Source of the DNA: Candidatus Woykebacteria bacterium
GTDB lineage: Bacteria > Patescibacteriota > Microgenomatia > Woykebacterales > RBG-16-39-9b
Direction: 5' to 3'
Assembly: GCA_040876345.1 (NCBI GenBank)
Contig: JBBDPM010000006.1
Coordinates: 328,547 to 392,546 of the forward strand
DNA length: 64,000 bases
Program-made: the position numbers and the translations under genes
The notes under the pieces: model-generated
What the model was told of the DNA's origin: nothing
Seen by the model: only the letters and a program-made list of their open reading frames with translations
Databases searched by the model: none
Shown: positions 1 through 64,000 of the stretch, one piece after another
Numbering within the stretch: the first letter of the stretch is position 1
Layout of the letters: each line of letters opens with the position of its first letter

Positions 1-114
1 GGTCTTCATGATTGTTCCTTTCTCCACTCTGCGTTTTCCGACATGTACTGACCTACGTTGACATTTTAGCAGATACTAGAAATTTTTCTTTGTTGGGGTG
101 GTAAAATACTCTCT

Positions 115-1458
115 ATGTTTTCTAACTTTGAACAAGCAAATGAATATTTGGAGACCTTGATCCCTAAAGAATATAAACCAACTGAAGCTCTAAAACTTGA
201 GCGAATTACTTATCTACTCAAACTTCTGGGCAAGCCTCACCAAAAATTCAAATCAATCCACGTTGGCGGAACCTCTGGAAAAGGCTCAGTCTGTTACTAC
301 CTATCCCAAATCTTGACCGCGCAAGGTTACAAAACAGGATTGCACATTTCTCCTCACCTGCAAACCATCAGAGAAAGGATGCAAATAAATGGCGAGTTAA
401 TTTCCGAGAAAGAGTTTGTAAATCTTGTTAATAAAATAAAACCACTAGTTGAAGAAACGGAAAAAAACTTAAGTTTCGACAAACCCAGTTACTTCGAAGC
501 TACTGTGGCCATAGCGTTTGATTACTTTGCTAAAGCTAACGTGGACATTGCAGTAGTTGAGGTTGGGCTTGGAGGTAAATTAGATGCTACCAACGTTATT
601 CACCCTTTAATCTCAATAATAACTAACGTTGGTCTGGACCATACCGAAATATTGGGACACACAGTTGAAAAAATCGCCCGAGATAAGTCTGGAATTATAA
701 AGAAAAACGTACCGGTAATTTCTGGAGCTCAGCAGTTAGCAGTCAAAAAAGTAATTGCTAAAAAATCCCTAGAAAATTCCTCAAAAATATTTTTTATTAA
801 TGAAAAATTCGGCTATAAGATCAGAGAAATATCTTTTTCAGGCACAAAATTCGACTTCCGCTGGTTTGACAGAGTGACTTCACATCAACTTTCGACACCA
901 GCTTCTTACCAAGTAGAAAACGCTTCTCTTGCACTAGGGGCAGTTAATTTATTGGCTGAACATGGGTTTAAAATTAAAGAGGAAAAACTTTATAAAAGTC
1001 TAGCCAATGCCAAAGTACCGGGACGTTTCGAAATTGCTCAGAAAAAACTCCAAATTATTTTGGACGGTGCTCATAATCCAGTCAAAGCTAAGGCTCTTAT
1101 TAATTCCCTAACCTCTCTAATCCCTAACCAAAAATTTGTCTTCATCGTTGCCTTTAAAAAAGACAAAGATATTGAAAAAATGCTAAAAATTTTAAAGCCG
1201 CATGCGAAAGCTTTTGTCATAACTGAATTCACCATGACCACTGACATGGGTCAGCATTTCGCTGCTCGAGCGGAAGAAGTTGTAAAGATATTTAAAAGCT
1301 TGAAATTCTCTGGAAAAGTCTTGATTGAAAAAAATTCTAAAAATACTTTGAAAAAGGCTAAGCAAATAGCCGACCTAGGCGATGCAATAATCGCCACCGG
1401 CTCTCTCTACCTAGTCGGCGAACTCCGTAATCTTTTCTACCCAACTCGTGATAATTAA
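115..1458 (+). CDS. folC: Folylpolyglutamate synthase / dihydrofolate synthase (Mur ligase family)
   Basis: 447-aa ORF. Mur-ligase P-loop GGTSGKGS. SPHL..ERMQING motif typical of FolC. C-terminal Mur ligase domain. Confidence 0.8.
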   Translation: MFSNFEQANEYLETLIPKEYKPTEALKLERITYLLKLLGKPHQKFKSIHVGGTSGKGSVCYYLSQILTAQGYKTGLHISPHLQTIRERMQINGELISEKEFVNLVNKIKPLVEETEKNLSFDKPSYFEATVAIAFDYFAKANVDIAVVEVGLGGKLDATNVIHPLISIITNVGLDHTEILGHTVEKIARDKSGIIKKNVPVISGAQQLAVKKVIAKKSLENSSKIFFINEKFGYKIREISFSGTKFDFRWFDRVTSHQLSTPASYQVENASLALGAVNLLAEHGFKIKEEKLYKSLANAKVPGRFEIAQKKLQIILDGAHNPVKAKALINSLTSLIPNQKFVFIVAFKKDKDIEKMLKILKPHAKAFVITEFTMTTDMGQHFAARAEEVVKIFKSLKFSGKVLIEKNSKNTLKKAKQIADLGDAIIATGSLYLVGELRNLFYPTRDN

Positions 1459-2337
1459 TGACGTGCTTGTGGTTTTATTTATAACACTTTTCACGATCTG
1501 AAATTTTGTCATAAACCTATCGGCTATAAATTTTGGATATCTAATGTATAATCTTCTTGAAGAAGGAAACACTCGTGGAAAGGAGGGTCGTCGTGGAAGT
1601 CGATTTCGTTTGGCCGAAAGGACGCAGGTGCAGCAGCTGCAATCGTCTGAGCGACGGCCACTCAAGAGATTTCCCACTCGTCAGAGTCTTTGGCTTTGGC
1701 CCCTCTTACGAAGTCGCTGGGGTGAAGCTTCAGGATGATGAGCCTAACAAGAGAATCGGTCTATCGCGGTATAGCGCGACCTCAGCCGGAGGCGCTAGAA
1801 AAGGAGACTTAAGGTGGCCTACCCTATACACGGAACATGCCACTATTGCCTTCGGTCCAGAGGCGATCATGCCAAGTGGTGCTGCTACTACACTGGCGAG
1901 GATAGGGATTTGGCAGGCGCTCTTGATCTACCGCTCGAAGAGAGATTCGAACGATTGAGAGACGAACTCGAAGTCGTTTCACAATCGCGGCGACGCCAAA
2001 ACCAATCCAGAACCGATCTGATAATCGGGCCTGGTACCTAATCGTCACCTGCTTGTGCGGCACTGGGGTTGAAAACTCAGGGCGAGTTCTTCCCACTGAA
2101 GTACTTGCTTGGAGGTAACCCGCACAAGCGTCACTTGGAGCCGGTCCCTTGGGTCACCTTCCCTTCAATCAAGACCCAACGGACCGGCCCCCCCCCAATC
2201 TCCTTAATTTTCCCCATTGTACTATCTTGCCACCAGCCAGTCGACGGTTGAATTCAGGATTTTGCAAGTTTCCTTACACTTAAACCATGGGCCAAATTAC
2301 ATACAAACTATTATTTAATCGGTAAAATAAGGCCAAT
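1459..2337. other. High-GC non-coding islet with no ORF over 133 aa and no recognisable RNA family
   Basis: Abrupt shift to roughly 55% GC between folC stop and next gene. Only short overlapping ORFs in all frames. Contains C9 homopolymer at 2188-2196. Confidence 0.4.
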
Positions 2338-2772
2338 ATGGGAAGGTTTCAAGCACTTACACCGCAAGAAGCAAAAATGATTGAAGATCAGGCCGTTAGG
2401 GCTTACGATAATGGCGTCTACTCTTTACCAAACGGCCAGGGAAGACCAAATGGCGCTGGTATAATTTTTATGGTTCGATCCGTCTTCCCCTTTCAGCTTT
2501 TTCCAGATGAGATGATTATATTTGCAGACAGAGTGAAGCTAATAACTAAAACCCTACCTGCATCTGACATGACAATTGAGATGCATATTCACGACGTCGC
2601 CCAAGTGGAAGCAGATTGCGGCCCAATCTTTGGCCAACTTCAAGTTTATCCAAAACTTAGGACTGAGGAGCCTTTAGTTATAACCAGAATTTTCCGAAAA
2701 GACGCTTTAGCCGCAAGAGAAATTTTGGAGGAGTTAATCACCAGAGTACCAATTGTGGCTTCAAGTTATTGA
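2338..2772 (+). CDS. Hypothetical protein, tandem paralog 1
   Basis: 144-aa ORF. Shares SMFPFQLFPDE and HD[VI]AQVEAD.GP[IL]FG.L.V.PKLRTEEPL motifs with the downstream ORF. Confidence 0.5.
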   Translation: MGRFQALTPQEAKMIEDQAVRAYDNGVYSLPNGQGRPNGAGIIFMVRSVFPFQLFPDEMIIFADRVKLITKTLPASDMTIEMHIHDVAQVEADCGPIFGQLQVYPKLRTEEPLVITRIFRKDALAAREILEELITRVPIVASSY

Positions 2773-2811
2773 TTTGTTGGAATTAAAGGTTAGCAGTGTT
2801 AAAATTTTGTT

Positions 2812-3240
2812 ATGGCAAAATTTGAAAGTCTCTCCTCCAAAGAAGCCAAAGAGCTGGAGGAAGAAGCGGTTGAGCATTATAAAGAAAAGGTTCCTAAAAA
2901 AATCCGGCAGACTTATCAAGAACCAGATATAATTCATAAAGTTAAGTCTATGTTCCCTTTTCAGCTTTTTCCAGATGAGCTTTTGATCAAAAAAGACAAA
3001 ATCACTCTAGTAAATAATGTGGGACCTGGAATGAGGAGGATGCGCGATTTGCACTTGCACGACATTGCTCAAGTTGAAGCTGACGTTGGACCGCTATTTG
3101 GGCATCTTCATGTTATCCCAAAACTTCGAACAGAAGAACCACTCCTAATTGATCGTATTTCAAGGAAAGAAGCTCTGCAAACGAGGAAGATCATCGAAGA
3201 TTTAATTGAAAGCCACCAAGGAATAGAATCTACCTATTGA
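2812..3240 (+). CDS. Hypothetical protein, tandem paralog 2
   Basis: 142-aa ORF paralogous to 2338-2772 (conserved blocks listed there). Confidence 0.5.
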   Translation: MAKFESLSSKEAKELEEEAVEHYKEKVPKKIRQTYQEPDIIHKVKSMFPFQLFPDELLIKKDKITLVNNVGPGMRRMRDLHLHDIAQVEADVGPLFGHLHVIPKLRTEEPLLIDRISRKEALQTRKIIEDLIESHQGIESTY

Positions 3241-3910
3241 GGCTACCGAAAAGATATTTCTTCTCGAGTGAAAAGATTTTCTCTGGCAAAATTCTTCTTG
3301 CTTCTAAATAACTCAACAGGTTAGTAAGAAGGACATAGGATAAGCTAATTCCAGATGCAAAGAGAAGTCTTTCTGCCGCAACCACAGGAATAAGAGACAT
3401 CCAAACACTCGCCGGCAAGTTAAAGGCCCAAATCCACAAAGCCCCTCCAACTGCATGGGCTGAAAAAGTTGATCCTAAAGAACGGATGAATAAGTTGTCG
3501 CGACGGAAGTACGCAGCAATTGGAATTAGCCAAAACAAAGCGTAATACCAAACTTGCCTACCAACTGGATTTGCCCAGAAAATTATCATTGCTAAAATCG
3601 GAATAATAATGTTCGATCGATCCTTTCTCGAAAAGTAATAGATCGCAAAAAGGGTTGGAAAAAGGCGGATTATTACCCCAGTCGAGACTGGCGTTCCTTG
3701 AAAAACCTTAAGCCCAAAATTGGCTAGACTCATTAAGAAAACACTAACAATACCTATCGGCCCACCAAAAAATGCAGCAGCAGTCGGTGCAAAAAGATCA
3801 AAAAGAGTAAAAGAAACTTTCGATCCTGCTAATTGATTAATAGGAATCTGAAGAAATATGAAACCGACTATAGTGAATATTAAAGCAAAACCAAGTTTTT
3901 TCTTGTCCAT
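3230..3910 (-). CDS. Polytopic membrane protein (ECF-transporter S-component-like)
   Basis: 226-aa ORF with about 6 hydrophobic helices. No catalytic motif recognised. Confidence 0.45.
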   Translation of the reverse strand: MDKKKLGFALIFTIVGFIFLQIPINQLAGSKVSFTLFDLFAPTAAAFFGGPIGIVSVFLMSLANFGLKVFQGTPVSTGVIIRLFPTLFAIYYFSRKDRSNIIIPILAMIIFWANPVGRQVWYYALFWLIPIAAYFRRDNLFIRSLGSTFSAHAVGGALWIWAFNLPASVWMSLIPVVAAERLLFASGISLSYVLLTNLLSYLEARRILPEKIFSLEKKYLFGSLNR

Positions 3911-4133
3911 AAGTGGGGAAATAGTACAACAAAGAAATCCCTTTGTAAAGGGATGACTAGGTCACCAACAGAAGATGTATAATATTTTTAATGACTTATT
4001 TACACCAATATAAATCCAATTATTATTAACTGTAATAACCTACTTCATAATAACCTTCATCAATTTATCTGAAGCTAAGATATACACCGACGAAGTTTAT
4101 ATCTACAAAATAACTAAATTTAGGAAAGAGAAA

Positions 4134-4556
4134 ATGAAGATTGATGATATTAGGTCGATCAAACTAATTGATTTGACACCATTGACACCTTTGAATATAA
4201 AACTTTTCTTTAAATTTGAAGACTACCCAGGGGACATTTATTACGGGTTTTTCAAATTCACACAGATTTTTCTACCGCGCACCACCTTTGCATTGCTACT
4301 GGAAAACAAAAACTCGAGTGCAAAAAGTATAACAATAAGCCGACCTCTCCTAAGGTTGGAGAGAAATATTGAACAAATAAAGTATGTCGCCAACAAGAAT
4401 AAGCAAATAGAACTCGATGATTTTACTAAAAAGCTTCTAGAAAAAGGTACTTTAGATAACTTAGTAGTTATCACAACAACACAAGGTAAGAACATCGCCA
4501 AAAACCGATACACTTCCCTCTTTATAGGTTTGACATTTCGCTTGTCTCTGTTCTGA
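4134..4556 (+). CDS. Hypothetical protein
   Basis: 140-aa AT-rich ORF in rRNA-flanking region. No motif recognised. Confidence 0.25.
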   Translation: MKIDDIRSIKLIDLTPLTPLNIKLFFKFEDYPGDIYYGFFKFTQIFLPRTTFALLLENKNSSAKSITISRPLLRLERNIEQIKYVANKNKQIELDDFTKKLLEKGTLDNLVVITTTQGKNIAKNRYTSLFIGLTFRLSLF

Positions 4557-4630
4557 TATTTTTTGCGTTTATTAAGTGGCTGGAATCGACTACTGGTTGA
4601 GGGATGACAAGAGCGATTCTTAGATACGAT

Positions 4631-4746
4631 TCTGGCGATGACATACTTTCCCGGTGCTGAGAAGCACAAGTATCATCTGCGCTGGACCGTTTCATGACTC
4701 TGTTCGGAAAGGGAAGAGATGGTTCCAATCCGCTCAAATCGCCAGA
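4631..4746 (-). rRNA. rrf: 5S ribosomal RNA
   Basis: Reverse complement contains CCGAACAGAGTCATGAAACGGTCCAGCGCAGATGATACTTGTG, matching the 5S loop B/C and helix IV consensus. Lies downstream of 23S. Confidence 0.8.
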
Positions 4747-5051
4747 ATCCTAACTACGAATTTCTCTTTTTTTCAAATTTTTAATTGTTAATTCTGCCAA
4801 AGTCAGCCAACACCCTGAAAACTGGATGGAAAAGATATCTCATGTTAAAGATCTGATCGATCTATTAGTACGGCTTAGCTAAAACTGTTACCAGCCTTAC
4901 ACATGCCGCCTATCAACCTGGTGGTCTTCCAGGGATCTAAGAATCCTAATCTTGTGGCGGGCTTCGCACTTAGATGCTTTCAGCGCTTATCCCAACCCAG
5001 CGTAGCTACCCAGCGATGCCAATGCTTTGACAACTGGTACACTAGAGGCTG

Positions 5052-5083
<32 letters not shown>

Positions 5084-5123
5084 CCCACTCAAGATTCCTA
5101 CGGGTATGCCGGATAGAGACCGA

Positions 5124-5938
5124 CAATTTGTTACTTTCCGCCAACTGGCGGACGGTTAAGTATTTCTACTTAACTCTTGACATCGCTGCCAAGTTCGGAC
5201 TATATCTTGTCCGACGATGCTTCATCGGACTCTAGCGTGTAGTCTCTGAGGCTACAAAGCGTTAAGAATTGCTTCTTTTGAGTATCGCTTCTTGGTAATT
5301 ATGCTTGTGTTAAAAACCAAGTTGACTATCGTAGTAAGACCATCTTTACTCAGATGATCCCTACTTTCCACCATCTTAATAACCTGTTTAAAGGTCTCGA
5401 GATCGTGTTGCTTCTGTGAGTGTAGAGTGTAACTGTCAAAGAAAGGAATTAATTTTTCTTTTAAATCCTTGCGATCTTTGACTATCAAAACCCAAGACTT
5501 GTCTGTTGAACTTTTGGGATGGTTAGGTTTCAAATAACCGCAACCTAACCTATCTTTGAAAAACTCAAGAACATTCTTACCACCTGGATTTTGACTCAAG
5601 TGAAACTCAGTAATTAGCTGCCAACCTAAAGGCAAATCTTTCCTTCGACTGAATCCCACATAGAAACACCCTTCTCCATCAACAAATCCTGCAAGATACT
5701 CATCCGCTATGTTTGCCTGCTGATTGTCCGCACTTGAAGAATTTTCACTAACCATAATAGAGATATATAACTCTATAAGGCTAGTATCTCAAGATACTAA
5801 TCCCTTTTAAGGAACGGAGTTTCCAGCATATAGCTAGATTTTCCCCGATATGCATCGGGGTCCTTCTGTCCTCTTATCTTCAAAACATCGGAAGGAACGA
5901 CAGCTCGTTGGTAAATGCTTGTCTTGCATTACAGGTCT
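5124..5938 (-). mobile_element. Group I intron in 23S (near E. coli position ~2593) carrying a homing endonuclease ORF
   Basis: Exon sequence GACCGA / ACTGTCTCACGACGTTC is interrupted by 815 nt. Group I S-element AAGATATAGTCC and R-like CAGAGACTACA are present in rRNA sense. Upstream exon ends in U and the intron ends in G. Confidence 0.7.
5252..5755 (-). CDS. LAGLIDADG homing endonuclease
   Basis: 167-aa ORF with LAGFVDGEGCF motif, inside the 23S intron and on the rRNA strand. Confidence 0.85.
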   Translation of the reverse strand: MVSENSSSADNQQANIADEYLAGFVDGEGCFYVGFSRRKDLPLGWQLITEFHLSQNPGGKNVLEFFKDRLGCGYLKPNHPKSSTDKSWVLIVKDRKDLKEKLIPFFDSYTLHSQKQHDLETFKQVIKMVESRDHLSKDGLTTIVNLVFNTSIITKKRYSKEAILNAL

Positions 5939-5975
<37 letters not shown>

Positions 5976-6084
5976 TTTTAATGGGCGAACAGCCCAACCC
6001 TTGGGGCCTACTCCAGCCCCAGGATACGATGAGCCGACATCGAGGTGCCAAACAGTGTCGTCGATGTGAACTCTTGGACACTAT

Positions 6085-6118
<34 letters not shown>

Positions 6119-6542
6119 AAGCTCCGCCGTTTCCATACACAAGCGGAGGATCACTAAACCCTGCTTTCGCACCTGCTCGACTTGTAGGTCTCGCAGTCAA
6201 GCCAGCTTGCGCTTTTACACGTCCATCCCGATTTCCATCCGGGAGAAGCTGACCTTTGGGCCCCTCCGTTACCTTTTAGGAGGGGACCGCCCCAGTCAAA
6301 CTACCCGCCAGACCTTGTCTTGCTGCCGGTTCTACGGCTAGCAGTTAGCGTTTCACTTCACAAAGGGTGGTATTTCACTGTCGCCGAAGCTCCCACCTAT
6401 TCTACACAGTGTAAAACAAGACGCAGGGCCAAGTTGTAGTAAAGCTCCACGGGGTCTTTTTGTCCTGGCATACTTAGGCCGCGTCTTCACAGCCATCTCA
6501 ATTTCGCCGGGTCGATCTTCAAGACAGTCCTCAAGTCGTTCT

Positions 6543-6585
<43 letters not shown>

Positions 6586-6896
6586 CTTTCCCTATGTTAC
6601 TCCGATACTAGATCGAAGCGGTTGTGTTCCTTTTCAACCCTCTACGTCGCCGTAGAGATCGGACTATATCTTCCACTCATAGCTTTTAGCTAAGGGTGGT
6701 CTGACGTATAGTCTCTGAGGATTTCCACCACTTGGCGGATCTTTCCTGCTGATTGTCCGCACCAAACAGGTTGTCACATTTGTCATGCCAAAATAGTTTC
6801 GGCATCTAGATCCTGAAGCAAGTTCAGGATGACATTGTACTGTTGGATACACGGAGTTTCCAGCATTTAGTCAGATTTCTCTAAGGCAGCTTTCCT
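6586..6896 (-). mobile_element. ORF-less group I intron in 23S (H69-H71 region, near E. coli ~1931)
   Basis: Conserved CTAAGGT / AGCGAAATTCCTTGTCGGGTAAGTTCCGACC is split by 311 nt. It shares the S element (AAGATATAGTCC), a CAGAGACTATAC R-like element and ATGCTGGAAACTCCGT with the first intron. Confidence 0.6.
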
Positions 6897-8339
6897 ACCT
6901 TAGCACAGTTATAGTTACTGCGGACGTTTACCGTGGCTTCAGTCAGGAGCTTGCACCCCCTTCTTTAACCTTACGGCACTGGTCAGGCGTCAGGCCCTAT
7001 ACTTCCCCTTACGGGTTTGCAGAGCCCTGTGTTTTTGATAAACAGTCGCTTGAGAGTCTTTCGCTGCGACCCCGCCTCATCAGCGGGGCACGACATCTTC
7101 CAAAGATACGTCGAGCTTTTTTGCCGAGTTCCTTGAAGATCGTTCTCCCGTTCGCCTTGGTATACTCTACCTGCCCACCTGTGTCGGTTTGCGGTACGGT
7201 CAACATAAGCCTCACAACGAGCATTTTCTCGAAGTCTGAAAACGTTCCACCCCCACGCTCCTTGCGGTTTGCGAGGGCCATCACAGCTTGGATAAGACGT
7301 GAATCAGCGGATTTTCCTACTGCCACTTCCTAACTGCTTAGATACCATTGCAGAGCGGTACTGGAAGCTTCCACTCTTGTCAACCCTTTGTGTCTTTATC
7401 AGCTTACATTGGTAGCCGAATTTCAACGGCTTGTCCATCGCTTACGCCAGAAAACTGACCTCAGCTTAGGACCGACTAACCCTGGGACGATTGACGTTGC
7501 CCAGGAAACCTCGGGCTTTCGGCGAGGCGGGTTTTCACCGCCTTCTCGCTACTCATACCGGCATTCTCACTTCTTGGCAGTCCAGCAAGCCTTACAGCTC
7601 ACCTTCAACCCACCAAGAACGCTCCCCTACCCCTCGCCTTGCGGCGAAGCCGTAGCTTCGGTAATAGGCTTGAGCCCCGTTACATTGTTCGCGCACACTT
7701 CCCGAATCGACCAGTGAGCTGTTACGCACTCTTTAAAGGGTTGCTGCCTCTAAGCCAACCTCCTGGCTGTCTAAGGAAATATACTACGTTTCACACTAAG
7801 CCTATATTTAGGGACCTTAACTGACGGTCTGGGCTGTTTCCCTCTCGACTACGGAGCTTAGCCCCCGCAGTCTCACTCCTACCAAACATTTTGCCGTATT
7901 CGGAGTTTGGTTAGACGCCGCCTCTTGCGAAGCGACAATCCATCCAGTGCTCTACCCCAGCAAAACTATTAAATAGGGCTGCACCTAAATGCATTTCGGG
8001 GAGAACCAGCTATCTCCAGGTTCGATTGGCATATCACCTCTAACCACAGGTCATCCCAGCCTTTTGCAACAGACACGGGTGCGGGCCTCCAGCCAATTTT
8101 ACTTGGCCTTCACCCTGCCCATAGTTAGCTCACCTGGTTTCGGGTCTAAACTTAGCTGCTAATCGCCCAGTTAGGGCTCGCTTTCACTACGCCTCCCCAA
8201 GTCAAACTTGGTTAAACTCGCAGCTAATGTTAACTCGCCGGTTCATTCTTCAATAGGCACGCGGTCATCCCGCCGAAGCGGGACTCCCACTGCTTGTCAG
8301 CATCTAGTTTCAGGTCTATTTCACTCCCCTCACCGGGGG

Positions 8340-8380
<41 letters not shown>

Positions 8381-9004
8381 CTTCTTGGTATTTAGCCTTG
8401 CACCATGGTCGGCGCGGGTTCCCGCAGAATTTCACGTGCTCCGCGGTACTCAGGAATGTAACAAGAGATTTGTAAGTTTTGCGTACAGGTCTATCACCTT
8501 CTATGGAAGCGCAATTCCGGCGCTTTCTGCTACCTACAAACTTTGTAACTCTTTATCATTAAAGATAGTCACACCCTACAACACCCCGATAAATCGGGGT
8601 TTGGGCTGTTCCCCTTTCGCTCACCGCTACTTAGGGAATCACATTCGTTTTCTTTTCCTCTCCTTACTGAGATGTTTCAGTTCAGGAAGTTCCCTCCACT
8701 CGCGCTATGTATTCACGCAAGGGTACCGAGTTAGACTCGGTGGGTTACCCCATTCGGAAATCCCCGGATTAAGCGCTTGTTGACAGCTACCCGAGGCTTA
8801 TCGCAGTCTACCACGTCCTTCGTCGGCCAAGAAGACCAAGGCATCCACTAGATGCGTTAATAAGATCTTTAACTTTCCATCCAGTTGTCAAGGTGCCATG
8901 GCACGTTTCAACGTGTCATGTGTCAAAGTATCAAGAAAAACTTGACGCTCTGACACTTGACTAAACGTCTGTTTTAGAACCCCAAATTCCAAGGTCTCCA
9001 AGCG

Positions 9005-9081
9005 TGGTGGACCTGGTCGGACTCGAACCGACGACCTCCTCATTGCAAATGAGGTGCTCTAGCCAACTGAGCCACAGGCCC
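9005..9081 (-). tRNA. tRNA-Ala (anticodon TGC)
   Basis: Reverse complement gives a cloverleaf with G3:U70 identity pair, anticodon loop TTTGCAA and encoded CCA. Sits in the 16S-23S spacer. Confidence 0.9.
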
Positions 9082-9348
9082 ATGCAACAGAAAATCCGGC
9101 TCGATAAGCCGCCAATTCAAAAGGCAGATTGTACATATTTAATTATTATCTGTCTATAGGGAAAACTTTAAGAGGTTAGTGGTTAAGAGATAAACACCTG
9201 CTGTCCAACAGTTGATCTATCATCACTTAGCCTCAAAAAGAAACCCTCTCAATGAGAAAAACCTCATTACCACGGAATATAACACCGTTTTTATATAAAG
9301 TCAAGGTTAATTTGGGGTGATTATCAGTTGAAAAATGAGTGTGCTAAA

Positions 9349-9423
9349 TGGTGGGCACGGATGGGATCGAACCATCGACCTCGTCTTTATCAGAGACGCG
9401 CTCTACCACTGAGCCACGTGCCC
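9349..9423 (-). tRNA. tRNA-Ile (anticodon GAT)
   Basis: Reverse complement GGGCACGTGGCTCAGTGGTAGAGCGCGTCTCTGATAAAGACG...CCA, anticodon loop CTGATAA. Sits in the 16S-23S spacer. Confidence 0.9.
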
Positions 9424-9775
9424 TAAAGCCGCGCAAATTCTATCATAAACAGAAAAACCCCGCAAACCGGGGTTTCTCATTTTAACTCAAAATCTATAAG
9501 GAACGAACGTCCTTCTCCGAAACTCGGAGGCGACATGACCTCCATCGTGAATGGAGGCCTAGAGCCAATACTTTCGGCTCGGCTCCTTTGGCTTTGACCA
9601 GCTGGCTTCAAAAGACCAAAAGTCTCTGTGAAATTCCAGTGAATCTTAGAAAGGAGGTGATCCATCCCCAGATTCCCCTAGGGATACCTTGTTACGACTT
9701 AGCATTGATCGCCGAGTTCACCTTAGCCCCAATAAATTGAGTTTTCGGGTGCCCCCGACTTTCCCTACTTGACGG

Positions 9776-10648
9776 ATTGGAATAGCTTGAGGTTGCTTTC
9801 CGTTCCCACTTAGCAAGCCGATTTCCGGCACTAAGCGAGCCGAAATGTTTTTTAGCTCATTGTTAAGTGTGTTCATAGTGAGCTTTAACTGCCAAACTTC
9901 TTTAAGCTCCTTTTTACTTAATTTGCGCACGTCCTGACGATCTTTAACAATCTCAGCAACTCTAGCAAATCGGTTAAAGGACTCCGATTTAATACCCTGT
10001 AATTAATGTTCCTTGAAAAAAGGAACAATAATATTTTGGATATCACCTTGTCGGGTAATTTCAAAAACATATGCTGTTTTTCTTACATCATTACCCTGAG
10101 ACTTTACATAAACATACCCAATTTTGAAATAATCTAGAACTTTGTTCAAAAGTCCCCTAATATCAAACCGCTGGGTTATAAAATACCTCAGAATAATTCG
10201 ATGGTCAGTTCGAATCTGAACTGTAAAACACCCTTCACCATCAGTAAGCCCAACAATATAGTCGGCCGTTAACATTTCGTAGATTCCTTTCCCACCAAAT
10301 AATACACTGCATAATTTCTAGTGGGTACTATGAATCTGCAGACTTCCTATCAAGTATTTACCTCTACCTCGATAGGATCTCCTTGGGTCACATAAATAAC
10401 TTTTCCTGACATTCCATAAAGTACTCTTACTTAACGTTGAATTTCTCTCAAACCGCCCGGCTGAGATCACTCATTCGAAGTACTTCTTAACTCACGGACT
10501 GCCATTTGCCTCAGGCCCTCCACTCCAGAAAATTACTCTTCTAAAGCTGCCAGATTTTTTTGGCTACTATTACTCGTAGATTGGATTTTAACCAATTAGC
10601 TATTTATGCTGCCAAGCGCGATTTTATGTAGCGTTTTACTGCTACAGG
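9776..10648 (-). mobile_element. Intron in 16S near the decoding-centre 1400 region (class unresolved), carrying an interrupted LAGLIDADG ORF
   Basis: About 870 nt separate TTGTACACACCGCC from CCGTCAAGTAGGGAAAGTCGGG (h44). Boundaries are approximate, within about 5 nt. No group I S element was seen. Confidence 0.65.
10003..10275 (-). CDS. LAGLIDADG homing endonuclease, N-terminal segment (probably a decayed gene)
   Basis: 90-aa ORF with VGLTDGEGCF motif ending at a TAA (10003-10005). It is followed in the same frame, 24 codons later, by a 70-aa ORF (9718-9930) that runs into the predicted 3-prime exon. Confidence 0.75.
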   Translation of the reverse strand: MLTADYIVGLTDGEGCFTVQIRTDHRIILRYFITQRFDIRGLLNKVLDYFKIGYVYVKSQGNDVRKTAYVFEITRQGDIQNIIVPFFKEH

Positions 10649-10845
10649 CGGTGTGTACAAGAGGCGAGAACGTATTCAACGCGGTATGCTGACCCGCGTT
10701 TACTAGCAAGTCCATCTTCATGCGCTCGAGTTGCAGAGCGCAATCCGAACTGAGGGTGTATTTTTGCGATTGGCTCCAGATTGCTCCTTAGCTTCGTATT
10801 GTTTGCACCCATTGTAACGTGTGTGTTGCCCAGGATATAAGGGCT

Positions 10846-10877
<32 letters not shown>

Positions 10878-10951
10878 CCGTTTAGCGGGGCAGTTTCGCT
10901 AGAGTGATACAACTAGCGATGGGGGTTGCGCTCGTTACCCGACTTAACGGT

Positions 10952-10995
<44 letters not shown>

Positions 10996-11109
10996 AGGCT
11001 CCCCGAAGGGTCGTTCGCCTTTCAGCGTCCTAACACCTACATGTCAAACCCTGGTAAGGTTCTTCGTTTTGTCTCGAATTAAACCACACGTTCCCCTGCT
11101 TGTGCGCCT

Positions 11110-11159
<50 letters not shown>

Positions 11160-11944
11160 GACACTTAACGCGTTAGCTTACGACACCGAACCGTCACCAG
11201 CCCGATATCTAGTGTCCATAGTTTACGGCGTGGACTACACGGGTATCTAATCCGTTTTGCTCCCCACGCTTTCGTGCAACACCGTCATGATCCACCCAGA
11301 TGCCTGCCTTCGCCTTTGGTGTTCCAGTTGATCTCAACGCATTTCACTACTCCACCAACTGTTCCGGCATCCCCTTTGGATATCTAGTCTTGAAGTATCA
11401 CCACCAAGCTGTGGGTTGAGCCCACAGGTTTAAATGGTGACTTTCAAAACCGGCTGCGCACGCTTTACGCCCAGTAAATCCGGGTAACGCTTGGGCCCCA
11501 CGTATCACCGCGGCTGCTGGCACGTGGTTAGCAGGCCCTTATTCTCCTCGACACGACATCGAAGTAAAAGGAGTTTACAACCCGAAGGCCTTCATCCTCC
11601 ACGCGGCGTCGCTGCGTCAGGCTTTCGCCCATTGCGCAAGATTCCCGGTTGCTGCCACCCGTAGGTGTATGGCCCGTGTCTCAGTGCCATTGTGGGAGAT
11701 CATCCTCTCAGACCTCCTACCCGTCGAAGCCTTGGTAGGCCATTACCCCACCAACAAGCTGATAGGACGCGAGCCGCTCCTTTAGCGAGCAGTTATGCTC
11801 TTTGATCTTGCGATCACATGCAGTATTAGCCCACCTTTCGATGGGTTATTCTCCACTAAAGGGTACGTTCTCACGCGTTACTCACCCGTCTGCCACTCCC
11901 GCCCGAAGCGGGTCGTTCGACTTGCATGCCTAAGGCGCGCCGCT

Positions 11945-11976
<32 letters not shown>

Positions 11977-12238
11977 GAAAAAATTTGGCGCTGGCCAAAT
12001 TTCTGAAGACTTGATTGCTCAAATCAGACTACAGATTAATGCTGTAGACATTGTTACTCGAATTGACGTTCGTTCCTTATAAATTTTGAGTTTTCAAAGT
12101 GCACGGTGTTTCCCCTCCAACGAAAAAGAGCCCGCAAATACAAGCTCTTCTTGCGAATCAATGAAATGTGGTACCGAACCTTAAACTTTACATTTCGGCC
12201 TCATTCTAGTTCAAAATCTACCCTTTGTCAACCCTAAC

Positions 12239-12655
12239 TTACTTGTGCTTTCGGGTTGGTAAATATCTTTTTTTCAGTTGGTAAGAATCATAAGAGTCTC
12301 TATCCTTTGGATAATTCTTGAAAAAACGCCAGCTGAAAAAAGCAAGTAAAAATACAAGCGATAAGATATTAATAGCCCAAAAAGCGTGGGCGGAAAGGAA
12401 AGCAACACCTTCTTTTCTAAAAAATACAAATAACGCTCCTAATGCCCCAAAACCCACAAAACTCCAGGCTAACGGGGCAATATATTTACCAATTAGAGGA
12501 TTTTTAGACGAGCCAAATTTTAAGTATATACCGATAATAACCCCCGCGAAGAAGAGCAAAGCGAAAAATGTTAAAAACCAAATCAATTCATCCCAATCGT
12601 TTCGTCCCGAACTAACCCAAAACCGCACGTCTATAAAATCATTAAATTTGATCAT
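12239..12655 (-). CDS. Hypothetical membrane protein
   Basis: 138-aa ORF with 3-4 hydrophobic helices. Confidence 0.4.
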   Translation of the reverse strand: MIKFNDFIDVRFWVSSGRNDWDELIWFLTFFALLFFAGVIIGIYLKFGSSKNPLIGKYIAPLAWSFVGFGALGALFVFFRKEGVAFLSAHAFWAINILSLVFLLAFFSWRFFKNYPKDRDSYDSYQLKKRYLPTRKHK

Positions 12656-12721
12656 TTTTGATATATTTATTTACATTAAAGTTATCAATTACCTAAATAT
12701 AACTTTGTATAACCTTTTGTA

Positions 12722-13819
12722 TCAATACTCATCAATAATTCCTCCACCAAGAACCTCCGCGCCATCATATATAACAACTACCTGACCTGGAGTTACCGCT
12801 TTTTGCGGCTCGCTGAACTTCACTCGAACCACATCTGTATCGATAGACTCAATCCTAGCTTCCTCCAAAGGCTGCCGATAGCGGATTCTAGCCTGCAATC
12901 GATCGCCAGATTTAGGATTCGACCCAATCCAATTTAAATTTGTAGCGACTAACGACCTCTTGTAAAGCTCCCTGGACCCAACCGGCGCAACAACCAACTT
13001 ATTGGGCTCCTTTCGCTTTTCAACCACGTAGTGAGGCACAGACGAGCTCACACCTACACCCGCACGTTGCCCTATCGTATAAAAAGGTATGCCGTCGTGT
13101 TTTCCAATAGTCTTACCGTCCGTGTTAACTATCTGCCCTTCCTTTGGTTTAATTTTTTCTCTAAGAAACTCTGCCAAATTTACTGGCCCAACGAAGCAAA
13201 TTCCTTGGCTATCAGGCTTGTTTGCAGTCGGCAGACCAGCCTCGGAAGCAAGTTTTCTAACTTCACTCTTAGTGTAATCTCCAATCGGAAAAATAGCCTT
13301 TGCTAGCTGATCCTGCGTTAAAGTGTAAAGGAAGTAGGACTGATCCTTGGCAAGATCCAGTCCTGCGTAAAGATGGTAGCTCGATTTTCGATTTTTATCT
13401 AATATCAAAGATCCAGCATCCGACATCCTAATTCTGGCATAATGTCCAGTAGCCACATATTCAAATCCAAGCTCAAGCGCTTTCTTGAGAAATATCCCAA
13501 ATTTAATCTCCTTATTACATATAACATCGGGGTTTGGGGTGCGGCCAGCCTCGTATTCGGAGAAAAAATAGTCGATAACACGCTCTTTGTACTCTTTCTC
13601 AAAATCAAAGATACGGAAAGGAATACCTAAGCACGCGGCAACTTTTGCAGCATCAGCCCTATCTTTTTCCGTAGAACAATATGGACCGGTGTTCCAGCAC
13701 TGCATGTAAGCTCCTTCAATGTAGTAACCTTGGTTTTTTAGTAGTACTGCTGCAACAGAACTATCCACCCCACCGGAAAGAGCCACCAGTACTTTTTTTG
13801 CTTGACTCGATTTTGACAT
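12722..13819 (-). CDS. mnmA: tRNA-specific 2-thiouridylase
   Basis: PP-loop SGGVDSS near N-terminus, with MnmA-type C-terminal domains. Start assigned to the internal Met before the KKVLVALSGGVDSS block. Confidence 0.85.
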   Translation of the reverse strand: MSKSSQAKKVLVALSGGVDSSVAAVLLKNQGYYIEGAYMQCWNTGPYCSTEKDRADAAKVAACLGIPFRIFDFEKEYKERVIDYFFSEYEAGRTPNPDVICNKEIKFGIFLKKALELGFEYVATGHYARIRMSDAGSLILDKNRKSSYHLYAGLDLAKDQSYFLYTLTQDQLAKAIFPIGDYTKSEVRKLASEAGLPTANKPDSQGICFVGPVNLAEFLREKIKPKEGQIVNTDGKTIGKHDGIPFYTIGQRAGVGVSSSVPHYVVEKRKEPNKLVVAPVGSRELYKRSLVATNLNWIGSNPKSGDRLQARIRYRQPLEEARIESIDTDVVRVKFSEPQKAVTPGQVVVIYDGAEVLGGGIIDEY

Positions 13820-13962
13820 GGGGGAAATTTTAACACAGATGAGGCTAAGTTTGAAGCATGAGTATTGACTAAAGAGATTACAGTTACCAAGCAACAATAA
13901 TCAAATGATTATCATGTCTACGAAAATTTAGGAGCTTGGGATTAGTTTATTTGAATTTAATC

Positions 13963-16251
13963 TTATGGAGGAAGTTCTTCGAAGAGGACGTTAGAGTCAC
14001 CCAAAATATTGCGAAAAAGCCAAAGGTATTTTGGTTCGAATAGAAACCTCTCAGATGGCCTATCAAAGTTGTCCGAATTTAGATTCCTTTGTAAATTAAA
14101 ACCTCCGAAAGCTAAAACTGACCCATTGATAGTTAATCGCTCGTCGCCAGCATGAGAATTAAACACACCATTAGAAATGTAAACTCCATCTAATGTCTTA
14201 ACATCGTCATCTTCCACCAAAATATTACCGTTAACAATGAAAACAAGGCCTTTATCGGAATCAACCTCTACGTCTTTTTCTATTCTTAAGTCTCCATTTA
14301 CAAATATCACGGCGCTATCACCGTGATAATCTATTTTATTGTCAATAAGTGGGGATAAAGCACCGCCTGGATTAAAGAGTAATATTTTTGAGCTAGAAAT
14401 TCCTGCAGCGTTATCAATTCGACTATCTCTAATACAATAAATACAGGGTCCCGGACCCGTAAGAGCGCCGATTTCTCTAGCTTCATACTTATTTTTAAGG
14501 GTAGCGTAAATATCAGCACTTCCCTCTAACGAATCTGAATTAGGCGAATTAGCAGCGGTTGAGTTAAACGGATAGCCACCAACCAACCAGTCCTTAGCAG
14601 AAGTAAAATTATTTATTCCTCCATCCACAAGGGTGAGGTAACTAGCGTTGTCCTCGGGCGGCGAAGATCTATTCATATCAATTCTGGCGGTCGCCAGAGT
14701 GCGATCTAACACTCCAACCGTTCCGTCGGTAGTTTTTATCCACGGGTCATAATCAGCAAGGATTGTAATCGCTCCTTTATTCAGCTCGAAAACTTGGTCT
14801 GGTTCGACCGTACCATTGGGAAGCAGGTAACCAACTATACCCCCAAGATCTACATCGTAAGGAGGAGTGTTTCTAGGTAACACTGTATCATTCACAGTTA
14901 CCGTTAACAGTATACAAAAATAGTTATAATTACTTTCTAGAGGTACTCCGAAGTTGACAAAAATACCTCTTTGGCCAAAGAAGTTAAAGTTTTTAATTAT
15001 TGTGCCCGGTACGGTAATATCTGTTGAAGTGTCGTTAAACAGTCCTGATGCATTTACGTTATTACCTCCCGCACCACAGCCGTAAATCTGATCTTCGAGT
15101 TTCCAAACTTCCCAATCATCAATCTGAACTACATTAAACCCGGGGATAGTTTCAAAAACGTTAACATTAAGCCGATCAATAAGTATCGGATCATAATCCG
15201 ATCTTATCCGATTTTGTATTTGCTCATATAGGGTTTCGAGGTCACTGTTGTCTGGTGCAAAAAAGAAATTAAACGGGCTATTTGGATCGTTTGTATATGG
15301 ATTGCTGTCTGGTGGAACACTCCTACAATCAGGATCCGTTATACACGCAACATACTTCATGTATTGAATACCAGTAGTTATTGATGCCGGGCAGTCCACG
15401 CATCCTCCTGGATCAAAACTACCCGTGGAATCAGAACCAATTCCCACTGTTATAATTCTTATGTTATTGGTGATGGCCTTTTGCAATGGAGTTGGGTCTC
15501 CCGGGCCTCCAGGACCGCCGCCAAAACTAACGCCTGGGATTCCTGGATCTATTGGGGAAAAAACACTTGGCCATCTATTTTGTAATCCGTCTGTAGCTAA
15601 AACCACGTATTTTGGAACATTTGACCTGCCATAGTGTAAAATCTGTCTATTAGCTAATTCCAAACCAGCTCCAATTGGGGTAACTCCATTTGGCGCTAGC
15701 ATAGAATTTATATCACCATTCAAATTAATTTTGCCTGGTGAATTCATAGCTTTAAAAGCATCTAGTAATGCGTTATTACCACTACTACTTTCCACCCTAG
15801 CGCAATTTAAAATATTTACACCACTACCATTGTTACACGTACCGTTAACGTTTTGATACGATGTGAGCCCAACCTTATCCCATTCCTCCACTGTGCCACC
15901 TGCAGGAGCGTCCCATTCAGTTTGATTGATAAAGGCGTGGAGCGCTTGTTTTGCAGCATCGTATTTTGTCCCGCTGCCCCAAGGCTCAGCCATACTTCCA
16001 CTTAGATCCATTACAAGCATAGTATCTGCCTTTTGCCTAATATCAAGAGTCTCCTTCGGAATATATATTGGCACTTTAACTTGCTGTCCATGTCGAGCTG
16101 ACGGTGGGATTGGTGGGTCCTTTATTGGGTTCTGTATCTGAGCCATAGCCTTATTCGGGTAAGACAAGCCAAATTGCGATATTAGAAGTGCAATTATTAA
16201 ACTTGCATAAACTGGTTTTTTTAATTTATTAATCATTAAATAAACTTTCAT
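13963..16251 (-). CDS. Secreted von Willebrand factor A (VWA) domain protein, 762 aa
   Basis: N-terminal signal/anchor. MIDAS motif DLSGSM and a TDG motif. Gly/Pro-rich linker. Its C-terminal beta-helix-like module and terminal motif are shared with the 1640-aa neighbour. Confidence 0.75.
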   Translation of the reverse strand: MKVYLMINKLKKPVYASLIIALLISQFGLSYPNKAMAQIQNPIKDPPIPPSARHGQQVKVPIYIPKETLDIRQKADTMLVMDLSGSMAEPWGSGTKYDAAKQALHAFINQTEWDAPAGGTVEEWDKVGLTSYQNVNGTCNNGSGVNILNCARVESSSGNNALLDAFKAMNSPGKINLNGDINSMLAPNGVTPIGAGLELANRQILHYGRSNVPKYVVLATDGLQNRWPSVFSPIDPGIPGVSFGGGPGGPGDPTPLQKAITNNIRIITVGIGSDSTGSFDPGGCVDCPASITTGIQYMKYVACITDPDCRSVPPDSNPYTNDPNSPFNFFFAPDNSDLETLYEQIQNRIRSDYDPILIDRLNVNVFETIPGFNVVQIDDWEVWKLEDQIYGCGAGGNNVNASGLFNDTSTDITVPGTIIKNFNFFGQRGIFVNFGVPLESNYNYFCILLTVTVNDTVLPRNTPPYDVDLGGIVGYLLPNGTVEPDQVFELNKGAITILADYDPWIKTTDGTVGVLDRTLATARIDMNRSSPPEDNASYLTLVDGGINNFTSAKDWLVGGYPFNSTAANSPNSDSLEGSADIYATLKNKYEAREIGALTGPGPCIYCIRDSRIDNAAGISSSKILLFNPGGALSPLIDNKIDYHGDSAVIFVNGDLRIEKDVEVDSDKGLVFIVNGNILVEDDDVKTLDGVYISNGVFNSHAGDERLTINGSVLAFGGFNLQRNLNSDNFDRPSERFLFEPKYLWLFRNILGDSNVLFEELPP

Positions 16252-16895
16252 TTACCTATTGGTAACGACTCAAAAGAGTCTCCTGCGTAAACACTAAATC
16301 CTGAATCAACTAAAGATTCGTGGCCTCCTTCAATCACATAAATTTTTTCTGTTTCTAGCGTTTTCCGCAGTTCGTTTGCTGCTTTTTTTACCTCATCTAA
16401 ATCATCTTTGCTACCATACAAAGCCACTTTTTTCCCCTTTAGAAAAACCAATAATCTACTATTTTCAAGCTCGGTGACTGGAATATTTAGTGAATTCTGG
16501 ACATGACCTTTATAAAACTCTTCTTTCGGTCGGGTATCTACCAAAAACAGACCTCCGTTTTGAGTTAATTGGTAAACTGTACTTTTTTCTATAAAAACCA
16601 GCTGCGCATCTTCAGTCTTTTTGAAGCTATCTGCAGATACAACTTGGGGCAATGTTGACAAATACCAAATGTAAGTGCCTCCTAAAATCACCACTACAAA
16701 AACTACTGCACTAACACTCCAAACCGGGTGTTTGCCGAGTCTTTTGGTGAAATAAGTAAAGTTAAATCGGAGCTTATCCGACTTCAAGAATAGAGGAATT
16801 ATGAAGGTTACAAAGATTGAGAGAAATACCAAACCAACTAGAAAAACAAAGATTTGCTCCGGGGCGATTTGGGCAAAATTTCCTATTTTTATCAT
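16248..16895 (-). CDS. Membrane-anchored rhodanese-like domain protein (catalytic Cys not evident)
   Basis: Two N-terminal TM helices and rhodanese signature LVDTRPKEEFYKGHVQNSLNIP. There is a 4-nt overlap with the downstream VWA gene. Confidence 0.6.
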   Translation of the reverse strand: MIKIGNFAQIAPEQIFVFLVGLVFLSIFVTFIIPLFLKSDKLRFNFTYFTKRLGKHPVWSVSAVVFVVVILGGTYIWYLSTLPQVVSADSFKKTEDAQLVFIEKSTVYQLTQNGGLFLVDTRPKEEFYKGHVQNSLNIPVTELENSRLLVFLKGKKVALYGSKDDLDEVKKAANELRKTLETEKIYVIEGGHESLVDSGFSVYAGDSFESLPIGK

Positions 16896-17078
16896 TTAGG
16901 CAGCTGTCTTCTAAACTACTTTAATTATACGAAGGCTATTTCAGTAAGTCAATAACAGCCTAACTTCTAATAATAACCAAATCTCAATGATCAATAATCA
17001 AACAAATTCCAAATACCAATGCTCAAAAATTCCGGATTTGAAAATTAAAAAATTAAATATTGTTTGGTTATTAAACTT

Positions 17079-17537
17079 CTAATTACTTCGCACTGCAATA
17101 ACGATGGCGACGAGTACAGTAATCACTTGAGTCGCCACCCCTGGCAAAACACTCATTGGCTTTTTCCAATGGAACTTCATGTGAAGTTTGTGGTAGCGGG
17201 AAAGCGCTTCTGGGCCAAAAATCACTTGGATAATATGATGAAAATCGGGCAAGATTGCGGCGATCCCCCCAATCCACATCAGTTCTCCAACGGGGCTATT
17301 AAGAGCAAGAACAGCTAAAAGTCCAAGACCAAAAAGAAGATCAGCTGTCAAAAACAGCACTTCCTTTTTCTCAAGATCCTCCACTTCGATGTAACCTTGG
17401 ATATGCGGAATTGAGTCAAAAACAAAATGGGACGCTGCTGCCACTGGGACAACTTGCCAAGCCTCAGGCAAAGCGCTTCCAATTGCTGCACCTACAAGTA
17501 GATGTGGAGTAGTCAACATATATACTAATAATACCAA
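17079..17537 (-). CDS. YdjM/DUF457-like membrane-bound metal-dependent hydrolase
   Basis: 152 aa. N-terminal THLLVGAAIG motif and multiple TM segments. Confidence 0.5.
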   Translation of the reverse strand: MVLLVYMLTTPHLLVGAAIGSALPEAWQVVPVAAASHFVFDSIPHIQGYIEVEDLEKKEVLFLTADLLFGLGLLAVLALNSPVGELMWIGGIAAILPDFHHIIQVIFGPEALSRYHKLHMKFHWKKPMSVLPGVATQVITVLVAIVIAVRSN

Positions 17538-17655
17538 ATGTCAACGCTCAAATGTCAACTTCTTGACTGCGCTCGAAGAGTATTTTACCTAACCTTGTCG
17601 AGATACTATTCGAGCGAACAAAATGAGTCGAGAACTAATATACTGTTTATTTTAC

Positions 17656-18246
17656 TCAAAAGGTAGCCAATCCGAAAAGATTAAAAATATAGTATACAAC
17701 GAATATTGCGAGAATTGCGGCGATACTTACTTGCGAAAGGGTGTGGTGGCCAAGGTAAATTCGGCACCAGCCGATCAAAGGTATCAAAAAAAAGACGGGT
17801 AAAAAGGCGCTTGAATACACAAGCAAAAGAGTTAAAACCAGAAAGCTCGCCGCCATAATATGGATACTAATTTTCCAATAAATTGTCGCTAGGCTTGCAA
17901 GCGCAGCAAGTGAGGTAAGGCTGAGGGTAGTAGCAAGCAGAAGCCTTGGCACATCTATATATAAATATATCAAACTCAAAACTACTGATCCAATAAGCCA
18001 GGCGAGGTGAACATCTCTGCGCTGCTCTCGATTAGTGATAAACCAATCTGTAATCTTCCCTTTTCTTTTCTCATATAAGAAAACTGCCACGGCTGGAGCC
18101 CCACCAATAATTAATCCAAGAGCTGACCAGAGAAATTTATCAGAAAAATCTGTATCAACTTTGATAAAGACTAGAAGCAGGGCAAGAGATGCAGTTAGGA
18201 AAGGCTCAGTGATGTAGGAAATTAAAAGGGCCGCTCTCTTCAGCAT
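17656..18246 (-). CDS. PAP2-family membrane phosphatase
   Basis: 196 aa. KISIH and RIYLGHHTLSQV blocks resemble PAP2 motifs. Start abuts the stop of the 1640-aa gene. Confidence 0.55.
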   Translation of the reverse strand: MLKRAALLISYITEPFLTASLALLLVFIKVDTDFSDKFLWSALGLIIGGAPAVAVFLYEKRKGKITDWFITNREQRRDVHLAWLIGSVVLSLIYLYIDVPRLLLATTLSLTSLAALASLATIYWKISIHIMAASFLVLTLLLVYSSAFLPVFFLIPLIGWCRIYLGHHTLSQVSIAAILAIFVVYYIFNLFGLATF

Positions 18247-21200
18247 TTAGGGTGCTACTTCCAGCCTTCCACCTCGATCTTCGCCAAGAAGTGAAAAGTC
18301 TACTCCTGGATCAATCCTTGCAAAGTAATAAAGGTAGGCGGGGTCAAAATTGAATATCTCGGATGGATCAGTCACGTTACCTCCCCCCAAATCTCTTCCT
18401 AAACTGTAGCCTTCCCAAGCAGTAACACCGCCATTTACTGTCAAACTACAGTCAACACACCCTCCCTCGGCTGGTGCGATAGTGTAAAAGGATGAGGGAG
18501 AGTTTTGATTATTACAGCCAGTTTTTATCCAGCCAATCGTGCGGGCTACGCTGGAAACGCGCACTTCATCTATTTTGGCGTCGACGAATTCCTGTCCCCA
18601 AGTAGGATTTCCCCCAATGTAGAGATCCTTATCCGATGAGTATATGTTAGCCGTCGAATTTTGGTACCTTACATCGCAAAGATTACTGCTCGATGATGGA
18701 CCCATCACCATCAATTCTCCAGGATGTCTATATCTAGTACCAACATGAGACCAAGTATTAAGTGGAAGTGCTTGGAGGTTTGCACCAGAAATAGTATTTT
18801 CGCTACCTCCACTACATGCAGTTGTTATTTGGCTCAAAGGCTTATTGAGATTATCCTTTGCATAAATAGTATAGGAGTGGTGGGTTGGGCTTGCTGCTCC
18901 ACACATTTTAGAAACAACTGACTTCCATCCACCCAACCAATCTGGCTTTATCCAAGCCTCCAGGGTAAGAGCGCTGGTTGCGTCAAGAGAATTACTATCG
19001 GTCACACGTACCCAATCCCCAGTATTATCTGCACCTGAGAAATCTTGGGCTTTACCAATTAGTCCGTCTATTTCGGCCGGGCCAGTAGTCAGAGTTCTTT
19101 TTGTACCAGTGTTACCATTACCAGTGCTGTCAGCTACGGTGGTGCCAGAACCATTCATATGAAGCACCATAGAATACCCGCTATTCCAAGTTGCATTATC
19201 ATTTGTCTCATTAGCAGCGCTATTGCCGTAATATATGTAAAGCTCTGTGTTAGCACTTGTTGAAAGACTTGGTGCTCTAAACCAAAGCTCTCCGGTGTTG
19301 GATCCAGCGTCAATGCTCACCAACTCCCGATAAAGCTTTGAGGTTCCATCTCCGGAAGTAACCACAATATCCCCACCGTCACTTTGGACGTTGCTAAAGA
19401 AGCCTGATCCCAAATCTGCCAAATTCACATAAACTGGGAAATCGCTGTGACTGCCCACGGCAGGATCGGTCGGGAGCAACCCGGTAGAATTCACTTGTGA
19501 ATAATTAACGGTAAGTTTCTTGCGGAATTGCCAATCAGTATCGTACCAATTTGCTGGACCGCCAGCCTGGGCAATTCCACTATCAAATCCTTTGTTGGTC
19601 ACAAAAAACCCATCTATGGTGCTCACTTGCCCATCTACAGAGATGCCTTTTTTCACAATGAAAACCGCTTTTCGGTTGCCAAGATCAAGATCAGATTCAA
19701 TATTTAGGGCGCCATTTATAAATAGGACGACGGTGGAATTCCCAGATTGAACGGCCCCACTACCCCAAGTAAAATTAGCCTCGTCGGCTGGATTTCCGGA
19801 TTTAATTGAGGCTACGCTAGGGTAAGCATAGACTCCCCCGTTTGCCGGTGCTGTTGGCGTTGGCAAAGTACCGTTAGTTGGATGGTTCTTGGCTCTTTTT
19901 CCACCAAACTCGCTCCAGAGCTCTCCAAATAAATCATCTGAGGTAAACCCTGTATTAATAGAACCATAACCTTCGACTAACCAATCTGTAGCACTTACCA
20001 AACCGTTTATACTATCTTTTGCAACCACTAAGAAATCGGCGCTTGTTTCCAAAGTTATGTGTAAGTTTATGTCCTGCACTGTAATATAATCCGTAATGCT
20101 ATCCGCCAGTGGTTCATCACTACGAAGTTCCCATTTAGTAATTCCCCCCTGATTTATACCAGCAAGGTCCGTAACCTGAAAGCTAAACCTGTTACCATTA
20201 CCAGTGGGGTCGGAAAACCCCTGAGTGTCAAGGACATTGAATTTACCGTCCATTGGTTGATTGTCGGCAAAATCATAGTCATTTGGAGGAGCGTGATAGT
20301 CTACATCGGGGCTTCCAGTCCAATTTTTGCGCACCAACCCCACCTCAATACCGGGATTAGTACCATTTGAATCTACACCACTGTCCAAAACTTTAAAGCT
20401 GACAGAAGCACCGCGAATATTAAACCCAGGTTCTATAGTTGTGGTATCAAAAGCAAGGTAAGTGCGCCTCATTAAACTACCGCTGTAAAACCCACTGTGA
20501 CCAATGCCTCCCGATAGGGGGCCTCCAGAGGCTCCATCGGGTGGGGAGGGTATAGGCGTCGTCCAGTTTTGACCGGTTATTCCATGACTAGATTCATATG
20601 AAGCGCTCGTCGGGCTGAAACTATCACTCTTCCACCAGGTGGTCAGTTTAATGTTTCTTATTAAAAAATAGTTATTAGCGGACGGCAAGCTGCAGAAGTC
20701 CTTAAAAGGGGGTGATGTATTGGTCTGGCAGTTTGCCTTAAGTTCAAACTTAGTATTGCCACCAACCACAATATCATTTTTATTAATTCCGTAATTTACC
20801 ACGATACCAGAAAGAGGGTTAGGTAGTGTAGACGTATTAAAGAGAAATTTTCCCGGATAAGTAGTGGCAGACTGCTGATCCAAGTGCCAATTAGTATCAA
20901 GAGTATTCCCCGGCCAGGACCACTCTTTCCTAACTATTTGGACATCAAAATTTCCCGCCGCTATATCTTTGTTAAAGACATCAAAACTAATCTCGGCTGC
21001 TAGCACCTCTGAGCCCTGAGGAATGCCGGATGTATTGAAATTTAGGTAAGAACGTATGTAATTATTACCTGATGATTGATCATAACCAACATATCCTTGA
21101 CCAGCACTAACGGCAGCGTGGTCTGGAGGCGGTAAGGAGTCAGCAGTGGAATTGGGGTGGAGAATGGAGCGAGAAAAATCTGAGCCTGCAGTAAGGGAAT

Positions 21201-23169
21201 TAGCAGTGTTATTTGCTAAAACTTGCTTTGGGGTATCGACATTTATATTTCCGTTCGCACTCAAATCCCCAACAGTGGTCTTTAACCAAGCTATTTCTTT
21301 AACTATCACCGTTACGGTTCCCGTATCAACAACTGTTGGATACGAAAAATCAGATTCTGAAGTTGCTTTAACAGTTAAAATATAAGTGCCGGGTGCTTGG
21401 TTAAGAGTAGTGATGGTGAAATTTGTAAGGGAAGACCCCGGGGGGTGAGACACTTTCCTGGGATTCCAAGGATTAGAGTTGTCCGCCACTTTAAAATCAG
21501 CTGGACTGCAAGGATCTGGATCGCAATCTATTACACTCATTAATGCTTTTGACGTAATTGGCCAGCCAACACTCCAGTTTATAGAAATATCAGTACTGTT
21601 GGAACTGTTTATCCCCATGGGAACTGGGCTTGGGGAAACAACATCCAAAGTAACATCTAATTTATTCGTGATACCAAGAAGAATAGAGCTAGAACTTGTC
21701 GAATAAGCAAAGCTGTAAGCAGCCGTCCTACAGTTATCAAGAGGCTGGTTGGGCAAAGTGCAAGTTGGAGCGGGTGCGCCGTTATATGTTTGCGAAACTC
21801 CATCGTTACTACACGGTGCTCCCCCTGCATCATTACAATACCACTTTGAAAGATAAGCCGACCATAAATCTCCACCAGATGGGCCTATGCCAGGATCCAC
21901 AGTAAATTGAGCATCGGAAACACCTTTAGTGTAACCAGCTGTCCCAAAGCTATTTACATTTATCTCAACGGCATTGAAATCGTAAAGTCTTGCAATCAAC
22001 TGAGCAAAACTGTTCGAACCTCCAAAAGCCTCATCGGAATCAAAAACTCCATCAGCGTCTTTATCATTAAAGAATGTCAAAATAAAGTTATCACCAGCAC
22101 CACCACAATTGTGCCAGTTGCTCCAACCAGCCGGGCTCCCAACTGAATCCACGGTTGCATTACGAGCTCGGTACTGAAATTCATAGCGGTGGCCGGCAAC
22201 TCCGTTAAATGTGTAAGGTGATGCCGGCGAACTAGTGGTGTTGAAAAGATCATACCAGCTTCCTCCGTTCATATCTCTAGCTTGCAGCCACCGTTGAGCT
22301 ATCGTAGAATCTGTATCTGAAGCAGAATGAAAAATCCTTACATCATAGTCACCGTTTGATTTACCCACGTATTCTTTTGTACAACTTACCGTTGCTGGCG
22401 AAAGATCAATCCCAAAGAACCACCAGCTGTTTCCAGAGCTCCAAGCAAGTCGGTGTGGAGAAGCACCTGTATCTTTGCCTTCAATACCCCATCCATACCA
22501 ACCATTGGTAAGTCCAGCTGCACTCAAATTTGTGGTGTAGGGAGAGGCGTTGTTAACGGCGAAAGTTCTTGTGGTCGTGATCCCAGTACCAGTATTGTAA
22601 ATTTTTTGGGTTATATTAGTTATGTTTCCGCCACCTGCTGGTGAAGTTAAAGTAACGTTATAAGCAGTTGGGTCGTAATTAAGCCAGTTTCCTGAAACTG
22701 GAGTGTTGTTTCTTGTGTTGGTGGCGGAGGCCGTTGTTGTAAGAGCTGTAGTATCCGTAACCCGGGTGGTACCAGAGTAAGAAACTGAGTCCACCCCACT
22801 ACCCCAAAAATCATGGTACCCAGGCTCCACTACGTGAACCCAAAATCTGTGGACCGATGCCGACATTGGCGTAATCTGACAAGAAGTAACATTAGTGCAG
22901 GTTTTGGTAGGAGTTCCGGTGGTCGTGTCCACCCAAATCTCGATGAGATCGGCTGTTATGGAAGCTGCCGAAGCATCGGTAACAGAGACAGTGTAAGAAG
23001 ACGCCGGTCCTAAGAGAGAGCGAGTAATCCAACCATATCCACCAGCTGCTTGGGCATGAACCTCATTTTTGTTAAAAATCGCCGGATAAGAAAGTAAAAT
23101 AAACACCAGAGTTGTTACAAAGAAAAAACCTATGCAAATTTTTTTGAGATACCCACTAATAAACTTCAT
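18247..23169 (-). CDS. Giant secreted surface protein (1640 aa) with LamG/concanavalin-A-like domain
   Basis: N-terminal signal anchor and Thr/Ser/Asn/Gly-rich composition. LamG_3-like block (VADSTGNGNTGT...GKAQDFSG...WVRVTDSNSLD...TLEAWIKPD). Shares a beta-helix-like module and C-terminal motif with the VWA protein. Confidence 0.8.
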   Translation of the reverse strand: MKFISGYLKKICIGFFFVTTLVFILLSYPAIFNKNEVHAQAAGGYGWITRSLLGPASSYTVSVTDASAASITADLIEIWVDTTTGTPTKTCTNVTSCQITPMSASVHRFWVHVVEPGYHDFWGSGVDSVSYSGTTRVTDTTALTTTASATNTRNNTPVSGNWLNYDPTAYNVTLTSPAGGGNITNITQKIYNTGTGITTTRTFAVNNASPYTTNLSAAGLTNGWYGWGIEGKDTGASPHRLAWSSGNSWWFFGIDLSPATVSCTKEYVGKSNGDYDVRIFHSASDTDSTIAQRWLQARDMNGGSWYDLFNTTSSPASPYTFNGVAGHRYEFQYRARNATVDSVGSPAGWSNWHNCGGAGDNFILTFFNDKDADGVFDSDEAFGGSNSFAQLIARLYDFNAVEINVNSFGTAGYTKGVSDAQFTVDPGIGPSGGDLWSAYLSKWYCNDAGGAPCSNDGVSQTYNGAPAPTCTLPNQPLDNCRTAAYSFAYSTSSSSILLGITNKLDVTLDVVSPSPVPMGINSSNSTDISINWSVGWPITSKALMSVIDCDPDPCSPADFKVADNSNPWNPRKVSHPPGSSLTNFTITTLNQAPGTYILTVKATSESDFSYPTVVDTGTVTVIVKEIAWLKTTVGDLSANGNINVDTPKQVLANNTANSLTAGSDFSRSILHPNSTADSLPPPDHAAVSAGQGYVGYDQSSGNNYIRSYLNFNTSGIPQGSEVLAAEISFDVFNKDIAAGNFDVQIVRKEWSWPGNTLDTNWHLDQQSATTYPGKFLFNTSTLPNPLSGIVVNYGINKNDIVVGGNTKFELKANCQTNTSPPFKDFCSLPSANNYFLIRNIKLTTWWKSDSFSPTSASYESSHGITGQNWTTPIPSPPDGASGGPLSGGIGHSGFYSGSLMRRTYLAFDTTTIEPGFNIRGASVSFKVLDSGVDSNGTNPGIEVGLVRKNWTGSPDVDYHAPPNDYDFADNQPMDGKFNVLDTQGFSDPTGNGNRFSFQVTDLAGINQGGITKWELRSDEPLADSITDYITVQDINLHITLETSADFLVVAKDSINGLVSATDWLVEGYGSINTGFTSDDLFGELWSEFGGKRAKNHPTNGTLPTPTAPANGGVYAYPSVASIKSGNPADEANFTWGSGAVQSGNSTVVLFINGALNIESDLDLGNRKAVFIVKKGISVDGQVSTIDGFFVTNKGFDSGIAQAGGPANWYDTDWQFRKKLTVNYSQVNSTGLLPTDPAVGSHSDFPVYVNLADLGSGFFSNVQSDGGDIVVTSGDGTSKLYRELVSIDAGSNTGELWFRAPSLSTSANTELYIYYGNSAANETNDNATWNSGYSMVLHMNGSGTTVADSTGNGNTGTKRTLTTGPAEIDGLIGKAQDFSGADNTGDWVRVTDSNSLDATSALTLEAWIKPDWLGGWKSVVSKMCGAASPTHHSYTIYAKDNLNKPLSQITTACSGGSENTISGANLQALPLNTWSHVGTRYRHPGELMVMGPSSSSNLCDVRYQNSTANIYSSDKDLYIGGNPTWGQEFVDAKIDEVRVSSVARTIGWIKTGCNNQNSPSSFYTIAPAEGGCVDCSLTVNGGVTAWEGYSLGRDLGGGNVTDPSEIFNFDPAYLYYFARIDPGVDFSLLGEDRGGRLEVAP

Positions 23170-23738
23170 GGTAAAATAAAAATCTCCCTAGCTGAAAAGC
23201 TTTCTTTGCCAAAAAAATTCTCGACTGCCAAAATTTGAACTTGATTGTTCTTTTTCAAAGAATTTATCGAAAGGGTTTGTACTTTATTTTTAACTGAAGT
23301 GGAACCGCTAGCTATGCTTTCTGCTGGAGTGCCTGAGTTGGGCAAAGGTATAATCTTAATTTGATCAATTCGACTCACGTCTATACTATAAATTGTCCCG
23401 GTACTGTCTTCTTTGACTTTAACTAGCCTACTCTTTTCATCCACCTCTTCCACCTTTCCTTCCACCATGAACTTTTGCCCTTCTTTTTGGCCCTCTTGAC
23501 TGCTTTTTTTATCGTTTAATTTTTTGTTGGTTAATAAAGAAGGTAAGCTCTCCTTTATAAAGAAGAGGGCTCCGACAATAGCCAAGGCTACAATTAACAA
23601 AGCTATAATGAAAACTCCTACTCTTAAGATTCGAGGAGCGTTTGGTAAAATATTTGTTTGAAAATCTAAAAGGATTCTGGTTAGAGAATTTGCGGTGTAA
23701 GACTTTACCTCTTGTGGAGCTTTATCCTTTTTTTCCAT
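23166..23738 (-). CDS. Membrane-anchored hypothetical protein, first gene of the surface-protein operon
   Basis: 190 aa with a single TM helix. There is a 4-nt overlap with the start of the 1640-aa gene. Confidence 0.55.
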   Translation of the reverse strand: MEKKDKAPQEVKSYTANSLTRILLDFQTNILPNAPRILRVGVFIIALLIVALAIVGALFFIKESLPSLLTNKKLNDKKSSQEGQKEGQKFMVEGKVEEVDEKSRLVKVKEDSTGTIYSIDVSRIDQIKIIPLPNSGTPAESIASGSTSVKNKVQTLSINSLKKNNQVQILAVENFFGKESFSAREIFILP

Positions 23739-24115
23739 AGGCAGGTATAAATTTATTCTAAAGCTAAAGCTCTCCGAAAGTCAATATAATTACAATCAAT
23801 ATTGCTTAACTAGTTTTTAATTTCATTATATTAACTGCGCAATTGATCGGTTAGAGCAGGTGCCAAAACATCCTCTAGTGTTTTTCCGGGGTACTATAAT
23901 ACTGCAAAACACCCGTGAAACGAAAATCCTGTATTGAAAAGTTAACTTTTGAGTAATATATTTATTCTCTTATATGGTATTTGATAGACTAATATGTATT
24001 CTATTATGACAAGTACTGAGGTTTATTGGTGATTGAATAGTTAAAAAGTCTATTTATCCATACAATACTAAATCTTAATGATAAGTACTCTAGGACTCTG
24101 CCTTTGGGATTCTAT

Positions 24116-24412
24116 TTAATACGTAATGTCGAAATCCCTAAACTCCCCTTTTGCTTTTTGCCACTTCAATTTTACGTCTTCAACCTTAGCAAAACTTGGT
24201 CCTTGCCAACACCATTGGATCAATTTTCCCAACTCTTCATTATCGCCTTCGGCAACTATTTCCACGCTTCCATCAGGCATATTTTTCACCCAACCAACTA
24301 AACCCAACTTTTGGGCAATACTAGCTGTATCTGATCGGTAAAGCACTCCTTGAACACTGCCCGAAACTTTAATATTAACTCTTTCCATAGCCTCAGCTTT
24401 ATAAAATATCAA
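24116..24412 (-). CDS. acyP: Acylphosphatase
   Basis: 98 aa. VSGSVQGVLYR and GWVKNMPDGSVE acylphosphatase signatures. Confidence 0.8.
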   Translation of the reverse strand: MIFYKAEAMERVNIKVSGSVQGVLYRSDTASIAQKLGLVGWVKNMPDGSVEIVAEGDNEELGKLIQWCWQGPSFAKVEDVKLKWQKAKGEFRDFDITY

Positions 24413-24460
24413 ACCTAATTACGACATTTTCTACGAACGGGGATTTTGTCATAGACGAAT

Positions 24461-25078
24461 TTAAAACTTATGCGCGGACATAAGGTATTCTAATTTTTTA
24501 TTACCTAAATCGTTGGTCTCGATGATCAGAGCGTGGTCTTCCAGATTTGCTTTTTTAACGAACTCCCGAAGCTCGCCAGCGATGTTCTCCTTGCTTATCC
24601 AAACACTTTTTTGCCAACCGACAAAACCAAACCTTTTTAGTTTTCTTCTCAATGTGTCTCTGATAATTCGATCTTTCTCTGGAATATCAAACAAAAAAAT
24701 TCGGTATTTTCCATCCCAGTCTTCCCCTTTGGACTCAAAACCAAGATCGAATTTACCTTTAAACGAGGCTAGCTTTTGCTTTCCAAGCTCTGTAATTGCA
24801 AAATAGGCTTTTCCCTTAATTATCCTCTTTTTTACGAATCCTTTATTTCTTGCTCTCCAAAAAGCTTGATTTATTGCACTGTCTTTATAGATTTTCACTA
24901 GATCCGTATAAAGCAATTTGTAGGGGTGGTAAATTATTTCACCGATGGTGAGCTTTCCTTCTGTAAACGGTGCTGCCAAACCTTCTAAAACCTTATTCAT
25001 TGAACTCATAACCGTTAGATAATAACATATATCCGCCAGCTCTTCTATAACAAAATTTACGACCGTGAATTTTGTCAT
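24461..25078 (-). CDS. PaaX-like regulator domain protein (Cas2-like fold motif)
   Basis: 205 aa. WDGKYRIFLFDIPEKDR...RRKLKRFGFVGWQKSVWI block resembles the PaaX C-terminal domain. Confidence 0.4.
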   Translation of the reverse strand: MTKFTVVNFVIEELADICYYLTVMSSMNKVLEGLAAPFTEGKLTIGEIIYHPYKLLYTDLVKIYKDSAINQAFWRARNKGFVKKRIIKGKAYFAITELGKQKLASFKGKFDLGFESKGEDWDGKYRIFLFDIPEKDRIIRDTLRRKLKRFGFVGWQKSVWISKENIAGELREFVKKANLEDHALIIETNDLGNKKLEYLMSAHKF

Positions 25079-25116
25079 AAATAGTAAGGGACTTTGGCTT
25101 TTCTAAAGTATATTTT

Positions 25117-25746
25117 CTATTTGTTTGACTTTTTTAGGAGGCTGATTACTTCTTCATCGGATACTTGAGGAAAATCAGAATAGAACTGGCCGATTGCCAA
25201 AAACGATGAAGGAACGGAAAGGACTATAATGTCATCGACTATCCCCTTAAAATGCTCCACGGTACCGCGTGGAGACACTGGCACCGCAATTATCACTTTT
25301 GAAGCTCCTTCTCTTTTTACAGACCGAATAGCCGCCTCCATGGTGGCTCCTGTTGCAAGACCATCGTCAACTAAAATGGCTGCTTTCCCCTTTAAGTTTG
25401 GCCTCTGGAGACCCTGCCGATAAGCTTTTTCCCTGCGTTCCGCCTCTTTCATCTGCGCCTCTTGTTCAGACATTATGTATTCTGGACGGACTCCAATCCT
25501 ATCGATTAAATCTTGATCTAAAAAAAGGTCTCCGTCTGCGGTTACAGCTCCAATTGCTAACTCAGGGTTGTCAGGTGCACCCAGCTTTCTCGCAACGATA
25601 ATAGAGAGCGGGCACTTTAACTTTTTCGCAATCGCAGCCCCTAAAACAACTCCACCACGAGGAATTGCTAATATAAAGGGCCTCTTAACATTTTTTAATT
25701 GTTGAGAGATCTTACGACCAGCCTCAAAGCGATCTTTAAAGATCAT
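25117..25746 (-). CDS. Phosphoribosyltransferase-domain protein
   Basis: 209 aa. PRPP-binding motif ILVDDGLATGATMEAA. Confidence 0.7.
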   Translation of the reverse strand: MIFKDRFEAGRKISQQLKNVKRPFILAIPRGGVVLGAAIAKKLKCPLSIIVARKLGAPDNPELAIGAVTADGDLFLDQDLIDRIGVRPEYIMSEQEAQMKEAERREKAYRQGLQRPNLKGKAAILVDDGLATGATMEAAIRSVKREGASKVIIAVPVSPRGTVEHFKGIVDDIIVLSVPSSFLAIGQFYSDFPQVSDEEVISLLKKSNK

Positions 25747-25752
25747 GGTGGA

Positions 25753-26142
25753 TTATATTTCGACAAGGCGGGCAAGTTCGGTAACTGCTGGAATATAAAA
25801 TTTTTTTCCAGAGAGCGCTCTATAAACACTAGTTATAGAAGCAACCATTAAAATCCCAACTACGGGAAGTTTAAAAATACTGGGAATGAGAAAAAATGAA
25901 AGGATGATAAAGAGGATTAAAATAAGCGCTTGCTTTGAATGATAGAGGACAAATTCGGAATTATCCTTACGAAGAAGTATTATTGCTGCACTCGCTAGTG
26001 GCATATAACTTAGAGCTGCTACTAAAGCGTCTTCACCAAAGTACTCCCTGACATCGTGGGAGCCACTTTCTGAACCACCTACGCTTTTATTAAAATTAGA
26101 AGGCACTAGCCTCTGTAAAATCGAAGCTGTATTAACCACCAC
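25753..26142 (-). CDS. DUF4870-like small membrane protein (paralog 1)
   Basis: 129 aa. SY.P..S..ILL.K...EFV.YHSKQAL block, paralogous to the next ORF. Confidence 0.5.
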   Translation of the reverse strand: MVVNTASILQRLVPSNFNKSVGGSESGSHDVREYFGEDALVAALSYMPLASAAIILLRKDNSEFVLYHSKQALILILFIILSFFLIPSIFKLPVVGILMVASITSVYRALSGKKFYIPAVTELARLVEI

Positions 26143-26159
26143 AGTTTTCTCCTGCTATA

Positions 26160-26510
26160 TTAAAGATTTACTTTCTCAGCGAGGTCACCAACCACTGGCA
26201 TTTTAAACCGCTCACCGCTGTAAGCTTTGATAAAACCTACAATCACCGCAATTAGTATAACAAGATCGCCAAGATAAATAAGTGGCCAAAGAAAAGCGAT
26301 CATAACACCGACGATCCAAACGATAACTGAGAAGGCAAAAAGTACCACTCCTTGTCTCGCGTGAAATCTTACGTAGTCTGAATCTTTCTTAACTAACAAA
26401 ATCACTATTGATAGAATCCACAAGTAGCTAACGGCGGCAACTAGATTTTCATCACTTTTTGGAGTACCAGTTGGCACAGGTTGATTAGATTCTTCGGGCA
26501 AGTTTATCAC
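26160..26510 (-). CDS. DUF4870-like small membrane protein (paralog 2)
   Basis: 116 aa, tandem paralog of 25753-26142 (SYLW..SI.ILLVKKDSDYVRFHARQG). Confidence 0.5.
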   Translation of the reverse strand: MINLPEESNQPVPTGTPKSDENLVAAVSYLWILSIVILLVKKDSDYVRFHARQGVVLFAFSVIVWIVGVMIAFLWPLIYLGDLVILIAVIVGFIKAYSGERFKMPVVGDLAEKVNL

Positions 26511-26543
26511 CTCCTTAACTAGATCTTATAACAGCTGCAGTAT

Positions 26544-27878
26544 TTACTCAAACAGTTTGGTTTGACCTTCTGCTTGAACCTGAACTTTTCTAAAAGCAGG
26601 ACTCTCTCGAATCAGTCGATCCGAAGTGGGCCATATTTTCACAGTGCCAAAAACTCCGTCAAAACCAGGATCAACTGCGATATCTCCCCTTCTCACCCTA
26701 TCAATACCCTCGGCCACTCTCGGGTTTGAGGAGATTTTTGCGATATCGGCAGCGGTAGCTTTTAACAAAACCGCCATTTCATTACTAAAATTGTTAACAA
26801 GACTCGTGTATTCAACCCTAACTCTATCTGAAGCAGTGGATGCGCCTAAAGCTTCGGAAAGTATCTCCAATAATGGTACCAGCATTTTATAGGAGGGTCT
26901 GCTGTCAGGTTTAAAATCCTCCCCTCTATCTTTTTCGGCCAAATCATTAACTCGATGCATTACCCCGACTGTTAATTTTCTCTTGCAAACTGGACAAATA
27001 ACTCCGTATTTATCAGTCTCTTCTGGTGAGTGTTTAACATCGCAGTTTCGGTGACCAGTGAAGTGATACTTACCCTCCTCTGGAAAAAATTCGATGGTAA
27101 GGCTTATTGCTGAACGACTACCAAACAAAGCCTTCGCTTCTGAACGTTCGTCAGTATTCTCTGCTTGCTTTGGGCTTTTTAGAGCTTCCAACAAGCCATC
27201 GTAACTAAAATCTGTGTCAAAAATTGTCAACTCTCTGCCCATTTTTGGAGCAGAATGAGCATCGGAAAAAGAAACAATTGAGCGTTTATCTAAATCCTTA
27301 ATTCTCCAGTTCATGGCTGGGTCGCTGGACAAACCAGTTTCAATAGCATAAATGTAGGCGGATAAATCTCCAAAACACTCTTCAATCGAGTCAAATCCAG
27401 AATTACTTCCGTAAAGTGAGAACCAAGGCGTCCAAGCATGAGCTGGAATTAAAATAGCCTTATCGCTTACGCTCAGAGCAAGCTCCAACAAATCTCTTGC
27501 TGAAAGTCCGATAATTGGCCGCCCATCGGCAACAAGGTTTGCTCGTTTACCTAACAATGAATTAAACTCCTCAACGTCTTTTAAGTCTGGAAAGTAAAGC
27601 AAGCAGTGGATCCTTCTCACCTTACCACCCTGAGAATAAATACAGGAAATTTCGCTGCCAAGAACAAAGTTTGTATCTTTATATTTATAAAGGCCATTTC
27701 CAGATTCCTTTAGCTGCTCTTTAGTTTCGCGAAACCAAACTGGGTGAGTAAAATCAGCTGAGGAAAGTAGATTAATACCTTTATATTTCGCCCATTCAGA
27801 AAGCGTGTCAAAATTTAAATTTTTACTGGTCGCCCTTGCGTAAGCGGAATGAAGATGAAGATCGGCGACAAACTTCAC
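26544..27878 (-). CDS. Endonuclease Q-like PHP-domain nuclease with zinc finger
   Basis: 444 aa. ADLHLHS.Y, LIPAHAWTPWFSLY and SFSDAHSAP blocks parallel archaeal EndoQ. CxxC...CPVCKRK zinc ribbon. Confidence 0.7.
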   Translation of the reverse strand: MKFVADLHLHSAYARATSKNLNFDTLSEWAKYKGINLLSSADFTHPVWFRETKEQLKESGNGLYKYKDTNFVLGSEISCIYSQGGKVRRIHCLLYFPDLKDVEEFNSLLGKRANLVADGRPIIGLSARDLLELALSVSDKAILIPAHAWTPWFSLYGSNSGFDSIEECFGDLSAYIYAIETGLSSDPAMNWRIKDLDKRSIVSFSDAHSAPKMGRELTIFDTDFSYDGLLEALKSPKQAENTDERSEAKALFGSRSAISLTIEFFPEEGKYHFTGHRNCDVKHSPEETDKYGVICPVCKRKLTVGVMHRVNDLAEKDRGEDFKPDSRPSYKMLVPLLEILSEALGASTASDRVRVEYTSLVNNFSNEMAVLLKATAADIAKISSNPRVAEGIDRVRRGDIAVDPGFDGVFGTVKIWPTSDRLIRESPAFRKVQVQAEGQTKLFE

Positions 27879-27880
27879 AG

Positions 27881-29641
27881 TTAAACTTTAACCTTTCTCT
27901 GCTGCTCGTACATTTTAATGAGTTCTTTCACAGTTGTAGCATCTTCTGGTCTTTTGTCTGCAGAGCGGAAAGACACTAAACGAGGAAAACGTAGCGCATA
28001 ACCTGGCTCCTCTTCAACCTTACCTGCGGTATGCATTGGACTTCGCGTAATTTCATCTGCAAAGACTTCTATAACCAACTTTGGTTCAACCCAAACCGAT
28101 GGTTCGATAATCGAATTTACTCTGGCAGGTTTTCTTGTAACTTTTAACTTGTCAGCCAGCTGGCGGATTTTTCTCCATTCATCATCTGTCAGTCCAGTAC
28201 CTACTCTGCTAACAGACGGGAACTCATCTTTGTCTGGATCGTAGAGACCAACAAGCAAACCACCCACCCCAAAAGCCGTTCTTTTACCAGTTCCTGTATA
28301 AATACCCAGTAACACACAATCTATGGTATCGGACAGTTCCCCAGCTGCCATTCGTTTAAATTTGATCCAATGATACCCTCTACCACCAGCTTTATAAGGA
28401 GAGTCGAGCTTTTTAACCATCACTCCTTCAAGACCAGCAGCAACCTGTTCTTCAAACATTTTTTTGAGTTCTTCCGCGCTTTGGAGGACACTTTCTTTTG
28501 CAACTAACAAGGTTCCTTCTTTATCGATAATTTTCTCAAGCTTTTCCCGCCTCTCTTTATAAGTCAGCTTGGTTATATCTTTGCCGTTTAGATATAAAAG
28601 ATCAAAAGCAAAAAGTTTGAGCGGTAGCTTCAGCGCAAACTCTGCCACAGAGTATTTTCGCCGCCTTTTTGTGGTCTCTTGAAATGGTAAGAATTCTTCC
28701 GTCAAAGGATTATAAGCAATTGCTTCTCCCTCAAAAATCATGCTGTCGGCTTTTATTTCTTCCAGGCAAGCCTTTACTAAGTCTGGGAAAGCGTTGGTAA
28801 AATCCTCCAAATTCCTCGAAAAAATCCTTACTTCTGTTGCTGTTTTTGACTTTTGAAGATGTACTTGGCATCGAAACCCATCATATTTTGGCTCGGCTGC
28901 AAACTCATTTCCCACCCTCTTTATAACTTCCTCTGCATTTGGAAGTCTCTCTGCAAGAGCCGGTCGTACTGGCTTTCCAACCTGTAATTCAATCTTCTCA
29001 ACGCCCTTTAACCCCTTCTGCCAGTAGGTTTTAGCAACGAAACCAAGGTCCGAAGTTTTATTGTACGCTTCTTCAAGGACAGGACGATTGGATTTATCCC
29101 CAGACTTAGAAACTGATAAAGCATCTAAAACTGTTGGGTCACCGATACCAAGTCGTAATTTTGCCAAAGTAATCCTCATTAGATGTTTAGCACTCTTTGG
29201 GTCTAGTTGCTTAAGCATATCCGCCAAAGTGCTTATCTTCTTCTCCATACTCCCTTCTCCAGATGAGGTCGCTATTCTGTATAGACCTTCATGAACCTCA
29301 GATACAGTCAATTTTGAATTTTGGATTGTTAATTCTAAACTTAAGTGTTCCGCCGCGATTCCATGATCGCCAGTCTTACTGATCAACTTACGGACTTCGT
29401 CTCGGGGCTTGTCATACGCTTTGGAAATAGCCAAATCCGCCAACTTATCCGCCATGCCAATTTCGATCGGCTCAAAGAATGGAGCCACCCGCCCTTGAAG
29501 GAGATAAGCAACTTTGTCGATCTCATCAGACGATACTTTTTTCAACATCTCTGAGAGTATTTGTGTGAGTTCTATACGGCTTGATATATTTTCTAGTTTT
29601 TCGAAGTAAGTAGAAATCTCTGAAAATTTCATAACGGTCAC
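27881..29641 (-). CDS. lig: ATP-dependent DNA ligase
   Basis: 586 aa. Adenylation motif I EPKYDGFRCQV, motif III FAFDLLYLNG and motif V MVKK. Has an N-terminal DNA-binding domain. Confidence 0.85.
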   Translation of the reverse strand: MTVMKFSEISTYFEKLENISSRIELTQILSEMLKKVSSDEIDKVAYLLQGRVAPFFEPIEIGMADKLADLAISKAYDKPRDEVRKLISKTGDHGIAAEHLSLELTIQNSKLTVSEVHEGLYRIATSSGEGSMEKKISTLADMLKQLDPKSAKHLMRITLAKLRLGIGDPTVLDALSVSKSGDKSNRPVLEEAYNKTSDLGFVAKTYWQKGLKGVEKIELQVGKPVRPALAERLPNAEEVIKRVGNEFAAEPKYDGFRCQVHLQKSKTATEVRIFSRNLEDFTNAFPDLVKACLEEIKADSMIFEGEAIAYNPLTEEFLPFQETTKRRRKYSVAEFALKLPLKLFAFDLLYLNGKDITKLTYKERREKLEKIIDKEGTLLVAKESVLQSAEELKKMFEEQVAAGLEGVMVKKLDSPYKAGGRGYHWIKFKRMAAGELSDTIDCVLLGIYTGTGKRTAFGVGGLLVGLYDPDKDEFPSVSRVGTGLTDDEWRKIRQLADKLKVTRKPARVNSIIEPSVWVEPKLVIEVFADEITRSPMHTAGKVEEEPGYALRFPRLVSFRSADKRPEDATTVKELIKMYEQQRKVKV

Positions 29642-30687
29642 CTTAACACGTAAATGGCAGATTTAGTCTTGCCTTTCTTTCGAACTAGCCCTTTTTTCAT
29701 CAAAGTTTTTAAATCCCGCAATATTGTATCATCCGATACCATCGGCAACAAACTCCGCCATTCTTTATTAGAAACTGCTCTGTACTCTTGCATATATTCG
29801 ACAAGTTTTAATTGTCGATCGTTCAGCGGAAGTTGACCCATTTTACTCTTCAGCCGCAGATCGACGGACAGCCTTCGCACCTTATCTTTGATACGACCAA
29901 GTTCGATGGATAATCCCTCGGTAAAGTATTCCACCCAATTTGTTAAATCTCTATCCTCTATTTTCTTTGATTGGTTGGAAACGATTTGCAAAACGTTGTA
30001 ATAGCGCCCCGCATCTTTATCAAAATACTCTTCAATCGAGAAAAATTTTTTGATGTCGTAGCCTTCTTTAAAAAGAACAAGTGTGGCCAAGGCTCTCGCG
30101 ACCCTACCGTTACCATCCACAAAAGGGTGAATTGCCGCCAAAATATAGTGCGTGATACCGGCTTTTATAACTGGATGAACCTCCTCTACGGAAGAGCGGT
30201 TTAACCAGAGGAAGAAACTTCGCACTAAATCGGCTATTTCTTTCGGCTTTGGGGGTAAGTATGAGGTTTCCCCGGTAGCTGAGTTTGCCACGCGAACGCG
30301 AATATCTCGATATTTTCCAGATTGTGCCTCTGTCAGGATTTTTTTAGTGGTTAGATAGTGAATTTCTAGGAGAACTTTTTCGGTAGTAGGCTCATTTTTT
30401 ACTTTTTCAAGGTATTTTAGAACTTCGCGGTAATTTAAAACCTCTTGGATGTCCCGCTGCCTCGCCGAGATTTTTTTGCCTTCAAGGACATCCTCCACTT
30501 CTTTTTGTTCCAAAGGATTTCCCTCAATGTGAGTGCCGTGGTGAACAGTGCGAATAATTGCCTCTTCCCTGAATTTTGCTTCGTAGGAAGGAACTAGAGG
30601 GGCGTTTTCAATAATTTCTTTGGCAGCTTCTATTTTGCCGATGTTATTCAAAATCTTATTCGTGATTTTAAACTTAGGATTATACAT
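29638..30687 (-). CDS. fic: Fic family protein (putative AMPylase) with C-terminal wHTH
   Basis: 349 aa with Fic motif HPFVDGNGRVARAL. Confidence 0.85.
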   Translation of the reverse strand: MYNPKFKITNKILNNIGKIEAAKEIIENAPLVPSYEAKFREEAIIRTVHHGTHIEGNPLEQKEVEDVLEGKKISARQRDIQEVLNYREVLKYLEKVKNEPTTEKVLLEIHYLTTKKILTEAQSGKYRDIRVRVANSATGETSYLPPKPKEIADLVRSFFLWLNRSSVEEVHPVIKAGITHYILAAIHPFVDGNGRVARALATLVLFKEGYDIKKFFSIEEYFDKDAGRYYNVLQIVSNQSKKIEDRDLTNWVEYFTEGLSIELGRIKDKVRRLSVDLRLKSKMGQLPLNDRQLKLVEYMQEYRAVSNKEWRSLLPMVSDDTILRDLKTLMKKGLVRKKGKTKSAIYVLR

Positions 30688-30814
30688 AATTTAGAATATT
30701 TTTAGTCCACAAAGTGGTCACAGCATTCGAGAGTACCCAAATTACTTGAGCGATTAGCGAATGAATTTGGTTACGGAGAATGCTATTGGTGATTTTAAAT
30801 TTAGGAGTAAACAT
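30688..30814 (-). pseudogene. Duplicated 5-prime fragment of fic (44-codon remnant ORF)
   Basis: Encodes MFTPKFKITNSILRN..., matching the Fic N-terminus MYNPKFKITNKILNN. The same TGATTTTAAA(T/C)TTAGGA nucleotide block lies about 130 nt apart. The remnant ends by overlapping the fic start. Confidence 0.35.
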
Positions 30815-30904
30815 TGGAAAATTATATCGAAGCGATTTCGATGTAATTCTCGCTTCGCTCTAATTATCGCATAATTACCGCAGAAAAGCAAGATTTTTAG
30901 GCGA

Positions 30905-30950
30905 AGAGAAGGGCAGCCTCCGCCAAAGTTAGCTGCCCTTCTCTCTCCTC
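30905..30950 (-). terminator. GC-rich hairpin downstream of the island operon
   Basis: GAGAAGGGCAGC-CTCCGCCAAAGTTA-GCTGCCCTTCTC. No U-tract. Near-identical loop to the hairpin at 32755-32800. Confidence 0.4.
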
Positions 30951-30981
30951 ATTGTTCCGTCACTCGACCGCCATCATGCGC

Positions 30982-31482
30982 TCAGGCGCAGACGGTGTTG
31001 GTGGTCAGGTTGTAGTAGATCCGGGAGCTCTCGCCTTCCGTGTAGTGTTCCCAGATCATGTGTACGCTCTTCCCACGGTCGCAGATGAAGCCGTGCCAAC
31101 CAGGGAAAGACACGTTGTTGTGAGGCGCGACGGAGATGTAGTCACATGGCCCGCTGTAGCCGCAACCGACCGTGCCGTAAAGACCACCGTAGACCCACTC
31201 ACCTGTCCAATTGAACGGCTGATTCCACCTGAACCGGTAGTGGAAGGAGACGATGGTGGCGAAGTCCACGTTCGGATCCGGCGCGCCCGGTTCGAAAACG
31301 ATGTCGGTCGACGCCCGGATTCCCAGAGTATGGTCGGACGGGTCCGGCGCGTAGTACTGCCGCCAAGCGTACGTCCAGGTAGTCGCATGGTCCATGTGAC
31401 CAGCGTCGGCCTGAGACGTCAGCACCGCCATACCTCCGAGCATCGTGGCGATGATCGTCGCTGTGAGGATCAACCGCTTCAT
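30982..31482 (-). CDS. Secreted hypothetical protein (island gene A)
   Basis: Start at internal Met with GGGAGG Shine-Dalgarno. Signal peptide MKRLILTATIIATMLGGMAVLTSQA. ATGA overlap with gene B. Confidence 0.55.
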   Translation of the reverse strand: MKRLILTATIIATMLGGMAVLTSQADAGHMDHATTWTYAWRQYYAPDPSDHTLGIRASTDIVFEPGAPDPNVDFATIVSFHYRFRWNQPFNWTGEWVYGGLYGTVGCGYSGPCDYISVAPHNNVSFPGWHGFICDRGKSVHMIWEHYTEGESSRIYYNLTTNTVCA

Positions 31483-31907
31483 CTCGGAACCTCCCGGATA
31501 AGGTTGCCTTCGCAGTCGTACACGACGAACTTGTCCGGCTCGAACTGGACGTCGGCGCACTGAAGGTCGTCGTCGCCGGCGAAGATGCCCACCTGTTCGC
31601 CGTTTGAGTTGAGGATCGGTCCGGCTTCCTGACCCTCCGGAGGCGGTTGGCCTTGCGTCCCTGGCATCGGCGCACTACCAGCACCACCATTCTCATCGAG
31701 GAGCCACTGGGCAAAGCCCACTTCCTCTTCGCAGCTGGTGAAGCCTGGCGACGGCGTCATGTCGCACGGCGCGTCGTAGGGATCGTGGCCCTCGTTAACC
31801 TCTGGGCCTGGTGGCCACCATTCAGGGAGCTGGGGTACGTTGCAGGTCGCTGCAACACTGAACACCAGCAGCCCGAGGGCAGTGATAACGATGATGATCT
31901 GCTTCAT
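31479..31907 (-). CDS. Secreted hypothetical protein (island gene B)
   Basis: AGGGAG Shine-Dalgarno. Signal peptide MKQIIIVITALGLLVFSVAA. Cys-containing mature region. Confidence 0.55.
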   Translation of the reverse strand: MKQIIIVITALGLLVFSVAATCNVPQLPEWWPPGPEVNEGHDPYDAPCDMTPSPGFTSCEEEVGFAQWLLDENGGAGSAPMPGTQGQPPPEGQEAGPILNSNGEQVGIFAGDDDLQCADVQFEPDKFVVYDCEGNLIREVPR

Positions 31908-31929
31908 TGTGAAGTCTCCCTCTTTCAGG

Positions 31930-32517
31930 TTATCGGCAGATACCGCCCGACGCAATACGGCACGTGAAGCCTAACCACGTCGAATCGGCTGGTGACGGCA
32001 CGAGGCAGGCGATGTCCGCGCCGTCAAACGTGATGGTGCGCTGTTCGAACGTTAGCTCTCCGGTAGGCGGCGCGGTCAGATGACTGACCATGAATGCCTC
32101 TGGCCCCAGACCCACCGACACGAAAGCCCAGTCCTCACGATCTCCCTCGACGCGGAGTGCATCGAAGAACTCCTCAGTTACGTCGAGAAGCCCCACACCC
32201 TCCATGTCCTCGGAAGGCACGCGCACGTAGTTGGATATACGCGCCGCAACAGCAGTCGGTGGTGTCTGACAGACCCACGTCGGATGACTGAGTTGGAGCT
32301 GAGCGAGAACGCTGGCAAACGGCTGGGCCATGCCCGCCGGAGCGAACGGTTCGGACAGCGCGGCGAGTTCGGCTATCGCTGCTTCGTTTGGAGTAGGAGC
32401 AGCGACTTGTGGTGCCGTAGCCGTCGTGTCTGCGCCGCCACCACCATTGCAGGCCGTGGTAATTACCACGCCCACGAGTAGTGAGACGACGAGCCACAAG
32501 GCTACTTTCTGCTTCAT
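31930..32517 (-). CDS. Putative lipoprotein (island gene C)
   Basis: GGGAGG Shine-Dalgarno. Signal MKQKVALWLVVSLLVGVVITTAC with lipobox-like Cys. Ala/Pro-rich linker. Confidence 0.55.
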   Translation of the reverse strand: MKQKVALWLVVSLLVGVVITTACNGGGGADTTATAPQVAAPTPNEAAIAELAALSEPFAPAGMAQPFASVLAQLQLSHPTWVCQTPPTAVAARISNYVRVPSEDMEGVGLLDVTEEFFDALRVEGDREDWAFVSVGLGPEAFMVSHLTAPPTGELTFEQRTITFDGADIACLVPSPADSTWLGFTCRIASGGICR

Positions 32518-32754
32518 GTAAAGCCTCCCTCTCGAATTCTCGACCGCGGTCGGTCGAGATCGTGTGATGTTATCCGGTGGCCTTTTCCATAGGCTCCCTC
32601 CCTTTAGACGGCTGAATCAGCCGCCACAAAACCTGGCCGATGTGCGCTTCGACATGTCAGTTGTTAATGTTCATCCAATACCTCCCTCCAGTTACCCCGA
32701 TTATAGCACCATGGGTCAAAAATAGTTGTTTTTACTGTCTATTATTAAAGGGAG

Positions 32755-32800
32755 AGGGCAGACTTCCGCCAAAGTCGTCTGCCCTCTCCCTTCTCCCTCG
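32755..32800 (-). terminator. GC-rich hairpin between the two island operons
   Basis: GGGAGAGGGCAGAC-TTCCGCCAAAGTC-GTCTGCCCTCTCCC, same loop core as 30905-30950. Confidence 0.4.
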
Positions 32801-32808
32801 CTACCGCC

Positions 32809-32955
32809 TTAGTCTGGGGTGATGAAAACGCCGACCGGAGTGGACGTTTCGCCCTGCTCCGATTCATCGTTTTCAAATTGGGCGCCGATTGCACCCATAA
32901 CAACCACCACGGCTATGAGTACCGCCACCAAGCTGAGTAGTACCGTCGTTCGCAT
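32809..32955 (-). CDS. Small membrane protein (island gene D)
   Basis: About 48 aa from the internal Met, with a single TM helix. Weak call. Confidence 0.3.
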   Translation of the reverse strand: MRTTVLLSLVAVLIAVVVVMGAIGAQFENDESEQGETSTPVGVFITPD

Positions 32956-32966
32956 TGTTGCCCTCC

Positions 32967-34103
32967 TTACGGCCTCACCCACCACGAGCACAAGTTGTAC
33001 TTGAAGTGGAGGGTGATCCGGGCCGTGATCGTCCGGAAGCTGAACCCGATGCCAAAGGCCTCGATCCGATACTTGAACCGAGTCCAGGCTTCAGTCTCCC
33101 CAACCGCAACCGCACCTCCTCTGTACCAAGCGATAGGATTGGTGGAGTACTGTGGGTCTTGATCCACCTCCCAACCCCACGCTGCATCAGCGGTCGCTAT
33201 CGCTGCTGGAGGCTCCCACACGATGTTGGAGTACGTCGTGATAACGAACCGCTGTTTCAGGTAGAAGGTCCCATTGTTGAGACCAACTGGGTTGTACCAC
33301 CGGTATGTCTTCTGGCAGTACAGAGACCGAAAAGCCTGCGGAACAGGCTGCAGATTTGAGCTCTCCAGACGGAGAGCTTCTACCTCAGCCTCTGTCAACG
33401 GCTCCTCGCCTTGACTCGCATCCATCTGCCTGTACTCGTAGGAAACGATTCTCCCGCCGGCATCGGTAATGTAGTAGCAGTCTCGCCACTTCTCACCAGA
33501 CTCGATCTCTGAGTCGACCGTTTCCGCTACACCCAGATCGTAGATCTTTCCACCACAATACTCAATCTGCTCACAGCGGTGGCCGAACTGGAAGACGATG
33601 AGTCCGATGTCAGCTGCCGCCACGATACCATCGGGAGGGCCTGAGTCCCAGGGGTCACCTCCTGGTGGTGGAGCTGAGCGGTCGAAGTCCGGCCAATACC
33701 CAGGGGACCCTTCGTGGGTACCGAACCGAGCCACCACCCTGGATATGTCTGCTGCTGACACCGTGTTGTCCCGAGGCGGTGTGTCAAAGAAATCCGACGC
33801 GTTGATCGGATCCCTTCGGCCTCCAAGAGCGGGGTTGGGACCAAGCTCCTCTTCGTTGGTGCATCCGTCATTGTCAATGTCGAGATCAGGCAGGAGCTTC
33901 TCGATCGGGACCGTCTGGCTCCCTAGGTCCTCCTCCTGGACTGGCGGTGTCTCGGTCGGTGTCGGCGATTGACCGTTCGCCTGTCCTTGACCTTGAAAGG
34001 TAAGGGCAAAGGCGATTACCGCCGTAATAAAAGCCGCCAGACGAATTCCCCCACTAAAGGCCTTGAAGGGCCCTGCCACCAGACTTAGGATTGTGCCTTG
34101 CAT
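32967..34103 (-). CDS. Secreted protein with calcium-binding D-x-D-x-D-G repeat and dockerin-like segments (island gene E)
   Basis: GGAGG Shine-Dalgarno 5 nt before the internal Met MQGTIL, then a hydrophobic signal. DIDNDGCTNEEE motif. Repeated D.TVSAADISRVVARFG and DGIVAAADIGLIVFQFG resemble type I dockerin helices. Confidence 0.6.
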   Translation of the reverse strand: MQGTILSLVAGPFKAFSGGIRLAAFITAVIAFALTFQGQGQANGQSPTPTETPPVQEEDLGSQTVPIEKLLPDLDIDNDGCTNEEELGPNPALGGRRDPINASDFFDTPPRDNTVSAADISRVVARFGTHEGSPGYWPDFDRSAPPPGGDPWDSGPPDGIVAAADIGLIVFQFGHRCEQIEYCGGKIYDLGVAETVDSEIESGEKWRDCYYITDAGGRIVSYEYRQMDASQGEEPLTEAEVEALRLESSNLQPVPQAFRSLYCQKTYRWYNPVGLNNGTFYLKQRFVITTYSNIVWEPPAAIATADAAWGWEVDQDPQYSTNPIAWYRGGAVAVGETEAWTRFKYRIEAFGIGFSFRTITARITLHFKYNLCSWWVRP

Positions 34104-34520
34104 GGCAACCTCCTTTGTCGAGTGGATTTTCGGATATTCAGTTGTAAAATTGATCCTCCCCTTATTTATTCTCCCGAGCAACCAGCTCAACTCAGGGCAA
34201 GCCAACCCTTGCCAAGGGCATTTTGAGGAGGCTCAAAATAACACGAAACACCCTATTTGTCAACCTTGTAGTAATTTATTACGAGTCTTACAGTTAAAAT
34301 AATAATAATTTTTCACACTCTTATAGTTTTGATAATTTGTAACTCTATAAGTCTTGCATTAACACTAACTATCTTGTAAGGGCTCTATCCAATTTAGCAG
34401 GAGTTCCTGACTGTCAAAACCTATGGTTTAGACTTGGCAGTTGGGCCTGCCCGCGATGCTAGCGCACGGAGTTAGCAGTAGGGTATTGCAAGTGCTAATA
34501 TTTTATGTTATACATTCCCT

Positions 34521-36671
34521 ATGGACAGGCAACCAGAAGTATTTACTCCTTTCCAAGTAGCCAAAAATCCGCTTGAAGCTTACGGGCGCAACCTCACTAC
34601 GCTCGCGAAGGAAGGTAAGCTGGACCCTGTTATCGGCAGAGATGAAGAAATTCGAAGGCTTATGCAGGTGCTTTCCCGAAGAACTAAGAATAACCCAGTG
34701 CTAATCGGTGAAGCCGGTGTGGGTAAAACCGCTATTGTTGAGGGCCTTGCCCAAAGAATTATTGACGGCGATGTGCCAGACACTTTGAAAGATCGGGATA
34801 TTTTCCAGCTGGATATGGCCTCTTTAATCGCCGGAGCTGCCTTCCGCGGTGAGTTCGAAGAAAGATTAAAATCAGTTCTAAAAGCGATTACCGAAAGCGG
34901 AAAATACATTTTATTTATTGATGAGCTCCACACGGTAGTTGGGGCTGGAAGAGCTGAAGGTGCAGTGGATGCTGCCAACATTTTAAAACCGGCTCTTGCC
35001 AGAGGTGAGCTCCACACAGTTGGGGCCACTACTCTAAAAGAGTATCGAGAGTATATAGAAAAAGATCCTGCACTTGAAAGACGATTTCAACCTATCTTCG
35101 TTGATCAACCCAGTGTTGAGGACACGATTGCAATACTCCGGGGCCTTAAAGAAAAGTACGAGGTGCATCACGGAATTCGTATCACCGACTCTGCTTTAAT
35201 TGCAGCAGCAACCCTTTCTGATCGTTATATCTATGCAAGATTCTTGCCGGATAAAGCAGTGGACTTGATTGATGAAGCAACTAGCGCTCTAAAGATGGAG
35301 GTCGAATCAATGCCGGCCGACTTGGACCAAATGAAGAGGAAGATTTTACAGCTCGAGATTGAGCGGGAAGCTTTAAAAAAAGAGAAAGATCAGATAAGTA
35401 AAGATCGTTTAAAGAAAGTTGAAGAAGAAATTGACTCAGAAAAGAAAAAATTCAACGTTCTGGAAACCAAATGGAAAAAAGAAAAAGACGCAATTTCTTC
35501 CCTCAGAACTAAAAACTCTGATCTTGAGCGATCCAAAATCGCCCTCGAAAAAGCCGAGCGTGAAGCAGATTTAAACCGCGCTGCTGAGCTGAAATTTGGC
35601 AAAATCCCCCAGCTTGAAAAAGAAGTAAAAGAGTTAAACATAAAACTCAAAGCGGTTTCGGGCAGCTCTCCTCTACTTAGAGAAGAGGTGACCGAGGAAG
35701 ATATCGCCAAAGTGGTCGCTCACTGGACAGGCATACCAGTGGCAAGGCTCGTGCAATCTGAATCTGCAAAACTCGCCCACATGGAGGACGAGATTCACAA
35801 GCAGATGATAGACCAAAGCGAGGCTGTAAAAGCAGTTTCTGATGCTATCCGCCGCCACAGAGCCGGTATCTCTGAAGAAACCAAACCTATTGGCAGCTTT
35901 ATATTCCTCGGACCCACTGGCGTGGGTAAAACTGAACTTGCCAGAAGCTTGGCGGAATTTTTATTTAACGACGAAAAATCTATGATACGGATCGACATGA
36001 GTGAATACATGGAGCAGCACACGGTGGCGAGACTTGTTGGTGCCCCACCAGGCTATGTAGGCTACGAGGAGGGCGGTCAACTCACGGAAGCAGTGAGAAG
36101 GCGCCCCTACGCCGTAATCCTTTTTGACGAGGTTGAGAAGGCTCACAGGGACGTTTTTAACATTCTCCTGCAAGTCTTGGATGATGGCCGGCTCACCGAC
36201 GGTCGTGGGCGCACCGTTGATTTTAAAAATAGCGTGATAATTATGACTTCCAACTTGGGAAGTGAAATCATTCAAAAATATTCTGGTAAAACACCACAAA
36301 TTATGGAGGAAGAGCTTATGGGGTTAGTGCGTAACACCTTCCGACCCGAATTTCTTAACCGAGTGGATGAAATTGTCTTCTTCGAGCCACTTGGCGAGAA
36401 AGAAATCGAGCAAATTACAAAATTGCAACTTGCTAAAGTAGTTGACCAGCTTAAAGGCAAGGGAATAACTTTACTAATTGACAAAAAAGTCGAAGAACAA
36501 ATCGCCAAAGAAGGCTATGATCCAGTTTATGGCGCTCGGCCTCTGAGGAGAGTTATAAACGATCGGATTTTAGATGAACTTGCACTGCAGATTGTTGAGG
36601 GTAAGATCAAAAGCGGTCAGAAAGTGGAAGCGGGGCTTGTATCTGGGAGATTTGTTTTTAAAGTTTATTAA
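34521..36671 (+). CDS. clpB: ClpB/Hsp104-type disaggregase lacking the N-terminal domain
   Basis: 716 aa beginning at the NBD1 region ([23 protein letters not shown]). Two Walker A motifs ([16 protein letters not shown]). Long coiled-coil M domain. Confidence 0.85.
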
Positions 36672-36723
36672 GGGAAATCCTCTCCTTTCTTCACCTCCTT
36701 TCGAAGATCTCCCTTTTGCCTTT

Positions 36724-36972
36724 CTACGCAACTGTCAGAGTTCTGAGCGGAACTTCCGGCAGCTTTTTCGCAATCTCCCGACCTTTCTGAGTAAGTTGGT
36801 ATTTGCGGGTGTTGGTTCCCACCAACTCACTTATCGTCAGACGGTCGAGATACATGTCAATGACGTCGTTGGGTATCTCGAGAAATGCCGCCCTCAACTC
36901 GGCAAGTGTTGCTTCCCCCACCCTTAAAAGGTGGTTGAGAATCCGCTGCTCGTTCTGGTGAAGACCTCTCAT
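36724..36972 (-). CDS. Small winged-helix DNA-binding protein
   Basis: 82 aa with wHTH-like LLRVGEATLAELRAAF. High GC. Overlaps the upstream SDR gene by 4 nt. Confidence 0.45.
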   Translation of the reverse strand: MRGLHQNEQRILNHLLRVGEATLAELRAAFLEIPNDVIDMYLDRLTISELVGTNTRKYQLTQKGREIAKKLPEVPLRTLTVA

Positions 36973-37769
36973 GCTGTAATCTCTTCCCCACCGTCGATGC
37001 CGATTACGTTGCCTGTCATCCAGCGGAGGCGTTCGTCGGCAAGAGCGGCTATGGCGCGCGCGACGTCGTCCGTGGTGGTCGAGCGGCCGGAGGGATTGCG
37101 CTCCTGGGCCTGCGCGTGCAGCTCGAGGCCGCCTGGAATGCGACGGAGCGCGGGCGTGTCAGTAACGCCGGCGCGGATCGCGTTCGCGGCAATGCCTAGT
37201 TGCGCTAGCTCGAATGCTATCTGACGAATGTGGCTTTCCAGAGCCGCCTTCGCCGCGGAAACGGCGCCGTACGAATTGATCACGCGTGTTGAACCGGAAC
37301 TCGTCATGGCGAAGATGCGGCTCCCCTCACTAAGCAGGTCGCGGCCGATCAGGTCCTGCGTCCAGTAGACCAGGCTGTTTGCCATTACGTCGAGCGTCAT
37401 CTCCATTTGCTTCTGGCTAATCGCTCCCTTTGGCGTCTCACCAAAGTAGGGCAGGAGAGTGCCGAAGGCGAGTGAGTGTAAGAAGACGCGGACGTAAGCG
37501 TTGTCGCCTTCTTGTCGTAGGCGCTGCTGCATCGCCTCGATTACGGACGCGCGTTTCTCAGCGTCGGCGGCGTTGACGTTGAAGAACTCAAACTCCCGAC
37601 CAAGCGAGCCAATCTCCTCCTGAATGCGCTGGGCATTCGGTAGCGTGGCCCGTAGATCCAGGTGCACGCCGAAGATGTTGTAACCGCTTCGGGCAAGTTC
37701 AAGCGAGGTTGCCCCGCCGAAGCCGCTTGAGGCGCCGAGGATGAGAGCCCAGTCGTTTGCCATGGTCAA
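36969..37769 (-). CDS. SDR-family oxidoreductase, enoyl-reductase-like (Y-x6-K)
   Basis: 266 aa. Glycine-rich ILGASSGFGGATS. SYGAVSAAKAAL gives a FabI-like Y-x6-K spacing. High GC. Shine-Dalgarno AAGGGGG. Confidence 0.65.
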   Translation of the reverse strand: MTMANDWALILGASSGFGGATSLELARSGYNIFGVHLDLRATLPNAQRIQEEIGSLGREFEFFNVNAADAEKRASVIEAMQQRLRQEGDNAYVRVFLHSLAFGTLLPYFGETPKGAISQKQMEMTLDVMANSLVYWTQDLIGRDLLSEGSRIFAMTSSGSTRVINSYGAVSAAKAALESHIRQIAFELAQLGIAANAIRAGVTDTPALRRIPGGLELHAQAQERNPSGRSTTTDDVARAIAALADERLRWMTGNVIGIDGGEEITA

Positions 37770-37971
37770 TTCCCCCTTCTTTAATACAATCTCCGCTAAC
37801 GGAGATCTATGAGCGCTGCTATGCCCCCACCAGTAAGAACCGCGATCGCAAATAGCGACCAGGTCAAAAAGGTGAGGCCCAAGTGGTTGTGTCGTTTATC
37901 CACTCCCCGAGCTGTACCCCCTTTCTTCAAGCTGTCTCAGGCAAATTTTACCACAAAACGGAAAATTTATT

Positions 37972-38805
37972 TTAAGAAAAGGCCGCGTCTACGAGGTTTT
38001 TCATTAGGGCGGCCACTGTCATTGGTCCTACTCCACCCGGGACTGGGGTAATTTTTGAGGCTATTTTGGATACATTTTCAAAATCCACATCTCCGACAAT
38101 TTTCGATTTTTGATGTTGGACTTTGGATGTTGGATCGACTGGGTTGATTCCGATATCGACTACTACAGCTCCTTTTTTCACCATATCGGCTGTTATCAAA
38201 TTAGGTTTCCCTACCGCCGACACTAAGATATCTGCTTCTTTTGTAAGTTTTTTAGGGTTTTTTGTCTTTGAATCGATGGTAAATACCTTCGCCCCCTCCT
38301 CTTTTAACAAATCGGCTGTTGGCTTCCCAGCAATTTTTCCTCGGCCGACAACGACTGCATTTTTACCTTTAATTTCTACACTTGATCTTTTCATCAGATC
38401 GATAACTCCTATTGCAGTCGCTGGTTTGAACTTAGATCCAGGTACGAATCCGTCCACATCCTTTTCTGGCGATATTAGATTGGTTAACTTATCTGAATCT
38501 AAGTGGGCCGGCAAAGGAAGCTGCAAAATAATACCGTGAACTTTTTTATCATTATTGTACTGCTTGATTAAATTCCGGATCTCTTCATCTGAAACCTCCT
38601 CATCTAAATCCTCGATTATGACATGTGCCCCGATTTTCTCCCCCGCCAGCTTCTTTTGACCAACGTAAGACTCAGAAGCTTTGTTATTTCCAATTAAAAT
38701 AATTACTAAAGTTGGTTTTAATTCTGAAGTCTTAACTCTAAATGCTAAATTCTTCAAGATTTCGTCTCTAATTTTCCGACCATCAATTATCATAATCTGT
38801 ACCAT
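37972..38805 (-). CDS. folD: Bifunctional methylenetetrahydrofolate dehydrogenase/cyclohydrolase
   Basis: 277 aa. YVGQKK, GFVP and PVPGGVGPMTVA signatures. Confidence 0.85.
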   Translation of the reverse strand: MVQIMIIDGRKIRDEILKNLAFRVKTSELKPTLVIILIGNNKASESYVGQKKLAGEKIGAHVIIEDLDEEVSDEEIRNLIKQYNNDKKVHGIILQLPLPAHLDSDKLTNLISPEKDVDGFVPGSKFKPATAIGVIDLMKRSSVEIKGKNAVVVGRGKIAGKPTADLLKEEGAKVFTIDSKTKNPKKLTKEADILVSAVGKPNLITADMVKKGAVVVDIGINPVDPTSKVQHQKSKIVGDVDFENVSKIASKITPVPGGVGPMTVAALMKNLVDAAFS

Positions 38806-40052
38806 CTAACTATTTCTTTAAACTTGGTAAATACCTCGTTAACTTTTAAGAAATCAGCTACTAAGTTAAATCTTGAGCGCAAGATCCTGGTAACCGTTCT
38901 TTTTCCGGCGTGGAGAAGAATCGCTTTTTTGTAAACTTCAACTAACCTCCCTGCCTGGACTTGGGCAGAAAATTTATTCTCGGCAAACTCTTTTCCTTTC
39001 TTCCCTAATTTTTTTCGAAATTCTTCGTCTTCTAAAAGAGCTCTCACCTTATTGGCAAAATCTTTTTTGTTAAATTTGGCCGAAAGTCCTGTTTTTCTAT
39101 CAACTACAACTCCTTCAAAAGCAGGGTCCTCAACCACTACTACTGGTAACTCAGCTAGCATTGCCTCCGGCACAGTCAGTCCTTGGGTCTCAGTTTTTGA
39201 TGCGAAAACAAAAATGTCACTGTCCCCATAAACCTTTGGTACGTCTTTTCTTTCGATAAAGCCCGTAAACAAAACTTTTTTAGAAAGATTTAGTCTTTTG
39301 ACTAAGTTTTCCAGGTGATCTCTTTCAGGACCATCACCAACTATTACCAAATAAACGCTCTCCTCTTCCTTCAAAAGCTTTGTTAAGGATTCAATTATAA
39401 AATCAACGCTTTTTTCCTTACCAAGCCTGCCCAAATAAAGAATGATTTTTTGATTCTTATCTAGCTTCAGTTTCGTTCTTAAGAAGCCCTTGCTTTGGCT
39501 TTTAAATCTTTCCAACTCAACTCCACCTGGAACCACCGAAATTTCCTTGGTAACGCCCCAAGACTCAAGCTCCTTTTTAACTCGTTCTGTAGGCACCACT
39601 ACTATTTCTCCCAAATTGCAAAAAATTCGGCTACCAACTTCCGCCATTTTCGGCCGAAACAGCGTCCCGTTTAAAAAATAATGGGTGTACCTGTTCAAAA
39701 GAGTTTGGTAGGTTATCACGCAAGGAACCCCTTTAAGTTGGGCTATTTCCCAACCTAAAAACCCAGCACTTCCTTGAGTTTGAACGTGAATAATATCAAT
39801 TTTTTCTCTAAAAAGGGCCCGCAGGGATTTTTCTGGAATTGGGACAATAAAACGCTGCTCCGGATTTTTAATAAACTTAACAGCTGGCAATCTAAGGATA
39901 TTTTGGTCCTTATCTTGGTAGCCGGGAACTTTTGGCGCCACCACCAAAACTTCATGACCTTTTCTTTCAAGCTGGGCTTTCGTAGTTTCAATATTTTCCG
40001 CCACCCCGTTTATTTGGGGCCAGTAAGTATCGGTGAAAAAAACAACTCTCAT
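38790..40052 (-). CDS. Glycosyltransferase family 4
   Basis: 420 aa. GT4 C-terminal E-x7-E-like block and GT-B architecture. Confidence 0.7.
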   Translation of the reverse strand: MRVVFFTDTYWPQINGVAENIETTKAQLERKGHEVLVVAPKVPGYQDKDQNILRLPAVKFIKNPEQRFIVPIPEKSLRALFREKIDIIHVQTQGSAGFLGWEIAQLKGVPCVITYQTLLNRYTHYFLNGTLFRPKMAEVGSRIFCNLGEIVVVPTERVKKELESWGVTKEISVVPGGVELERFKSQSKGFLRTKLKLDKNQKIILYLGRLGKEKSVDFIIESLTKLLKEEESVYLVIVGDGPERDHLENLVKRLNLSKKVLFTGFIERKDVPKVYGDSDIFVFASKTETQGLTVPEAMLAELPVVVVEDPAFEGVVVDRKTGLSAKFNKKDFANKVRALLEDEEFRKKLGKKGKEFAENKFSAQVQAGRLVEVYKKAILLHAGKRTVTRILRSRFNLVADFLKVNEVFTKFKEIVRWYRL

Positions 40053-40777
40053 CGCACGGCCTCGAAGCTTTCTGGATCCTTCTTGAGCAGGGTAAATCTA
40101 ATAATATTTTTAAAATGGTGCCAAAAGAATTTGATTCTAGATTTTTCCATCCTTCTTGCCGAAGTATAGACTTTTAATTCTGGCACATACAAAACTTTAC
40201 CCTCTTTTGAGGCTCGGATTCCTAAATCTACATCCTCGGCGGAGGCAAGTTTAAGATTAAACCCCCCAATTTTATCAAAAGTTTCTTTTTTGATAGCAAA
40301 ACTGAATCCGTTTAGAGCCGGCTTCCCCAACAAAAATTGAAGTTGCATAAAAAATGGGAAGCCGTATTTCGCCAAAGTCTTGTTGATCAACCCAGTCGAG
40401 TGAAACTCTGCACCGGCAGTAATTGCTGCCACTTTTGGGTCTTTAAAAGATTTTTCAATAATCGAGAGCCAGTTCGGAGCTACAATAGTATCAGAGTCGG
40501 TGCCCGCTATTATTTCTCCAAAGGCTGCCTGCCCTCCTGCCTGCCTTGAAACTGATACTCCCTGAACTTGGCAGCCGATCACGCGAGCGCCGTATTTTTC
40601 GGCAACCTTTACTGTACCATCAGTCGAATTATTATCAACTACAATAATCTCGTAATTATCGTTCGGATAATCCTGGCTACGGAGCGATTCCAAGCATTTC
40701 GGCAGATATTTTTCTTCGTTGAAAGCAGGTATCACGACTGATATGTGGGGGTGATGAGTTTTGAGTTCGGAGTTCAT
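40049..40777 (-). CDS. Glycosyltransferase family 2
   Basis: 242 aa. VVIPAFNEE motif and DxD-like TDSD. Confidence 0.75.
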   Translation of the reverse strand: MNSELKTHHPHISVVIPAFNEEKYLPKCLESLRSQDYPNDNYEIIVVDNNSTDGTVKVAEKYGARVIGCQVQGVSVSRQAGGQAAFGEIIAGTDSDTIVAPNWLSIIEKSFKDPKVAAITAGAEFHSTGLINKTLAKYGFPFFMQLQFLLGKPALNGFSFAIKKETFDKIGGFNLKLASAEDVDLGIRASKEGKVLYVPELKVYTSARRMEKSRIKFFWHHFKNIIRFTLLKKDPESFEAVR

Positions 40778-40799
40778 GGTTTTTGCTAATTATTCTCCG

Positions 40800-41633
40800 T
40801 CAATTGTTAACTTTTTGACAATTCGGGCAAAAGTGCGTTCCCCGGCCGCCAACGCGAATTTTTTTAATCGTAGTTTTGCAGCGTGGGCAAGGCTCGCCGT
40901 TAAGGCGGAAAACCTTAAGGTTTTTTGCGTGCCCACCCTTCTCTCCATGAACATCCAAATACTGATCGACACTAGTTCCTCTGTCTTCAATACCTTCTTT
41001 TAAAACGTAAAGAATGGAATTGTAGAGTTTTTTAAGTTCCTCTTCGGTTAATTTTTCGGCTCTTTTTTCGGGATGGATCTTGGCTCTCCAAAGCGCTTCA
41101 TCAGCATAGATATTCCCTACGCCGGAAATCTTTTTCTGATCCATTATGACAATTTTGATCGCTCTGGTGCCTTTATTAACAATTTGTTTGAACTTTTCAA
41201 AGGTAAATTCAGGTGTAAAAGGCTCGGGGCCAAATTCAGAGAGAAGTTTATCTAAGTCGCCCTTATCTTTGAGTAATTTCATAAAGCCGAACTTGCGAAG
41301 ATCGTTAAAACGAAGCTCATCACCTTTGTCGAGCTCCAAGATGATGTGGGTGAACCGGTCAGGCGGGTCAGTTTGCTTGCGAAGTAAAAGCTGACCAGAA
41401 AGCTTAAGGTGCATTGCAATCGTACTTCCGTGATCGTCCAAGTGCATAAGAAGCAGCTTTGCCCGGCGCTGAAAATCTTTTATTTTTTTACCTTTAATCG
41501 CTTTTTCAACTTCGGCTGGACTTGGCTTGATCATCTTGGGCCAATCATGGTATTTAAGCCGAATTATCTTTCGACCTTTTAGTTCCTTATTCAGGTCTCT
41601 TCTGATTGTCTCGACTTCAGGTAACTCTGGCAT
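40800..41633 (-). CDS. fpg: Formamidopyrimidine-DNA glycosylase
   Basis: N-terminal MPELPEVE. H2TH domain. C-terminal zinc finger CPRC...CPNC. Confidence 0.85.
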   Translation of the reverse strand: MPELPEVETIRRDLNKELKGRKIIRLKYHDWPKMIKPSPAEVEKAIKGKKIKDFQRRAKLLLMHLDDHGSTIAMHLKLSGQLLLRKQTDPPDRFTHIILELDKGDELRFNDLRKFGFMKLLKDKGDLDKLLSEFGPEPFTPEFTFEKFKQIVNKGTRAIKIVIMDQKKISGVGNIYADEALWRAKIHPEKRAEKLTEEELKKLYNSILYVLKEGIEDRGTSVDQYLDVHGEKGGHAKNLKVFRLNGEPCPRCKTTIKKIRVGGRGTHFCPNCQKVNN

Positions 41634-41649
41634 AATGTAAGTCTCAAAA

Positions 41650-41869
41650 TTACATGTAACTTTCTAAATCTTCTTTGCTCATATTAGCTTGCTCTAGAAT
41701 ACTTTGAAAAGTTCCCCAAGCAACTTCTTTATGGTTTGGAACTATTACTGTGAGCGTTTTGGCCGATGGTCTTACGCAGCTTTACATGAGACCCCTTCTG
41801 AGAAACTACAAGAAACCCTGCTCTTCGCAGGGTGTTAATGATTTTCCTGGCTGAATAAAGTCTCGGCAT
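41650..41869 (-). pseudogene. hicA: hicA toxin gene with frameshift
   Basis: MPRLYSARKIINTLRRAGFLVVSQKGSHVKLRK matches the HicA N-terminus. The C-terminal HicA block TVIVPNHKEVAWGTFQSILEQA is in a different frame. Confidence 0.5.
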
Positions 41870-41879
41870 TAGCTAATTG

Positions 41880-42128
41880 CTAGACGGTAACTTCCTCCAC
41901 CTCAACTTCTTTAATTTCTGGAACCGCGTCTTGATGATCTTCGAGGTAAAGGTCTAACGCTTCTTTAAGGTTTTTAACGGCTTCGTCATGACTCTCACCT
42001 TGCGAAGCCACGTTAATCTCTAGACAACGAGCCACATACAAACTAGCTTCTTTCCAAACGATGCTATGGAAGGTGGTAGTTTTCATAACATCCCAATAAT
42101 ATACATTTGCCTTTAAGTTTTCAACCAC
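41880..42128 (-). CDS. hicB: HicB-family antitoxin (UPF0150)
   Basis: 82 aa. YVARCLEINVASQGESHDEAVKNLKEALDLYLE fits the HicB N-domain consensus. Confidence 0.6.
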   Translation of the reverse strand: MVENLKANVYYWDVMKTTTFHSIVWKEASLYVARCLEINVASQGESHDEAVKNLKEALDLYLEDHQDAVPEIKEVEVEEVTV

Positions 42129-42189
42129 AAAATGAAAGTCCCGCGATCCGTCTACAAGACGAGAACGCCGACTTACCTAGGGTTTTAGC

Positions 42190-43023
42190 TCAGAACAGCG
42201 AAAGCTGTTCTCTAGGTTGGCAGGTTGGGCAAAAGTGAGTTCGGCGGCCGGCTATTTCGGTGTATTCAATATGAGTTGCGCATTTTTTGCAAGGTTTGCC
42301 GCCTCTTCCGTAAACTAATAAGTGGAACTGATGAGTACCTGGTTTACCGTCAGTATCAAGGTAAGAATCTATTGTGGTACCACGATGTTTTATACCTTCC
42401 TCTAAAGCTTTTTTTATTGATTCGAGTAATCGTGTTGTCTCGTTGAGACTTAAAGCTCTTGGGGAACGAAACGGGTTAATTCCCGCTAAATACAGGGACT
42501 CATCAACGTAGATATTACCCACACCAGCGATAATTTTTTGATCAAGCAGAGTTTCCTTTACTGTTTCTTTACTACTTCGACTTACAAGATCGTAAAATGC
42601 TTTGTTTTGAACTTCAAACGGGTCGGGGCCCAGATTTTGATTAACATCGTCGAAATTTTCCGCAAGAACCACATCACCAAACCCATTTCTATCCGTGAAT
42701 CGTATCTGCCGACCATCATCTATCTTCACAATCAATCGCGTAAATTCATCTGGTGGATGGGAAGCGGCTCGAACCAGAATCCTGCCAGTTAGTTTTAAGT
42801 GAAAAATCAGCTTTTTCCCACCGGAAAGATTCAAGATAAGGTACTTTGCCCTCCGCTCCACTCCCTCAATTCTCTTACCAGGGATAATATCCGTCAAATC
42901 TTGCCCAGATTTACTGATCAACTTTTGACCCTCAGAAGTATAATAGACCTCGACTATCTGAGCACCGACAACCTTCTTCTTAAGGTCTTCAGCTATCGTA
43001 TGGACTTCAGGAAGCTCCGGCAT
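42190..43023 (-). CDS. Fpg/Nei-family DNA glycosylase (second paralog)
   Basis: 277 aa. MPELPEVHT start. C-terminal CKKC...CPTC zinc finger. Confidence 0.8.
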   Translation of the reverse strand: MPELPEVHTIAEDLKKKVVGAQIVEVYYTSEGQKLISKSGQDLTDIIPGKRIEGVERRAKYLILNLSGGKKLIFHLKLTGRILVRAASHPPDEFTRLIVKIDDGRQIRFTDRNGFGDVVLAENFDDVNQNLGPDPFEVQNKAFYDLVSRSSKETVKETLLDQKIIAGVGNIYVDESLYLAGINPFRSPRALSLNETTRLLESIKKALEEGIKHRGTTIDSYLDTDGKPGTHQFHLLVYGRGGKPCKKCATHIEYTEIAGRRTHFCPTCQPREQLSLF

Positions 43024-43127
43024 GAAATTACTTTAAATAAAAACTGTTACAAACGCAAACCGGCCGGTGGATCAAGCATGACGCTAGATCATCACCGACC
43101 GGCGTTGACAGGTGAGCGGGTTGTAGC

Positions 43128-43622
43128 TTACTTAGGCTGCCGACTGTACCCGTAATTGACTCGGCAGGGGTGCTCGTCTGCCATAGCATTCGCCCTGTAG
43201 GTCTCCTTCATCTGGAACCCGAGGTCATTTGCCGCTTTCCAAGCCCCCCAGAAACGGCCCTTGTAATAGGCTGTTGTCGAATTCCACACCTGTTGGTCAC
43301 CGCTGCGACGGGCCGCCTCTTGGCGCTGGAATGCCAAATCAAGATCTCGGGCTAGCCTTCGGAGTCGATTGTCCACCATCTCCTGAGCCGTCCACATCAG
43401 CATCCCTTCGTCGACGGTGCGACAATCCTTGGGCCAGAAATCCAAGGCGCTGTAGAAAACCCTCCTCCGCCTTTCTGGGAATGGCCAGATGTAATCCCAA
43501 ATCTCCTCTCGATCTGTACCGGGAAGGCTCCAGATCAAATTTGGGACAATAAGCTTGCCCCAAATTAAGAGGGTGAGGGATGCACATCCGAACGTGGCTA
43601 TTATAATATCACTAGTATCCAT
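43128..43622 (-). CDS. Hypothetical membrane-anchored protein in high-GC islet
   Basis: 164 aa. AAGGAG Shine-Dalgarno. N-terminal TM helix. GC well above flanks. Confidence 0.4.
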   Translation of the reverse strand: MDTSDIIIATFGCASLTLLIWGKLIVPNLIWSLPGTDREEIWDYIWPFPERRRRVFYSALDFWPKDCRTVDEGMLMWTAQEMVDNRLRRLARDLDLAFQRQEAARRSGDQQVWNSTTAYYKGRFWGAWKAANDLGFQMKETYRANAMADEHPCRVNYGYSRQPK

Positions 43623-43762
43623 GTCCTCTCCTTTTACACTTCGGGTGCTTCCCGAAGGCTACCGGTGCTTCCGGTTCGAGGTTAAACACGTAACGTCCCC
43701 CTAACGTTCCGCGGACATAAATATTAGCGCACTTAAATATGAAAGTCAACTACTATAAGATA

Positions 43763-45931
43763 TTAATGGGGCTTTTTCATACTCCCCCAATTCTTACCAA
43801 CCTTCACCTCAACAACCAGGGGGACTGAAAGTGGAAACGAGTTCTCCATAATTTCTTTAACGATCGGGGCAATTTTTTTCAATTCATTTTCCGGAACTTC
43901 GAATACTAACTCATCATGAACCTGCAAAATCATCTTTGTCTTGCTATTTGTTACTCGCAACTTGTTACTGATCTCAACCATCGCGGTTTTGATAATGTCA
44001 GCGGCTGTTCCTTGAATTGGGGAATTGACAGCGATCCGCTCACCCGCCTTACGTACTGTTTGGTTACTGCTACGAAGCTCCAGTACATACCTCTTAAAGC
44101 CCCCCAAAGTCTCTACGTACCCTTTTTCGTACGCAACACGTAGAATACTACCTGCCCAAGCTTCCACAGCTGGGAAACGGGCAAAATAGCGCTCAATTAT
44201 CTCTTTGGCTTCGGAGGGGTGGATTTTCAGTTGCTGGGCAAGACCAAAAGGCGAAATTCCGTACATAATGCCGAAGTTGATGATTTTGGCAATTCTTCGA
44301 TCTTCGCGTGTAACTTCCTCTGGTTTTTTTCCTAAAACCGCGACTGCCGCCTCAGTATGTATATCCTCGCCTTGCTCAAATATCCTTTTAAGCTCCTTAT
44401 CACCGCTTATATGCGCCATCACCCGAATCTCAATCTGGTTATAATCGGCAGACAGTAATATTGATCCTTTGGGCGCGATAAAAGCAGATCGCACTTTTTC
44501 ACCCCAATCACCTCTGGCTGGAATATTTTGGAGATTTGGATTTTTAGATGATAAGCGCCCAGTCCGTGTGGTATCAGCATGATAAGTCGTGTGAATGCGA
44601 CCGTCCGAACCTATTTGGGCTGGGAGGGCGTCGATATAGGTTGATTTCAATTTAAAAAGCTCCCTATATTTCATAATTAATTCGATGGCTGGGTGCGCAC
44701 CAATCAAGGTCGACAAAGTAGCCTCATCGGTAGACTTATGAGTTTTGATACGGGTCGATCGTTCCGGTATAAGATTAAGTTCGTCATAAAGCACACCGGA
44801 GAGTTGTTTTGGAGAATTTAAATTAAATTCGTGACCAACTTTCTTATAAATCTCTTTTTCCAACTTTGAAAGTTCACCGTTAACCTCGTTAGACAAATCC
44901 TCAAGTTTTGCCCTGTCCATCAAAACCCCTGTCTCCTCCATTTTCCGAAGAACTTTGTCCAACTCATCATTCGTGCCCGTCTTCTCTTCCTTATCTTTGT
45001 CGAAAAGCCCAACTTGATTATCGTCCTGGATTTCGGGCTTCGAGTTTCGAGTTTTATTATCCATCCCCGGCAATTTGTTTATTAGTGATCTAAACTCAAG
45101 CTCTTCAAAAAGCTTTAAAGTCTCGTTTTTATCGTAGTCATGCAAGACACATTTTTTTAAGTCTAATTCTATCGGAGTATTCACATCAATTGTGGCTAGC
45201 TTTTTAGACATAACCGCCGACTCTGCATCGGCCGCAAGAAGTTTACGTAATTTCTCCGGAACCTTGTCTAGATTTTTGTAAATCTCTTCAACTGTGCCGA
45301 ATTCTTTGATCAACTTTGTTGCACCCACGTCGCCTATCCCCCGAACTCCTGGAATATTGTCTGATTGATCCCCGGCTAAAGCCTTGATATCAATAATCTT
45401 TTCTGGCTCCACGCCGTATTTCTCTTTGATAATTTTTTCATCGTAATAGACTACATCTGAAAAACTTTTTCCAGGCGTGTAAATCTTCACTCTGGGACGA
45501 GCAAGCTGAAAGCTATCCCTGTCACCAGTAACGATAATAACTTCAAGGTCTGGCGCTCCATTTTCGGTGGCTTGCTTAACAAGAGTGCCGATTATGTCAT
45601 CGGCTTCGTAACCGGAAAGCTCAAAAACTGGAATATTTAGAACGCTGAGAACCTCTTTAACTCGAGGCATTTGCTCATGCATCTCCTCGGGAGCAGCCGC
45701 TCTCTGGGCTTTATATCCAGTGTATTCAGTGTGGCGAAAAGTGGCATCGGCAGTATCAAAAGTACAGGCGATATATTCTGGCTTAATATCGGCAATTGCG
45801 CGCAGCAGCATGCTTGTGAAACCAAAAACAGCGTTTACAAGTTCGCCTTTCGAAGTAGTTAAAGGCGGCATCGCGTGATATGCCCGGTGAAAAACTGCGT
45901 GGCCATCAATAAGGACTAGCTTCTTAGACAT
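43763..45931 (-). CDS. polA: DNA polymerase I (5-prime nuclease plus polymerase; 3-prime-5-prime exonuclease domain apparently absent)
   Basis: 722 aa. N-terminal 5-prime-3-prime exonuclease (LIDGHAVFHRAYHA, GDQSDNIPGV). Pol A motifs (RRIAKIINFGIMYG, QVHDELVFE). Confidence 0.85.
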   Translation of the reverse strand: MSKKLVLIDGHAVFHRAYHAMPPLTTSKGELVNAVFGFTSMLLRAIADIKPEYIACTFDTADATFRHTEYTGYKAQRAAAPEEMHEQMPRVKEVLSVLNIPVFELSGYEADDIIGTLVKQATENGAPDLEVIIVTGDRDSFQLARPRVKIYTPGKSFSDVVYYDEKIIKEKYGVEPEKIIDIKALAGDQSDNIPGVRGIGDVGATKLIKEFGTVEEIYKNLDKVPEKLRKLLAADAESAVMSKKLATIDVNTPIELDLKKCVLHDYDKNETLKLFEELEFRSLINKLPGMDNKTRNSKPEIQDDNQVGLFDKDKEEKTGTNDELDKVLRKMEETGVLMDRAKLEDLSNEVNGELSKLEKEIYKKVGHEFNLNSPKQLSGVLYDELNLIPERSTRIKTHKSTDEATLSTLIGAHPAIELIMKYRELFKLKSTYIDALPAQIGSDGRIHTTYHADTTRTGRLSSKNPNLQNIPARGDWGEKVRSAFIAPKGSILLSADYNQIEIRVMAHISGDKELKRIFEQGEDIHTEAAVAVLGKKPEEVTREDRRIAKIINFGIMYGISPFGLAQQLKIHPSEAKEIIERYFARFPAVEAWAGSILRVAYEKGYVETLGGFKRYVLELRSSNQTVRKAGERIAVNSPIQGTAADIIKTAMVEISNKLRVTNSKTKMILQVHDELVFEVPENELKKIAPIVKEIMENSFPLSVPLVVEVKVGKNWGSMKKPH

Positions 45932-46055
45932 GGGCTTATTTTACCACCATAAACTTCTCGTTCAAATCTTGACTTTAGCTTTTTCTAGGAGTACGTTTGG
46001 AGCAATGGAGAGGGGCAAACGCACCTTTCAATTCGTAATCCGATGGAGGGTAGAT

Positions 46056-46944
46056 CATGGAAACTCGAATAGGCGACTTCCTGCTTTTTCTCCAGACAGA
46101 AAGAGAAGCCTCGGAGAACACGATCGCCGCCTACGATAACGACCTGCGTCAATTCTACTCTTTCCTTTCCTAAAGTGGACTGGTGGACAACGCTGCGGGC
46201 TGGGAGTGTGTCAGTCAAGACACAATCCTGTCATTCATCGTGGAACTGCGCAACAAACTCTGCGCCGACGCCACTGTCTCCCGCAAGTTCTCAGCCGTGA
46301 GGTCGTTCCTCCAGTTCCTCCACACCGAGGGTGATATTCCTCTGAATCCCACGGAGGGTTTGGAGCCGCCTCGCGTCGGTAAGTCATTGCCCAAGCCGCT
46401 CACCGTCCAGCAAATGGATGATCTCCTTGAGCAGCCAGCTAAGCGGGCCACGCCAGAGGCGTTGCGCGACGGAGCGATGCTGGAACTAACCTGCGCCACC
46501 GGTCTACGCATCAGTGAGCTCGTCTCGCTCGACGTTGACAAAGTCTCACTAGACTCGCACAACCCCTACGTTCGTTGCATAGGCAAGGGGTCGAAGGAAC
46601 GCCTTATCCCGATCCACGCTCGAGCGCTACAGGCCGTGGCGGCCTATATTGATGGAGGCCGGCCTCGTCTGTTGAAGGTCAGGCGCAGCAATACTGCGCT
46701 CTTCCTGAACCGCCGCGGCGACCGACTGACGCGCCAGGGATTCTGGCTGCTCTTGAAGCAGTACGCCCGCGCCGCCCACATAGACGAGGAGCAGGTATCG
46801 GCCAGAATTTTGCGGCACAGCTTCGCCACCAATATGCTGAGAGGCGGCGCGCCCCTGCCCACCGTCCAAGAGCGACTGGGTCATGCCCAACTGTCTACTA
46901 CTCAGATCTACACCCAGGTGGCAACTGCTAAGGGAGGCAGATAA
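46056..46944 (+). pseudogene. XerC/XerD-like tyrosine recombinase with frameshift and in-frame stop near the 5-prime end
   Basis: Frame 0 METRIGDFLLFLQTERAEASENTIAAYDN, then a +1 shift near 46140 (DLRQFYSFLS), a TAA at 46171-46173, then an intact C-terminal catalytic domain (R..HxxR..Y: RHSFAT...TQIYTQV). High GC. Confidence 0.6.
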
Positions 46945-47229
46945 TGGGGATCGGATGGGAGTTCTTGGGGTCCAGAAGAGTACCTCTTAGTCCACCGAGC
47001 TGTAGCTTCTGAGCAGCGGCTATACGGATTCCTGAATTGCGCGAGCGGTTCAGCACCAACGAGGCTAGGCGGCGGTTTGTTCAAGATACGCTAGCCCGCG
47101 CACCAACGGACTGGAGAAAGAACGGCATCCCAGTCGTCCACATGGTGTTCGGCAAGGTGTAGAAGGACAAGTTCGCCAACAAACCACCATAGACCCTCTC
47201 TCACCGGAGGGTCTTAACCTTTTGAAAGG

Positions 47230-49191
47230 CTAGCTTTTTACTTTGCCTTCGGTCGGCTCGGTATTGACTTTAATTTCTGGGGATTCGTGAGGCTCTCTCA
47301 TTTTTTCTTTCACCTGATGAAGCTTTTCTCCGCGAGTTACGATTTCTTCAAACTCATCCCCTTCCAAAGTTTCTTTTTGGATTAATTCTTTCGCCACCAG
47401 ATCTAGCTTCTCTTTATTTTCGCGGATGATTTTTTTTGCCCGCTCAAAGCATTCATCAATTATCCTCTTAATTTCATCATCCACTTTAGCGGCGAGATGC
47501 TCAGAAAGTGGCTTTGGATCGCCAATCTCTCTTGCAATCCAGGGGTTTTCACCGTGCACTCCAGTAGTCAATGGCCCAATAGCACTCATACCAAACTCGG
47601 TAACCATCTTTCTGGCTATATCGGTGGCTCTTTGGATATCAGAGCTTGCCCCAACCGTAAACTCATTAAATTCGATTTCCTCGGCCCCCCGGCCGCCAAG
47701 AAGAGAAGTGATCGTCTCCAGAAGCCGAGTTTTGGTCTCGTTATATCTGTCTTGAGAGGGTGGAATTAGAGTGTGACCGCCGGTACCGCCACGAGCCACG
47801 ATTGATATACGGTGAACTGGGTCCATGTTAGGCAGAATTTTCGTGACAAGAGCGTGCCCTGCTTCATGATAAGCAGTGATTCTTTTTTCTTCTTCAGAAG
47901 TCATTCTTTTTTTCTCTGGCCCCAGTTGAACTTTAAGAGCTGCTTCCTCGATGTCTTTATTGTTTATTTCCTTTTTACCATCTCTTGCCGCAATAATCGC
48001 CGACTCGTTTAGCATGTTTTCCAAATCTGCACCGGAAAATCCAACTGTTCTTCGAGCAATTTTTTCAAGATCCACATCAGAACCCAAAGGTTTATTACGG
48101 GAATGGATTTTAACTATCGCTTTTCTTCCTTCAATGTCAGGAAGGTCCAGGGCAACTCTTCTATCAAACCGGCCAGGCCGAACTAAAGCGGGATCTAGCA
48201 TGTCCGGGCGGTTAGTTGCCGCCATCACAATTATATTAGTATTAGTTTCAAACCCGTCCATCTCGACTAAAATCTGATTTAGAGTTTGCTCCCGCTCATC
48301 ATGACCGCCGCCAATACCCAAACCGCGCTGCCTACCAATAGAGTCAACTTCATCAATAAAAATTATTGAGGGGGCGGCTTTTTTTGCTGTATCGAACATA
48401 TCTCTTACTCTTGATGCACCAACCCCAACTAGCATCTCCATAAACTCACTTCCTGCAATCGAGAAAAAAGGCACTCCAGCCTCTCCTGCGACTGCTCTGG
48501 CCAGTAAAGTTTTCCCAACACCAGACGGTCCAACCAACAACACCCCTTTTGGAATCTTAGCCCCTAAACTGCGGTACTTCTCTGGCTTCTTGAGAAAATC
48601 AACTACTTCAGAAAGCTCTTGTTTAGCCTCGTCAACACCAGCAACGTCAGGAAACTTTGTAGCTGGATTATCCTTATTAAATTGTCTTGCCCGACTTCGG
48701 GAAAAAGATAGAATATTGTCTCCGGCATTACGAGCCTGCCTTAGGAAAAAGAAGAAAAACCCGGCCAGCAAAATTATTGGCAGGAAGACATTTAAAAGGC
48801 CTAAAATTGTGTCTCTCGTAGAAGTATCTTTAGGTGAGACCTTCACTTTAGTGATATCAATATCAGCTGCTTTCAGCGTTTCGTTGAAAATTTCACCCTC
48901 CTGCAGACGAGATTTAATGGTAGTACCATCTTTCAGTTTTGCTTCTACACTCTGGCCATCGATTGTTACCGATTCTACTTTATCGTCTTTGATTTGGATT
49001 AGAACTTCATTAAGTGGCTTCGCTTCTCCACTGCTATTTGGCTGAAGAAAACCAAAAATAATAAGTGTGGCTGCAAGTATAAGTATAATGTAGAAGATTG
49101 GGCTTTGAAAAAACCCTCTCCCTGGTTTTTTTAACTTTGGTGCTTCAGGCATGCTGCGGGGAATTATACCAGATGAGTTAATACCATTCAA
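47230..49191 (-). CDS. ftsH: ATP-dependent zinc metalloprotease FtsH
   Basis: Two N-terminal TM helices. AAA Walker A GPSGVGKT. Zn motif HEAGHAL. Confidence 0.9.
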   Translation of the reverse strand: MNGINSSGIIPRSMPEAPKLKKPGRGFFQSPIFYIILILAATLIIFGFLQPNSSGEAKPLNEVLIQIKDDKVESVTIDGQSVEAKLKDGTTIKSRLQEGEIFNETLKAADIDITKVKVSPKDTSTRDTILGLLNVFLPIILLAGFFFFFLRQARNAGDNILSFSRSRARQFNKDNPATKFPDVAGVDEAKQELSEVVDFLKKPEKYRSLGAKIPKGVLLVGPSGVGKTLLARAVAGEAGVPFFSIAGSEFMEMLVGVGASRVRDMFDTAKKAAPSIIFIDEVDSIGRQRGLGIGGGHDEREQTLNQILVEMDGFETNTNIIVMAATNRPDMLDPALVRPGRFDRRVALDLPDIEGRKAIVKIHSRNKPLGSDVDLEKIARRTVGFSGADLENMLNESAIIAARDGKKEINNKDIEEAALKVQLGPEKKRMTSEEEKRITAYHEAGHALVTKILPNMDPVHRISIVARGGTGGHTLIPPSQDRYNETKTRLLETITSLLGGRGAEEIEFNEFTVGASSDIQRATDIARKMVTEFGMSAIGPLTTGVHGENPWIAREIGDPKPLSEHLAAKVDDEIKRIIDECFERAKKIIRENKEKLDLVAKELIQKETLEGDEFEEIVTRGEKLHQVKEKMREPHESPEIKVNTEPTEGKVKS

Positions 49192-49206
49192 TGATGACTA
49201 AAGAGC

Positions 49207-50196
49207 TTAAACTAGCTTCATCTCTTTTTTGACTAATTTGAGAGTTTCTTGAGCTTCAATTTTAGCTTTTTTATTTCCTTCTTCGAGGATTTTTTCTACC
49301 AAGCCAGACTCTTTTTCAAACTCAGTACGTCGGCCTCGGATCGGCCCCAAAAAGTCATTAAGAACTTTCACCAGAAACTTCTTAACCTCCACATCCCCCA
49401 CTTTACCTTTTTCGTACTTTTCCTTGTAACTTGTTACCTGATCCTTATCACTATCAGACGCGAAAGCGTCGAGATAAATAAAAACCGGGTTTCCCTCCAC
49501 ATGCCCAGGATCTGTTGAATGAATCCGGGTAGGATCTGTATACATATTCATTACTTTTTCCTGGACTGATCTTTCGTCATCACTCAGGAAAATAGCGTTA
49601 CCAAGAGATTTACTCATCTTTGCTTTTCCATCAACTCCAGTAAGCACACCAATTTCCTTTGGTATCAAAGATTCAGGAATTGGAAAAACTTCCCCATAGG
49701 CTGCATTGAACCGTTCTGCAAGCTCACGAGTCAGCTCAATATGACTTGCTTGATCCTTACCTACTGGAACTAGATTCGCTCTCACTATTAAAATGTCTGC
49801 TGACTGAAGAACTGGGTACGCCAGCAGCCCAAGAGAGAGGTTTTCTATTTTCAAATCCCGCAGTATATCTTTCAGAGTGGGAATTCGCTCAAGGCGTGAT
49901 TTTGAGGCTAGCATTGACAAAACTATTGCCAATTCCTGATCCTCTGGGACAGCGCTTTGAACGAAAAAAGTTGCCTTTTTAGGGTCAATACCAACTGATA
50001 GCTGATCTAGCACCAAATCTTTTATATTTTGCTGGATTTCAGATGTGTCTGTATTTGTCGTCAGAGCATGTAAATCCGCCACAAGAAGAAATACTTCATA
50101 TTCATCCTGAAGCTCTAATCGGTTTTTTAGTGAGCCTACGTAGTGGCCTAAATGTAACTTACCTGTAGGACGGTCACCCGTTAAGATTCTTTTCAT
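49207..50196 (-). CDS. trpS: Tryptophan--tRNA ligase
   Basis: HIGH-type GHYVG and KMSKS motifs. 329 aa. Confidence 0.9.
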   Translation of the reverse strand: MKRILTGDRPTGKLHLGHYVGSLKNRLELQDEYEVFLLVADLHALTTNTDTSEIQQNIKDLVLDQLSVGIDPKKATFFVQSAVPEDQELAIVLSMLASKSRLERIPTLKDILRDLKIENLSLGLLAYPVLQSADILIVRANLVPVGKDQASHIELTRELAERFNAAYGEVFPIPESLIPKEIGVLTGVDGKAKMSKSLGNAIFLSDDERSVQEKVMNMYTDPTRIHSTDPGHVEGNPVFIYLDAFASDSDKDQVTSYKEKYEKGKVGDVEVKKFLVKVLNDFLGPIRGRRTEFEKESGLVEKILEEGNKKAKIEAQETLKLVKKEMKLV

Positions 50197-50600
50197 GGTT
50201 CGATCCTTTCGATACCTTCAATCTTATCAAATTCCTTATCAAAAGATACAATCCTAGAAAGCTTGAGACTTTCCATTAAAACAGCGTGGTAGGCATCAGC
50301 AAAAGGAAGGTTTTGCTCTACATATAAATCAAACACGCTACGGAGTCGCATTTTGGCTGGCAGAATAACTCCATGTAGATCAATCAAGGGAAGAAGATTG
50401 TCACGAATAGCTGCTTTCGGATAACCGTAATGCCTTTGAAGAGTAAAGACAGTTTCAAATATAACTGTATCGGAAACCCTAACTTTCACCTCACCTTGTT
50501 CAACACTTAAAAGATAGGCGGTGGCTCTTGGTGATTGAACTGAGTGGTCGCCCAGCAGATGGCGGAGAAAAATGTTCGTATCTAGAAATTCAAGCTTCAC
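50193..50600 (-). CDS. vapC: PIN-domain toxin VapC
   Basis: 135 aa. N-terminal LDTNIFL acidic motif. 4-nt overlap with trpS and directly abuts the antitoxin gene. Confidence 0.7.
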   Translation of the reverse strand: MKLEFLDTNIFLRHLLGDHSVQSPRATAYLLSVEQGEVKVRVSDTVIFETVFTLQRHYGYPKAAIRDNLLPLIDLHGVILPAKMRLRSVFDLYVEQNLPFADAYHAVLMESLKLSRIVSFDKEFDKIEGIERIEP

Positions 50601-50864
50601 TTAGTCTCCCACCCGTTGCCTGGCTTCTTCGGCAATAGCCTTTTCGGCTGATTCGCGTAACTTCTCTACGGTAAGTGGTGTCCCAAGGCCTTTGAATACT
50701 CCAGCAGTACGTTTAACTGGGCTATCCGCACGGACGAAACGGGCTTGGGCTTTATCTACCACTACAGCAACTTTATCGCCCCGCTTAAGTCCTAAAGCCT
50801 TACGTACTGGCGCAGGAATAGTCATTTGCCCTTTTCTGGTAACCACACTTAAATGCTCTTTCAT
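50601..50864 (-). CDS. vapB: AbrB/MazE-type antitoxin (VapB-like)
   Basis: 87 aa. MTIPAPVRKALGLKRGDKVAVVV SpoVT/AbrB swapped-hairpin motif. Confidence 0.65.
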   Translation of the reverse strand: MKEHLSVVTRKGQMTIPAPVRKALGLKRGDKVAVVVDKAQARFVRADSPVKRTAGVFKGLGTPLTVEKLRESAEKAIAEEARQRVGD

Positions 50865-50924
50865 AATGCACTACAAATATATAATTGGTAGTGCGTTTTG
50901 TCAAATATGCTAGAATGTGGCCGA

Positions 50925-50968
50925 GGGGGCGACAAGCGGACTTCGCCGAATGCAAGTCGCCCCCTCAA
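50925..50968 (-). terminator. Strong GC hairpin downstream of the three-gene Cys-rich operon
   Basis: GAGGGGGCGAC...GTCGCCCCCTC, an 11-bp perfect stem between 50986 and vapB. No clear U-tract. Confidence 0.4.
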
Positions 50969-50985
50969 ACCTCTCTCCGGCTAGA

Positions 50986-51510
50986 TCATGGCCAATTCTC
51001 TCCTTCCTGATACCAGCCAACGACCCTTCTAAGTCCACAGTCCTTGCAAACTTCAGTCTTCAAGGTTGCCGAACGGCTGCGAACGTCGAGGGCTCGGTAG
51101 AATTTCTTGTGACCGCACGCCAACTCCTCTAAACGCCCTTGTAGAGTGGAGTCGAACTGAACCCGCTCTCCAAGTTTGAGGCCTCCAAGGTGCGACATGT
51201 TTTCATGTAACGGCCGTGAAAAAAACCTAGCTCCTTCGACCTGCTCCCAGAAAAGCGCTCTGCCACGCTCAAGGGATGGGTTACCAGCCATAACCCCACT
51301 CAGAAGCCGGGCTTCGGTTTCTCTCCCGCCGATGGACTTCCACTTGTTATCGAGAGCCCATTTCATCTTTTCGATAAACCCTCGACTAGCTTTCCACAAA
51401 GCTATCTGTGGGTGCCTCGCTTTCACTGCCTGGGTGTAGACCAGCTTACCAGGGCTCCCATCGAATGTAGGAACATCCCAGGTAACCAAGTACCACTCTT
51501 TCCGACTCAT
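50986..51510 (-). CDS. Hypothetical protein (175 aa from the Shine-Dalgarno-led Met), C-terminal CxxC pair
   Basis: AAGGAG Shine-Dalgarno before MSRKEWYLVTWDVP. ACGHKKF...CKDCG motifs. Elevated GC. Confidence 0.4.
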   Translation of the reverse strand: MSRKEWYLVTWDVPTFDGSPGKLVYTQAVKARHPQIALWKASRGFIEKMKWALDNKWKSIGGRETEARLLSGVMAGNPSLERGRALFWEQVEGARFFSRPLHENMSHLGGLKLGERVQFDSTLQGRLEELACGHKKFYRALDVRSRSATLKTEVCKDCGLRRVVGWYQEGENWP

Positions 51511-51567
51511 CTTCCCTTCACTCCTTTCGTTTTTTCCCTGCTCACCCGCGCACATCTCAGACCTTTG

Positions 51568-52017
51568 TTAGAACCCTTCGTAGTCGCAGAGACACTCTAC
51601 CGGATCGCTCACAATCCTAGCCTGGTTACCACAATCGATGCACAGGAGGACGGTTTGATTGCGGTGCAACAGAGGCTTTCTGAGCGTCGGATCTCTTGAT
51701 CCAGTCCTGGTGTGATCGGCGCCCAGAAGTTTGCTCTGGACTTTGAGATCCCCTGGATTCGTACAGCCAACTTTATGCCACACGTACTCCAGTTCAATCG
51801 GGACCTTCACCTTCACCCCACAGCCCCTACACTTCTTCATGAGCTGGCTGATGAAGACTGTTTCTGTCACCGCCACTTCCTCAGAATCGTCCTCCCAGCC
51901 AAAGCCGGCATCGCATAGCACGCCATTTCCGACTTCGCCGTGTTTTGCTGCCGCCAGGCGTTCTTCGATCGTTCTTGGTGAACCACTCAAGTCCACCGAA
52001 CTCCCCATCCAGCTCAT
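51568..52017 (-). CDS. Cys-rich zinc-ribbon-like small protein (149 aa)
   Basis: AAGGAG Shine-Dalgarno. CRGCG and CIDCG pairs plus a C..C.C cluster. Confidence 0.45.
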   Translation of the reverse strand: MSWMGSSVDLSGSPRTIEERLAAAKHGEVGNGVLCDAGFGWEDDSEEVAVTETVFISQLMKKCRGCGVKVKVPIELEYVWHKVGCTNPGDLKVQSKLLGADHTRTGSRDPTLRKPLLHRNQTVLLCIDCGNQARIVSDPVECLCDYEGF

Positions 52018-52056
52018 CTTCCGATTTCTCCTTTCTTCAGCTTACTGTCGCGCGTA

Positions 52057-52356
52057 TCACGAGCCGCACCAGCCAATGTGTCTTGGACCGCCACAATTAA
52101 AGCATGCAAGTTTTGAAAGAACCTGGGCCTCTTGTTCACTCTGCCTTCTGGCATCTAGAAGAGCCCGAACCACCGCCAAATGAACATGGATCGTTAACCC
52201 TTCACACTCACAGCAGAGCAGAACAATGTCAGTACGAGCAAGTTCTGGTCTGTGATACTCAACAAGATGTACCTTCCCTTCTGTCGAGCAGCCCTTCTTA
52301 TGTGTAAGTGCCGACTCGATTTTGAAGTTTGCGATCACCTTAGACTCCTTTGCCAC
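52057..52356 (-). CDS. Cys-rich small protein (99 aa)
   Basis: AAGGAG Shine-Dalgarno. CCECEG and CFNCGG motifs. First gene of the minus-strand operon, divergent from the radical SAM gene. Confidence 0.45.
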   Translation of the reverse strand: MAKESKVIANFKIESALTHKKGCSTEGKVHLVEYHRPELARTDIVLLCCECEGLTIHVHLAVVRALLDARRQSEQEAQVLSKLACFNCGGPRHIGWCGS

Positions 52357-52707
52357 AAAAATAGCTCACCGTTTGGTGAGCTGTGAAGTAACTTTGTTTT
52401 TTATTTGAACTAGCTTAAAACCAAGGCACCACAAAACCCACCAACGTTAGTCGGTTTTCTTGTGACACCACTTGTGCACGCCTAGACTCGGCGAGACTTG
52501 GTTCAAGCTAGTAAGCATGAGGGTTACAAATATCATGTGGCTATACTTTTGTCAAACCGCTTTACATACATACACACGAGCACGGCCGGGACCCTTATCA
52601 TTTCCTCCACAACTAACTGATTTTTTAGCGTCTTTAGTGTAATATACTAACATAGGATCAGGGGATAACAATCGAGCACCCAATAACACGGAAGGAGGGC
52701 ACCAGAA

Positions 52708-53694
52708 ATGGGTATATTCTCAGTGTCGGGTGCTCTCAGGGGTACCCAATTCATTGCAACAAGAGGGCCACGCTACGGTACGCTCTTCGTGAACACTGGC
52801 TGTAACCGAAGGTGTGTTTACTGCGTGGTGCCTGATGAAGGTTCTGGTATCGAGCTTCCAACCGAGACTTGGTTCGAGATCATCGATAGGTTGCACAGCT
52901 GGGGAGTCCGACTCTTCGGAATTCTCGGTGGTGAGCCAACGCTACGCAAGGATCTACCAGAGATCGTTGCCTACGCTGCAAAGAGGGGGGGGGTTAACGT
53001 AACCAGTAACGGTGATACCTTTGCTGGGGCTAGAGGCCTGGTACGATTGGAGACTCTGACCGGCTCTGGTGTCAAAGTCCTCACGCTGTCACTCCATCAA
53101 GCAGAGGACTTGGACAGGCAACTGGATCTGCTAGTGACGGCAAGAAGGTTGGGAGCAATACCAGTACTCGGAGTCGTGGTCACGAGACAATCCATCGGTA
53201 CAACGGCTGATGTGATGAGGGAGACGAACTCTCGAGGAATTCTCTTCCGCTACTGTTTCGTCCAGAGCCTTGGCGGTGTATTCAGCGCACTTGATGCTCA
53301 GTTGCAACCAACCCCTGGGCAGATCGAGGATTTCACCTCGCAGGTGCTGAAGCAGAAGAAGCGGACTGGACTGATCCAAAACTCAGATCTTTACATCAAA
53401 GGCTGGGATCTCTATCCGAGGAGCTGGCACTGCGATGTGAGCACCGATCGCTGGGTGGTGGTGGACAACGAGGGCAAGCTGATGGCGTGCAGTGAATACG
53501 CAACCAGTGTTCCAGTTCTCTCGATCCAAAGTCTCAATGACGCTCGATGGGTCGAGGAAAGAACCGACAAGCGTTCAGTCTGTGCAGGATGCACCTACCA
53601 GTGCTATATTGAGGAAGAGGGATTGGGCACAAAAGACCTTGTTCGTGAGGGTATCAACATCGGACGTGGTCTTCTTCGCTCAAAACCACATTAA
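52708..53694 (+). CDS. Radical SAM enzyme with C-terminal SPASM/twitch-like Cys cluster
   Basis: GGAGG Shine-Dalgarno. CNRRCVYC (CxxxCxxC) at residues 32-39. GGEPTL SAM-binding motif. C-terminal C..C...CAGCTYQC cluster. Confidence 0.75.
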   Translation: MGIFSVSGALRGTQFIATRGPRYGTLFVNTGCNRRCVYCVVPDEGSGIELPTETWFEIIDRLHSWGVRLFGILGGEPTLRKDLPEIVAYAAKRGGVNVTSNGDTFAGARGLVRLETLTGSGVKVLTLSLHQAEDLDRQLDLLVTARRLGAIPVLGVVVTRQSIGTTADVMRETNSRGILFRYCFVQSLGGVFSALDAQLQPTPGQIEDFTSQVLKQKKRTGLIQNSDLYIKGWDLYPRSWHCDVSTDRWVVVDNEGKLMACSEYATSVPVLSIQSLNDARWVEERTDKRSVCAGCTYQCYIEEEGLGTKDLVREGINIGRGLLRSKPH

Positions 53695-53907
53695 GAATGC
53701 CAACTGCGGGAGGAAGGAGAGGCATTCTTTATATCATCAATATCTTTAGTTCAACCCTACTCTTCTTGATCAGTAGTAATACTCAAAACTCATTAAGTTT
53801 TCTTGCTCTCTATTTAATTCACTAAACACTATTTTTCCCGATAAATCTCTGCAGATTCCATAGTAAGAGTTGTAATCTGTTCGAAATCAATCGCTTCAAT
53901 GCGGCGG

Positions 53908-54768
53908 CTAAAAAGCCTCGCACCACTTCCTAACCATTGGAACCTCATCAATAACATCAGTCGCTGAGTACCAGTAGGAAACTTTTTCTTTCAACCTATC
54001 CCCGGCTAAACCAATTAAAAATGTGCCGGCGCAAGCAGCGAGAAAATTATCATTTTTAGTCATAAAGGCAGCAATCATACCAGCCAAGACATCTCCCGTT
54101 CCACCTTTTGTCATTCCCTGATTTCCAGCGTGATCCTCTTTATATTCATTTGGTCCACAAATGTAATCGACTGGGCCTTTCATAACAATCATGCAGCCAT
54201 ATTTTTTCGCCATCTCTATTGCAGCCTCTTTACTCGCCTCAACACCGAAGAAAGTTTTAAACTCACCGCTATGTGGTGTCACTACAAAGTTTTGATTAAC
54301 TACCTCTGGCTTTAAAACCTTCAGCGCATCTGCATCCAGCAGAAACTTTTTGTCTGGGTGCTTCTCAATCACTTTCTCAAGTAAAATCCTAGTTTTATCT
54401 GACGTTCCAAGTCCAGGCCCCATTAGAATAGTGTCCGATCTTTGTAAATACTTATCAAAATTTTCTTCATTAACTGGAACAAATTCTGCTAGATTCTCTT
54501 TTATTTTTTGAATAATCTTTAAATTATCTGGGGTTGAATAAACAAAAATTAGATCGACAAATTTAGAAGCTATTTTCGCTGCGTAAACTAAAGCTCCGTG
54601 GTAAAATTCTGACCCAGCAATAACAAATAGCTGCCCGTTTTCACCCTTTCGCGACGCTTCTTTGGGTTTATCCAAAGCTTTAACTTCACCAGGACCAACC
54701 CAATCGGGATCATATTTCTCATCCCAAAACTTTTTATTAGTTTCCTCGATATATTCCTTTCCAACCAT
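53908..54768 (-). CDS. nnrD: ADP/ATP-dependent NAD(P)H-hydrate dehydratase (YjeF C-terminal family)
   Basis: 286 aa. GPGLG and GGTGDVLAG motifs. Confidence 0.8.
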   Translation of the reverse strand: MVGKEYIEETNKKFWDEKYDPDWVGPGEVKALDKPKEASRKGENGQLFVIAGSEFYHGALVYAAKIASKFVDLIFVYSTPDNLKIIQKIKENLAEFVPVNEENFDKYLQRSDTILMGPGLGTSDKTRILLEKVIEKHPDKKFLLDADALKVLKPEVVNQNFVVTPHSGEFKTFFGVEASKEAAIEMAKKYGCMIVMKGPVDYICGPNEYKEDHAGNQGMTKGGTGDVLAGMIAAFMTKNDNFLAACAGTFLIGLAGDRLKEKVSYWYSATDVIDEVPMVRKWCEAF

Positions 54769-54792
54769 AACCTAATTTAATATACTACAGTT

Positions 54793-55200
54793 ATGAGGGG
54801 TTCTGCTTTAATTTCGCTACTTGCCGCTGTCTTTATACTTGTTTTACTGATCGTAACATTTAACTTCCTTCTACCTAAATACTTCCCCTTAGGAATTCTA
54901 AATTCAAACAATTCAAGTAGTGTAACCTCGCCGATAGATAAAGCAAATGTACTTTCAGATCAAGCAAACTTAACAGCAGTAGAAACTAGCTTACAAGTTT
55001 ACTTTTCAGAAAATGGTCGTTACCCAAACTCTTTGGATGAATTACGAGAAAGCGGACAACTTCAAGTCGACACTTCGAAGTACACTTATCAGACTTGTGA
55101 GGTGGAAGGCACAAAGGTAATTATTTTTAGTATTAGTTCAAATCAAGGCATCCTTTTAAACGCTGGGACACGAACAGCTACTTCGCCTAACACGTGCTGA
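54793..55200 (+). CDS. Pilin-like secreted protein (GspG-like core without canonical prepilin leader)
   Basis: N-terminal hydrophobic helix. SLQVYFSENGRYPNSLDEL resembles the pseudopilin core. No G-F-T-L-I-E motif. Confidence 0.35.
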   Translation: MRGSALISLLAAVFILVLLIVTFNFLLPKYFPLGILNSNNSSSVTSPIDKANVLSDQANLTAVETSLQVYFSENGRYPNSLDELRESGQLQVDTSKYTYQTCEVEGTKVIIFSISSNQGILLNAGTRTATSPNTC

Positions 55201-56199
55201 TTACCGATTAATTAATCCTACTCTACCCTTAATAATTTCTTTCTCAAATATTTCACCGACTATTTCCTCAATCAAATCTTGCAAAGTAATTATACCGACT
55301 GTTTTGTTGTCATCATCCTTAACAATAGCTAAGGGCACCGCCAGATTTTTAAATTTAACTAGAGTTGTGTCTACATAATCATTTTTGTTTACAAAAATCG
55401 GCTCTTTCATAATACTTGTAAGACCCTCATCGTCTCTTTCCTTATATATTTCCTTTAAAAGATCGGCGACGTCAATAGTACCGATAATATTGTCTTTGGT
55501 TCCCTGAAATACGGGGTAGCGATCATATGGATGTCTAATTATTTTAGATACGGCCTCATCGATCGTGATATTGGCGCCAAACATTACTACATCATCGACT
55601 CTGGTCATAATCTCACCAACCTTTGTCTCTTCAAAATCCAAAATCGAGTGAATCATCTCGCTTGCTTCCTTATCTAAAATTCCCTCTTCTCTCCCAACCG
55701 TTATAATTGTCCGAAGTTCCTCTGCACTCAAGAGAGCCCGCTTTTTAGATGACCTTTGAATAACGCTCGCTAATTTCTCCAAAACAAAAATTATTGGGGT
55801 AAAGATGAATATCAGAAACTCAAGAGCCGGCGCGAAACGTAGTGAGATCATTTCAGCATGTTGAAGAGCAAAGGTTTTTGGGGTTATCTCTCCAAAAACT
55901 AAAAGCACAAGAGTCATCACACCAGTGGCCACTCCAACTCCCGCATTACCAAACAAATTTATGGCAACTACAGTAGCAATTGCTGCTGCCCCAGTATTAA
56001 CAATATTAGTGCCGATTAAAATAGCAATTAAAAGCTTGTTGGGTTGCTGTTTGAGTTTGTAAAGAATCTCTGATCCTGGTTTATTTTGGTTGCGAAGAGT
56101 TTTTACCTTTAAATGGCTTAAGGAAATTGTGGCTACTTCAATCCCTGAAAAGAAAGCGGATAAAATGATAAGAACCGCTAAGAGGACAAACTCGAGCAT
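55201..56199 (-). CDS. HlyC/CorC (CNNM) family transporter-associated protein
   Basis: DUF21 membrane domain plus a CBS pair. 332 aa. Confidence 0.8.
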   Translation of the reverse strand: MLEFVLLAVLIILSAFFSGIEVATISLSHLKVKTLRNQNKPGSEILYKLKQQPNKLLIAILIGTNIVNTGAAAIATVVAINLFGNAGVGVATGVMTLVLLVFGEITPKTFALQHAEMISLRFAPALEFLIFIFTPIIFVLEKLASVIQRSSKKRALLSAEELRTIITVGREEGILDKEASEMIHSILDFEETKVGEIMTRVDDVVMFGANITIDEAVSKIIRHPYDRYPVFQGTKDNIIGTIDVADLLKEIYKERDDEGLTSIMKEPIFVNKNDYVDTTLVKFKNLAVPLAIVKDDDNKTVGIITLQDLIEEIVGEIFEKEIIKGRVGLINR

Positions 56200-56304
56200 A
56201 GTGGTAGATATAATATAGAAAAGAAAGGCTAATTTCTAGTGGGTTTAACAATGTCGCCACAAGTTTGACTTGAAGCTTGCTATCTGTTAATATACTTCAT
56301 GCGT

Positions 56305-56379
56305 CGCGGGTGGGGGGTTTAGAATCCCGGAAGGCTCATAATCTTCCTCAAGCCGGTGCGAATCCGGCACCCGCAACCA
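56305..56379 (+). tRNA. tRNA with CAU anticodon and initiator-like C1xA72 mismatch (putative tRNA-fMet, atypical T-loop)
   Basis: CGCGGGT...ACCCGCAACCA as in E. coli tRNA-fMet. Anticodon loop CTCATAA. 3-bp D-stem. T-loop TGCGAAT has G at position 55. Lacks the three consecutive G-C pairs in the anticodon stem. Confidence 0.45.
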
Positions 56380-56456
56380 CGCAAGCCCCACTTAAAATGT
56401 GGGGTTTGTGCGTTTATAAAGGGTTTGGTATTATATTCAGCGAAATCTAGCAATTT

Positions 56457-56531
56457 GCCAGGGTAGCTCAGCGGTAGAGCAGCGGACTCATAAGCCGTTG
56501 GTCGGGAGTTCGAATCTCCCCCCTGGCACCA
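56457..56531 (+). tRNA. tRNA with CAU anticodon (elongator Met or lysidine-Ile2)
   Basis: GCCAGGGTAGCTCAGCGGTAGAGC...ACTCATAAG...GGTTCGAATCC...CCTGGCACCA. G1-C72 paired. Confidence 0.8.
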
Positions 56532-56581
56532 AGGTCCTCTGTATTTGACATCCGAGAAAAACAAGGGTAAATTTAATTTAC

Positions 56582-57046
56582 ATGGATCTCTTTGAAAAAG
56601 TCCAAACTGCTCTGAAAGAACCTTTTTCCATCCCGAGTTTCTACACTCTATTTGTGACTCTCTTTATCCTCCTTATGCTACCCCTTACAGTTCTTGGAAT
56701 ATATGCTCAAAGAGGATTTTTGGCACAGGCTAAGGAAAATTGCGCTTCCCCTGCAGAGCGAACATTCACCGGAAGCTTAAACCCAAATAAAGATAGTGAG
56801 CACACTTTTGTCTTTGATGGGGGTAATTGCAGACTCACCGCTTGGGTAAATGGGGAAGGAGACGCAGATGTGTCGCTTTGGATTTATGAGCCAGATGGTA
56901 ATATTAGAGTTGTGGATGAGCACAAAGACAAAAGCTATGAATTTGTGAGTGTTGCTAGCCCTGCCAAAAAGGGTCAGTACAGAATTGCCGTAAGACAAAA
57001 GGCAGCTACCGTCTCAAGCTATTCAGTTACCGTTTCTTTCCGCTAA
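56582..57046 (+). CDS. Hypothetical membrane-anchored/secreted protein
   Basis: 154 aa with one TM helix. No motif recognised. Confidence 0.4.
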   Translation: MDLFEKVQTALKEPFSIPSFYTLFVTLFILLMLPLTVLGIYAQRGFLAQAKENCASPAERTFTGSLNPNKDSEHTFVFDGGNCRLTAWVNGEGDADVSLWIYEPDGNIRVVDEHKDKSYEFVSVASPAKKGQYRIAVRQKAATVSSYSVTVSFR

Positions 57047-57382
57047 TTTAAAGACCTTAAGCCAAAGTTGCCAGTTTGCTAAACTTTTACCCTCCACCCT
57101 CTCATTAGAAGTTTCTTTCTTTTCACCGTCAACGACGTATATAGTCTCGCCGGGTTTACTTAAACCAAGTTTATTCCTAGCCTCTTCCTCAATAAATTCT
57201 TTCGATTGTCTCTCGGCTAGCTCTTTCTTCAACCTTTTAGTATCACTAATCAGGACTTGTTCCTTGGATTTTGTCTCTGAAATCCTTTTAAGTTTGCCGT
57301 AAGAGTCCCAAATACTCTTAGAGAGGCCGAGAGCTGAAATTAACAAAACAGCGATAATCCCAAAACTAATAATCCTTCTCAT
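57023..57382 (-). CDS. FtsB/DivIC-like septum formation initiator
   Basis: 119 aa. N-terminal TM, a coiled coil, and EEEARNKLGLSKPGE matching the FtsB C-terminal consensus. Confidence 0.5.
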   Translation of the reverse strand: MRRIISFGIIAVLLISALGLSKSIWDSYGKLKRISETKSKEQVLISDTKRLKKELAERQSKEFIEEEARNKLGLSKPGETIYVVDGEKKETSNERVEGKSLANWQLWLKVFKLAERNGN

Positions 57383-57568
57383 ATGGTAATTATATAATAC
57401 TCGAATAAATGCTAATGGTAACGAATTAATTCAAATAATTGATAAAGGCCCTAGCGTAAGACATGATAATAGCTGAGAAACTAGCAGCCGCGTAGTTTCG
57501 GAGATATTAAATGGCTTATAGTCTCTTGACAAGTACTTTCCTTACCTGGTAAAATCTAGTTACTTATT

Positions 57569-58441
57569 ATGATTAAGGTTCACGATGCCCACAAAAAATT
57601 TATCGACGAGTTGCAAAAACAAAGTCGCTCTTCAGCGACTATTTTAGCTTATGGTAAGGATATTGAGCAGCTTTTAAACTTCCTTAAGGACCTGAGCAAA
57701 AACCAGGTTCACGAGGTGAATACTAAAGACCTTCAAGCCTTTATGATAAAGCTTCAAAAAGAAGGCTACACACCTAAAAGTATCTCCCGAAAAACAAATT
57801 CCACCAAAACTTTTTTTAGATTTTTAAAGCTGAATGACTATATAACCGATGATCCGGCGCTGCTTCTTGAACATCCTAAGTTTGAGATGAAACCCCCAAG
57901 AATTCTTACTAAAATGGAGTACAGGGCCCTGCGTGATGCCGCGCGAGATGACATTAGAATTTCCGCAATAATTGAACTTTTACTTCAAACTGGGATAAGA
58001 ATTGGTGAGCTTGCCAAGCTAAAAACAGCCGATGCCAACTATGCAAATAATGGCAAGGCTGGAGAGCTTCACGTACCGGCTGGAGAATCGTATCCAGAAA
58101 GAACAGTACCGTTAAACAAAGCTGCCGAAGTATCTCTAAAAAAATATTTGGATATTAGGCCGCAGACACGCGAGGATACTCTTTTCATCACTAAAACTGG
58201 CCGGCCCTTACTTGTCAGAAACATCCGGACCGCAATCGATCGATATTTTAAGCTTGCCGGTATCAAGGATGCAAAAGTAAATGATCTTCGTCACACCTTT
58301 GTTGCCCATCATCTGATGGGTGGAACATCTCTCGTTCTTGTTTCTAAGCTTGCCGGGCACAAGAGACTGGCTACCACCGAGAAATACTTAAATCTTATCC
58401 AAGGAAGGCTTGAGGAACCAATAAAACTAAACGAACTTTAA
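57569..58441 (+). CDS. xerC: Tyrosine recombinase XerC/XerD (native, AT-rich)
   Basis: 290 aa. R..H..R..Y catalytic residues (RHTFVAHHL, TEKYLN). Confidence 0.8.
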   Translation: MIKVHDAHKKFIDELQKQSRSSATILAYGKDIEQLLNFLKDLSKNQVHEVNTKDLQAFMIKLQKEGYTPKSISRKTNSTKTFFRFLKLNDYITDDPALLLEHPKFEMKPPRILTKMEYRALRDAARDDIRISAIIELLLQTGIRIGELAKLKTADANYANNGKAGELHVPAGESYPERTVPLNKAAEVSLKKYLDIRPQTREDTLFITKTGRPLLVRNIRTAIDRYFKLAGIKDAKVNDLRHTFVAHHLMGGTSLVLVSKLAGHKRLATTEKYLNLIQGRLEEPIKLNEL

Positions 58442-59220
58442 GAAGTAGTCCCCTTTTTTCCTGCTCCCTTTAGAAAAACTAAACCCCAAATCGTCTGAGC
58501 TTCAGTACTTTCCATTTTGTTGATTAGGAAAACGAGTATTATCACTAGGAAAACAACTTCAAACAAGACTCCTAAAAACCCACCAAAAAGAAACAGATTA
58601 AAGGCCGCGTGGGTAAGAACCGCGGCGATAAGTCCTTGCCAAAATACTGCCTTTTCCTTAGAAAACTTGGATTTACCCAGGTAATACCCAGACATACCGG
58701 AGGTAAGAGCGTGAAGCAAAGTGGATGCAAAAAATCTCAAAATAAACACTACCACTAAAGACCCGGTGCCTTCCTCGGAAGCGGTCCCAAAAAAATATCC
58801 CAAATTTTCCAGAGTGGCAAAGCCAAGACCAGCACTTATCCCAAAAATTGCACCATCTACAACCTGCCTGAAATGTGGGTCATAAAAAACAAACTCCCTA
58901 ACAACTGTGATTTTTAGCACTTCTTCTAAGGCGGCGAATAAAATTATCTCAATGATCAAAAAAATTAGGACGTGGTTTGGGAAGCTGCCCGCATTTGGGT
59001 CATTAAAAAAACGCCCAAAGTCTTCACTAAATGGGCCAAAAAACACCGAGGCAACCGCAAATTCCAGTATAGCTGCAAAAAGAGCCGCTATAGTTCCTAG
59101 AAGGAAGAGCTTTATAATTAGCCTTCTTGGCTCTGGATCAAACTTATCTTCCCGCAAAAAAATAAAAAACCAAAAAAAGGCTGGTAAAAAGGCCAAAATT
59201 GGTATAAGAACAAAAATCAT
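58438..59220 (-). CDS. PrsW-family intramembrane metalloprotease
   Basis: 260 aa. EEVLK, FGISAGLGFATLEN and HALTS motifs. Confidence 0.65.
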   Translation of the reverse strand: MIFVLIPILAFLPAFFWFFIFLREDKFDPEPRRLIIKLFLLGTIAALFAAILEFAVASVFFGPFSEDFGRFFNDPNAGSFPNHVLIFLIIEIILFAALEEVLKITVVREFVFYDPHFRQVVDGAIFGISAGLGFATLENLGYFFGTASEEGTGSLVVVFILRFFASTLLHALTSGMSGYYLGKSKFSKEKAVFWQGLIAAVLTHAAFNLFLFGGFLGVLFEVVFLVIILVFLINKMESTEAQTIWGLVFLKGAGKKGTTS

Positions 59221-59559
59221 CTAAAGAAGGTTGGTTATAGGACCAAGGATGAAACTACCACTTTTTTCTACTTCAGTGTTTAACCAGATTCCAAGAATAA
59301 TTCCAATAACCATAAAGACTGCGGAAAGAATTATTGCTATCAAGCCTAAATTCCTCTCCCCCTTTTTCAAAGATACTGAACCCAATATTATACCGGCGAT
59401 GCCAAAAATTGGTGGAAACAAGAAGAGTGCAATTACTGCGCAGACGATACCAATTATGCCCTGCCCTCTACCAGGATTTTTGGGAGCTGTTTCGGCTGGA
59501 ATCGCAACTGGTACGTAGGCTGATTGAACAACTTGAGAGGGTGTTTGAGGGTTTTGCAT
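59221..59559 (-). CDS. DUF4190-like small membrane protein
   Basis: 112 aa. Two TM helices with a GIIG/GIAGIILG pattern. Confidence 0.45.
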   Translation of the reverse strand: MQNPQTPSQVVQSAYVPVAIPAETAPKNPGRGQGIIGIVCAVIALFLFPPIFGIAGIILGSVSLKKGERNLGLIAIILSAVFMVIGIILGIWLNTEVEKSGSFILGPITNLL

Positions 59560-59602
59560 CTATTTTAATGATAGATTCAAAGAGCACTTTTTGTCAATCA
59601 AA

Positions 59603-60025
59603 TTAACTGGGTTTTAGATCAGAAAGACTGATAGTTTGGGGTGAGGACGATTCAAGAACATGAAGCGTCTGCTCACCAATACTTTTACCGTCAATTAAAA
59701 TTTTCACGCTATACTCACCAGACTTCGAAAATGAAGCGTTTATTACCTCAATGATAAAGTTGAAATTTCTGGTTAGAGAGTCCTGCGGTAAACTTATTTC
59801 TCTCTCGTTATTTCCACCCATAAGAGCCTTTCCTTCTTTATCCGCTAAAACAACACTCATTTTGAATTTGGGTTTGGGGCTGTCTACAGAACCGACCACC
59901 ACAAATTTTGGATGAGTAACCGGGAATTTAGCTGCGTTAATATTTTCAAAAACCCCAATGATATTTACTTTTTTATCGATCGATAAAAAAGCATGGTCTG
60001 CTAAAAGAACATAAAGAAGTTTCAT
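59603..60025 (-). CDS. Hypothetical protein
   Basis: 140-aa ORF with no motif. Confidence 0.4.
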   Translation of the reverse strand: MKLLYVLLADHAFLSIDKKVNIIGVFENINAAKFPVTHPKFVVVGSVDSPKPKFKMSVVLADKEGKALMGGNNEREISLPQDSLTRNFNFIIEVINASFSKSGEYSVKILIDGKSIGEQTLHVLESSSPQTISLSDLKPS

Positions 60026-60063
60026 AGACCATTATTATAACAAAATCGTGGTAAAATCAACTT

Positions 60064-60366
60064 GTGGGGCTTTCTAGCAAAAAGTTTTGGATCATTTCAA
60101 TTTTGGCAATCTTAGCTACTATCACCAGTTGGTTGGTTTTGCAGCGAATATGCCAGCCACGACAACCTCTGTGCTTCGAATCTCAAGGTCAACAACTATG
60201 CACCAGTTTTGATTACGCTTATAGTGGTCCTTGGACGATTTTATGTAAGCCATTTTACCCCACTTCAGTTGGCTTGATCATTCTAGACCTAATAGCTGGT
60301 TTTATCTTTTATCTTGCTTTATTTTGGCTTACTTTGGTCCTTATCAACAAGCTAGCAAAAAGATAA
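60064..60366 (+). CDS. Small membrane protein
   Basis: 100 aa with 3 hydrophobic segments. Confidence 0.3.
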   Translation: MGLSSKKFWIISILAILATITSWLVLQRICQPRQPLCFESQGQQLCTSFDYAYSGPWTILCKPFYPTSVGLIILDLIAGFIFYLALFWLTLVLINKLAKR

Positions 60367-60480
60367 CCCCCATCACAAAGTACCGACAGAATTAGTGAAG
60401 CGTAAATGACAAAGCTTCGTGTATAATCTACCAATTAAGGTAAACCAGGCTCACACCCACCAAAGAAGATAAACTCCCCC

Positions 60481-60555
60481 TGGTGGGCGTGCCAGGGATC
60501 GAACCTGGGACCTGGTGTTTATAAGACACCCGCTCTACCACTGAGCTACACGCCC
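60481..60555 (-). tRNA. tRNA-Ile (anticodon TAT/UAU)
   Basis: Reverse complement GGGCGTGTAGCTCAGTGGTAGAGCGGGTGTCTTATAAACACC...GGTTCGATCC...CACGCCCACCA. Clean 5-bp anticodon stem (GGTGT/ACACC). Loop CTTATAA. Confidence 0.8.
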
Positions 60556-60660
60556 TAAGAACTGAGAATTATATCAAAGTTTAGCTAATTTCTCTAATTA
60601 ACTTCTTTGCTAATCCCCTTGTTGCTGCCGATACTAAAGGCGTATGGATTGTTTCTATTA

Positions 60661-61638
60661 TTAATTCGTAAACTCCTGACAAAACATTTTACCGGCGAGT
60701 CCCCCGTCAATTACACCAACTCCAAGCTTTCCAAACTCTGGGCGGAGGATATTTTCTCGATGGCCTTTTGAATTCATTAAACCTTGATGGGCGGTTTGGA
60801 CAGAAGATGCATAAGCGAGATTTTCCCCCGCCACTTGGTATTTTATTCCTGCAGCCTGCATTCTATCAAAAGGCGACTTCCCTTCAGGGGTATAGTGGGA
60901 AAAGTAACTTCGTTTAAACATGTCGAGACAATGGGCTCTACTAACATTGCGCAGAGCTGGGTCCGTTGAAAGCTGCCGCAAGCCCTTATCTGCTCTTTCT
61001 CTATTAACAAGGAGCAGCATTTCTTTTTCTGAGTCTGGATCTTCCTTAAACTCAATTTTCTTTGGAATGTTAATTTCTACCGTTTCTTGAGAGGAAGGCT
61101 CCGGAGTAATAAGGTAAACTAAGTTTTGGTAAGGCAGCCGATTTAAATATTTCTCGAGCGTAGGTTGGTATTTCAAACCCAAAGGCAAGACATTGCCACC
61201 CCACCAAGACTCTTCGATTGGGTTTTTTAAATTTGCGCTGACGGGAAGCATTAAAGGCAGCAGAAGAAAAAGACTGACAAGGAATAATCCTACTAATAAG
61301 GATGGTATAACACCTAAAATTTTATCTACTAGCAGAAAGCCTTCAACTTTTTTAAAGACAGGTGCAAAAAGTCCGTAGTGGCGGTTAGCCGTAAAACTAA
61401 GTACAACTTCAAGAACAATTAAGATCATAAAGAAGGCTACCACGTGAGCCAAATTTGGACCCCAGGCAAATTGGTTGTTAAGTAAATCGCCAATAAAAGG
61501 GTAAAAAATTGTTGCGGCAACTAGAGAAACGGCGGTGGTGAGTAGGTTCAAAATACCCCCGATAAACCCAGTCCGCCACCCTTGCCAGATTAGATAGATT
61601 ATTAAAACTACAACTATCAGATCGATAAAATTGAACAT
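60661..61638 (-). CDS. CvpA-like membrane domain fused to a CAP/SCP (YkwD-like) domain
   Basis: 325 aa. N-terminal polytopic segment. C-terminal GENLAY...HRENIL CAP signatures. Confidence 0.65.
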   Translation of the reverse strand: MFNFIDLIVVVLIIYLIWQGWRTGFIGGILNLLTTAVSLVAATIFYPFIGDLLNNQFAWGPNLAHVVAFFMILIVLEVVLSFTANRHYGLFAPVFKKVEGFLLVDKILGVIPSLLVGLFLVSLFLLLPLMLPVSANLKNPIEESWWGGNVLPLGLKYQPTLEKYLNRLPYQNLVYLITPEPSSQETVEINIPKKIEFKEDPDSEKEMLLLVNRERADKGLRQLSTDPALRNVSRAHCLDMFKRSYFSHYTPEGKSPFDRMQAAGIKYQVAGENLAYASSVQTAHQGLMNSKGHRENILRPEFGKLGVGVIDGGLAGKMFCQEFTN

Positions 61639-61639
61639 A

Positions 61640-61942
61640 CTACATTATCCCAAGTTGTAATTTAGCTTCCTCGCTCACCTTTGAAAGATCCCAGGGTGGA
61701 TCAAAGGTTATTTTAAGATCAACCTTTTTAACTTCGGCTAAACTGCCCACTTTCTCATTAATTTCCTTATGAATTACGGCTCCCAAGGGACAACCTGGAA
61801 AAGTCAGGGTCATTAAAATACTTACTACCCCATCTTTTTGAGTTTTAACATTATAAATCAAGCCAAGATCCACAATATTTATATGCAGCTCTGGATCCAA
61901 AACTTTCTTCAACTCACTATAGACTTTCTCACTTTTAAGCAT
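61640..61942 (-). CDS. DUF59/MIP18-family Fe-S assembly factor (SufT-like)
   Basis: 100 aa. DPEL..NIVDLGLIY...LT.PGCP motif. Confidence 0.7.
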   Translation of the reverse strand: MLKSEKVYSELKKVLDPELHINIVDLGLIYNVKTQKDGVVSILMTLTFPGCPLGAVIHKEINEKVGSLAEVKKVDLKITFDPPWDLSKVSEEAKLQLGIM

Positions 61943-61990
61943 AAGTTGGGAAGATTATATTAAAATTTGGGTATCGGTGCAAACAAGGAG

Positions 61991-62806
61991 TTACTTGAGT
62001 CTTTTGGCAGCAAAGGCAGGGTCGACAGTATTAACAAAAATTCCGGTACCTAGTTCAAATCCACCCGGGACTTTAACTCTTGGAATTAACCTCAAATACC
62101 AATCTCCACCATGATAAATGTAAAAATTAAATGAAAAATCCGCACCAAGATTTTTTTGTAATTTCCGCAACACTTTTAACAAATTTTTTGATAAGTCTTT
62201 AATCTCTTCCTCCCTTATATCGCCGAACTGTCGGCCGCGTTCAACTGGTGCAACCCAAACTTCATAAGGCCACTGGCTAGAGGATGGGCAAAAAAGAGAA
62301 AAGTACTTGGTTCTTCCAAAAACGTTTTCCGGTGTTCCCATTCTCGGAACGTCCAGGATAACTTCGTTTGAAACTACGGTAAGCTGGGTGTGGGAGTGCG
62401 GCAGGGATTCGGCTGCCCCCTGGCCATGGTTGTGAAAAATATAAACTTGGCCCTTGTCGCTATGTTCCAGAAACCGGGCCTTGTATACCCGAATGATTCT
62501 CGCGGTATGTTCCGGCGAGTAACTGAAGAAATCATCGTGATGAATCGGGCTGTGAATTATAATTTCGTGAATGGGCGCAAATGCAAACTTGTTAGGGACG
62601 ACTCTGACTATCCATCCAGGCTTATTGGGCTTTCCGCTGCCGACTCGAAAAACTTCCTTTGGAGTTTTACTCTCGGCTCCGTAACAAAACGGGCAAGTAG
62701 GTTCTGTTCCTTTTGCAACGTCGGGCCTTTTAGCTCTTTGGGGGGCGAGAATGACCCAATCATGAGTCAGCTGGTTTTCCCGAAATTCAAATTTTGCCAT
62801 TTTCAA
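61991..62806 (-). CDS. galT: Galactose-1-phosphate uridylyltransferase-like HIT enzyme
   Basis: 271 aa. N-terminal CPFC zinc motif. H-x-H-x-Q (HSHTQ) active site. Confidence 0.7.
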   Translation of the reverse strand: MKMAKFEFRENQLTHDWVILAPQRAKRPDVAKGTEPTCPFCYGAESKTPKEVFRVGSGKPNKPGWIVRVVPNKFAFAPIHEIIIHSPIHHDDFFSYSPEHTARIIRVYKARFLEHSDKGQVYIFHNHGQGAAESLPHSHTQLTVVSNEVILDVPRMGTPENVFGRTKYFSLFCPSSSQWPYEVWVAPVERGRQFGDIREEEIKDLSKNLLKVLRKLQKNLGADFSFNFYIYHGGDWYLRLIPRVKVPGGFELGTGIFVNTVDPAFAAKRLK

Positions 62807-62812
62807 GGGGTT

Positions 62813-63196
62813 TTAAGTTCCTTGGAGGAATTTTTTTACTTCTTCGACTACCTGAATCGGGGTATAAGAAACTTTCAACAAATATCCGTCAGCACCAAGT
62901 TCAAACCCTTCTTTGATGATAGTCTCCTCACCAAGGTTTGTGAGAAGAAGAGTGGGAGTTTTTTTAGTTAATGGGTTTTCCTTTAAAGACTTCAGGACAT
63001 CAATTCCACTCATTTTGGGGAGCATAATATCAAGAAGGATTAAATCTGGGGTTTCTTCGCCGGCCTTTAAAAGTCCTTCCTCTCCGTCGGCTGCCACCGA
63101 CACTCCAAAACCACTGTTGAGGAATTCACGGCGATAAATTTCCCTGACTGACTCTTCATCATCAATTACCAAGATTTTTTTCTTCGGCTCTTCCAT
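62813..63196 (-). CDS. Single-domain response regulator (CheY-like receiver)
   Basis: 127 aa. KILVIDDE with acidic pocket. Phospho-acceptor D in LILLDIMLP. Conserved K near the C-terminus. Confidence 0.8.
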   Translation of the reverse strand: MEEPKKKILVIDDEESVREIYRREFLNSGFGVSVAADGEEGLLKAGEETPDLILLDIMLPKMSGIDVLKSLKENPLTKKTPTLLLTNLGEETIIKEGFELGADGYLLKVSYTPIQVVEEVKKFLQGT

Positions 63197-63287
63197 AACT
63201 ATAAACTTAGGATACCCTTAATCTGGCCCTGGTGTCAACTCTGAGGGAAATTAGTGCTGCAGCCAACTTGGGATCTTTTAGCAAATT

Positions 63288-63962
63288 CTAGAGAGTCGGT
63301 GGGGCTTTGAAGAAGGAGCCGACAAGATATCCAACCAAAGCTGAAATTATACCGATTACGGCAATTTCTACACCCGATTTTTTCCAATCCCCTACAGTAG
63401 TCTTGGCTTTATATGCACCCACTGCAAAAAGGGCTATAGCGGAGATTGCCAGAGAGATCAGAACGGCTTGGTTGATGTTTATTCTAAAAAACTGTATGAA
63501 GAAAAATGGTAAGAGGGGAACTACTGAGCCGACAACGGCAGCGGCACCTACCACAATTCCGCTTGACAGGGCATTTTTTGTCTCGATAGGCTGAAGCATA
63601 AGCTCAAATTTCATCATTTCATCAAGCCACACCTCTTCGTTAGAAGTTATTTGACTTACTACATCTTCTAGAAGTTTCCCGGAAAAACCTTTTTTTCGAT
63701 AAATTTCCCGGATTTCTTCCTTCTCTATCTCCGGTACTTCTTCTATCTCTCGCTTTTCTCTTTCAAACTCACTCTCATAAAAAGACTGTTCGGCCCGAGT
63801 TGAGGTGTAAGCAACCGCGGCCATAGAAACACTCTCTGCAAAAGTAGCGGCTAATCCTGCCGCTAAAATAATTCTCAAGTCCTGCGAAGCAACGGCAACC
63901 CCAAGAACTATGCCTAAAACATTAACTAGTCCATCCTGACCACCGAGTATTATGTTTCGCAA
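63288..63962 (-). CDS. VIT1/CCC1-family iron/manganese transporter
   Basis: 224 aa. GGQDGLVNVLGIVLGVA N-terminal motif plus C-terminal TM bundle. Confidence 0.75.
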   Translation of the reverse strand: MRNIILGGQDGLVNVLGIVLGVAVASQDLRIILAAGLAATFAESVSMAAVAYTSTRAEQSFYESEFEREKREIEEVPEIEKEEIREIYRKKGFSGKLLEDVVSQITSNEEVWLDEMMKFELMLQPIETKNALSSGIVVGAAAVVGSVVPLLPFFFIQFFRININQAVLISLAISAIALFAVGAYKAKTTVGDWKKSGVEIAVIGIISALVGYLVGSFFKAPPTL

Positions 63963-64000
63963 ATTGGAGGTAACTGCATGCGGCTCAGATAAAGTGCTTT

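What the first reader, a model, noticed from the sequence alone, without database searches (positions are those of the whole stretch)
13963..23738. 10-kb surface-protein operon: 1640-aa LamG-like giant and 762-aa VWA protein sharing a C-terminal module
Six co-directional genes with 4-nt overlaps or abutting stops: membrane anchor, 1640-aa protein, PAP2 phosphatase, YdjM-like hydrolase, rhodanese-like membrane protein, and VWA protein.

The two large proteins share a beta-helix-like block (SA[KT]DWLV.GY ... [AV]V[IL]F[IV]NG.L.IE.D[LV][DE][LV]) and a terminal motif (L.R.L......DPSE.F.F.P.YL..F).

In the 1640-aa protein the shared block is split by a LamG/concanavalin-like lectin insertion. A VWA/MIDAS domain plus a large adhesin resembles pilus-tip or host-attachment machinery (compare PilY1-type VWA adhesins). 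This is a plausible host-interaction apparatus of an episymbiont.
Basis: partly seen in the sequence, partly recalled or inferred. Interest (0 to 1): 0.6.

Follow-up and report, generated by a model that had tools for sequence, protein, structure and literature searches.

The report
Paired membrane-partner and surface-protein gene cassettes
Two large secreted proteins of an ultrasmall (CPR, Woykebacteria) bacterium share a previously unnamed C-terminal beta-solenoid domain. That domain occurs in thousands of uncultured-bacterium proteins, and its gene is almost always preceded by a small membrane-protein gene, which suggests an undescribed way of mounting adhesins on these cells.

Summary
Six minus-strand genes lie at 13963-23738. 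The 1640-aa and 762-aa proteins share a colinear C-terminal module (BLASTP E 8e-9 and 1e-8), and in the giant a DUF2341+LamG_3 block interrupts it.

I add four things.
1. The module is a large family with no Pfam or NCBIfam model: 3,996 clusters at 50% identity. It sits almost always at the extreme C-terminus and ends in ExxP-COOH.
2. Its AlphaFold model (pLDDT 79) most resembles DUF3494 "ice-binding" beta-solenoids, but only weakly.
3. The N-terminal heads vary (VWA, CARDB, dockerin, fn3, PA14), and the N-termini are Sec-type, never prepilin-type.
4. 24 of 27 non-redundant module genes are immediately preceded, and often overlapped, by a small membrane-protein gene. It is usually a 2-TM protein with a cysteine-free, hence inactive, rhodanese-like ectodomain.

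The window therefore holds two partner-plus-module cassettes (190+1640 aa and 215+762 aa). They flank a PAP2-like gene and a small polytopic membrane-protein gene.

Best reading: modular adhesins on the cell surface, held or assembled by cognate membrane partners. Nothing supports the PilY1/pilus-tip analogy: there is no pilin signal, no PilY1 domain and no pilus gene in 64 kb. The function is inferred, not shown.

The parts
23166..23738 (-). 190-aa partner of the giant. It has a K/R-rich N-terminal tail, one long hydrophobic segment (about aa 39-62) and a small beta-rich ectodomain. Its stop overlaps the giant's ATG by 4 nt (ATGA).
   Evidence: No Pfam family above cutoff. The orthologue in L001 (163 aa, E 1e-20) occupies the same position. 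Jackhmmer links it through L020_180 to the 2-TM partner family.
18247..23169 (-). 1640-aa secreted giant. From N to C: Sec-type N-terminus, about 580 aa of unassigned beta-rich region, then the C-terminal module interrupted by two insertions.
   Evidence: Identical to P0007 in the public collection.
21196..21297 (-). Module piece 1 of the giant (aa ~625-658, 'AWLKTTVGDLSANGNI...'), the initial coil.
   Evidence: Aligns with the module start of the 762-aa protein. It is a weak HMM domain on its own (i-E 0.037), but it recurs at the same place in giant homologues.
20050..21117 (-). Insertion 1: two tandem DNRLRE-like repeats (aa ~685-865 and 866-1040).
   Evidence: NCBIfam DNRLRE_dom, 2 stretches, 27.1 bits against a 34-bit cutoff. 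Internal repeat BLASTP E 3e-9.
19555..20049 (-). Module core of the giant (aa ~1041-1205): the helical segment plus beta-solenoid coils.
   Evidence: BLASTP HSP 1. HMM domain i-E 2.8e-22. This is the only long stretch with pLDDT 83-95 in the giant's model.
19192..19380 (-). DUF2341 domain (aa 1264-1326), part of insertion 2.
   Evidence: Pfam PF10102, 32.7 bits against a 23.4-bit cutoff.
18535..19029 (-). Laminin_G_3 / concanavalin-A-like lectin domain (aa 1381-1545), part of insertion 2.
   Evidence: Pfam PF13385, E 2.2e-13, 51 bits against a 27.6-bit cutoff.
18250..18453 (-). Module C-terminal piece of the giant (aa 1573-1640), ending ...RLEVAP-COOH.
   Evidence: BLASTP HSP 2, E 1e-8. HMM domain i-E 1.9e-12.
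17656..18246 (-). 196-aa six-TM PAP2-like membrane protein. It is better conserved than the surface proteins (58-59% identity to orthologues).
   Evidence: Pfam PAP2, 23.2 bits against a 27.2-bit cutoff. Orthologues sit next to module-gene arrays in L001, L002, L007, L009, L013, L015, L017 and L019.
17079..17537 (-). 146/152-aa polytopic membrane protein rich in His/Asp motifs (SHFxFDSxPH, LPDFHH). The probable start is the ATG at 17519.
   Evidence: No Pfam or NCBIfam hit. 65-68% identical orthologues occur only in L001 and L009 and are absent from the other arrays.
16248..16895 (-). 215-aa partner of the VWA protein. It has a 2-TM hairpin with a K/R-rich loop, predicted cytoplasmic, and a rhodanese-homology ectodomain without any cysteine. 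Its stop overlaps the VWA gene's ATG by 4 nt.
   Evidence: Pfam Rhodanese, 35.5 bits against a 22.2-bit cutoff. No Cys. Junction. It matches the partner HMM, which also matches the gene preceding 15 other module genes (16 of 27 with this one).
13963..16251 (-). 762-aa secreted protein: VWA/MIDAS head, an unassigned middle region, and an uninterrupted C-terminal module.
   Evidence: (100% identical to an NCBI 'vWA domain-containing protein [Candidatus Woykebacteria bacterium]').
15427..16023 (-). VWA domain (aa ~77-275) with MIDAS residues D82-x-S84-x-S86, T191 and D219.
   Evidence: Pfam VWA_2 and VWA. Motif read from the sequence and conserved in P0002-P0004.
13966..14751 (-). C-terminal module of the 762-aa protein (aa ~501-762), predicted to be a beta-solenoid with a flanking helix. 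It ends ...FEELPP-COOH.
   Evidence: HMM E 2.7e-69. AF2 pLDDT 78.8, pTM 0.77. Foldseek top hits are DUF3494 proteins in two libraries.
23755..23784 (-). Promoter-like site (TTGACT-18-TAGAAT) upstream of the 190-aa gene.
   Evidence: This is a consensus match only.
16924..16952 (-). Promoter-like site (TTGACT-17-TATAAT, 11/12) upstream of the 215-aa gene.
   Evidence: This is a consensus match only.
17515..17544 (-). Promoter-like site (TTGACA-18-TATGTT) at the start of the 146/152-aa gene.
   Evidence: This is a consensus match only.

Best explanation
The locus encodes two copies of a recurrent two-gene cassette. Each cassette is a small membrane-anchored partner followed by a translationally coupled, Sec-secreted modular surface protein.

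The surface protein ends in a conserved C-terminal beta-solenoid module of about 250 aa, with a DUF3494-like fold and an invariant tail ...[FYW]-x-E-x-x-P-COOH. In my reading the module is the common base of the family. It carries interchangeable binding heads at its N-terminus: a Mg2+-dependent VWA/MIDAS head in the 762-aa protein, and CARDB, PA14, fn3 or dockerin heads in relatives. It also tolerates whole domains inserted into its loops (two DNRLRE-like domains and DUF2341+LamG in the giant).

The cognate partner exposes a catalytically dead rhodanese-like domain (215-aa protein) or a small beta domain (190-aa protein) outside the membrane. I propose that it holds the module protein at the cell surface or assembles it there. 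The heads can then bind ligands, most plausibly host-cell or matrix glycans and proteins, for this ultrasmall and probably host-dependent bacterium.

Shown: the shared and split module, its family size and C-terminal position, its predicted fold, the variable heads, the Sec-type N-termini, the intact MIDAS motif, the lack of cysteine in the rhodanese partners, and the near-universal partner-module gene pairing.

Inferred: the outside topology of the partner ectodomains (positive-inside rule), a physical partner-module interaction, surface retention, and the adhesive role.

The PAP2-like and 146/152-aa membrane proteins are conserved neighbours. Their participation is unproven.
For: Homology of the two window proteins.
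- They share the module colinearly (alignments).

Family size and shape.
- An exhaustive HMMER search found 3,996 representatives at E<=1e-3 and 1,643 at E<=1e-10.
- The match ends at the last residue of the protein in nearly all of the top 150.
- 136 of 152 sequences end in ExxP, and 63 end in EVAP.
- The last 28 residues are the most conserved block, at 2.3 bits per column.

Fold.
- The AF2 model has pLDDT 78.8 and pTM 0.77.
- The top Foldseek hits are DUF3494 ice-binding beta-solenoids in the PDB (E 6e-3, probability 1.0, TM 0.40-0.49) and, independently, in BFVD (E 2e-3).
- The model follows the published order of initial coil, helix, then stacked coils (PMC11645318 abstract).

Heads and export.
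- Among 48 full-length members, 17 have VWA, 12 CARDB, 4 dockerin, 3 fn3 and 1 PA14.
- 85 or more of 102 have a Sec-type N-terminus and none has a prepilin motif.
- The MIDAS motif is intact.

Pairing.
- 24 of 27 non-redundant module genes are preceded on the same strand, at -59 to +161 nt and mostly at -17 to +21 nt, by a TM protein shorter than 400 aa.
- 16 of those match the TM-rhodanese partner HMM and 3 match the 190-aa type.
- Two of the three exceptions are cut by a contig end.
- Tandem arrays of pairs occur in L013, L014 and L017.

Partners and synteny.
- The rhodanese partners contain no cysteine in the ectodomain, and usually none in the whole protein.
- The six-gene order of the window is conserved in L001, where the VWA protein is 41% identical. 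It is partly conserved in L009.
Against: - No experiment or structure prediction shows a partner-module contact.
- The partners' ectodomains are heterogeneous (rhodanese-like, small beta domain, others), while the module tail is almost invariant. This fits a conserved, still unidentified binding target at least as well as it fits binding to the variable partner.
- No partner-module fusion was found among about 160 family members.
- Fold similarity to DUF3494 is weak (TM below 0.5, E about 1e-3). Pfam's Ice_binding model does not match.
- Domains inserted into the module suggest an exposed scaffold rather than a buried anchor.
- The adhesive function is inferred only from domain types.
- The loci sampled for pairing came from a narrow pattern search (Woykebacteria-like sequences). 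They may not represent the whole family.
Confidence: 0.5

Rival explanations
1. Dedicated foldase or export helper. The small membrane partner is a private steric chaperone, comparable to the membrane-anchored lipase-specific foldase Lif encoded next to its lipase. It would be needed to fold the beta-solenoid after Sec export. The module itself would be the functional end: a beta-helix that binds or degrades polysaccharide or another ordered surface, as in tailspikes, pectate or alginate lyases, or DUF3494 proteins.
For: - One-to-one, translationally coupled pairing.
- The module, not the heads, is the conserved part, with invariant polar and aromatic residues W61, Y66, Y88, R228, E240, Y248 and E265.
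- Beta-helix fold hits include PL6 lyases at poor E-values.
Against: - There is no sequence or fold match to any enzyme family at a meaningful score.
- The heads are classical binding domains.
- Nothing distinguishes a foldase from an anchor with these data.
Confidence: 0.2
2. Envelope or S-layer-type structural proteins. The C-terminal module mediates self-assembly, or binding to a conserved cell-wall polymer, through its invariant tail. The neighbouring small membrane proteins are only loosely related to this role.
For: - The tail is nearly invariant across thousands of proteins, while the partners vary.
- Several paralogues per genome are clustered in arrays.
Against: - There is no SLH, LysM or other wall-binding signature.
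- The tight partner pairing would be left unexplained.
- No polymerisation evidence exists.
Confidence: 0.12
3. Type IV pilus tip adhesins. The VWA protein and the giant dock through the shared C-terminal module onto minor pilins at a pilus tip.
For: - PilY1 also combines a Sec signal, an N-terminal VWA domain and a C-terminal docking domain (general knowledge).
- There is a weak Foldseek hit to the beta-solenoid of the ComZ competence pilin (6qvi, E 0.25).
Against: - No PilY1/PilC propeller domain.
- No prepilin motif in the two proteins or in 102 relatives.
- No pilus gene among the window ORFs scanned or in the gene tables of related loci.
- The constant neighbour is a non-pilin membrane protein.
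Confidence: 0.08
4. No functional unit. The genes are neighbours by descent in a small, syntenic genome. The PAP2-like gene, the 146/152-aa gene and the rhodanese-like genes have housekeeping envelope roles unrelated to the two surface proteins.
For: - mnmA and a 138-aa TM gene are equally syntenic with the arrays although functionally unrelated.
- Promoter-like sites split the cluster.
- The PAP2-like and 146/152-aa proteins are far more conserved than the surface proteins.
Against: - The partner-module pair is duplicated as a unit in tandem arrays.
- The pair is kept with start/stop overlap in every non-redundant locus that holds an intact module gene (17 loci besides the window). That is hard to explain by drift.
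Confidence: 0.1

Closest known systems
DUF3494 / type 1 ice-binding-protein beta-solenoid (Pfam PF11999; e.g. PDB 3vn3, 4nu2, 3uyv) and the 'non-canonical DUF3494' proteins of Raymond 2024 (PMC11645318)
   Same: - Secreted bacterial proteins.
- A discontinuous right-handed beta-solenoid in which an initial coil is followed by a helix and then stacked coils.
- They are the top structural matches in two independent libraries.
- There is precedent for DUF3494-like folds that Pfam does not recognise.
   Different: - No Pfam PF11999 match for any member tested.
- TM-scores are only 0.4-0.49.
- The module is always C-terminal, has an invariant ExxP-COOH tail, carries other heads and inserted domains, and is paired with a membrane partner.
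- There is no indication of ice binding.
PilY1/PilC-type VWA adhesins of type IV pili
   Same: A Sec-exported protein with an N-terminal VWA/MIDAS domain and a distinct C-terminal domain that could serve for docking.
   Different: - The C-terminal domain is a beta-solenoid, not the PilY1 beta-propeller.
- There are no adjacent minor-pilin genes and no pilus genes in the window.
Modular type IV pilins PilB (vWA module) and PilC (lectin module) of Streptococcus sanguinis (recalled from the literature, not checked here)
   Same: The same pairing of a vWA module and a concanavalin-like lectin module displayed on a monoderm surface.
   Different: Those are true pilins with class III signal peptides. 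The proteins here have Sec-type N-termini and a C-terminal, not N-terminal, common module.
Operon-encoded membrane-anchored private partners such as lipase-specific foldase Lif/LipB, or TapA for TasA fibres (general knowledge)
   Same: A small N-terminally membrane-anchored protein encoded next to its secreted client, one to one.
   Different: There is no sequence or domain relationship. The partner ectodomain here is an inactive rhodanese-like or small beta domain.
Pfam DUF7305 (PF23981), uncharacterised
   Same: Sub-threshold sequence similarity to the solenoid core in 6 of 48 members (best E 2.5e-4).
   Different: For the window protein the score is 12.9 bits against a 27-bit cutoff. No literature mentions the family.

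Membership tests
VWA / MIDAS domain | Pfam VWA or VWA_2 match above the gathering score | tested here: met
   VWA_2 31.6 bits against 27. VWA 22.7 bits against 23.8, just under.
VWA / MIDAS domain | MIDAS residues D-x-S-x-S ... T ... D | tested here: met
   D82-L-S-G-S86, T191 (TPIGAG) and D219 (LATDG). Conserved in P0002-P0004.
PilY1/PilC pilus-tip adhesin | C-terminal PilY1/PilC beta-propeller domain | tested here: not met
   No such Pfam or NCBIfam hit. The C-terminus is a beta-solenoid.
PilY1/PilC pilus-tip adhesin | Genomic association with minor pilin or type IV pilus genes | tested here: not met
   None among the ORFs scanned in the 64-kb window or in the related gene tables.
Type IV pilin / pseudopilin | Class III (prepilin) signal peptide G-[FILMVY]-[ST]-L-x-E | tested here: not met
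   Absent in both proteins and in 0 of 102 full-length relatives.
DUF3494 ice-binding-like domain | Pfam PF11999 match | tested here: not met
   No hit even at E<=10 in 48 members.
DUF3494 ice-binding-like domain | Fold: initial coil, flanking alpha-helix, reverse stack of coils | tested here: inconclusive
Laminin_G_3 (concanavalin-A-like lectin) | Pfam match above the gathering score | tested here: met
   51 bits against 27.6, aa 1381-1545 of the giant.
DUF2341 | Pfam match above the gathering score | tested here: met
   32.7 bits against 23.4, aa 1264-1326.
Rhodanese sulfurtransferase | Rhodanese-homology fold (Pfam PF00581) | tested here: met
   35.5 bits against 22.2 for the 215-aa protein.
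Rhodanese sulfurtransferase | Catalytic cysteine in the active-site loop | tested here: not met
   The 215-aa protein has no cysteine at all. The same holds for nearly all of the 16 partner homologues. It is therefore an inactive rhodanese-homology domain.
PAP2 lipid phosphatase | Pfam PF01569 match above the gathering score, with the C2/C3 histidine motifs | tested here: inconclusive
   23.2 bits against 27.2. By eye, 'KISIH' and 'CRIYLGHHTLSQ' resemble motifs C2 and C3, but C1 is not recognisable.
YdjM-type membrane hydrolase | Pfam PF04307 match | tested here: not met
   No Pfam or NCBIfam family at E<=0.1 for the 152-aa protein. His/Asp motifs are seen only by eye.
Sortase/LPXTG, PEP-CTERM and similar C-terminal sorting signals | Motif followed by a C-terminal TM helix and a basic tail | tested here: not met
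   No C-terminal hydrophobic segment. The proteins end ...FEELPP and ...RLEVAP. The only LPxTG-like string in the giant is internal, at aa 828.
DNRLRE domain | NCBIfam NF033679 above cutoff | tested here: inconclusive
   27.1 bits against 34, two stretches. The internal repeat is confirmed.

The most novel reading that the evidence does not exclude
CPR/Patescibacteria may possess a so-far undescribed, lineage-wide surface-display system. Sec-exported proteins would be marked by a C-terminal DUF3494-like beta-solenoid of about 250 aa with an invariant ...E-x-x-P-COOH tail. Each would be captured by its own co-translated membrane anchor, a TM hairpin plus a dead rhodanese-like or small beta ectodomain. 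The modular heads mounted this way (VWA, LamG, CARDB, PA14) would be the cells' main host-attachment organelles, independent of pili and sortases.
Probability: 0.3. Interest if true: 0.8.

Novelty: new variant of a known kind. Interest (0 to 1): 0.62.

Why it matters
How ultrasmall CPR bacteria recognise and hold on to their hosts is largely unknown beyond type IV pili. This locus points to a very large protein family, about 4,000 clusters at 50% identity, that has no name. The family has a uniform C-terminal module, swappable binding heads and a dedicated membrane partner.

If the pairing reflects a physical anchor or assembly system, three things follow:
- a searchable signature for cataloguing candidate CPR adhesins;
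- a concrete pair of proteins to test by complex prediction, pull-down and surface proteomics;
- a new role for catalytically dead rhodanese domains outside the cell.

If it does not, the result is still a new domain family worth a Pfam entry.

Tried and rejected
- Word-indexed protein searches. With the 762-aa protein, the module alignment and a 23-sequence module alignment they returned only 4, 2 and 3 proteins. They gave almost no names, so the taxonomic breadth beyond Woykebacteria could not be established. A cluster look-up of 10 representatives returned no names either.
- Genome, metagenome and viral scans. The back-translated patterns were narrow and gave 3, 16 and 0 loci.
- PDB sequence search with the module profile: no hit at E<=10.
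- AF2 of the giant's residues 600-1640 with 17 sequences. The model is poor (pLDDT 45.5). Only the module pieces are confident, so the geometry of the insertions is unresolved.
- NCBIfam 'lipo-invert putative C-terminal anchoring domain'. One member (P0061) hit it. I traced the hit to 34 residues just upstream of the module, below cutoff. I rejected it as irrelevant.
- Whether the 190-aa partner is a divergent rhodanese. hhalign against the rhodanese-partner profile gave probability 1.8%. The only link is a shared N-terminal membrane region found by jackhmmer, which may be inflated by hydrophobic composition.
- Partner-module fusions: none among about 160 sequences.
- Sulfur relay from rhodanese to the adjacent MnmA. 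I rejected this because the domain has no cysteine and is predicted to lie outside the membrane.
- Literature searches for the module, for DUF7305, for 'lipo-invert', and for CPR rhodanese/VWA pairs found no description.

Full report

The window is a piece of a Candidatus Woykebacteria genome (Patescibacteria/CPR, Microgenomates group). The 762-aa protein is 100% identical to an NCBI protein from that taxon, carried on a 586-kb contig.

All six genes lie on the minus strand at the reported coordinates. The 190/1640 and 215/762 junctions are ATGA overlaps, and 1640/196 is TAA directly followed by ATG. Two junctions are not tight: 196/152 has a gap of about 120-135 nt, and 152/215 has a gap of 183 nt. 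The three best sigma-70-like matches on this strand fall upstream of the 190-aa gene, the 152-aa gene and the 215-aa gene. Promoter-like sites overall are no more frequent than in shuffled sequence, so this is only a hint that the cluster holds up to three transcription units. No terminator-like hairpin separates the 762-aa gene from mnmA, which lies 65 nt downstream.

The two large proteins are homologous over their C-terminal parts, with two colinear BLASTP segments (E 8e-9 and 1e-8). Between the segments the giant carries DUF2341 and Laminin_G_3, both above Pfam's cutoffs.

A short 'W-[IL]-K-T-T-x-G-D' coil lies at about residue 625 of the giant and about residue 503 of the 762-aa protein. 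In the giant it is followed by a first insertion of about 390 aa, made of two DNRLRE-like repeats. The same three-piece pattern recurs in giant homologues from other metagenomes.

**2. What is the shared module?**

A profile of the module, searched exhaustively against 1.84 billion representative proteins, found 3,996 proteins at E<=1e-3 and 1,643 at E<=1e-10. In nearly all of the top 150 the match runs to the last residue of the protein. 136 of 152 sequences end in E-x-x-P, and 63 of them end in EVAP. The last 28 residues are the most conserved block of the domain.

No Pfam, NCBIfam or PDB sequence model recognises the module. The only signal is a sub-threshold similarity to the uncharacterised DUF7305 in 6 of 48 members.

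An AlphaFold2 model built from 48 sequences is reasonably confident (pLDDT 78.8, pTM 0.77). Its order is N-terminal strands, then helices, then a stack of short strands, then a short helix and a conserved coil tail. Foldseek ranks DUF3494 type 1 ice-binding beta-solenoids first in the PDB (E 6e-3, TM 0.40-0.49). It independently ranks DUF3494 proteins first in the viral BFVD library (E 2e-3). That matches the published description of the DUF3494 topology, and the report that DUF3494-like folds exist which Pfam does not recognise (PMC11645318). I treat the relationship as a fold resemblance, not as membership.

**3. What sits in front of the module?**

Among 48 full-length family members the N-terminal regions carry VWA (17), CARDB (12), dockerin (4), fn3 (3), PA14 and Ig-like domains. 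At least 85 of 102 full-length representatives begin with a Sec-type hydrophobic N-terminus, and none has a prepilin motif. In the window's 762-aa protein the MIDAS motif is complete and is conserved in its orthologues. These are features of secreted binding proteins.

Neither window protein has a C-terminal TM helix or an LPXTG-type signal. The conserved C-terminal module is therefore the only obvious candidate for a shared surface-retention or assembly function.

**4. The gene neighbourhood**

The six-gene order of the window is reproduced in a JGI contig whose VWA protein is only 41% identical (L001). It is partly reproduced in another lineage (L009).

Across the window and 22 non-redundant related loci the invariant unit is smaller than six genes.
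- Of 27 non-redundant module genes with an intact 5' end, 24 are immediately preceded on the same strand by a membrane protein shorter than 400 aa.
- The spacing is mostly -17 to +21 nt.
- Sixteen of these partners match an HMM of the window's 215-aa protein, and three match the 190-aa type.
- Two of the three exceptions are cut by contig ends.
- Pairs occur in tandem arrays: three to four in L014, and two to three in L013 and L017.

The typical block is PAP2-like, then one or more [partner + module protein] pairs, then mnmA, then a 138-aa TM protein. In the window the block is preceded by the 190+1640 pair, and the 146/152-aa gene is inserted after the PAP2-like gene.

The rhodanese-like partners have a 2-TM hairpin whose connecting loop is rich in K and R. 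By the positive-inside rule this places the rhodanese-like domain outside the cell; this is an inference. They contain no cysteine. They therefore cannot be sulfurtransferases and cannot feed the neighbouring MnmA.

Partner ectodomains vary: rhodanese-like, a small beta domain as in the 190-aa protein, and others. The N-terminal membrane region may be shared, but that signal comes from jackhmmer and could be inflated by hydrophobic composition.

**5. Most likely mechanism**

I read the locus as two cassettes, each encoding a membrane-anchored partner and a secreted modular adhesin.

The C-terminal solenoid would be the common base. It supports interchangeable heads and tolerates domain insertions in its loops. 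The partner would retain or assemble the protein at the surface, and the heads would bind ligands. The VWA/MIDAS head would be metal-dependent, and the LamG and DNRLRE-like domains probably bind glycans.

The architecture, the conservation, the pairing and the dead rhodanese domain are shown. The interaction, the surface retention and the adhesion are inferred.

The main weakness is that the module tail is nearly invariant while the partners vary. That could mean the tail binds some other conserved component. No fusion proteins support a direct contact.

The PAP2-like and 146/152-aa proteins are much better conserved than the surface proteins (58-68% identity against about 40%). They may simply be housekeeping envelope proteins. 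mnmA is as syntenic as they are, so synteny alone cannot assign them to the system.

**6. Rivals**

- A Lif-like private foldase, with the solenoid as the functional end.
- An S-layer-like, self-assembling envelope protein.
- A pilus-tip adhesin.
- Mere synteny.

The pilus idea is the least supported. There is no PilY1 domain and no prepilin signal. No pilus gene is among the window ORFs scanned or in the related gene tables. There is only a weak ComZ solenoid hit (E 0.25) and a second-hand annotation of DUF2341 as pilus-related (PMC11809585).

**7. Comparison with the known, and novelty**

The individual domains are known kinds: VWA, LamG, DUF2341 and the rhodanese fold. The module is at best a remote, unrecognised relative of DUF3494 or DUF7305.

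I found no description of the module, of its invariant ExxP C-terminus, or of its pairing with membrane-anchored dead rhodanese proteins. The library is limited to open-access papers.

I classify the finding as a new variant of a known kind, namely modular beta-solenoid surface adhesins. It has a realistic chance of being a distinct surface-display system of CPR bacteria.

**8. Limits**

- The loci used for the pairing statistic were retrieved with narrow patterns and are probably all Woykebacteria-like.
- The taxonomic range of the 4,000-member family is unknown. One hit lies in a MAG labelled Gammaproteobacteria (L008), and I did not examine it.
- The giant's model is poor outside the module.
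- No complex prediction was possible with these tools.

Noticed in passing
window 31000-34200: A roughly 3.2-kb island of 56-63% GC lies in a genome of about 40% GC. It encodes several minus-strand ORFs with signal-peptide or lipobox-like N-termini. One is a 412-aa ORF with dockerin-like repeats (by eye). There is no Rfam hit at E<=0.1. The 412-aa ORF (the only one tested) has no Pfam hit and no plasmid tblastn hit. It is probably a horizontally acquired island of secreted proteins.
   Followed up: partly
window 4630-11981 (minus strand): A complete rRNA operon. The 23S gene carries a group I intron (6640-6954). The 16S gene is short (1402 nt for a full-length model match). An unusually long spacer of about 1.15 kb separates the 16S gene (ends at 10580) from tRNA-Ile(GAU) (9349-9423).
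   Followed up: no
window 60481-60555 (minus strand): A tRNA-Ile gene with anticodon UAU, an uncommon way for bacteria to read AUA. There are also two adjacent tRNA-Met(CAU) genes at 56305-56531.
   Followed up: no
window 40800-41633 and 42190-43023: Two tandem paralogues of Fpg/Nei DNA glycosylase, notable for a reduced genome.
   Followed up: no
window 12239-13897; L002, L004, L007, L011, L014, L019, L024, L026: mnmA and a 138-aa three-TM protein follow the module-gene arrays in many related genomes. In L004 and L011 the next gene after the TM protein is another rhodanese-like partner. This synteny is deeply conserved without an obvious functional link.
   Followed up: partly
L004 2889-5435 and L005 2408-4954: The VWA-module orthologue is split into a 646-aa ORF and a 176-aa ORF at the start of the module, in two independent assemblies. 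This could be a frameshift or pseudogene, or a genuine two-piece gene.
   Followed up: no
L008 4640-5479: A 280-aa protein that is little more than the module (27% identity) lies on a contig binned as 'uncultured Gammaproteobacteria'. Either the bin is wrong or the module occurs outside CPR.
   Followed up: no
L001 12845-13261; L009 21230-21598: Related loci carry bAvd / 23S_rRNA_IVP-type genes (the accessory protein of diversity-generating retroelements) near the module-protein arrays. I did not check whether a retroelement targets any of these surface proteins.
   Followed up: no

What the first reader, a model, noticed from the sequence alone, without database searches (positions are those of the whole stretch)
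26544..29641. Archaeal-type repair pair: EndoQ-like PHP nuclease adjacent to ATP-dependent DNA ligase
The 444-aa protein matches endonuclease Q blocks (DLHLHS, AHAWTPWFSLY, SDAHSAP, Zn ribbon). EndoQ is an enzyme family characterised in Thermococcales that nicks 5-prime of deaminated or abasic bases, and is rare in bacteria.

It ends 3 nt before the start of an ATP-dependent ligase with KYDGFR adenylation motif, suggesting a coupled incise-and-seal pathway. Two Fpg paralogs and a reduced PolA lie in the same window, pointing to an unusual base-damage repair repertoire.
Basis: partly seen in the sequence, partly recalled or inferred. Interest (0 to 1): 0.55.

Follow-up and report, generated by a model that had tools for sequence, protein, structure and literature searches.

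The report
Bacterial EndoQ nuclease beside ATP-dependent ligase
This is a real but already-annotated gene pair in an uncultured Candidatus Woykebacteria bacterium: an endonuclease Q family DNA-damage nuclease lies just downstream of an archaeal-looking DNA ligase, but the nuclease family is common in bacteria and the pairing looks like inherited gene order, not a dedicated two-enzyme machine.

Summary
Both ORFs exist as described. The 444-aa protein (26544-27878, minus strand) belongs to the endonuclease Q family. It matches PfuEndoQ over its full length (E=2e-49), and its AlphaFold model matches 5ZB8/7K30 (E=5e-36, TM 0.78/0.87), about 30 orders of magnitude better than any other PHP protein. 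All six catalytic metal ligands plus R120, H208 and W152 are conserved.

The 586-aa protein is a three-domain Lig1-type ATP-dependent ligase, closest to the Sulfolobus ligase.

NCBI already gives the identical proteins these names. "Rare in bacteria" is outdated. I found at least 588 GTDB species hits across many phyla and 965 clusters at 50% identity.

Ligase-EndoQ proximity occurs in one Microgenomates-type clade only (20 of 21 assessable loci, against 0 of 26 elsewhere). There it sits inside a longer conserved gene block and is usually interrupted by unrelated genes. Elsewhere EndoQ is most often fused to a UvrD-type helicase.

A conserved C-terminal QxxLF motif suggests tethering to the beta-clamp. 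The likely pathway is an EndoQ nick, PolA 5'-3' exonuclease nick translation, then ligation. This is a new member of a known kind, of modest interest.

The parts
26544..27878 (-). EndoQ-family endonuclease gene: 444 aa, GTG start, stop codon at 26544-26546
   Evidence: phmmer against PDB PfuEndoQ 5zb8 gives E=2.1e-49 over residues 5-415. The AF2 model (pLDDT 83.7) matches 5zb8 by Foldseek at E=5.5e-36, TM 0.78/0.87. The identical protein is named 'endonuclease Q family protein' by NCBI.
27084..27878 (-). PHP catalytic domain, about aa 1-265. Metal ligands are H8, H10, E76, H91, H147 and D206. R120, H208, W152 and the pocket residues T150, E180, G182 and L183 are also present.
   Evidence: Residue-by-residue mapping onto PfuEndoQ H8/H10/E76/H84/H139/D193/R114/H195/W144. 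Residue roles come from PMC5961232. These residues are invariant, or at least 90% conserved for H8, in the 34-sequence alignment.
26877..27083 (-). Zn-binding domain, about aa 266-334. The ligands H276, C279, C295 and C298 are encoded at 26985-27053.
   Evidence: Aligned to Pfu C249/C252/C268/C271. The pattern GH-R-x-C...C-P-x-C is found in nearly all bacterial-type homologs examined.
26625..26876 (-). C-terminal helical DNA-binding domain, about aa 335-418
   Evidence: Aligned to PfuEndoQ residues 304-382. The AF2 model is helical here with pLDDT 83-95.
26550..26564 (-). C-terminal QTKLF (aa 439-443), a candidate beta-clamp-binding motif at the end of a disordered linker
   Evidence: Q439, L442 and F443 are at least 90% conserved although the preceding linker is hypervariable. 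A strict Qxx[LM]F lies in the last 20 aa of 53 sequences in the EndoQ cluster from the fetched loci. pLDDT is below 50 for residues 420-440. Archaeal-context homologs carry PIP-like tails instead. The motif was already noted for bacterial EndoQs in PMC4858679.
27881..29641 (-). Lig1-type ATP-dependent DNA ligase: DBD, adenylation and OB domains, with motif I KYDGFR. The annotated ATG start is at 29632.
   Evidence: Pfam DNA_ligase_A_N, _M and _C at E=2e-37, 2e-55 and 5e-19. TIGR00574 scores 447 bits against a cutoff of 218. PDB 2hiv matches at E=5e-128. NCBI names it 'ATP-dependent DNA ligase'.
29638..30687 (-). Fic-domain protein (HPFVDGNGR) with a C-terminal wHTH. It is the first gene of the co-directional run and ends at the ligase start.
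   Evidence: Pfam Fic at E=1e-19. Fic lies upstream of the ligase in 18 of 22 ligase-bearing loci.
25753..26510 (-). Two small DUF4870 membrane proteins immediately downstream of EndoQ. They belong to the conserved gene block and have no evident repair role.
   Evidence: Pfam DUF4870. A DUF4870 gene lies next to EndoQ in 15 loci.
43763..45931 (-). PolA, 722 aa, with 5'-3' exonuclease and polymerase domains and no 3'-5' exonuclease domain. It is the inferred lesion-removal and resynthesis step between the EndoQ nick and ligation.
   Evidence: Pfam 5_3_exonuc_N, 5_3_exonuc and DNA_pol_A, with no hit between aa 269 and 340. Its role in this pathway is inferred.

Best explanation
The 444-aa gene encodes a bacterial-type endonuclease Q. 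It has a PHP-fold two-metal nuclease domain, a His-Cys3 zinc-binding domain and a helical DNA-binding domain.

By homology with the Pyrococcus, Thermococcus, Methanosarcina and Bacillus pumilus enzymes, it should flip a deaminated base (uracil or hypoxanthine) or an abasic residue into a pocket next to the metal site. It should then cut the phosphodiester bond immediately 5' of the lesion, leaving a 3'-OH and a lesion-bearing 5'-phosphate.

Its disordered tail ends in QTKLF, a beta-clamp-binding-type motif. The enzyme is therefore probably recruited or stimulated by the sliding clamp, as archaeal EndoQ is by PCNA through its C-terminal PIP box.

The nick cannot usefully be sealed directly. The most likely downstream steps are nick translation by the 5'-3' exonuclease and polymerase activities of PolA (encoded 16 kb away), possibly helped by a UvrD-type helicase. 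The upstream-encoded Lig1-type ATP-dependent ligase would then seal the final nick.

In this genome the ligase and EndoQ genes are almost certainly co-transcribed (2-nt spacer). However, their neighbourhood is best read as ancestral gene order of one Microgenomates-type clade, within a longer block: recF ... Fic - ligase - [variable genes] - EndoQ - DUF4870 - phosphoribosyltransferase - pth - acylphosphatase. It is not a self-contained two-enzyme module.

Shown here: family membership, fold, conservation of catalytic residues, motif conservation and the distribution of the synteny. Inferred: substrate range, clamp binding, and the PolA and ligase steps.
For: **Family and fold**
- Full-length phmmer match to PfuEndoQ, E=2e-49.
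- AF2 model with pTM 0.85. Foldseek gives 5zb8 at E=5.5e-36 and the dU-DNA complex 7k30 at E=1e-31, against E>=1.7e-6 for other PHP proteins.

**Catalytic residues**
- H8, H10, E76, H91, H147, D206, R120, H208 and W152 are all present. They are invariant, or at least 90% conserved for H8, in 34 homologs.
- Mutagenesis evidence for their roles is in PMC5961232.

**Clamp motif**
- Q439, L442 and F443 are at least 90% conserved, and 53 homologs carry a strict motif.
- Three Micrarchaeota-labelled homologs carry PIP-like tails instead: QRGLGEYL, QKTLGEF and QSSLGDF. Two of them (L042, L049) were confirmed as archaeal contigs by neighbouring RFC large subunit, archaeal LonB, Orc1/Cdc6 and CDC48 genes.
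- PCNA binding and stimulation through the C-terminal PIP box has been shown experimentally, and a beta-clamp motif was noted in bacterial homologs (PMC4858679).

**Pathway model**
- The Pol, flap or 5'-exonuclease, then ligase model is from PMC4357722. The PolA here has a 5'-3' exonuclease domain.

**Synteny**
- A ligase lies within 4 kb upstream on the same strand in 20/21 assessable in-clade loci and in 0/26 out-of-clade loci. Direct abutment occurs only in L001-L003 and L020, and 15 of 22 loci have intervening ORFs, some on the opposite strand.
- The flanking genes Fic, PRTase, pth and acylphosphatase are co-conserved.
- Among the 150 best cluster representatives, 116 are longer than 800 aa and 104 of those carry a Walker A motif after the EndoQ domain. 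Two examples were confirmed as UvrD-helicase fusions.
Against: - There is no biochemical evidence for any CPR EndoQ.
- The protein scores 180.9 bits on TIGR00375, below its 326.6-bit equivalog cutoff. It is a divergent subfamily, about 30% identical to PfuEndoQ.
- Two pocket positions differ (Pfu L168 is T181 here, and N191 is F204), and the first zinc ligand is His rather than Cys. Substrate range could therefore differ.
- Clamp binding rests on a short motif only.
- Retention of ligase proximity in 20/21 clade members, together with the 2-nt junction here, could reflect selection for co-expression. That would favour a tighter functional link than I assign.
- I could not check whether this genome also has NAD-dependent LigA, UDG, EndoV or a UvrD helicase.
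Confidence: 0.7

Rival explanations
1. This is a dedicated incise-and-seal (or incise, process, seal) operon. In Microgenomates-type bacteria the Lig1-type ligase and EndoQ would be selected to be co-expressed and would act as a specialised repair module.
For: - A 2-nt spacer implies co-transcription and possible translational coupling.
- The same abutment occurs in two other Woykebacteria loci at only 64% EndoQ identity.
- A ligase lies within 4 kb upstream on the same strand in 20/21 assessable clade members.
- Ligase is the last step of the published EndoQ pathway model.
Against: - Direct sealing of an EndoQ nick regenerates the damaged strand, so the pair alone is not a pathway.
- Proximity is absent in 26/26 assessable loci outside the clade, including other CPR classes.
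- 15 of 22 linked loci have unrelated genes between the two, sometimes on the opposite strand. Examples are a glycosyltransferase-like gene, a transporter-like gene, an aminotransferase and a decarboxylase.
- Functionally unrelated neighbours (pth, PRTase, acylphosphatase, Fic) are conserved to a similar degree.
- The family's recurrent fusion partner is a UvrD helicase, not a ligase.
- The ligase is more conserved than EndoQ (75% against 64% identity to the L002 orthologs). That fits a housekeeping role.
Confidence: 0.2
2. The 444-aa protein is a PHP-family phosphoesterase of another subfamily (histidinol phosphatase, Pol X PHP, RNase AM or a TrpH-like enzyme) and not a lesion endonuclease.
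For: - The local Pfam copy reports only a sub-threshold PHP_C hit, 18.3 bits against a 21.3-bit cutoff.
- The TIGR00375 score is below its trusted cutoff.
Against: - The alignment and structural match to EndoQ are full-length and include the Zn-binding and helical domains that other PHP proteins lack.
- Other PHP folds score about 30 orders of magnitude worse and cover only about 220-280 columns.
- The EndoQ-specific residues R120, H208 and W152 are conserved.
- A precomputed PF27218 (MJ0043_C) hit is on record for this protein.
Confidence: 0.02
3. The pair is a recent horizontal acquisition from archaea, an 'archaeal repair cassette' dropped into a CPR genome.
For: - The ligase's closest solved relatives are crenarchaeal and euryarchaeal ligases.
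- EndoQ was first described in archaea.
- A GC-rich island lies immediately upstream of Fic.
Against: - GC content across 26-30 kb is 0.41-0.42, the same as the genome background. The GC-rich island starts only beyond Fic, at about 30.7 kb.
- Both genes have hundreds of CPR orthologs at 60-75% identity.
- They occupy the same block across Woyke-, Curtiss-, Davies-, Levy-, Gottesman- and Shapirobacteria.
- This EndoQ belongs to the bacterial His-Cys3, QxxLF-tailed subfamily, only about 30% identical to PfuEndoQ.
Confidence: 0.03

Closest known systems
Pyrococcus furiosus / Thermococcus kodakarensis endonuclease Q (PDB 5ZB8, 7K30-7K33)
   Same: - Same three-domain architecture and fold (TM 0.78/0.87).
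- All six metal ligands, R114/H195 equivalents and W144 equivalent are present.
- Both have a clamp-interaction motif at the extreme C-terminus.
   Different: - About 30% identity.
- The first zinc ligand is His, not Cys.
- Pocket positions differ: L168 is T and N191 is F.
- There is a 15-aa low-confidence insertion at residues 237-251.
- The tail is a bacterial beta-clamp-type QxxLF instead of a PIP box (QRTLLQYI).
- The host is a mesophilic CPR bacterium.
Bacterial EndoQ homologs (Bacillus pumilus EndoQ, characterised; B. subtilis and Desulfovibrio homologs)
   Same: - Bacterial members of the same family.
- The B. pumilus enzyme nicks 5' of dU, dI, dX and AP sites.
- A beta-clamp-binding consensus was reported at the C-terminus of bacterial homologs.
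   Different: - I could not obtain the B. pumilus sequence or paper, so identity and subfamily placement relative to it are untested.
- Desulfovibrio-type homologs are about 1050-aa fusions to a UvrD-like helicase, whereas the window protein is stand-alone.
Archaeal/eukaryotic Lig1-type ATP-dependent DNA ligases (S. solfataricus 2HIV, P. furiosus 2CFM, human LIG1)
   Same: - DBD, adenylation and OB-fold architecture.
- KxDGxR motif I.
- Full-length alignment at E=5e-128 to 2HIV.
   Different: - Encoded in a bacterium.
- I saw no recognisable PIP or QxxLF motif on reading the sequence (not systematically tested).
- Whether it is this organism's only ligase is unknown.
Nick-initiated alternative excision repair (EndoV, UVDE, Mth212 ExoIII-type dU endonuclease)
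   Same: The logic is the same: a lesion-specific nick without a glycosylase step, followed by strand displacement or 5'-exonuclease action, resynthesis and ligation.
   Different: The folds are unrelated. EndoQ cuts immediately 5' of the lesion, whereas EndoV cuts the second bond 3' of it.

Membership tests
Endonuclease Q (EndoQ) | Full-length sequence homology to characterised EndoQ | tested here: met
   phmmer against PfuEndoQ gives E=2.1e-49, aligning residues 5-415 to 5-382.
Endonuclease Q (EndoQ) | Three-domain fold: PHP barrel, Zn-binding domain and C-terminal helical domain | tested here: met
   The AF2 model (pLDDT 83.7, pTM 0.85) matches 5zb8 at E=5.5e-36 with TM 0.78/0.87, and 7k30 at E=1e-31. 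Other PHP proteins match only the PHP domain, at E>=1.7e-6.
Endonuclease Q (EndoQ) | Two-metal site ligands (Pfu H8, H10, E76, H84, H139, D193) plus the essential R114 and H195 | tested here: met
   H8, H10, E76, H91, H147, D206, R120 and H208 are all present. They are invariant, or at least 90% conserved for H8, across 34 homologs.
Endonuclease Q (EndoQ) | C4 zinc-binding site (Pfu C249, C252, C268, C271) | tested here: inconclusive
   Positions 2-4 are Cys, but position 1 is His276. This His-Cys3 pattern is the rule in the bacterial-type subfamily. It is a plausible zinc site, but zinc binding is untested.
Endonuclease Q (EndoQ) | Lesion-base pocket (Pfu H139, T142, E167, L168, G169, L170, N191, D193) | tested here: inconclusive
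   Six of eight positions are identical. L168 is T181 and N191 is F204 here. In Pfu these two positions contribute main-chain atoms, so the effect on specificity is unknown.
Endonuclease Q (EndoQ) | NCBIfam TIGR00375 trusted cutoff (hypothetical equivalog) | tested here: not met
   The score is 180.9 bits against a 326.6-bit cutoff. The protein belongs to the family but not to the narrow equivalog set. NCBI accordingly names it an 'endonuclease Q family protein'.
Endonuclease Q (EndoQ) | Nicking immediately 5' of dU, dI, dX or AP sites | not testable with these tools
   This needs a biochemical assay.
Endonuclease Q (EndoQ) | C-terminal sliding-clamp interaction motif | tested here: met
   QTKLF lies at residues 439-443 of 444. 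Q, L and F are at least 90% conserved. The motif type follows the host's domain of life. Binding itself is untested.
Lig1-type ATP-dependent DNA ligase | DBD, nucleotidyltransferase and OB domains, motif I KxDGxR, and the family HMM cutoff | tested here: met
   All three Pfam domains score above their cutoffs. TIGR00574 scores 447.5 bits against a 217.8-bit cutoff. KYDGFR is present. PDB 2hiv matches at E=5e-128.
Conserved ligase-EndoQ operon (functional gene pair) | Adjacency recurring across independent lineages | tested here: not met
   Linked loci fall in a single clade of the EndoQ neighbour-joining tree. Counts are 20/21 in the clade and 0/26 outside it, and direct abutment occurs in only 4 of 22 linked loci.

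The most novel reading that the evidence does not exclude
In the Microgenomates-type CPR clade, the block Fic, Lig1-type ligase and EndoQ could be a selected functional unit. The archaeal-type ATP-dependent ligase might even be the cell's principal ligase, with NAD-dependent LigA lost. It would work with a beta-clamp-tethered EndoQ in a glycosylase-independent, nick-initiated repair route resembling the archaeal PCNA-EndoQ pathway. The conserved upstream Fic AMP-transferase would possibly regulate it.
Probability: 0.1. Interest if true: 0.5.

Novelty: new member of a known kind. Interest (0 to 1): 0.25.

Why it matters
EndoQ is still described in the literature as an archaeal enzyme found in "some limited groups" of bacteria. 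The data here show it is widespread in uncultivated bacterial phyla, including many CPR lineages with very small genomes.

That suggests glycosylase-independent, nick-initiated removal of deaminated bases is a mainstream bacterial strategy. The enzyme usually occurs either as a UvrD-helicase fusion or as a stand-alone form with a candidate clamp-binding tail.

For this particular locus the practical result is a correction. The pair is real and probably co-transcribed, but it is already annotated, it is not rare, and it is not good evidence for a special two-enzyme pathway.

Tried and rejected
- **Local Pfam scan of the 444-aa protein.** It gave only a sub-threshold PHP_C hit. The relevant model, PF27218 (MJ0043_C), appears only in precomputed annotations. 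Pfam alone would have been misleading.
- **Promoter and terminator scan of 23.8-31.2 kb.** Counts matched shuffled expectation: 13 promoter-like sites against 14.0 expected, and 10 terminator-like sites against 6.9 expected. It gives no usable operon boundaries.
- **Literature searches.** "Endonuclease Q" with "Patescibacteria" returned nothing. "ATP-dependent DNA ligase" with "Candidate Phyla Radiation" and "DNA ligase" with "Microgenomates" returned nothing relevant.
- **B. pumilus EndoQ paper (PMID 28095753).** It is not held, so the published family 1/2/3 classification could not be applied.
- **First Walker-A regular expression.** It was mis-specified and returned 0. I corrected it, which found 104 of 116.
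- **Recent horizontal transfer of the pair.** I considered and rejected this on composition and on clade-wide synteny.
- **Presence of NAD-dependent LigA, UDG, EndoV, UvrD or DnaN in this genome.** I could not test it.


Full report
**Context**

The window comes from a bacterium of the Candidate Phyla Radiation. It carries bacterial 16S, 23S and 5S rRNA genes, with a group I intron in the 23S. The 444-aa protein is identical to a protein of a Candidatus Woykebacteria MAG (GCA_040903525.1, contig JBBDVF010000008.1).

**Observation**

NCBI calls the ligase from the ATG at 29632, giving 583 aa.

On the coding strand the run is:
- Fic (30687-29638)
- ligase (29641-27881)
- a 2-nt spacer
- EndoQ (27878-26544)
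- two DUF4870 genes
- a phosphoribosyltransferase
- a PaaX-like gene

This order is supported. The two Fpg paralogs and a PolA that lacks the 3'-5' exonuclease domain but keeps the 5'-3' exonuclease are also confirmed.

**What the 444-aa protein is**

- It aligns end to end with PfuEndoQ, E=2.1e-49.
- An AlphaFold2 model built on 34 homologs (pLDDT 83.7, pTM 0.85) matches the EndoQ crystal structures 5ZB8 (E=5.5e-36, TM 0.78/0.87) and 7K30. The next PHP proteins reach only E~1e-6 and match the PHP domain alone.
- The six metal ligands, and the R114, H195 and W144 equivalents shown by mutagenesis to matter in PfuEndoQ (PMC5961232), are all present. They are invariant, or at least 90% conserved for H8, in the homolog alignment.

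Differences from the archaeal enzyme:
- The first zinc ligand is His276 rather than Cys. This is a subfamily-wide trait.
- Two pocket positions differ: T181 and F204.
- There is a disordered insertion at residues 237-251.
- The TIGR00375 score is below the equivalog cutoff, 180.9 against 326.6 bits.

It is therefore a family member but a divergent bacterial-type one. NCBI already names the identical protein "endonuclease Q family protein".

**C-terminal tail**

After a hypervariable, low-confidence linker, the protein ends in QTKLFE. Q, L and F are at least 90% conserved in the alignment. A strict Qxx[LM]F lies in the last 20 residues of 53 sequences in the EndoQ cluster from the fetched loci.

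Three Micrarchaeota-labelled homologs nest within the bacterial-type subfamily in the neighbour-joining tree, and they end in PIP-like sequences instead (QRGLGEYL, QKTLGEF, QSSLGDF). Two of them (L042, L049) lie on contigs I confirmed as archaeal, with neighbouring RFC large subunit, archaeal LonB, Orc1/Cdc6 and CDC48 genes. The tail type therefore follows the host's clamp type, which supports a real clamp-binding function.

This is not new in principle. Shiraishi et al. 2016 showed PCNA binding and stimulation through the archaeal PIP box, and they remarked on beta-clamp motifs in bacterial homologs (PMC4858679).

**The ligase**

It is a three-domain Lig1-type enzyme. Its closest solved relative is the S. 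solfataricus ligase, E=5e-128. Orthologs at 60-75% identity are abundant across CPR. "Archaeal-type" is a fair description of the sequence.

**Distribution**

- The protein search saturated at 8000 hits.
Hits span CPR classes, Chloroflexota, Omnitrophota, WOR-3, Aminicenantes, Planctomycetota, Desulfovibrio-type lineages, Elusimicrobia, Fibrobacterota, Armatimonadota and DPANN archaea.
- The exhaustive search of 50%-identity representatives gave 965 clusters at E<=1e-30.
- Of the best 150 representatives, 116 are longer than 800 aa, and 104 of those carry a Walker A motif after the EndoQ domain. Two examples were confirmed as UvrD-helicase fusions.

So EndoQ is not rare in bacteria. Its most recurrent physical partner is a UvrD-type helicase, not a ligase.

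**The pairing**

A ligase homolog lies upstream on the same strand in 23 of 84 fetched loci. In a neighbour-joining tree, all the linked EndoQs fall in one Microgenomates-type clade: Woyke-, Curtiss-, Davies-, Levy-, Gottesman- and Shapirobacteria, plus mislabelled MAGs.

- Within the clade, 20 of 21 loci with enough flank have the ligase within 4 kb.
- Outside the clade, 0 of 26 do.
- Direct abutment occurs only in three Woykebacteria loci and L020.
- 15 of 22 linked loci have one to five ORFs between the two genes, sometimes on the opposite strand.
- The same loci also conserve Fic upstream and DUF4870, a phosphoribosyltransferase, a gene that reads as peptidyl-tRNA hydrolase and an acylphosphatase downstream. 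A gene that reads as recF lies further upstream. The recF and pth identities are from my reading of the sequences, not from an HMM search.

The simplest reading is ancestral gene order in a slowly rearranging lineage. In this genome the two genes happen to be contiguous and co-transcribed.

**Mechanism**

EndoQ leaves the lesion on the 5' side of the nick, so ligation alone would be futile. The published model places strand-displacement synthesis and flap or 5'-exonuclease removal before ligation (PMC4357722). In this organism the PolA with an intact 5'-3' exonuclease domain is the obvious candidate for that step, and the ATP-dependent ligase would finish the repair. These steps are inferred, not shown.

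**Verdict**

The EndoQ and ligase identifications are right. "Rare in bacteria" is wrong, and "coupled incise-and-seal pathway" is weakly supported.

This is a new member of a known family, and it is already annotated as such. The modestly new points are:
- the breadth of EndoQ in uncultivated bacteria;
- the His-Cys3 zinc site;
- the switch between beta-clamp-type and PIP-type tails;
- the clade-specific synteny with a Lig1-type ligase.

Noticed in passing
window 4630-11981 (- strand): The rRNA operon holds 16S (10580-11981), tRNA-Ile(GAT), tRNA-Ala, 23S (5756-8871) with a group I intron at 6640-6954, and 5S (4630-4746). A LAGLIDADG_1 homing-endonuclease ORF (5252-5755) abuts the 3' end of the 23S match, and about 1.1 kb separates the 16S from tRNA-Ile.
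   Followed up: partly
window 60481-60555 (-) and 56305-56531 (+): There is a tRNA-Ile with anticodon TAT, which is unusual in bacteria. There are also two tandem tRNA-Met(CAT) genes, and only the second reached the Rfam gathering score.
   Followed up: no
window ~30700-34200: A GC-rich island (GC 0.51-0.58 against about 0.40 background) lies immediately upstream of Fic. It holds four minus-strand ORFs of 158-412 aa with no Pfam hits. A 378-aa gene in the same position in related Woykebacteria locus L002 may be a counterpart, but I did not compare the sequences.
   Followed up: partly
window 29638-30687 (-); loci L002-L053: A Fic-domain protein with a canonical HPFxDGNGR motif and a C-terminal wHTH ends at the ligase start. 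It lies upstream of the ligase on the same strand in 18 of 22 ligase-bearing loci. This Fic-ligase neighbourhood is about as well conserved as ligase-EndoQ, and its significance is unknown.
   Followed up: partly
L076 7001-10177, L079 6995-10138, L082 1733-4894; P0250 and many representatives: In other phyla EndoQ is mostly an N-terminal domain fused to a UvrD-type helicase, about 1000-1200 aa in total. 116 of the 150 best 50%-identity representatives are longer than 800 aa, and about half of those keep a Qxx[LM]F at the domain junction.
   Followed up: partly
L042 6639-7952, L049 6983-8242, L083 501-1781: Three Micrarchaeota-labelled (DPANN) loci carry bacterial-type (His-Cys3) EndoQ genes with PIP-box-like C-termini. 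The neighbours of L042 and L049 are RFC large subunit, LonB, Orc1/Cdc6 and CDC48, confirming those two as archaeal; L083's neighbours were not checked. This suggests inter-domain transfer followed by a swap of the tail motif.
   Followed up: partly
P0187 (ligase homolog), P0243 (EndoQ homolog), L042 11942-14665: Intein domains interrupt a CPR ligase ortholog (933 aa) and an archaeal LonB. One EndoQ representative (831 aa) has a borderline Intein_splicing hit, 35.1 bits against a 35.8-bit cutoff.
   Followed up: no
window 46183-46944 (+) and 57569-58441 (+): There are two tyrosine recombinase (Phage_integrase) genes. The first sits in a locally GC-rich stretch at 46-48 kb, GC 0.525.
   Followed up: no
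window 18247-23169 (-): A 1640-aa protein gene lies in the same co-directional run as EndoQ. The precomputed annotation of the identical locus L001 lists Laminin_G_3 and a weak DUF2341 hit for it.
   Followed up: no
L005 (DASVHF010000038.1), L007/L008/L011 etc.: Several GTDB records carrying close homologs have implausible taxon labels, such as 'Nanoarchaeia archaeon' and 'uncultured Gammaproteobacteria'. Their EndoQ identity (up to 66%), their QxxLF tails and, where enough flank is present, their gene order are those of Microgenomates-type CPR bacteria. These are probably mislabelled MAGs.
   Followed up: partly

What the first reader, a model, noticed from the sequence alone, without database searches (positions are those of the whole stretch)
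30900..34105. 3.2-kb high-GC island of five secreted proteins (one dockerin-like) inserted between fic and clpB
GC jumps from roughly 38% to above 60% by eye over sharp boundaries at 30900 and 34105.

All five minus-strand ORFs have GGAGG-type ribosome-binding sites. Four carry N-terminal signal or lipoprotein peptides, and two are translationally coupled by an ATGA overlap.

The largest protein carries a DIDNDGCTNEEE calcium-binding motif and two dockerin-like helices (AADISRVVARFG and AADIGLIVFQFG). The codon style is unlike the rest of the window.

Together this looks like a horizontally acquired secreted cargo cassette, possibly a cohesin/dockerin-type surface assembly, in an organism that probably lives attached to a host. 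I recognise no known family for genes A-C.
Basis: partly seen in the sequence, partly recalled or inferred. Interest (0 to 1): 0.7.

Follow-up and report, generated by a model that had tools for sequence, protein, structure and literature searches.

The report
Foreign-composition surface-protein slot in Woykebacteria
A 3.2-kb GC-rich insert in a tiny candidate-phyla-radiation (CPR) bacterium encodes exported proteins, one carrying a dockerin-like "flexitail" domain, and sits in a chromosomal slot that six related genomes also fill with GC-rich genes of the same rare family.

Summary
GC jumps from about 0.41 to 0.59 at change-points 30900 and 34114, and this is the strongest tetranucleotide outlier in the window. 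The contig is from a Candidatus Woykebacteria genome assembled from a metagenome (a MAG).

Protein E (378 aa) has three parts:
- a signal peptide;
- the NCBIfam "flexitail" domain (NF041520, 103.5 bits). A flexitail profile matches solved type II dockerins at E = 5e-4, although Pfam Dockerin_1 is not reached;
- a C-terminal domain of a new, very rare family: 12 representatives among 1.84 billion proteins.

Every "domain-only" member of that family lies in the same fic/clpB slot of six other CPR contigs. All have GC 0.56-0.60 against flanks of 0.38-0.46, and each is followed by a tiny membrane-protein ORF. E itself groups with flexitail-bearing relatives from genomes of roughly 60% GC, including a Dehalococcoidia MAG.

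Genes A, B and C hit no family model and no fetched locus. A and C were also searched against the 5.8-billion-protein set (A found only itself, C one 72% relative); B was not.

The insert is therefore not an assembly chimera and not a one-off insertion. It is a lineage-wide variable slot with donor-like composition, remodelled here by acquisition from high-GC, probably Chloroflexota-like, donors. I found no cohesin, carbohydrate-active enzyme or mobility gene. Function is inferred to be surface display or cell-cell interaction. Why the GC stays high across these lineages is unexplained.

The parts
30900..34114 (.). GC-rich island (GC 0.59 against 0.41 for the flanks)
   Evidence: Change-points at 30900 and 34114. 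Composition profiles. Top tetranucleotide outlier of the window. delta* to own flanks 176-189.
34235..34263 (-). Promoter-like site for the E-D unit (TTGACA, 17 nt, TATTTT, with TG), lying in the AT-rich native intergenic DNA
   Evidence: Consensus scan only. The number of such sites found does not exceed shuffles, so this is an inference.
32967..34103 (-). Gene E, 378 aa: signal peptide or anchor, then flexitail domain, then a new C-terminal domain
   Evidence: ORF and RBS. Identical to an NCBI protein named flexitail domain-containing putative surface protein. Called as a gene in GCA_040903525.1.
33573..33881 (-). Flexitail domain (E residues 75-177): an EF-hand-type loop DIDNDGCTNEEE plus two dockerin-like helices, bracketed by invariant Cys81 and Cys177
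   Evidence: NF041520, 103.5 bits against a cutoff of 40. Invariant columns. Profile matches to type II dockerins at E = 4.8e-4.
32970..33572 (-). C-terminal domain of E (residues 178-378). It belongs to a rare undescribed family with the motif TTPYTNIVWPPP..WGW..IVAVGET and three conserved Cys.
   Evidence: Exhaustive hmmsearch found 12 representatives among 1.84e9 proteins. Alignment A5. No Pfam, NCBIfam or PDB match.
32809..32955 (-). Gene D, 48-aa single-pass membrane peptide, not annotated in the NCBI record
   Evidence: AAGGAGG RBS. A small membrane-protein ORF directly follows the family gene in every locus where the downstream sequence was available. Sequence similarity to the L017 53-aa ORF is only suggestive (E = 0.23).
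32748..32792 (-). Hairpin ending the E-D unit: 16-17 bp perfect stem, -35.9 kcal/mol
   Evidence: Inverted repeat I5. Fold z = -5.8.
32518..32747 (-). Lower-GC spacer and leader of the C-B-A unit. It holds an extended -10 (TGCTATAAT at 32700-32708) and two mini-ORFs with strong RBS.
   Evidence: Read from the sequence. GC dips to 0.32-0.45. RBS-plus-ATG repeat family D3. No Rfam match.
31930..32517 (-). Gene C, 195-aa probable lipoprotein or secreted protein with no family assignment
   Evidence: A single homologue, P0010, at 72% identity in a JGI metagenome.
31479..31907 (-). Gene B, 142-aa probable lipoprotein, acidic and Pro/Gly-rich, with no family assignment
30982..31482 (-). Gene A, 166-aa secreted protein, an orphan; its start overlaps the stop of B (ATGA)
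   Evidence: Only a self-hit among 5.8e9 proteins. No PDB match.
30899..30949 (-). Hairpin ending the C-B-A unit. It shares a 34-nt core (74% identity) and the loop ACTTTGGCGGA with the first hairpin.
   Evidence: (z = -5.2), and repeat D6.
30863..30891 (-). Native fic promoter (TTGCTT, 17 nt, GATAAT) directly abutting the island. It is homologous to TTGACAATCTGCGGTAAATGTGCG in the sister loci.
   Evidence: A conserved motif follows the hairpin in L003, L010 and L013. Window sequence.
34472..34498 (.). CIRCE-like palindrome (TTAGCACTT, 9 nt, TACTGCTAA) upstream of clpB. It marks native DNA on the other side of the island.
   Evidence: Conserved in the window, L010 and L003. The identification as CIRCE rests on my own knowledge of the consensus.

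Best explanation
The segment is a real, compositionally foreign surface-protein locus in a Candidatus Woykebacteria (CPR/Patescibacteria) chromosome. It fills a fixed slot between the native fic promoter and the clpB regulatory region.

The core of the slot, in this and at least six related CPR genomes, is a two-gene module ended by a strong hairpin. The first gene encodes a Sec-exported, cysteine-containing, beta-rich protein of a rare undescribed family. The second encodes a tiny single-pass membrane protein.

In this genome the module (E-D) is of the kind found in bacteria of roughly 55-62% GC and in a Dehalococcoidia MAG. Here the exported protein carries a flexitail domain between its signal peptide and the family domain. 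That domain is one EF-hand-type calcium loop plus a divergent dockerin-like helix pair closed by a conserved Cys pair.

A second transcription unit (C-B-A) has been added. It encodes three orphan secreted or lipoproteins and has its own leader and a sister hairpin.

Shown:
- the foreign composition;
- the slot conservation;
- the family relationships;
- the domain architecture.

Inferred:
- The DNA came by horizontal transfer from high-GC, probably Chloroflexota-like, donors, either once with later replacement or repeatedly.
- E-D is transcribed from an AT-rich promoter in native intergenic DNA.
- The products are exported and E is held at the cell surface, with the flexitail docking onto a partner.
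- The fast-evolving C-terminal domain mediates contact with other cells, such as a host, as an adhesin or effector.
For: Composition.

Identity of the genome. The rRNA operon with a group I intron is consistent with a CPR genome.

Flexitail: NF041520 at 103.5 bits. The other flexitail proteins carry it at their C-terminus behind RCC1 repeats or a subtilisin, one of them from a Chloroflexi MAG.

Dockerin relation.

New family: 12 representatives, aligned in A5.

Slot conservation:
- L003: clpB, island, fic. Its 193-aa protein matches the family profile at hhalign probability 94.9%, E = 4.6e-8. Controls A, B and C score 0.7-2.2%.
- L008/L009.
- L010/L011.
- L012 and L013.
- L016.

GC of these inserts is 0.56-0.60 against flanks of 0.38-0.46.

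The C-terminal domain of E scores 74-94 bits against five of the six flexitail-group relatives (56 against P0015), but 50 bits or less against the CPR-type members. The flexitail-type relatives sit in uniformly high-GC contigs L002, L014, L015 and L017. P0011 is annotated as from a Dehalococcoidia MAG. Island delta* is 48-51 to L002 and L017.

Small membrane-protein ORFs lie downstream everywhere. Hairpins. Native borders. More distant relatives L004 and L005 have fic and ligase but no GC-rich insert.
Against: - No mobility gene, tRNA or flanking direct repeat marks an insertion event.
- The donor is not identified. The best full-length relative is only 39-41% identical, and P0011 is itself compositionally atypical in its Dehalococcoidia contig (GC 0.56 against 0.69-0.76).
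- The CPR domain-only members share an architecture and roughly track the fic grouping. That looks like vertical descent and sits badly with their unameliorated GC3.
- No structure could be obtained: pLDDT was 41.5 for full-length E and 56.6 for the flexitail domain alone.
- No partner for the flexitail is known.
- Surface display and a role in cell contact are inferences from export signals and domain type only.
Confidence: 0.6

Rival explanations
1. Vertically inherited lineage locus. The module entered the Woykebacteria ancestor once, or is native, and has been inherited ever since. Its high GC is kept up by a local force rather than by new transfers, for example GC-biased gene conversion at a recombination hot spot, or selection on the mRNA or codons.
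For: The same family sits in the same slot in seven CPR genomes. Domain-only members share an N-terminal motif and architecture. Their similarity roughly follows the fic grouping: P0016 with P0020, as L009 with L012; and P0017, P0019 and P0021, as L013 with L010.
Against: - Flanking proteins are 51-85% identical, so silent sites are saturated, yet GC3 of the module stays at 0.65-0.85 against 0.36-0.47 in the flanks.
- E groups with the high-GC flexitail relatives, not with the CPR-type.
- C-B-A and the L003 companion genes are unique to single genomes.
- The module is inverted in L008/L009 and L012.
- The signature of the island resembles that of the high-GC contigs.
Confidence: 0.2
2. Polymorphic toxin or bacteriocin-like module. 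The exported family protein is a diffusible toxin or effector, and the tiny membrane protein encoded just downstream is its cognate immunity protein. The slot is hypervariable because of an arms race.
For: - An exported, disulfide-type protein is followed in every locus by a small, sequence-unrelated membrane-protein ORF.
- Divergence is extreme (19-43% identity) between conserved flanks.
- Composition is atypical.
- The domain-only members have no obvious anchor.
Against: No toxin, bacteriocin or immunity family matches in Pfam, NCBIfam, PADLOC or PHROGs. The C-terminal domain is the conserved part rather than a swapped toxin tip. The flexitail forms look like anchored surface proteins.
Confidence: 0.15
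3. A genuine cohesin-dockerin (cellulosome-like) assembly for polysaccharide breakdown.
For: A flexitail profile matches type II dockerins. Dockerin-domain proteins occur in cultivated Patescibacteria (PMC10633639).
Against: Pfam found no cohesin or carbohydrate-active enzyme domain in A-E or in the nine other window proteins scanned. Pfam Dockerin_1 is not reached. The calcium loops of both repeats are degenerate in E. Other flexitail proteins carry RCC1 repeats or a subtilisin, not glycoside hydrolases.
Confidence: 0.04
4. Assembly or binning chimera that joins a high-GC organism's DNA into a CPR contig.
For: The composition borders are sharp. This is a metagenome-assembled genome.
Against: - E is found on six contigs, including Logan assemblies up to 586 kb, with the same neighbours.
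- The borders fall at a terminator hairpin next to the conserved fic promoter, and in the clpB upstream region.
- Six other CPR assemblies from different samples show GC-rich inserts with a homologous gene at the same junctions.
Confidence: 0.01

Closest known systems
NCBIfam NF041520, flexitail domain-containing putative surface proteins (seen here in Chloroflexi/Dehalococcoidia MAG proteins)
   Same: E residues 75-177 match the whole model (1-107 of 107) at 103.5 bits. E shares the DxDxDGC loop, the GGxRDP..DFxD motif, the two amphipathic helices ending in FG, and the invariant Cys pair.
   Different: In P0003-P0007 the domain is the extreme C-terminal tail behind RCC1 repeats, a subtilisin or other modules. 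In E and its five full-length relatives it comes straight after the signal peptide and is followed by a 200-aa domain. E is in a CPR genome, not a Chloroflexota one.
Type II dockerin modules of cellulosomal scaffoldins (for example the X-Doc of Clostridium thermocellum CipA: PDB 2B59, 5G5D, 3KCP; Pfam PF00404)
   Same: The flexitail has two loop-helix repeats. The flexitail profile (positions 42-107) aligns to the full dockerin (CipA residues 105-157) at E = 4.8e-4. The six best PDB matches are all dockerins, and so are all four Foldseek matches of the weak model.
   Different: - The Pfam threshold is not reached.
- A 13-residue insertion sits before the second repeat.
- There is an extra N-terminal EF-hand loop and a disulfide-type Cys pair.
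- In E the Asp/Asn at loop positions 1 and 3 are replaced (TPPRDNTVSAAD, SGPPDGIVAAAD).
- No cohesin partner or glycoside hydrolase context is present.
Chromosomal integration hot spots or variable islets between conserved core genes (genomic islands without mobility genes)
   Same: Foreign composition, borders in intergenic DNA between conserved genes, and different gene content at the same site in related genomes.
   Different: One rare gene family is present in every occupant of the slot. Donor-like GC persists across lineages whose flanking proteins are only 51-85% identical.
Essential dockerin-domain envelope protein of the epibiont Southlakia epibionticum (SEML1_0315)
   Same: A dockerin-type module on an envelope protein of a patescibacterial genome. 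The authors speculate that it targets host-cell-associated glycans, for adhesion or degradation (PMC10633639).
   Different: Different CPR class (Saccharibacteria). No sequence comparison was made here, and the role in host contact is speculation in both cases.

Membership tests
Flexitail domain (NCBIfam NF041520) | Score at or above the curated cutoff over the full model | tested here: met
   103.5 bits against a cutoff of 40, model positions 1-107 of 107, E residues 75-177.
Flexitail domain (NCBIfam NF041520) | Domain forms the C-terminal tail of the protein. This is implied by the name and seen in P0003-P0007; I could not read the curated description. | tested here: not met
   In E, P0002, P0011, P0012, P0014 and P0015 it is N-terminal, followed by a domain of about 200 aa.
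Flexitail domain (NCBIfam NF041520) | Conserved Cys near each end of the domain and a DxDxDG calcium-type loop | tested here: met
   Invariant D75, D77, D79, G80, C81 and C177 in 7 and in 11 sequences.
Dockerin (Pfam PF00404 Dockerin_1; type I/II dockerin fold) | Match to the Pfam model at its gathering score | tested here: not met
   No hit for E even at E <= 1. One of 7 flexitail domains hits Dockerin_1, at E = 0.047.
Dockerin (Pfam PF00404 Dockerin_1; type I/II dockerin fold) | Two tandem segments, each a 12-residue calcium loop (D-x-[DN]-x-D-G-x-[IV]-x-x-x-D) followed by a helix | tested here: inconclusive
   Both helices, and positions 5, 6, 8 and 12 of the loops, are kept. Some family members have canonical loops (DVNKDGRISASND in P0007, DVNLDGYVDLQND in P0011). 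In E, positions 1 and 3 are T/P and S/P.
Dockerin (Pfam PF00404 Dockerin_1; type I/II dockerin fold) | Detectable homology to solved dockerin modules | tested here: met
   The 11-sequence profile gives 2b59_B at 4.8e-4, 5g5d_B at 6.7e-4, 3kcp_A at 2.2e-3 and 5k39_B at 3.1e-3, aligned over both repeats. The 7-sequence profile had the same six chains as its top hits, at E = 0.013-0.14.
Dockerin (Pfam PF00404 Dockerin_1; type I/II dockerin fold) | Dockerin fold in a confident structure model | tested here: inconclusive
   The AlphaFold2 model of the domain has pLDDT 56.6. All four Foldseek matches are X-dockerins, but at E = 0.8-5.4 and TM about 0.3.
Dockerin (Pfam PF00404 Dockerin_1; type I/II dockerin fold) | A cohesin partner encoded in the system | tested here: not met
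   Pfam found no cohesin in A-E or in nine other window proteins. The rest of the genome and co-occurring genomes could not be searched.
Horizontally acquired genomic island | Composition and codon usage deviate from the host genome, with sharp borders | tested here: met
Horizontally acquired genomic island | Nearest homologues lie in a different lineage | tested here: met
   The best relatives of E are on high-GC contigs and in a Dehalococcoidia MAG. A has none. C has one, of unknown origin.
Horizontally acquired genomic island | Absent from the same site in close relatives | tested here: not met
   The site is occupied in six relatives by other GC-rich inserts with a homologous gene. Only the flexitail part of E and the D and C-B-A sequences have no counterpart there. 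More distant L004 and L005 lack any insert.
Horizontally acquired genomic island | Mobility signatures: integrase or transposase, tRNA target, flanking direct repeats | tested here: not met
   None in or next to the island. The only nearby repeat is a decayed 45-nt copy of the fic 5' end, which lies on one side only. The high-GC XerD-like gene is 12 kb away.
Polymorphic toxin or bacteriocin with immunity gene | Recognisable toxin or bacteriocin domain | tested here: not met
   No match in Pfam, NCBIfam, PADLOC, PHROGs or PDB.
Polymorphic toxin or bacteriocin with immunity gene | Small cognate gene immediately downstream, variable between loci | tested here: met
   Small membrane-protein ORFs follow the family gene in all loci where the downstream sequence was available. 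Whether they confer immunity is not testable here.

The most novel reading that the evidence does not exclude
The fic/clpB slot may be a lineage-wide host-interface cassette of Woykebacteria that is repeatedly refreshed with DNA from the organisms these episymbionts live on. In this genome, the symbiont would have captured a Chloroflexota-type surface module whose dockerin-like flexitail lets its own exported protein plug into the flexitail receptor on the host cell surface. The persistent donor-like GC would then be a footprint of ongoing host-to-symbiont transfer, and would point to Chloroflexota as the unknown host of Woykebacteria.
Probability: 0.12. Interest if true: 0.8.

Novelty: new member of a known kind. 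Interest (0 to 1): 0.5.

Why it matters
To my knowledge (not checked in the literature here), no host of Woykebacteria is known and very few CPR surface proteins have a traceable origin.

This locus offers three things:
- a concrete, positionally conserved and fast-evolving exported-protein module to test as a cell-contact factor;
- a compositional and phylogenetic link to flexitail-bearing high-GC bacteria, which could narrow the search for partners;
- evidence that the uncharacterised flexitail domain is a divergent dockerin, which suggests that a cohesin-like receptor should exist in Chloroflexota envelopes.

The unameliorated GC in a slot shared by deeply diverged genomes is also a clean test case. 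It can distinguish recurrent transfer from biased gene conversion in reduced genomes.

Tried and rejected
- **Metagenome scans.** Whether B and A homologues follow it therefore remains unknown.
- **Viral scans with alignments.** Single-protein viral scans for E and B were empty, as were tblastn searches of E against plasmids and phages. There is no sign of a phage or plasmid vehicle.
- **AlphaFold2.** Full-length E (7-row alignment) gave pLDDT 41.5 and the flexitail alone gave 56.6. Both are too weak for fold assignment. The Foldseek result is only consistent with the sequence result, not independent proof.
- **E's C-terminal domain against A, B and C.** No relation.
- **D against the L017 small ORF.** Not significant.
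- **Rfam on the island at E <= 1.** Nothing credible, so the 230-nt leader of C is not a known riboswitch.
- **Integron-cassette reading of the two hairpins.** Rejected. The stems are perfect terminator-like stems, no integrase is adjacent, and no attC-type motifs are present.
- **Literature.** "Flexitail" returns only unrelated antibody-engineering papers. Nothing relevant to this locus turned up for Woykebacteria.

Full report
**What the window is.** Protein E is identical to an NCBI protein from a Candidatus Woykebacteria MAG (GCA_040903525.1, contig JBBDVF010000008.1). The window also carries a bacterial rRNA operon whose 23S gene has a group I intron, which I regard as usual for CPR bacteria (Patescibacteria).

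**Checking the observation.**
- Background GC is about 0.41 and the segment 30900-34105 is 0.586.
- The segment is the top tetranucleotide outlier of 153 sliding windows.
- Its dinucleotide signature differs from its own flanks by delta* = 176-189, while the two flanks differ by 31.
- GC3 is 0.61-0.80 in the five ORFs, against 0.37-0.43 in fic, ligase and clpB.
- The five minus-strand ORFs, their GGAGG-type ribosome-binding sites, the ATGA overlap of B and A, and the quoted motifs are all present.
- D (48 aa) is not called in the NCBI record.
- The island is one of several discrete high-GC genes in the window. The others are an SDR at 36969-37769, a XerD-like recombinase at 46183-46944, and segments at 43128-43622 and 50986-53694.

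**Anatomy.** There are two transcription units.
- E-D is preceded by a promoter-like site in AT-rich intergenic DNA. It ends in a 16-17 bp perfect hairpin (-35.9 kcal/mol, z = -5.8).
- A lower-GC spacer of 230 nt follows. It contains an extended -10 and two mini-ORFs.
- C-B-A comes next and ends in a second hairpin (z = -5.2). This hairpin shares a 34-nt core and the loop ACTTTGGCGGA with the first, so the two units have a common history.
- Directly beyond the second hairpin lies the fic promoter. Its sequence is conserved in sister genomes.
- Beyond the start of E lies a CIRCE-like palindrome in front of clpB, also conserved. The borders are therefore native regulatory DNA on both sides.

**Protein E.**
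- Pfam finds nothing. NCBIfam places residues 75-177 in the flexitail domain NF041520 at 103.5 bits against a cutoff of 40.
- Homologues sharing only this domain carry it at their extreme C-terminus, behind RCC1 repeats or a subtilisin. One of them is from Chloroflexi bacterium RBG_16_68_14.
- The domain has an EF-hand-type loop (DxDxDGC...E), two helices ending in FG, and an invariant Cys at each end.
- A 7-sequence profile has six dockerin chains as its top PDB hits, at E = 0.013-0.14.
- An 11-sequence profile improves this to E = 4.8e-4 for the type II X-dockerin of C. thermocellum CipA. The alignment covers both dockerin repeats and shows a 13-residue insertion.
- Pfam Dockerin_1 is touched by only one member, at E = 0.047.
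- The structure models are of low confidence (pLDDT 41.5 and 56.6). The only four Foldseek matches are X-dockerins, at non-significant scores.
- My reading is that flexitail is a remote, divergent dockerin relative. In E, loop positions 1 and 3 of both repeats are degenerate. No cohesin is encoded in the window.

**The C-terminal domain and the slot.** An exhaustive profile search of 1.84 billion representative proteins with E residues 178-378 plus P0002 found only 12 proteins. They fall into two architectures.
- The first is signal peptide, flexitail, then the family domain: E, P0002, P0011, P0012, P0014 and P0015.
- The second is signal peptide then the family domain only: P0016, P0017, P0019, P0020 and P0021.

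*CPR loci.* Every domain-only member whose contig I could read lies in a CPR contig at the same place as the island:
- P0016 lies next to clpB-folD-GT2-GT2-fpg-fpg-polA in L008, and next to fic in L009.
- P0021 lies between clpB and fic-ligase in L010.
- P0020 lies between fic and clpB in L012, and P0019 lies upstream of fic in L013.
- P0017 lies upstream of fic in L016.
- The sister Woykebacteria genome found through the ligase (L003, 73% identity) has a 3-kb, 0.56-0.59 GC insert between clpB and fic with different genes. Its 193-aa protein nevertheless matches the family profile at hhalign probability 94.9%, E = 4.6e-8. A, B and C score 0.7-2.2% as controls.

*Composition and downstream ORF.* In all these loci the module has GC 0.56-0.60 and GC3 0.65-0.85, against flanks of GC 0.38-0.46. 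In every locus where the downstream sequence was available, the family gene is followed by a small membrane-protein ORF. This supports D as a real gene.

*High-GC loci.* The flexitail-type members sit in uniformly high-GC contigs (L002, L014, L015 and L017, GC 0.55-0.62). One is in a Dehalococcoidia MAG, where the gene is a relatively low-GC patch (0.56 against 0.69-0.76).

*Where E groups.* The C-terminal domain of E scores 74-94 bits against five of the six relatives in the flexitail-type (high-GC) group, which here includes the truncated P0013 (56 bits against P0015). It scores 50 bits or less against the CPR-type members. The island's dinucleotide signature is close to L002 and L017 (delta* 48-51) and to the L003 island (71).

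*Outgroups.* More distant relatives L004 and L005 have fic and ligase but no insert.

**Genes A, B and C.**
- None of the three matches Pfam, NCBIfam, PHROGs, PADLOC or PDB.
- A has only a self-hit among 5.8 billion proteins.
- C has one 72% homologue in a JGI metagenome, whose DNA I could not obtain.
- None of the three has a relative in any fetched locus.

**Interpretation.** Chimeric assembly is excluded by replication across assemblies and samples.

The island is best described as the local state of a lineage-wide variable slot whose occupants keep a donor-like composition. In this genome the slot holds a flexitail-type module closest to those of high-GC, probably Chloroflexota-like, bacteria, plus an added orphan operon. 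Horizontal acquisition is well supported for E-D and for C-B-A, but the donor and the number of events are not established.

Function is inferred. The products are exported proteins. E is probably docked at the surface through the dockerin-like flexitail, and the fast-evolving family domain probably acts in cell-cell contact.

A toxin-immunity reading of the conserved pairing of an exported protein with a tiny membrane protein remains a live rival.

The main unexplained fact concerns GC. The domain-only CPR members look vertically inherited, yet they have not drifted toward the host GC. The flanking proteins are 51-85% identical, so silent sites should be saturated.

**Novelty.**
- The flexitail assignment is already in NCBI's annotation.
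- New here are the dockerin relation of flexitail, the rare C-terminal family with its obligatory small-ORF companion, and the conserved GC-rich slot in Woykebacteria.
- As a kind of thing, a foreign-composition variable surface-protein locus between core genes, it is a new member of a known kind.

Noticed in passing
window 30770-30814 (minus strand), compared with 30643-30687: A decayed 45-nt direct copy (78% identity) of the fic 5' end, reading MFTPKFKITNSIL... It lies 127 nt upstream of the real fic start, between the conserved fic promoter and fic. It is probably a relic of a small duplication or recombination at the island border.
   Followed up: partly
window 36724-37769; compare L008 1540-4474: A high-GC SDR/FabL-like reductase (GC 0.61, GC3 0.73) and a small wHTH gene lie between clpB and folD. 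In L008 clpB is followed directly by folD, so this is a second, independent GC-rich insertion 2.6 kb from the first.
   Followed up: partly
window 46183-46944, 43128-43622, 50986-53694: Further discrete high-GC genes: a XerD-like tyrosine recombinase (GC 0.60), a 164-aa protein with no family match, and a block containing a radical-SAM gene (GC 0.53). The genome looks like a mosaic with many GC-rich acquisitions. L003 shows similar patches at 11750-13250 and 17000-17500.
   Followed up: no
window 32657-32674 and 32570-32590 (minus strand): Two mini-ORFs (MNINN*, MEKATG*), each behind a strong GGGAGG site, lie in the 230-nt leader of gene C. They could be leader peptides or remnants of degraded gene starts. 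No Rfam family matches the leader.
   Followed up: partly
window 34472-34498; L010 and L003 clpB upstream regions: A CIRCE-like palindrome (TTAGCACTT, 9 nt, TACTGCTAA) is conserved upstream of clpB in three Woykebacteria genomes. This suggests HrcA-type heat-shock control (the consensus is from my own knowledge).
   Followed up: no
L006 2585-3616 (Dehalococcoidia MAG GCA_040877745.1): The flexitail-type family member P0011 has GC 0.56 and GC3 0.62 amid neighbours at GC 0.69-0.76 and GC3 0.87-0.95. The gene therefore looks foreign there too, and the compositional home of the family is an unidentified lineage of about 55-62% GC.
   Followed up: partly
L003 4014-5501: The sister island encodes a 495-aa lipoprotein with bacterial TSP3-type calcium repeats and two segments (SIGDVVQLFGH, NIGDVTAAFGG) that resemble the flexitail/dockerin helices. 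It does not reach NF041520.
   Followed up: partly
L008/L009 and L012, compared with the window, L003, L010, L013 and L016: The family module is inverted relative to fic and clpB in the two loci whose fic genes group together (71% identity to each other, 50-58% to the rest). This points to a clade-specific inversion or a separate insertion.
   Followed up: no
window 5252-5755 and 6640-6954: The 23S rRNA gene contains a group I intron. Just 3' of the 23S gene (its end is at 5756) lies a 167-aa ORF (5252-5755) whose motif (GFVDGEGCFYV) looks like a LAGLIDADG homing endonuclease to me. The window also has two adjacent fpg paralogues and a tRNA-Ile(UAU).
   Followed up: no
L004 (CAYGGA010000007.1): This contig is deposited as an uncultured Gammaproteobacteria MAG. 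It carries fic-ligase-MJ0043 synteny with 53-67% protein identity to the Woykebacteria window, so its taxonomic label is probably wrong.
   Followed up: no
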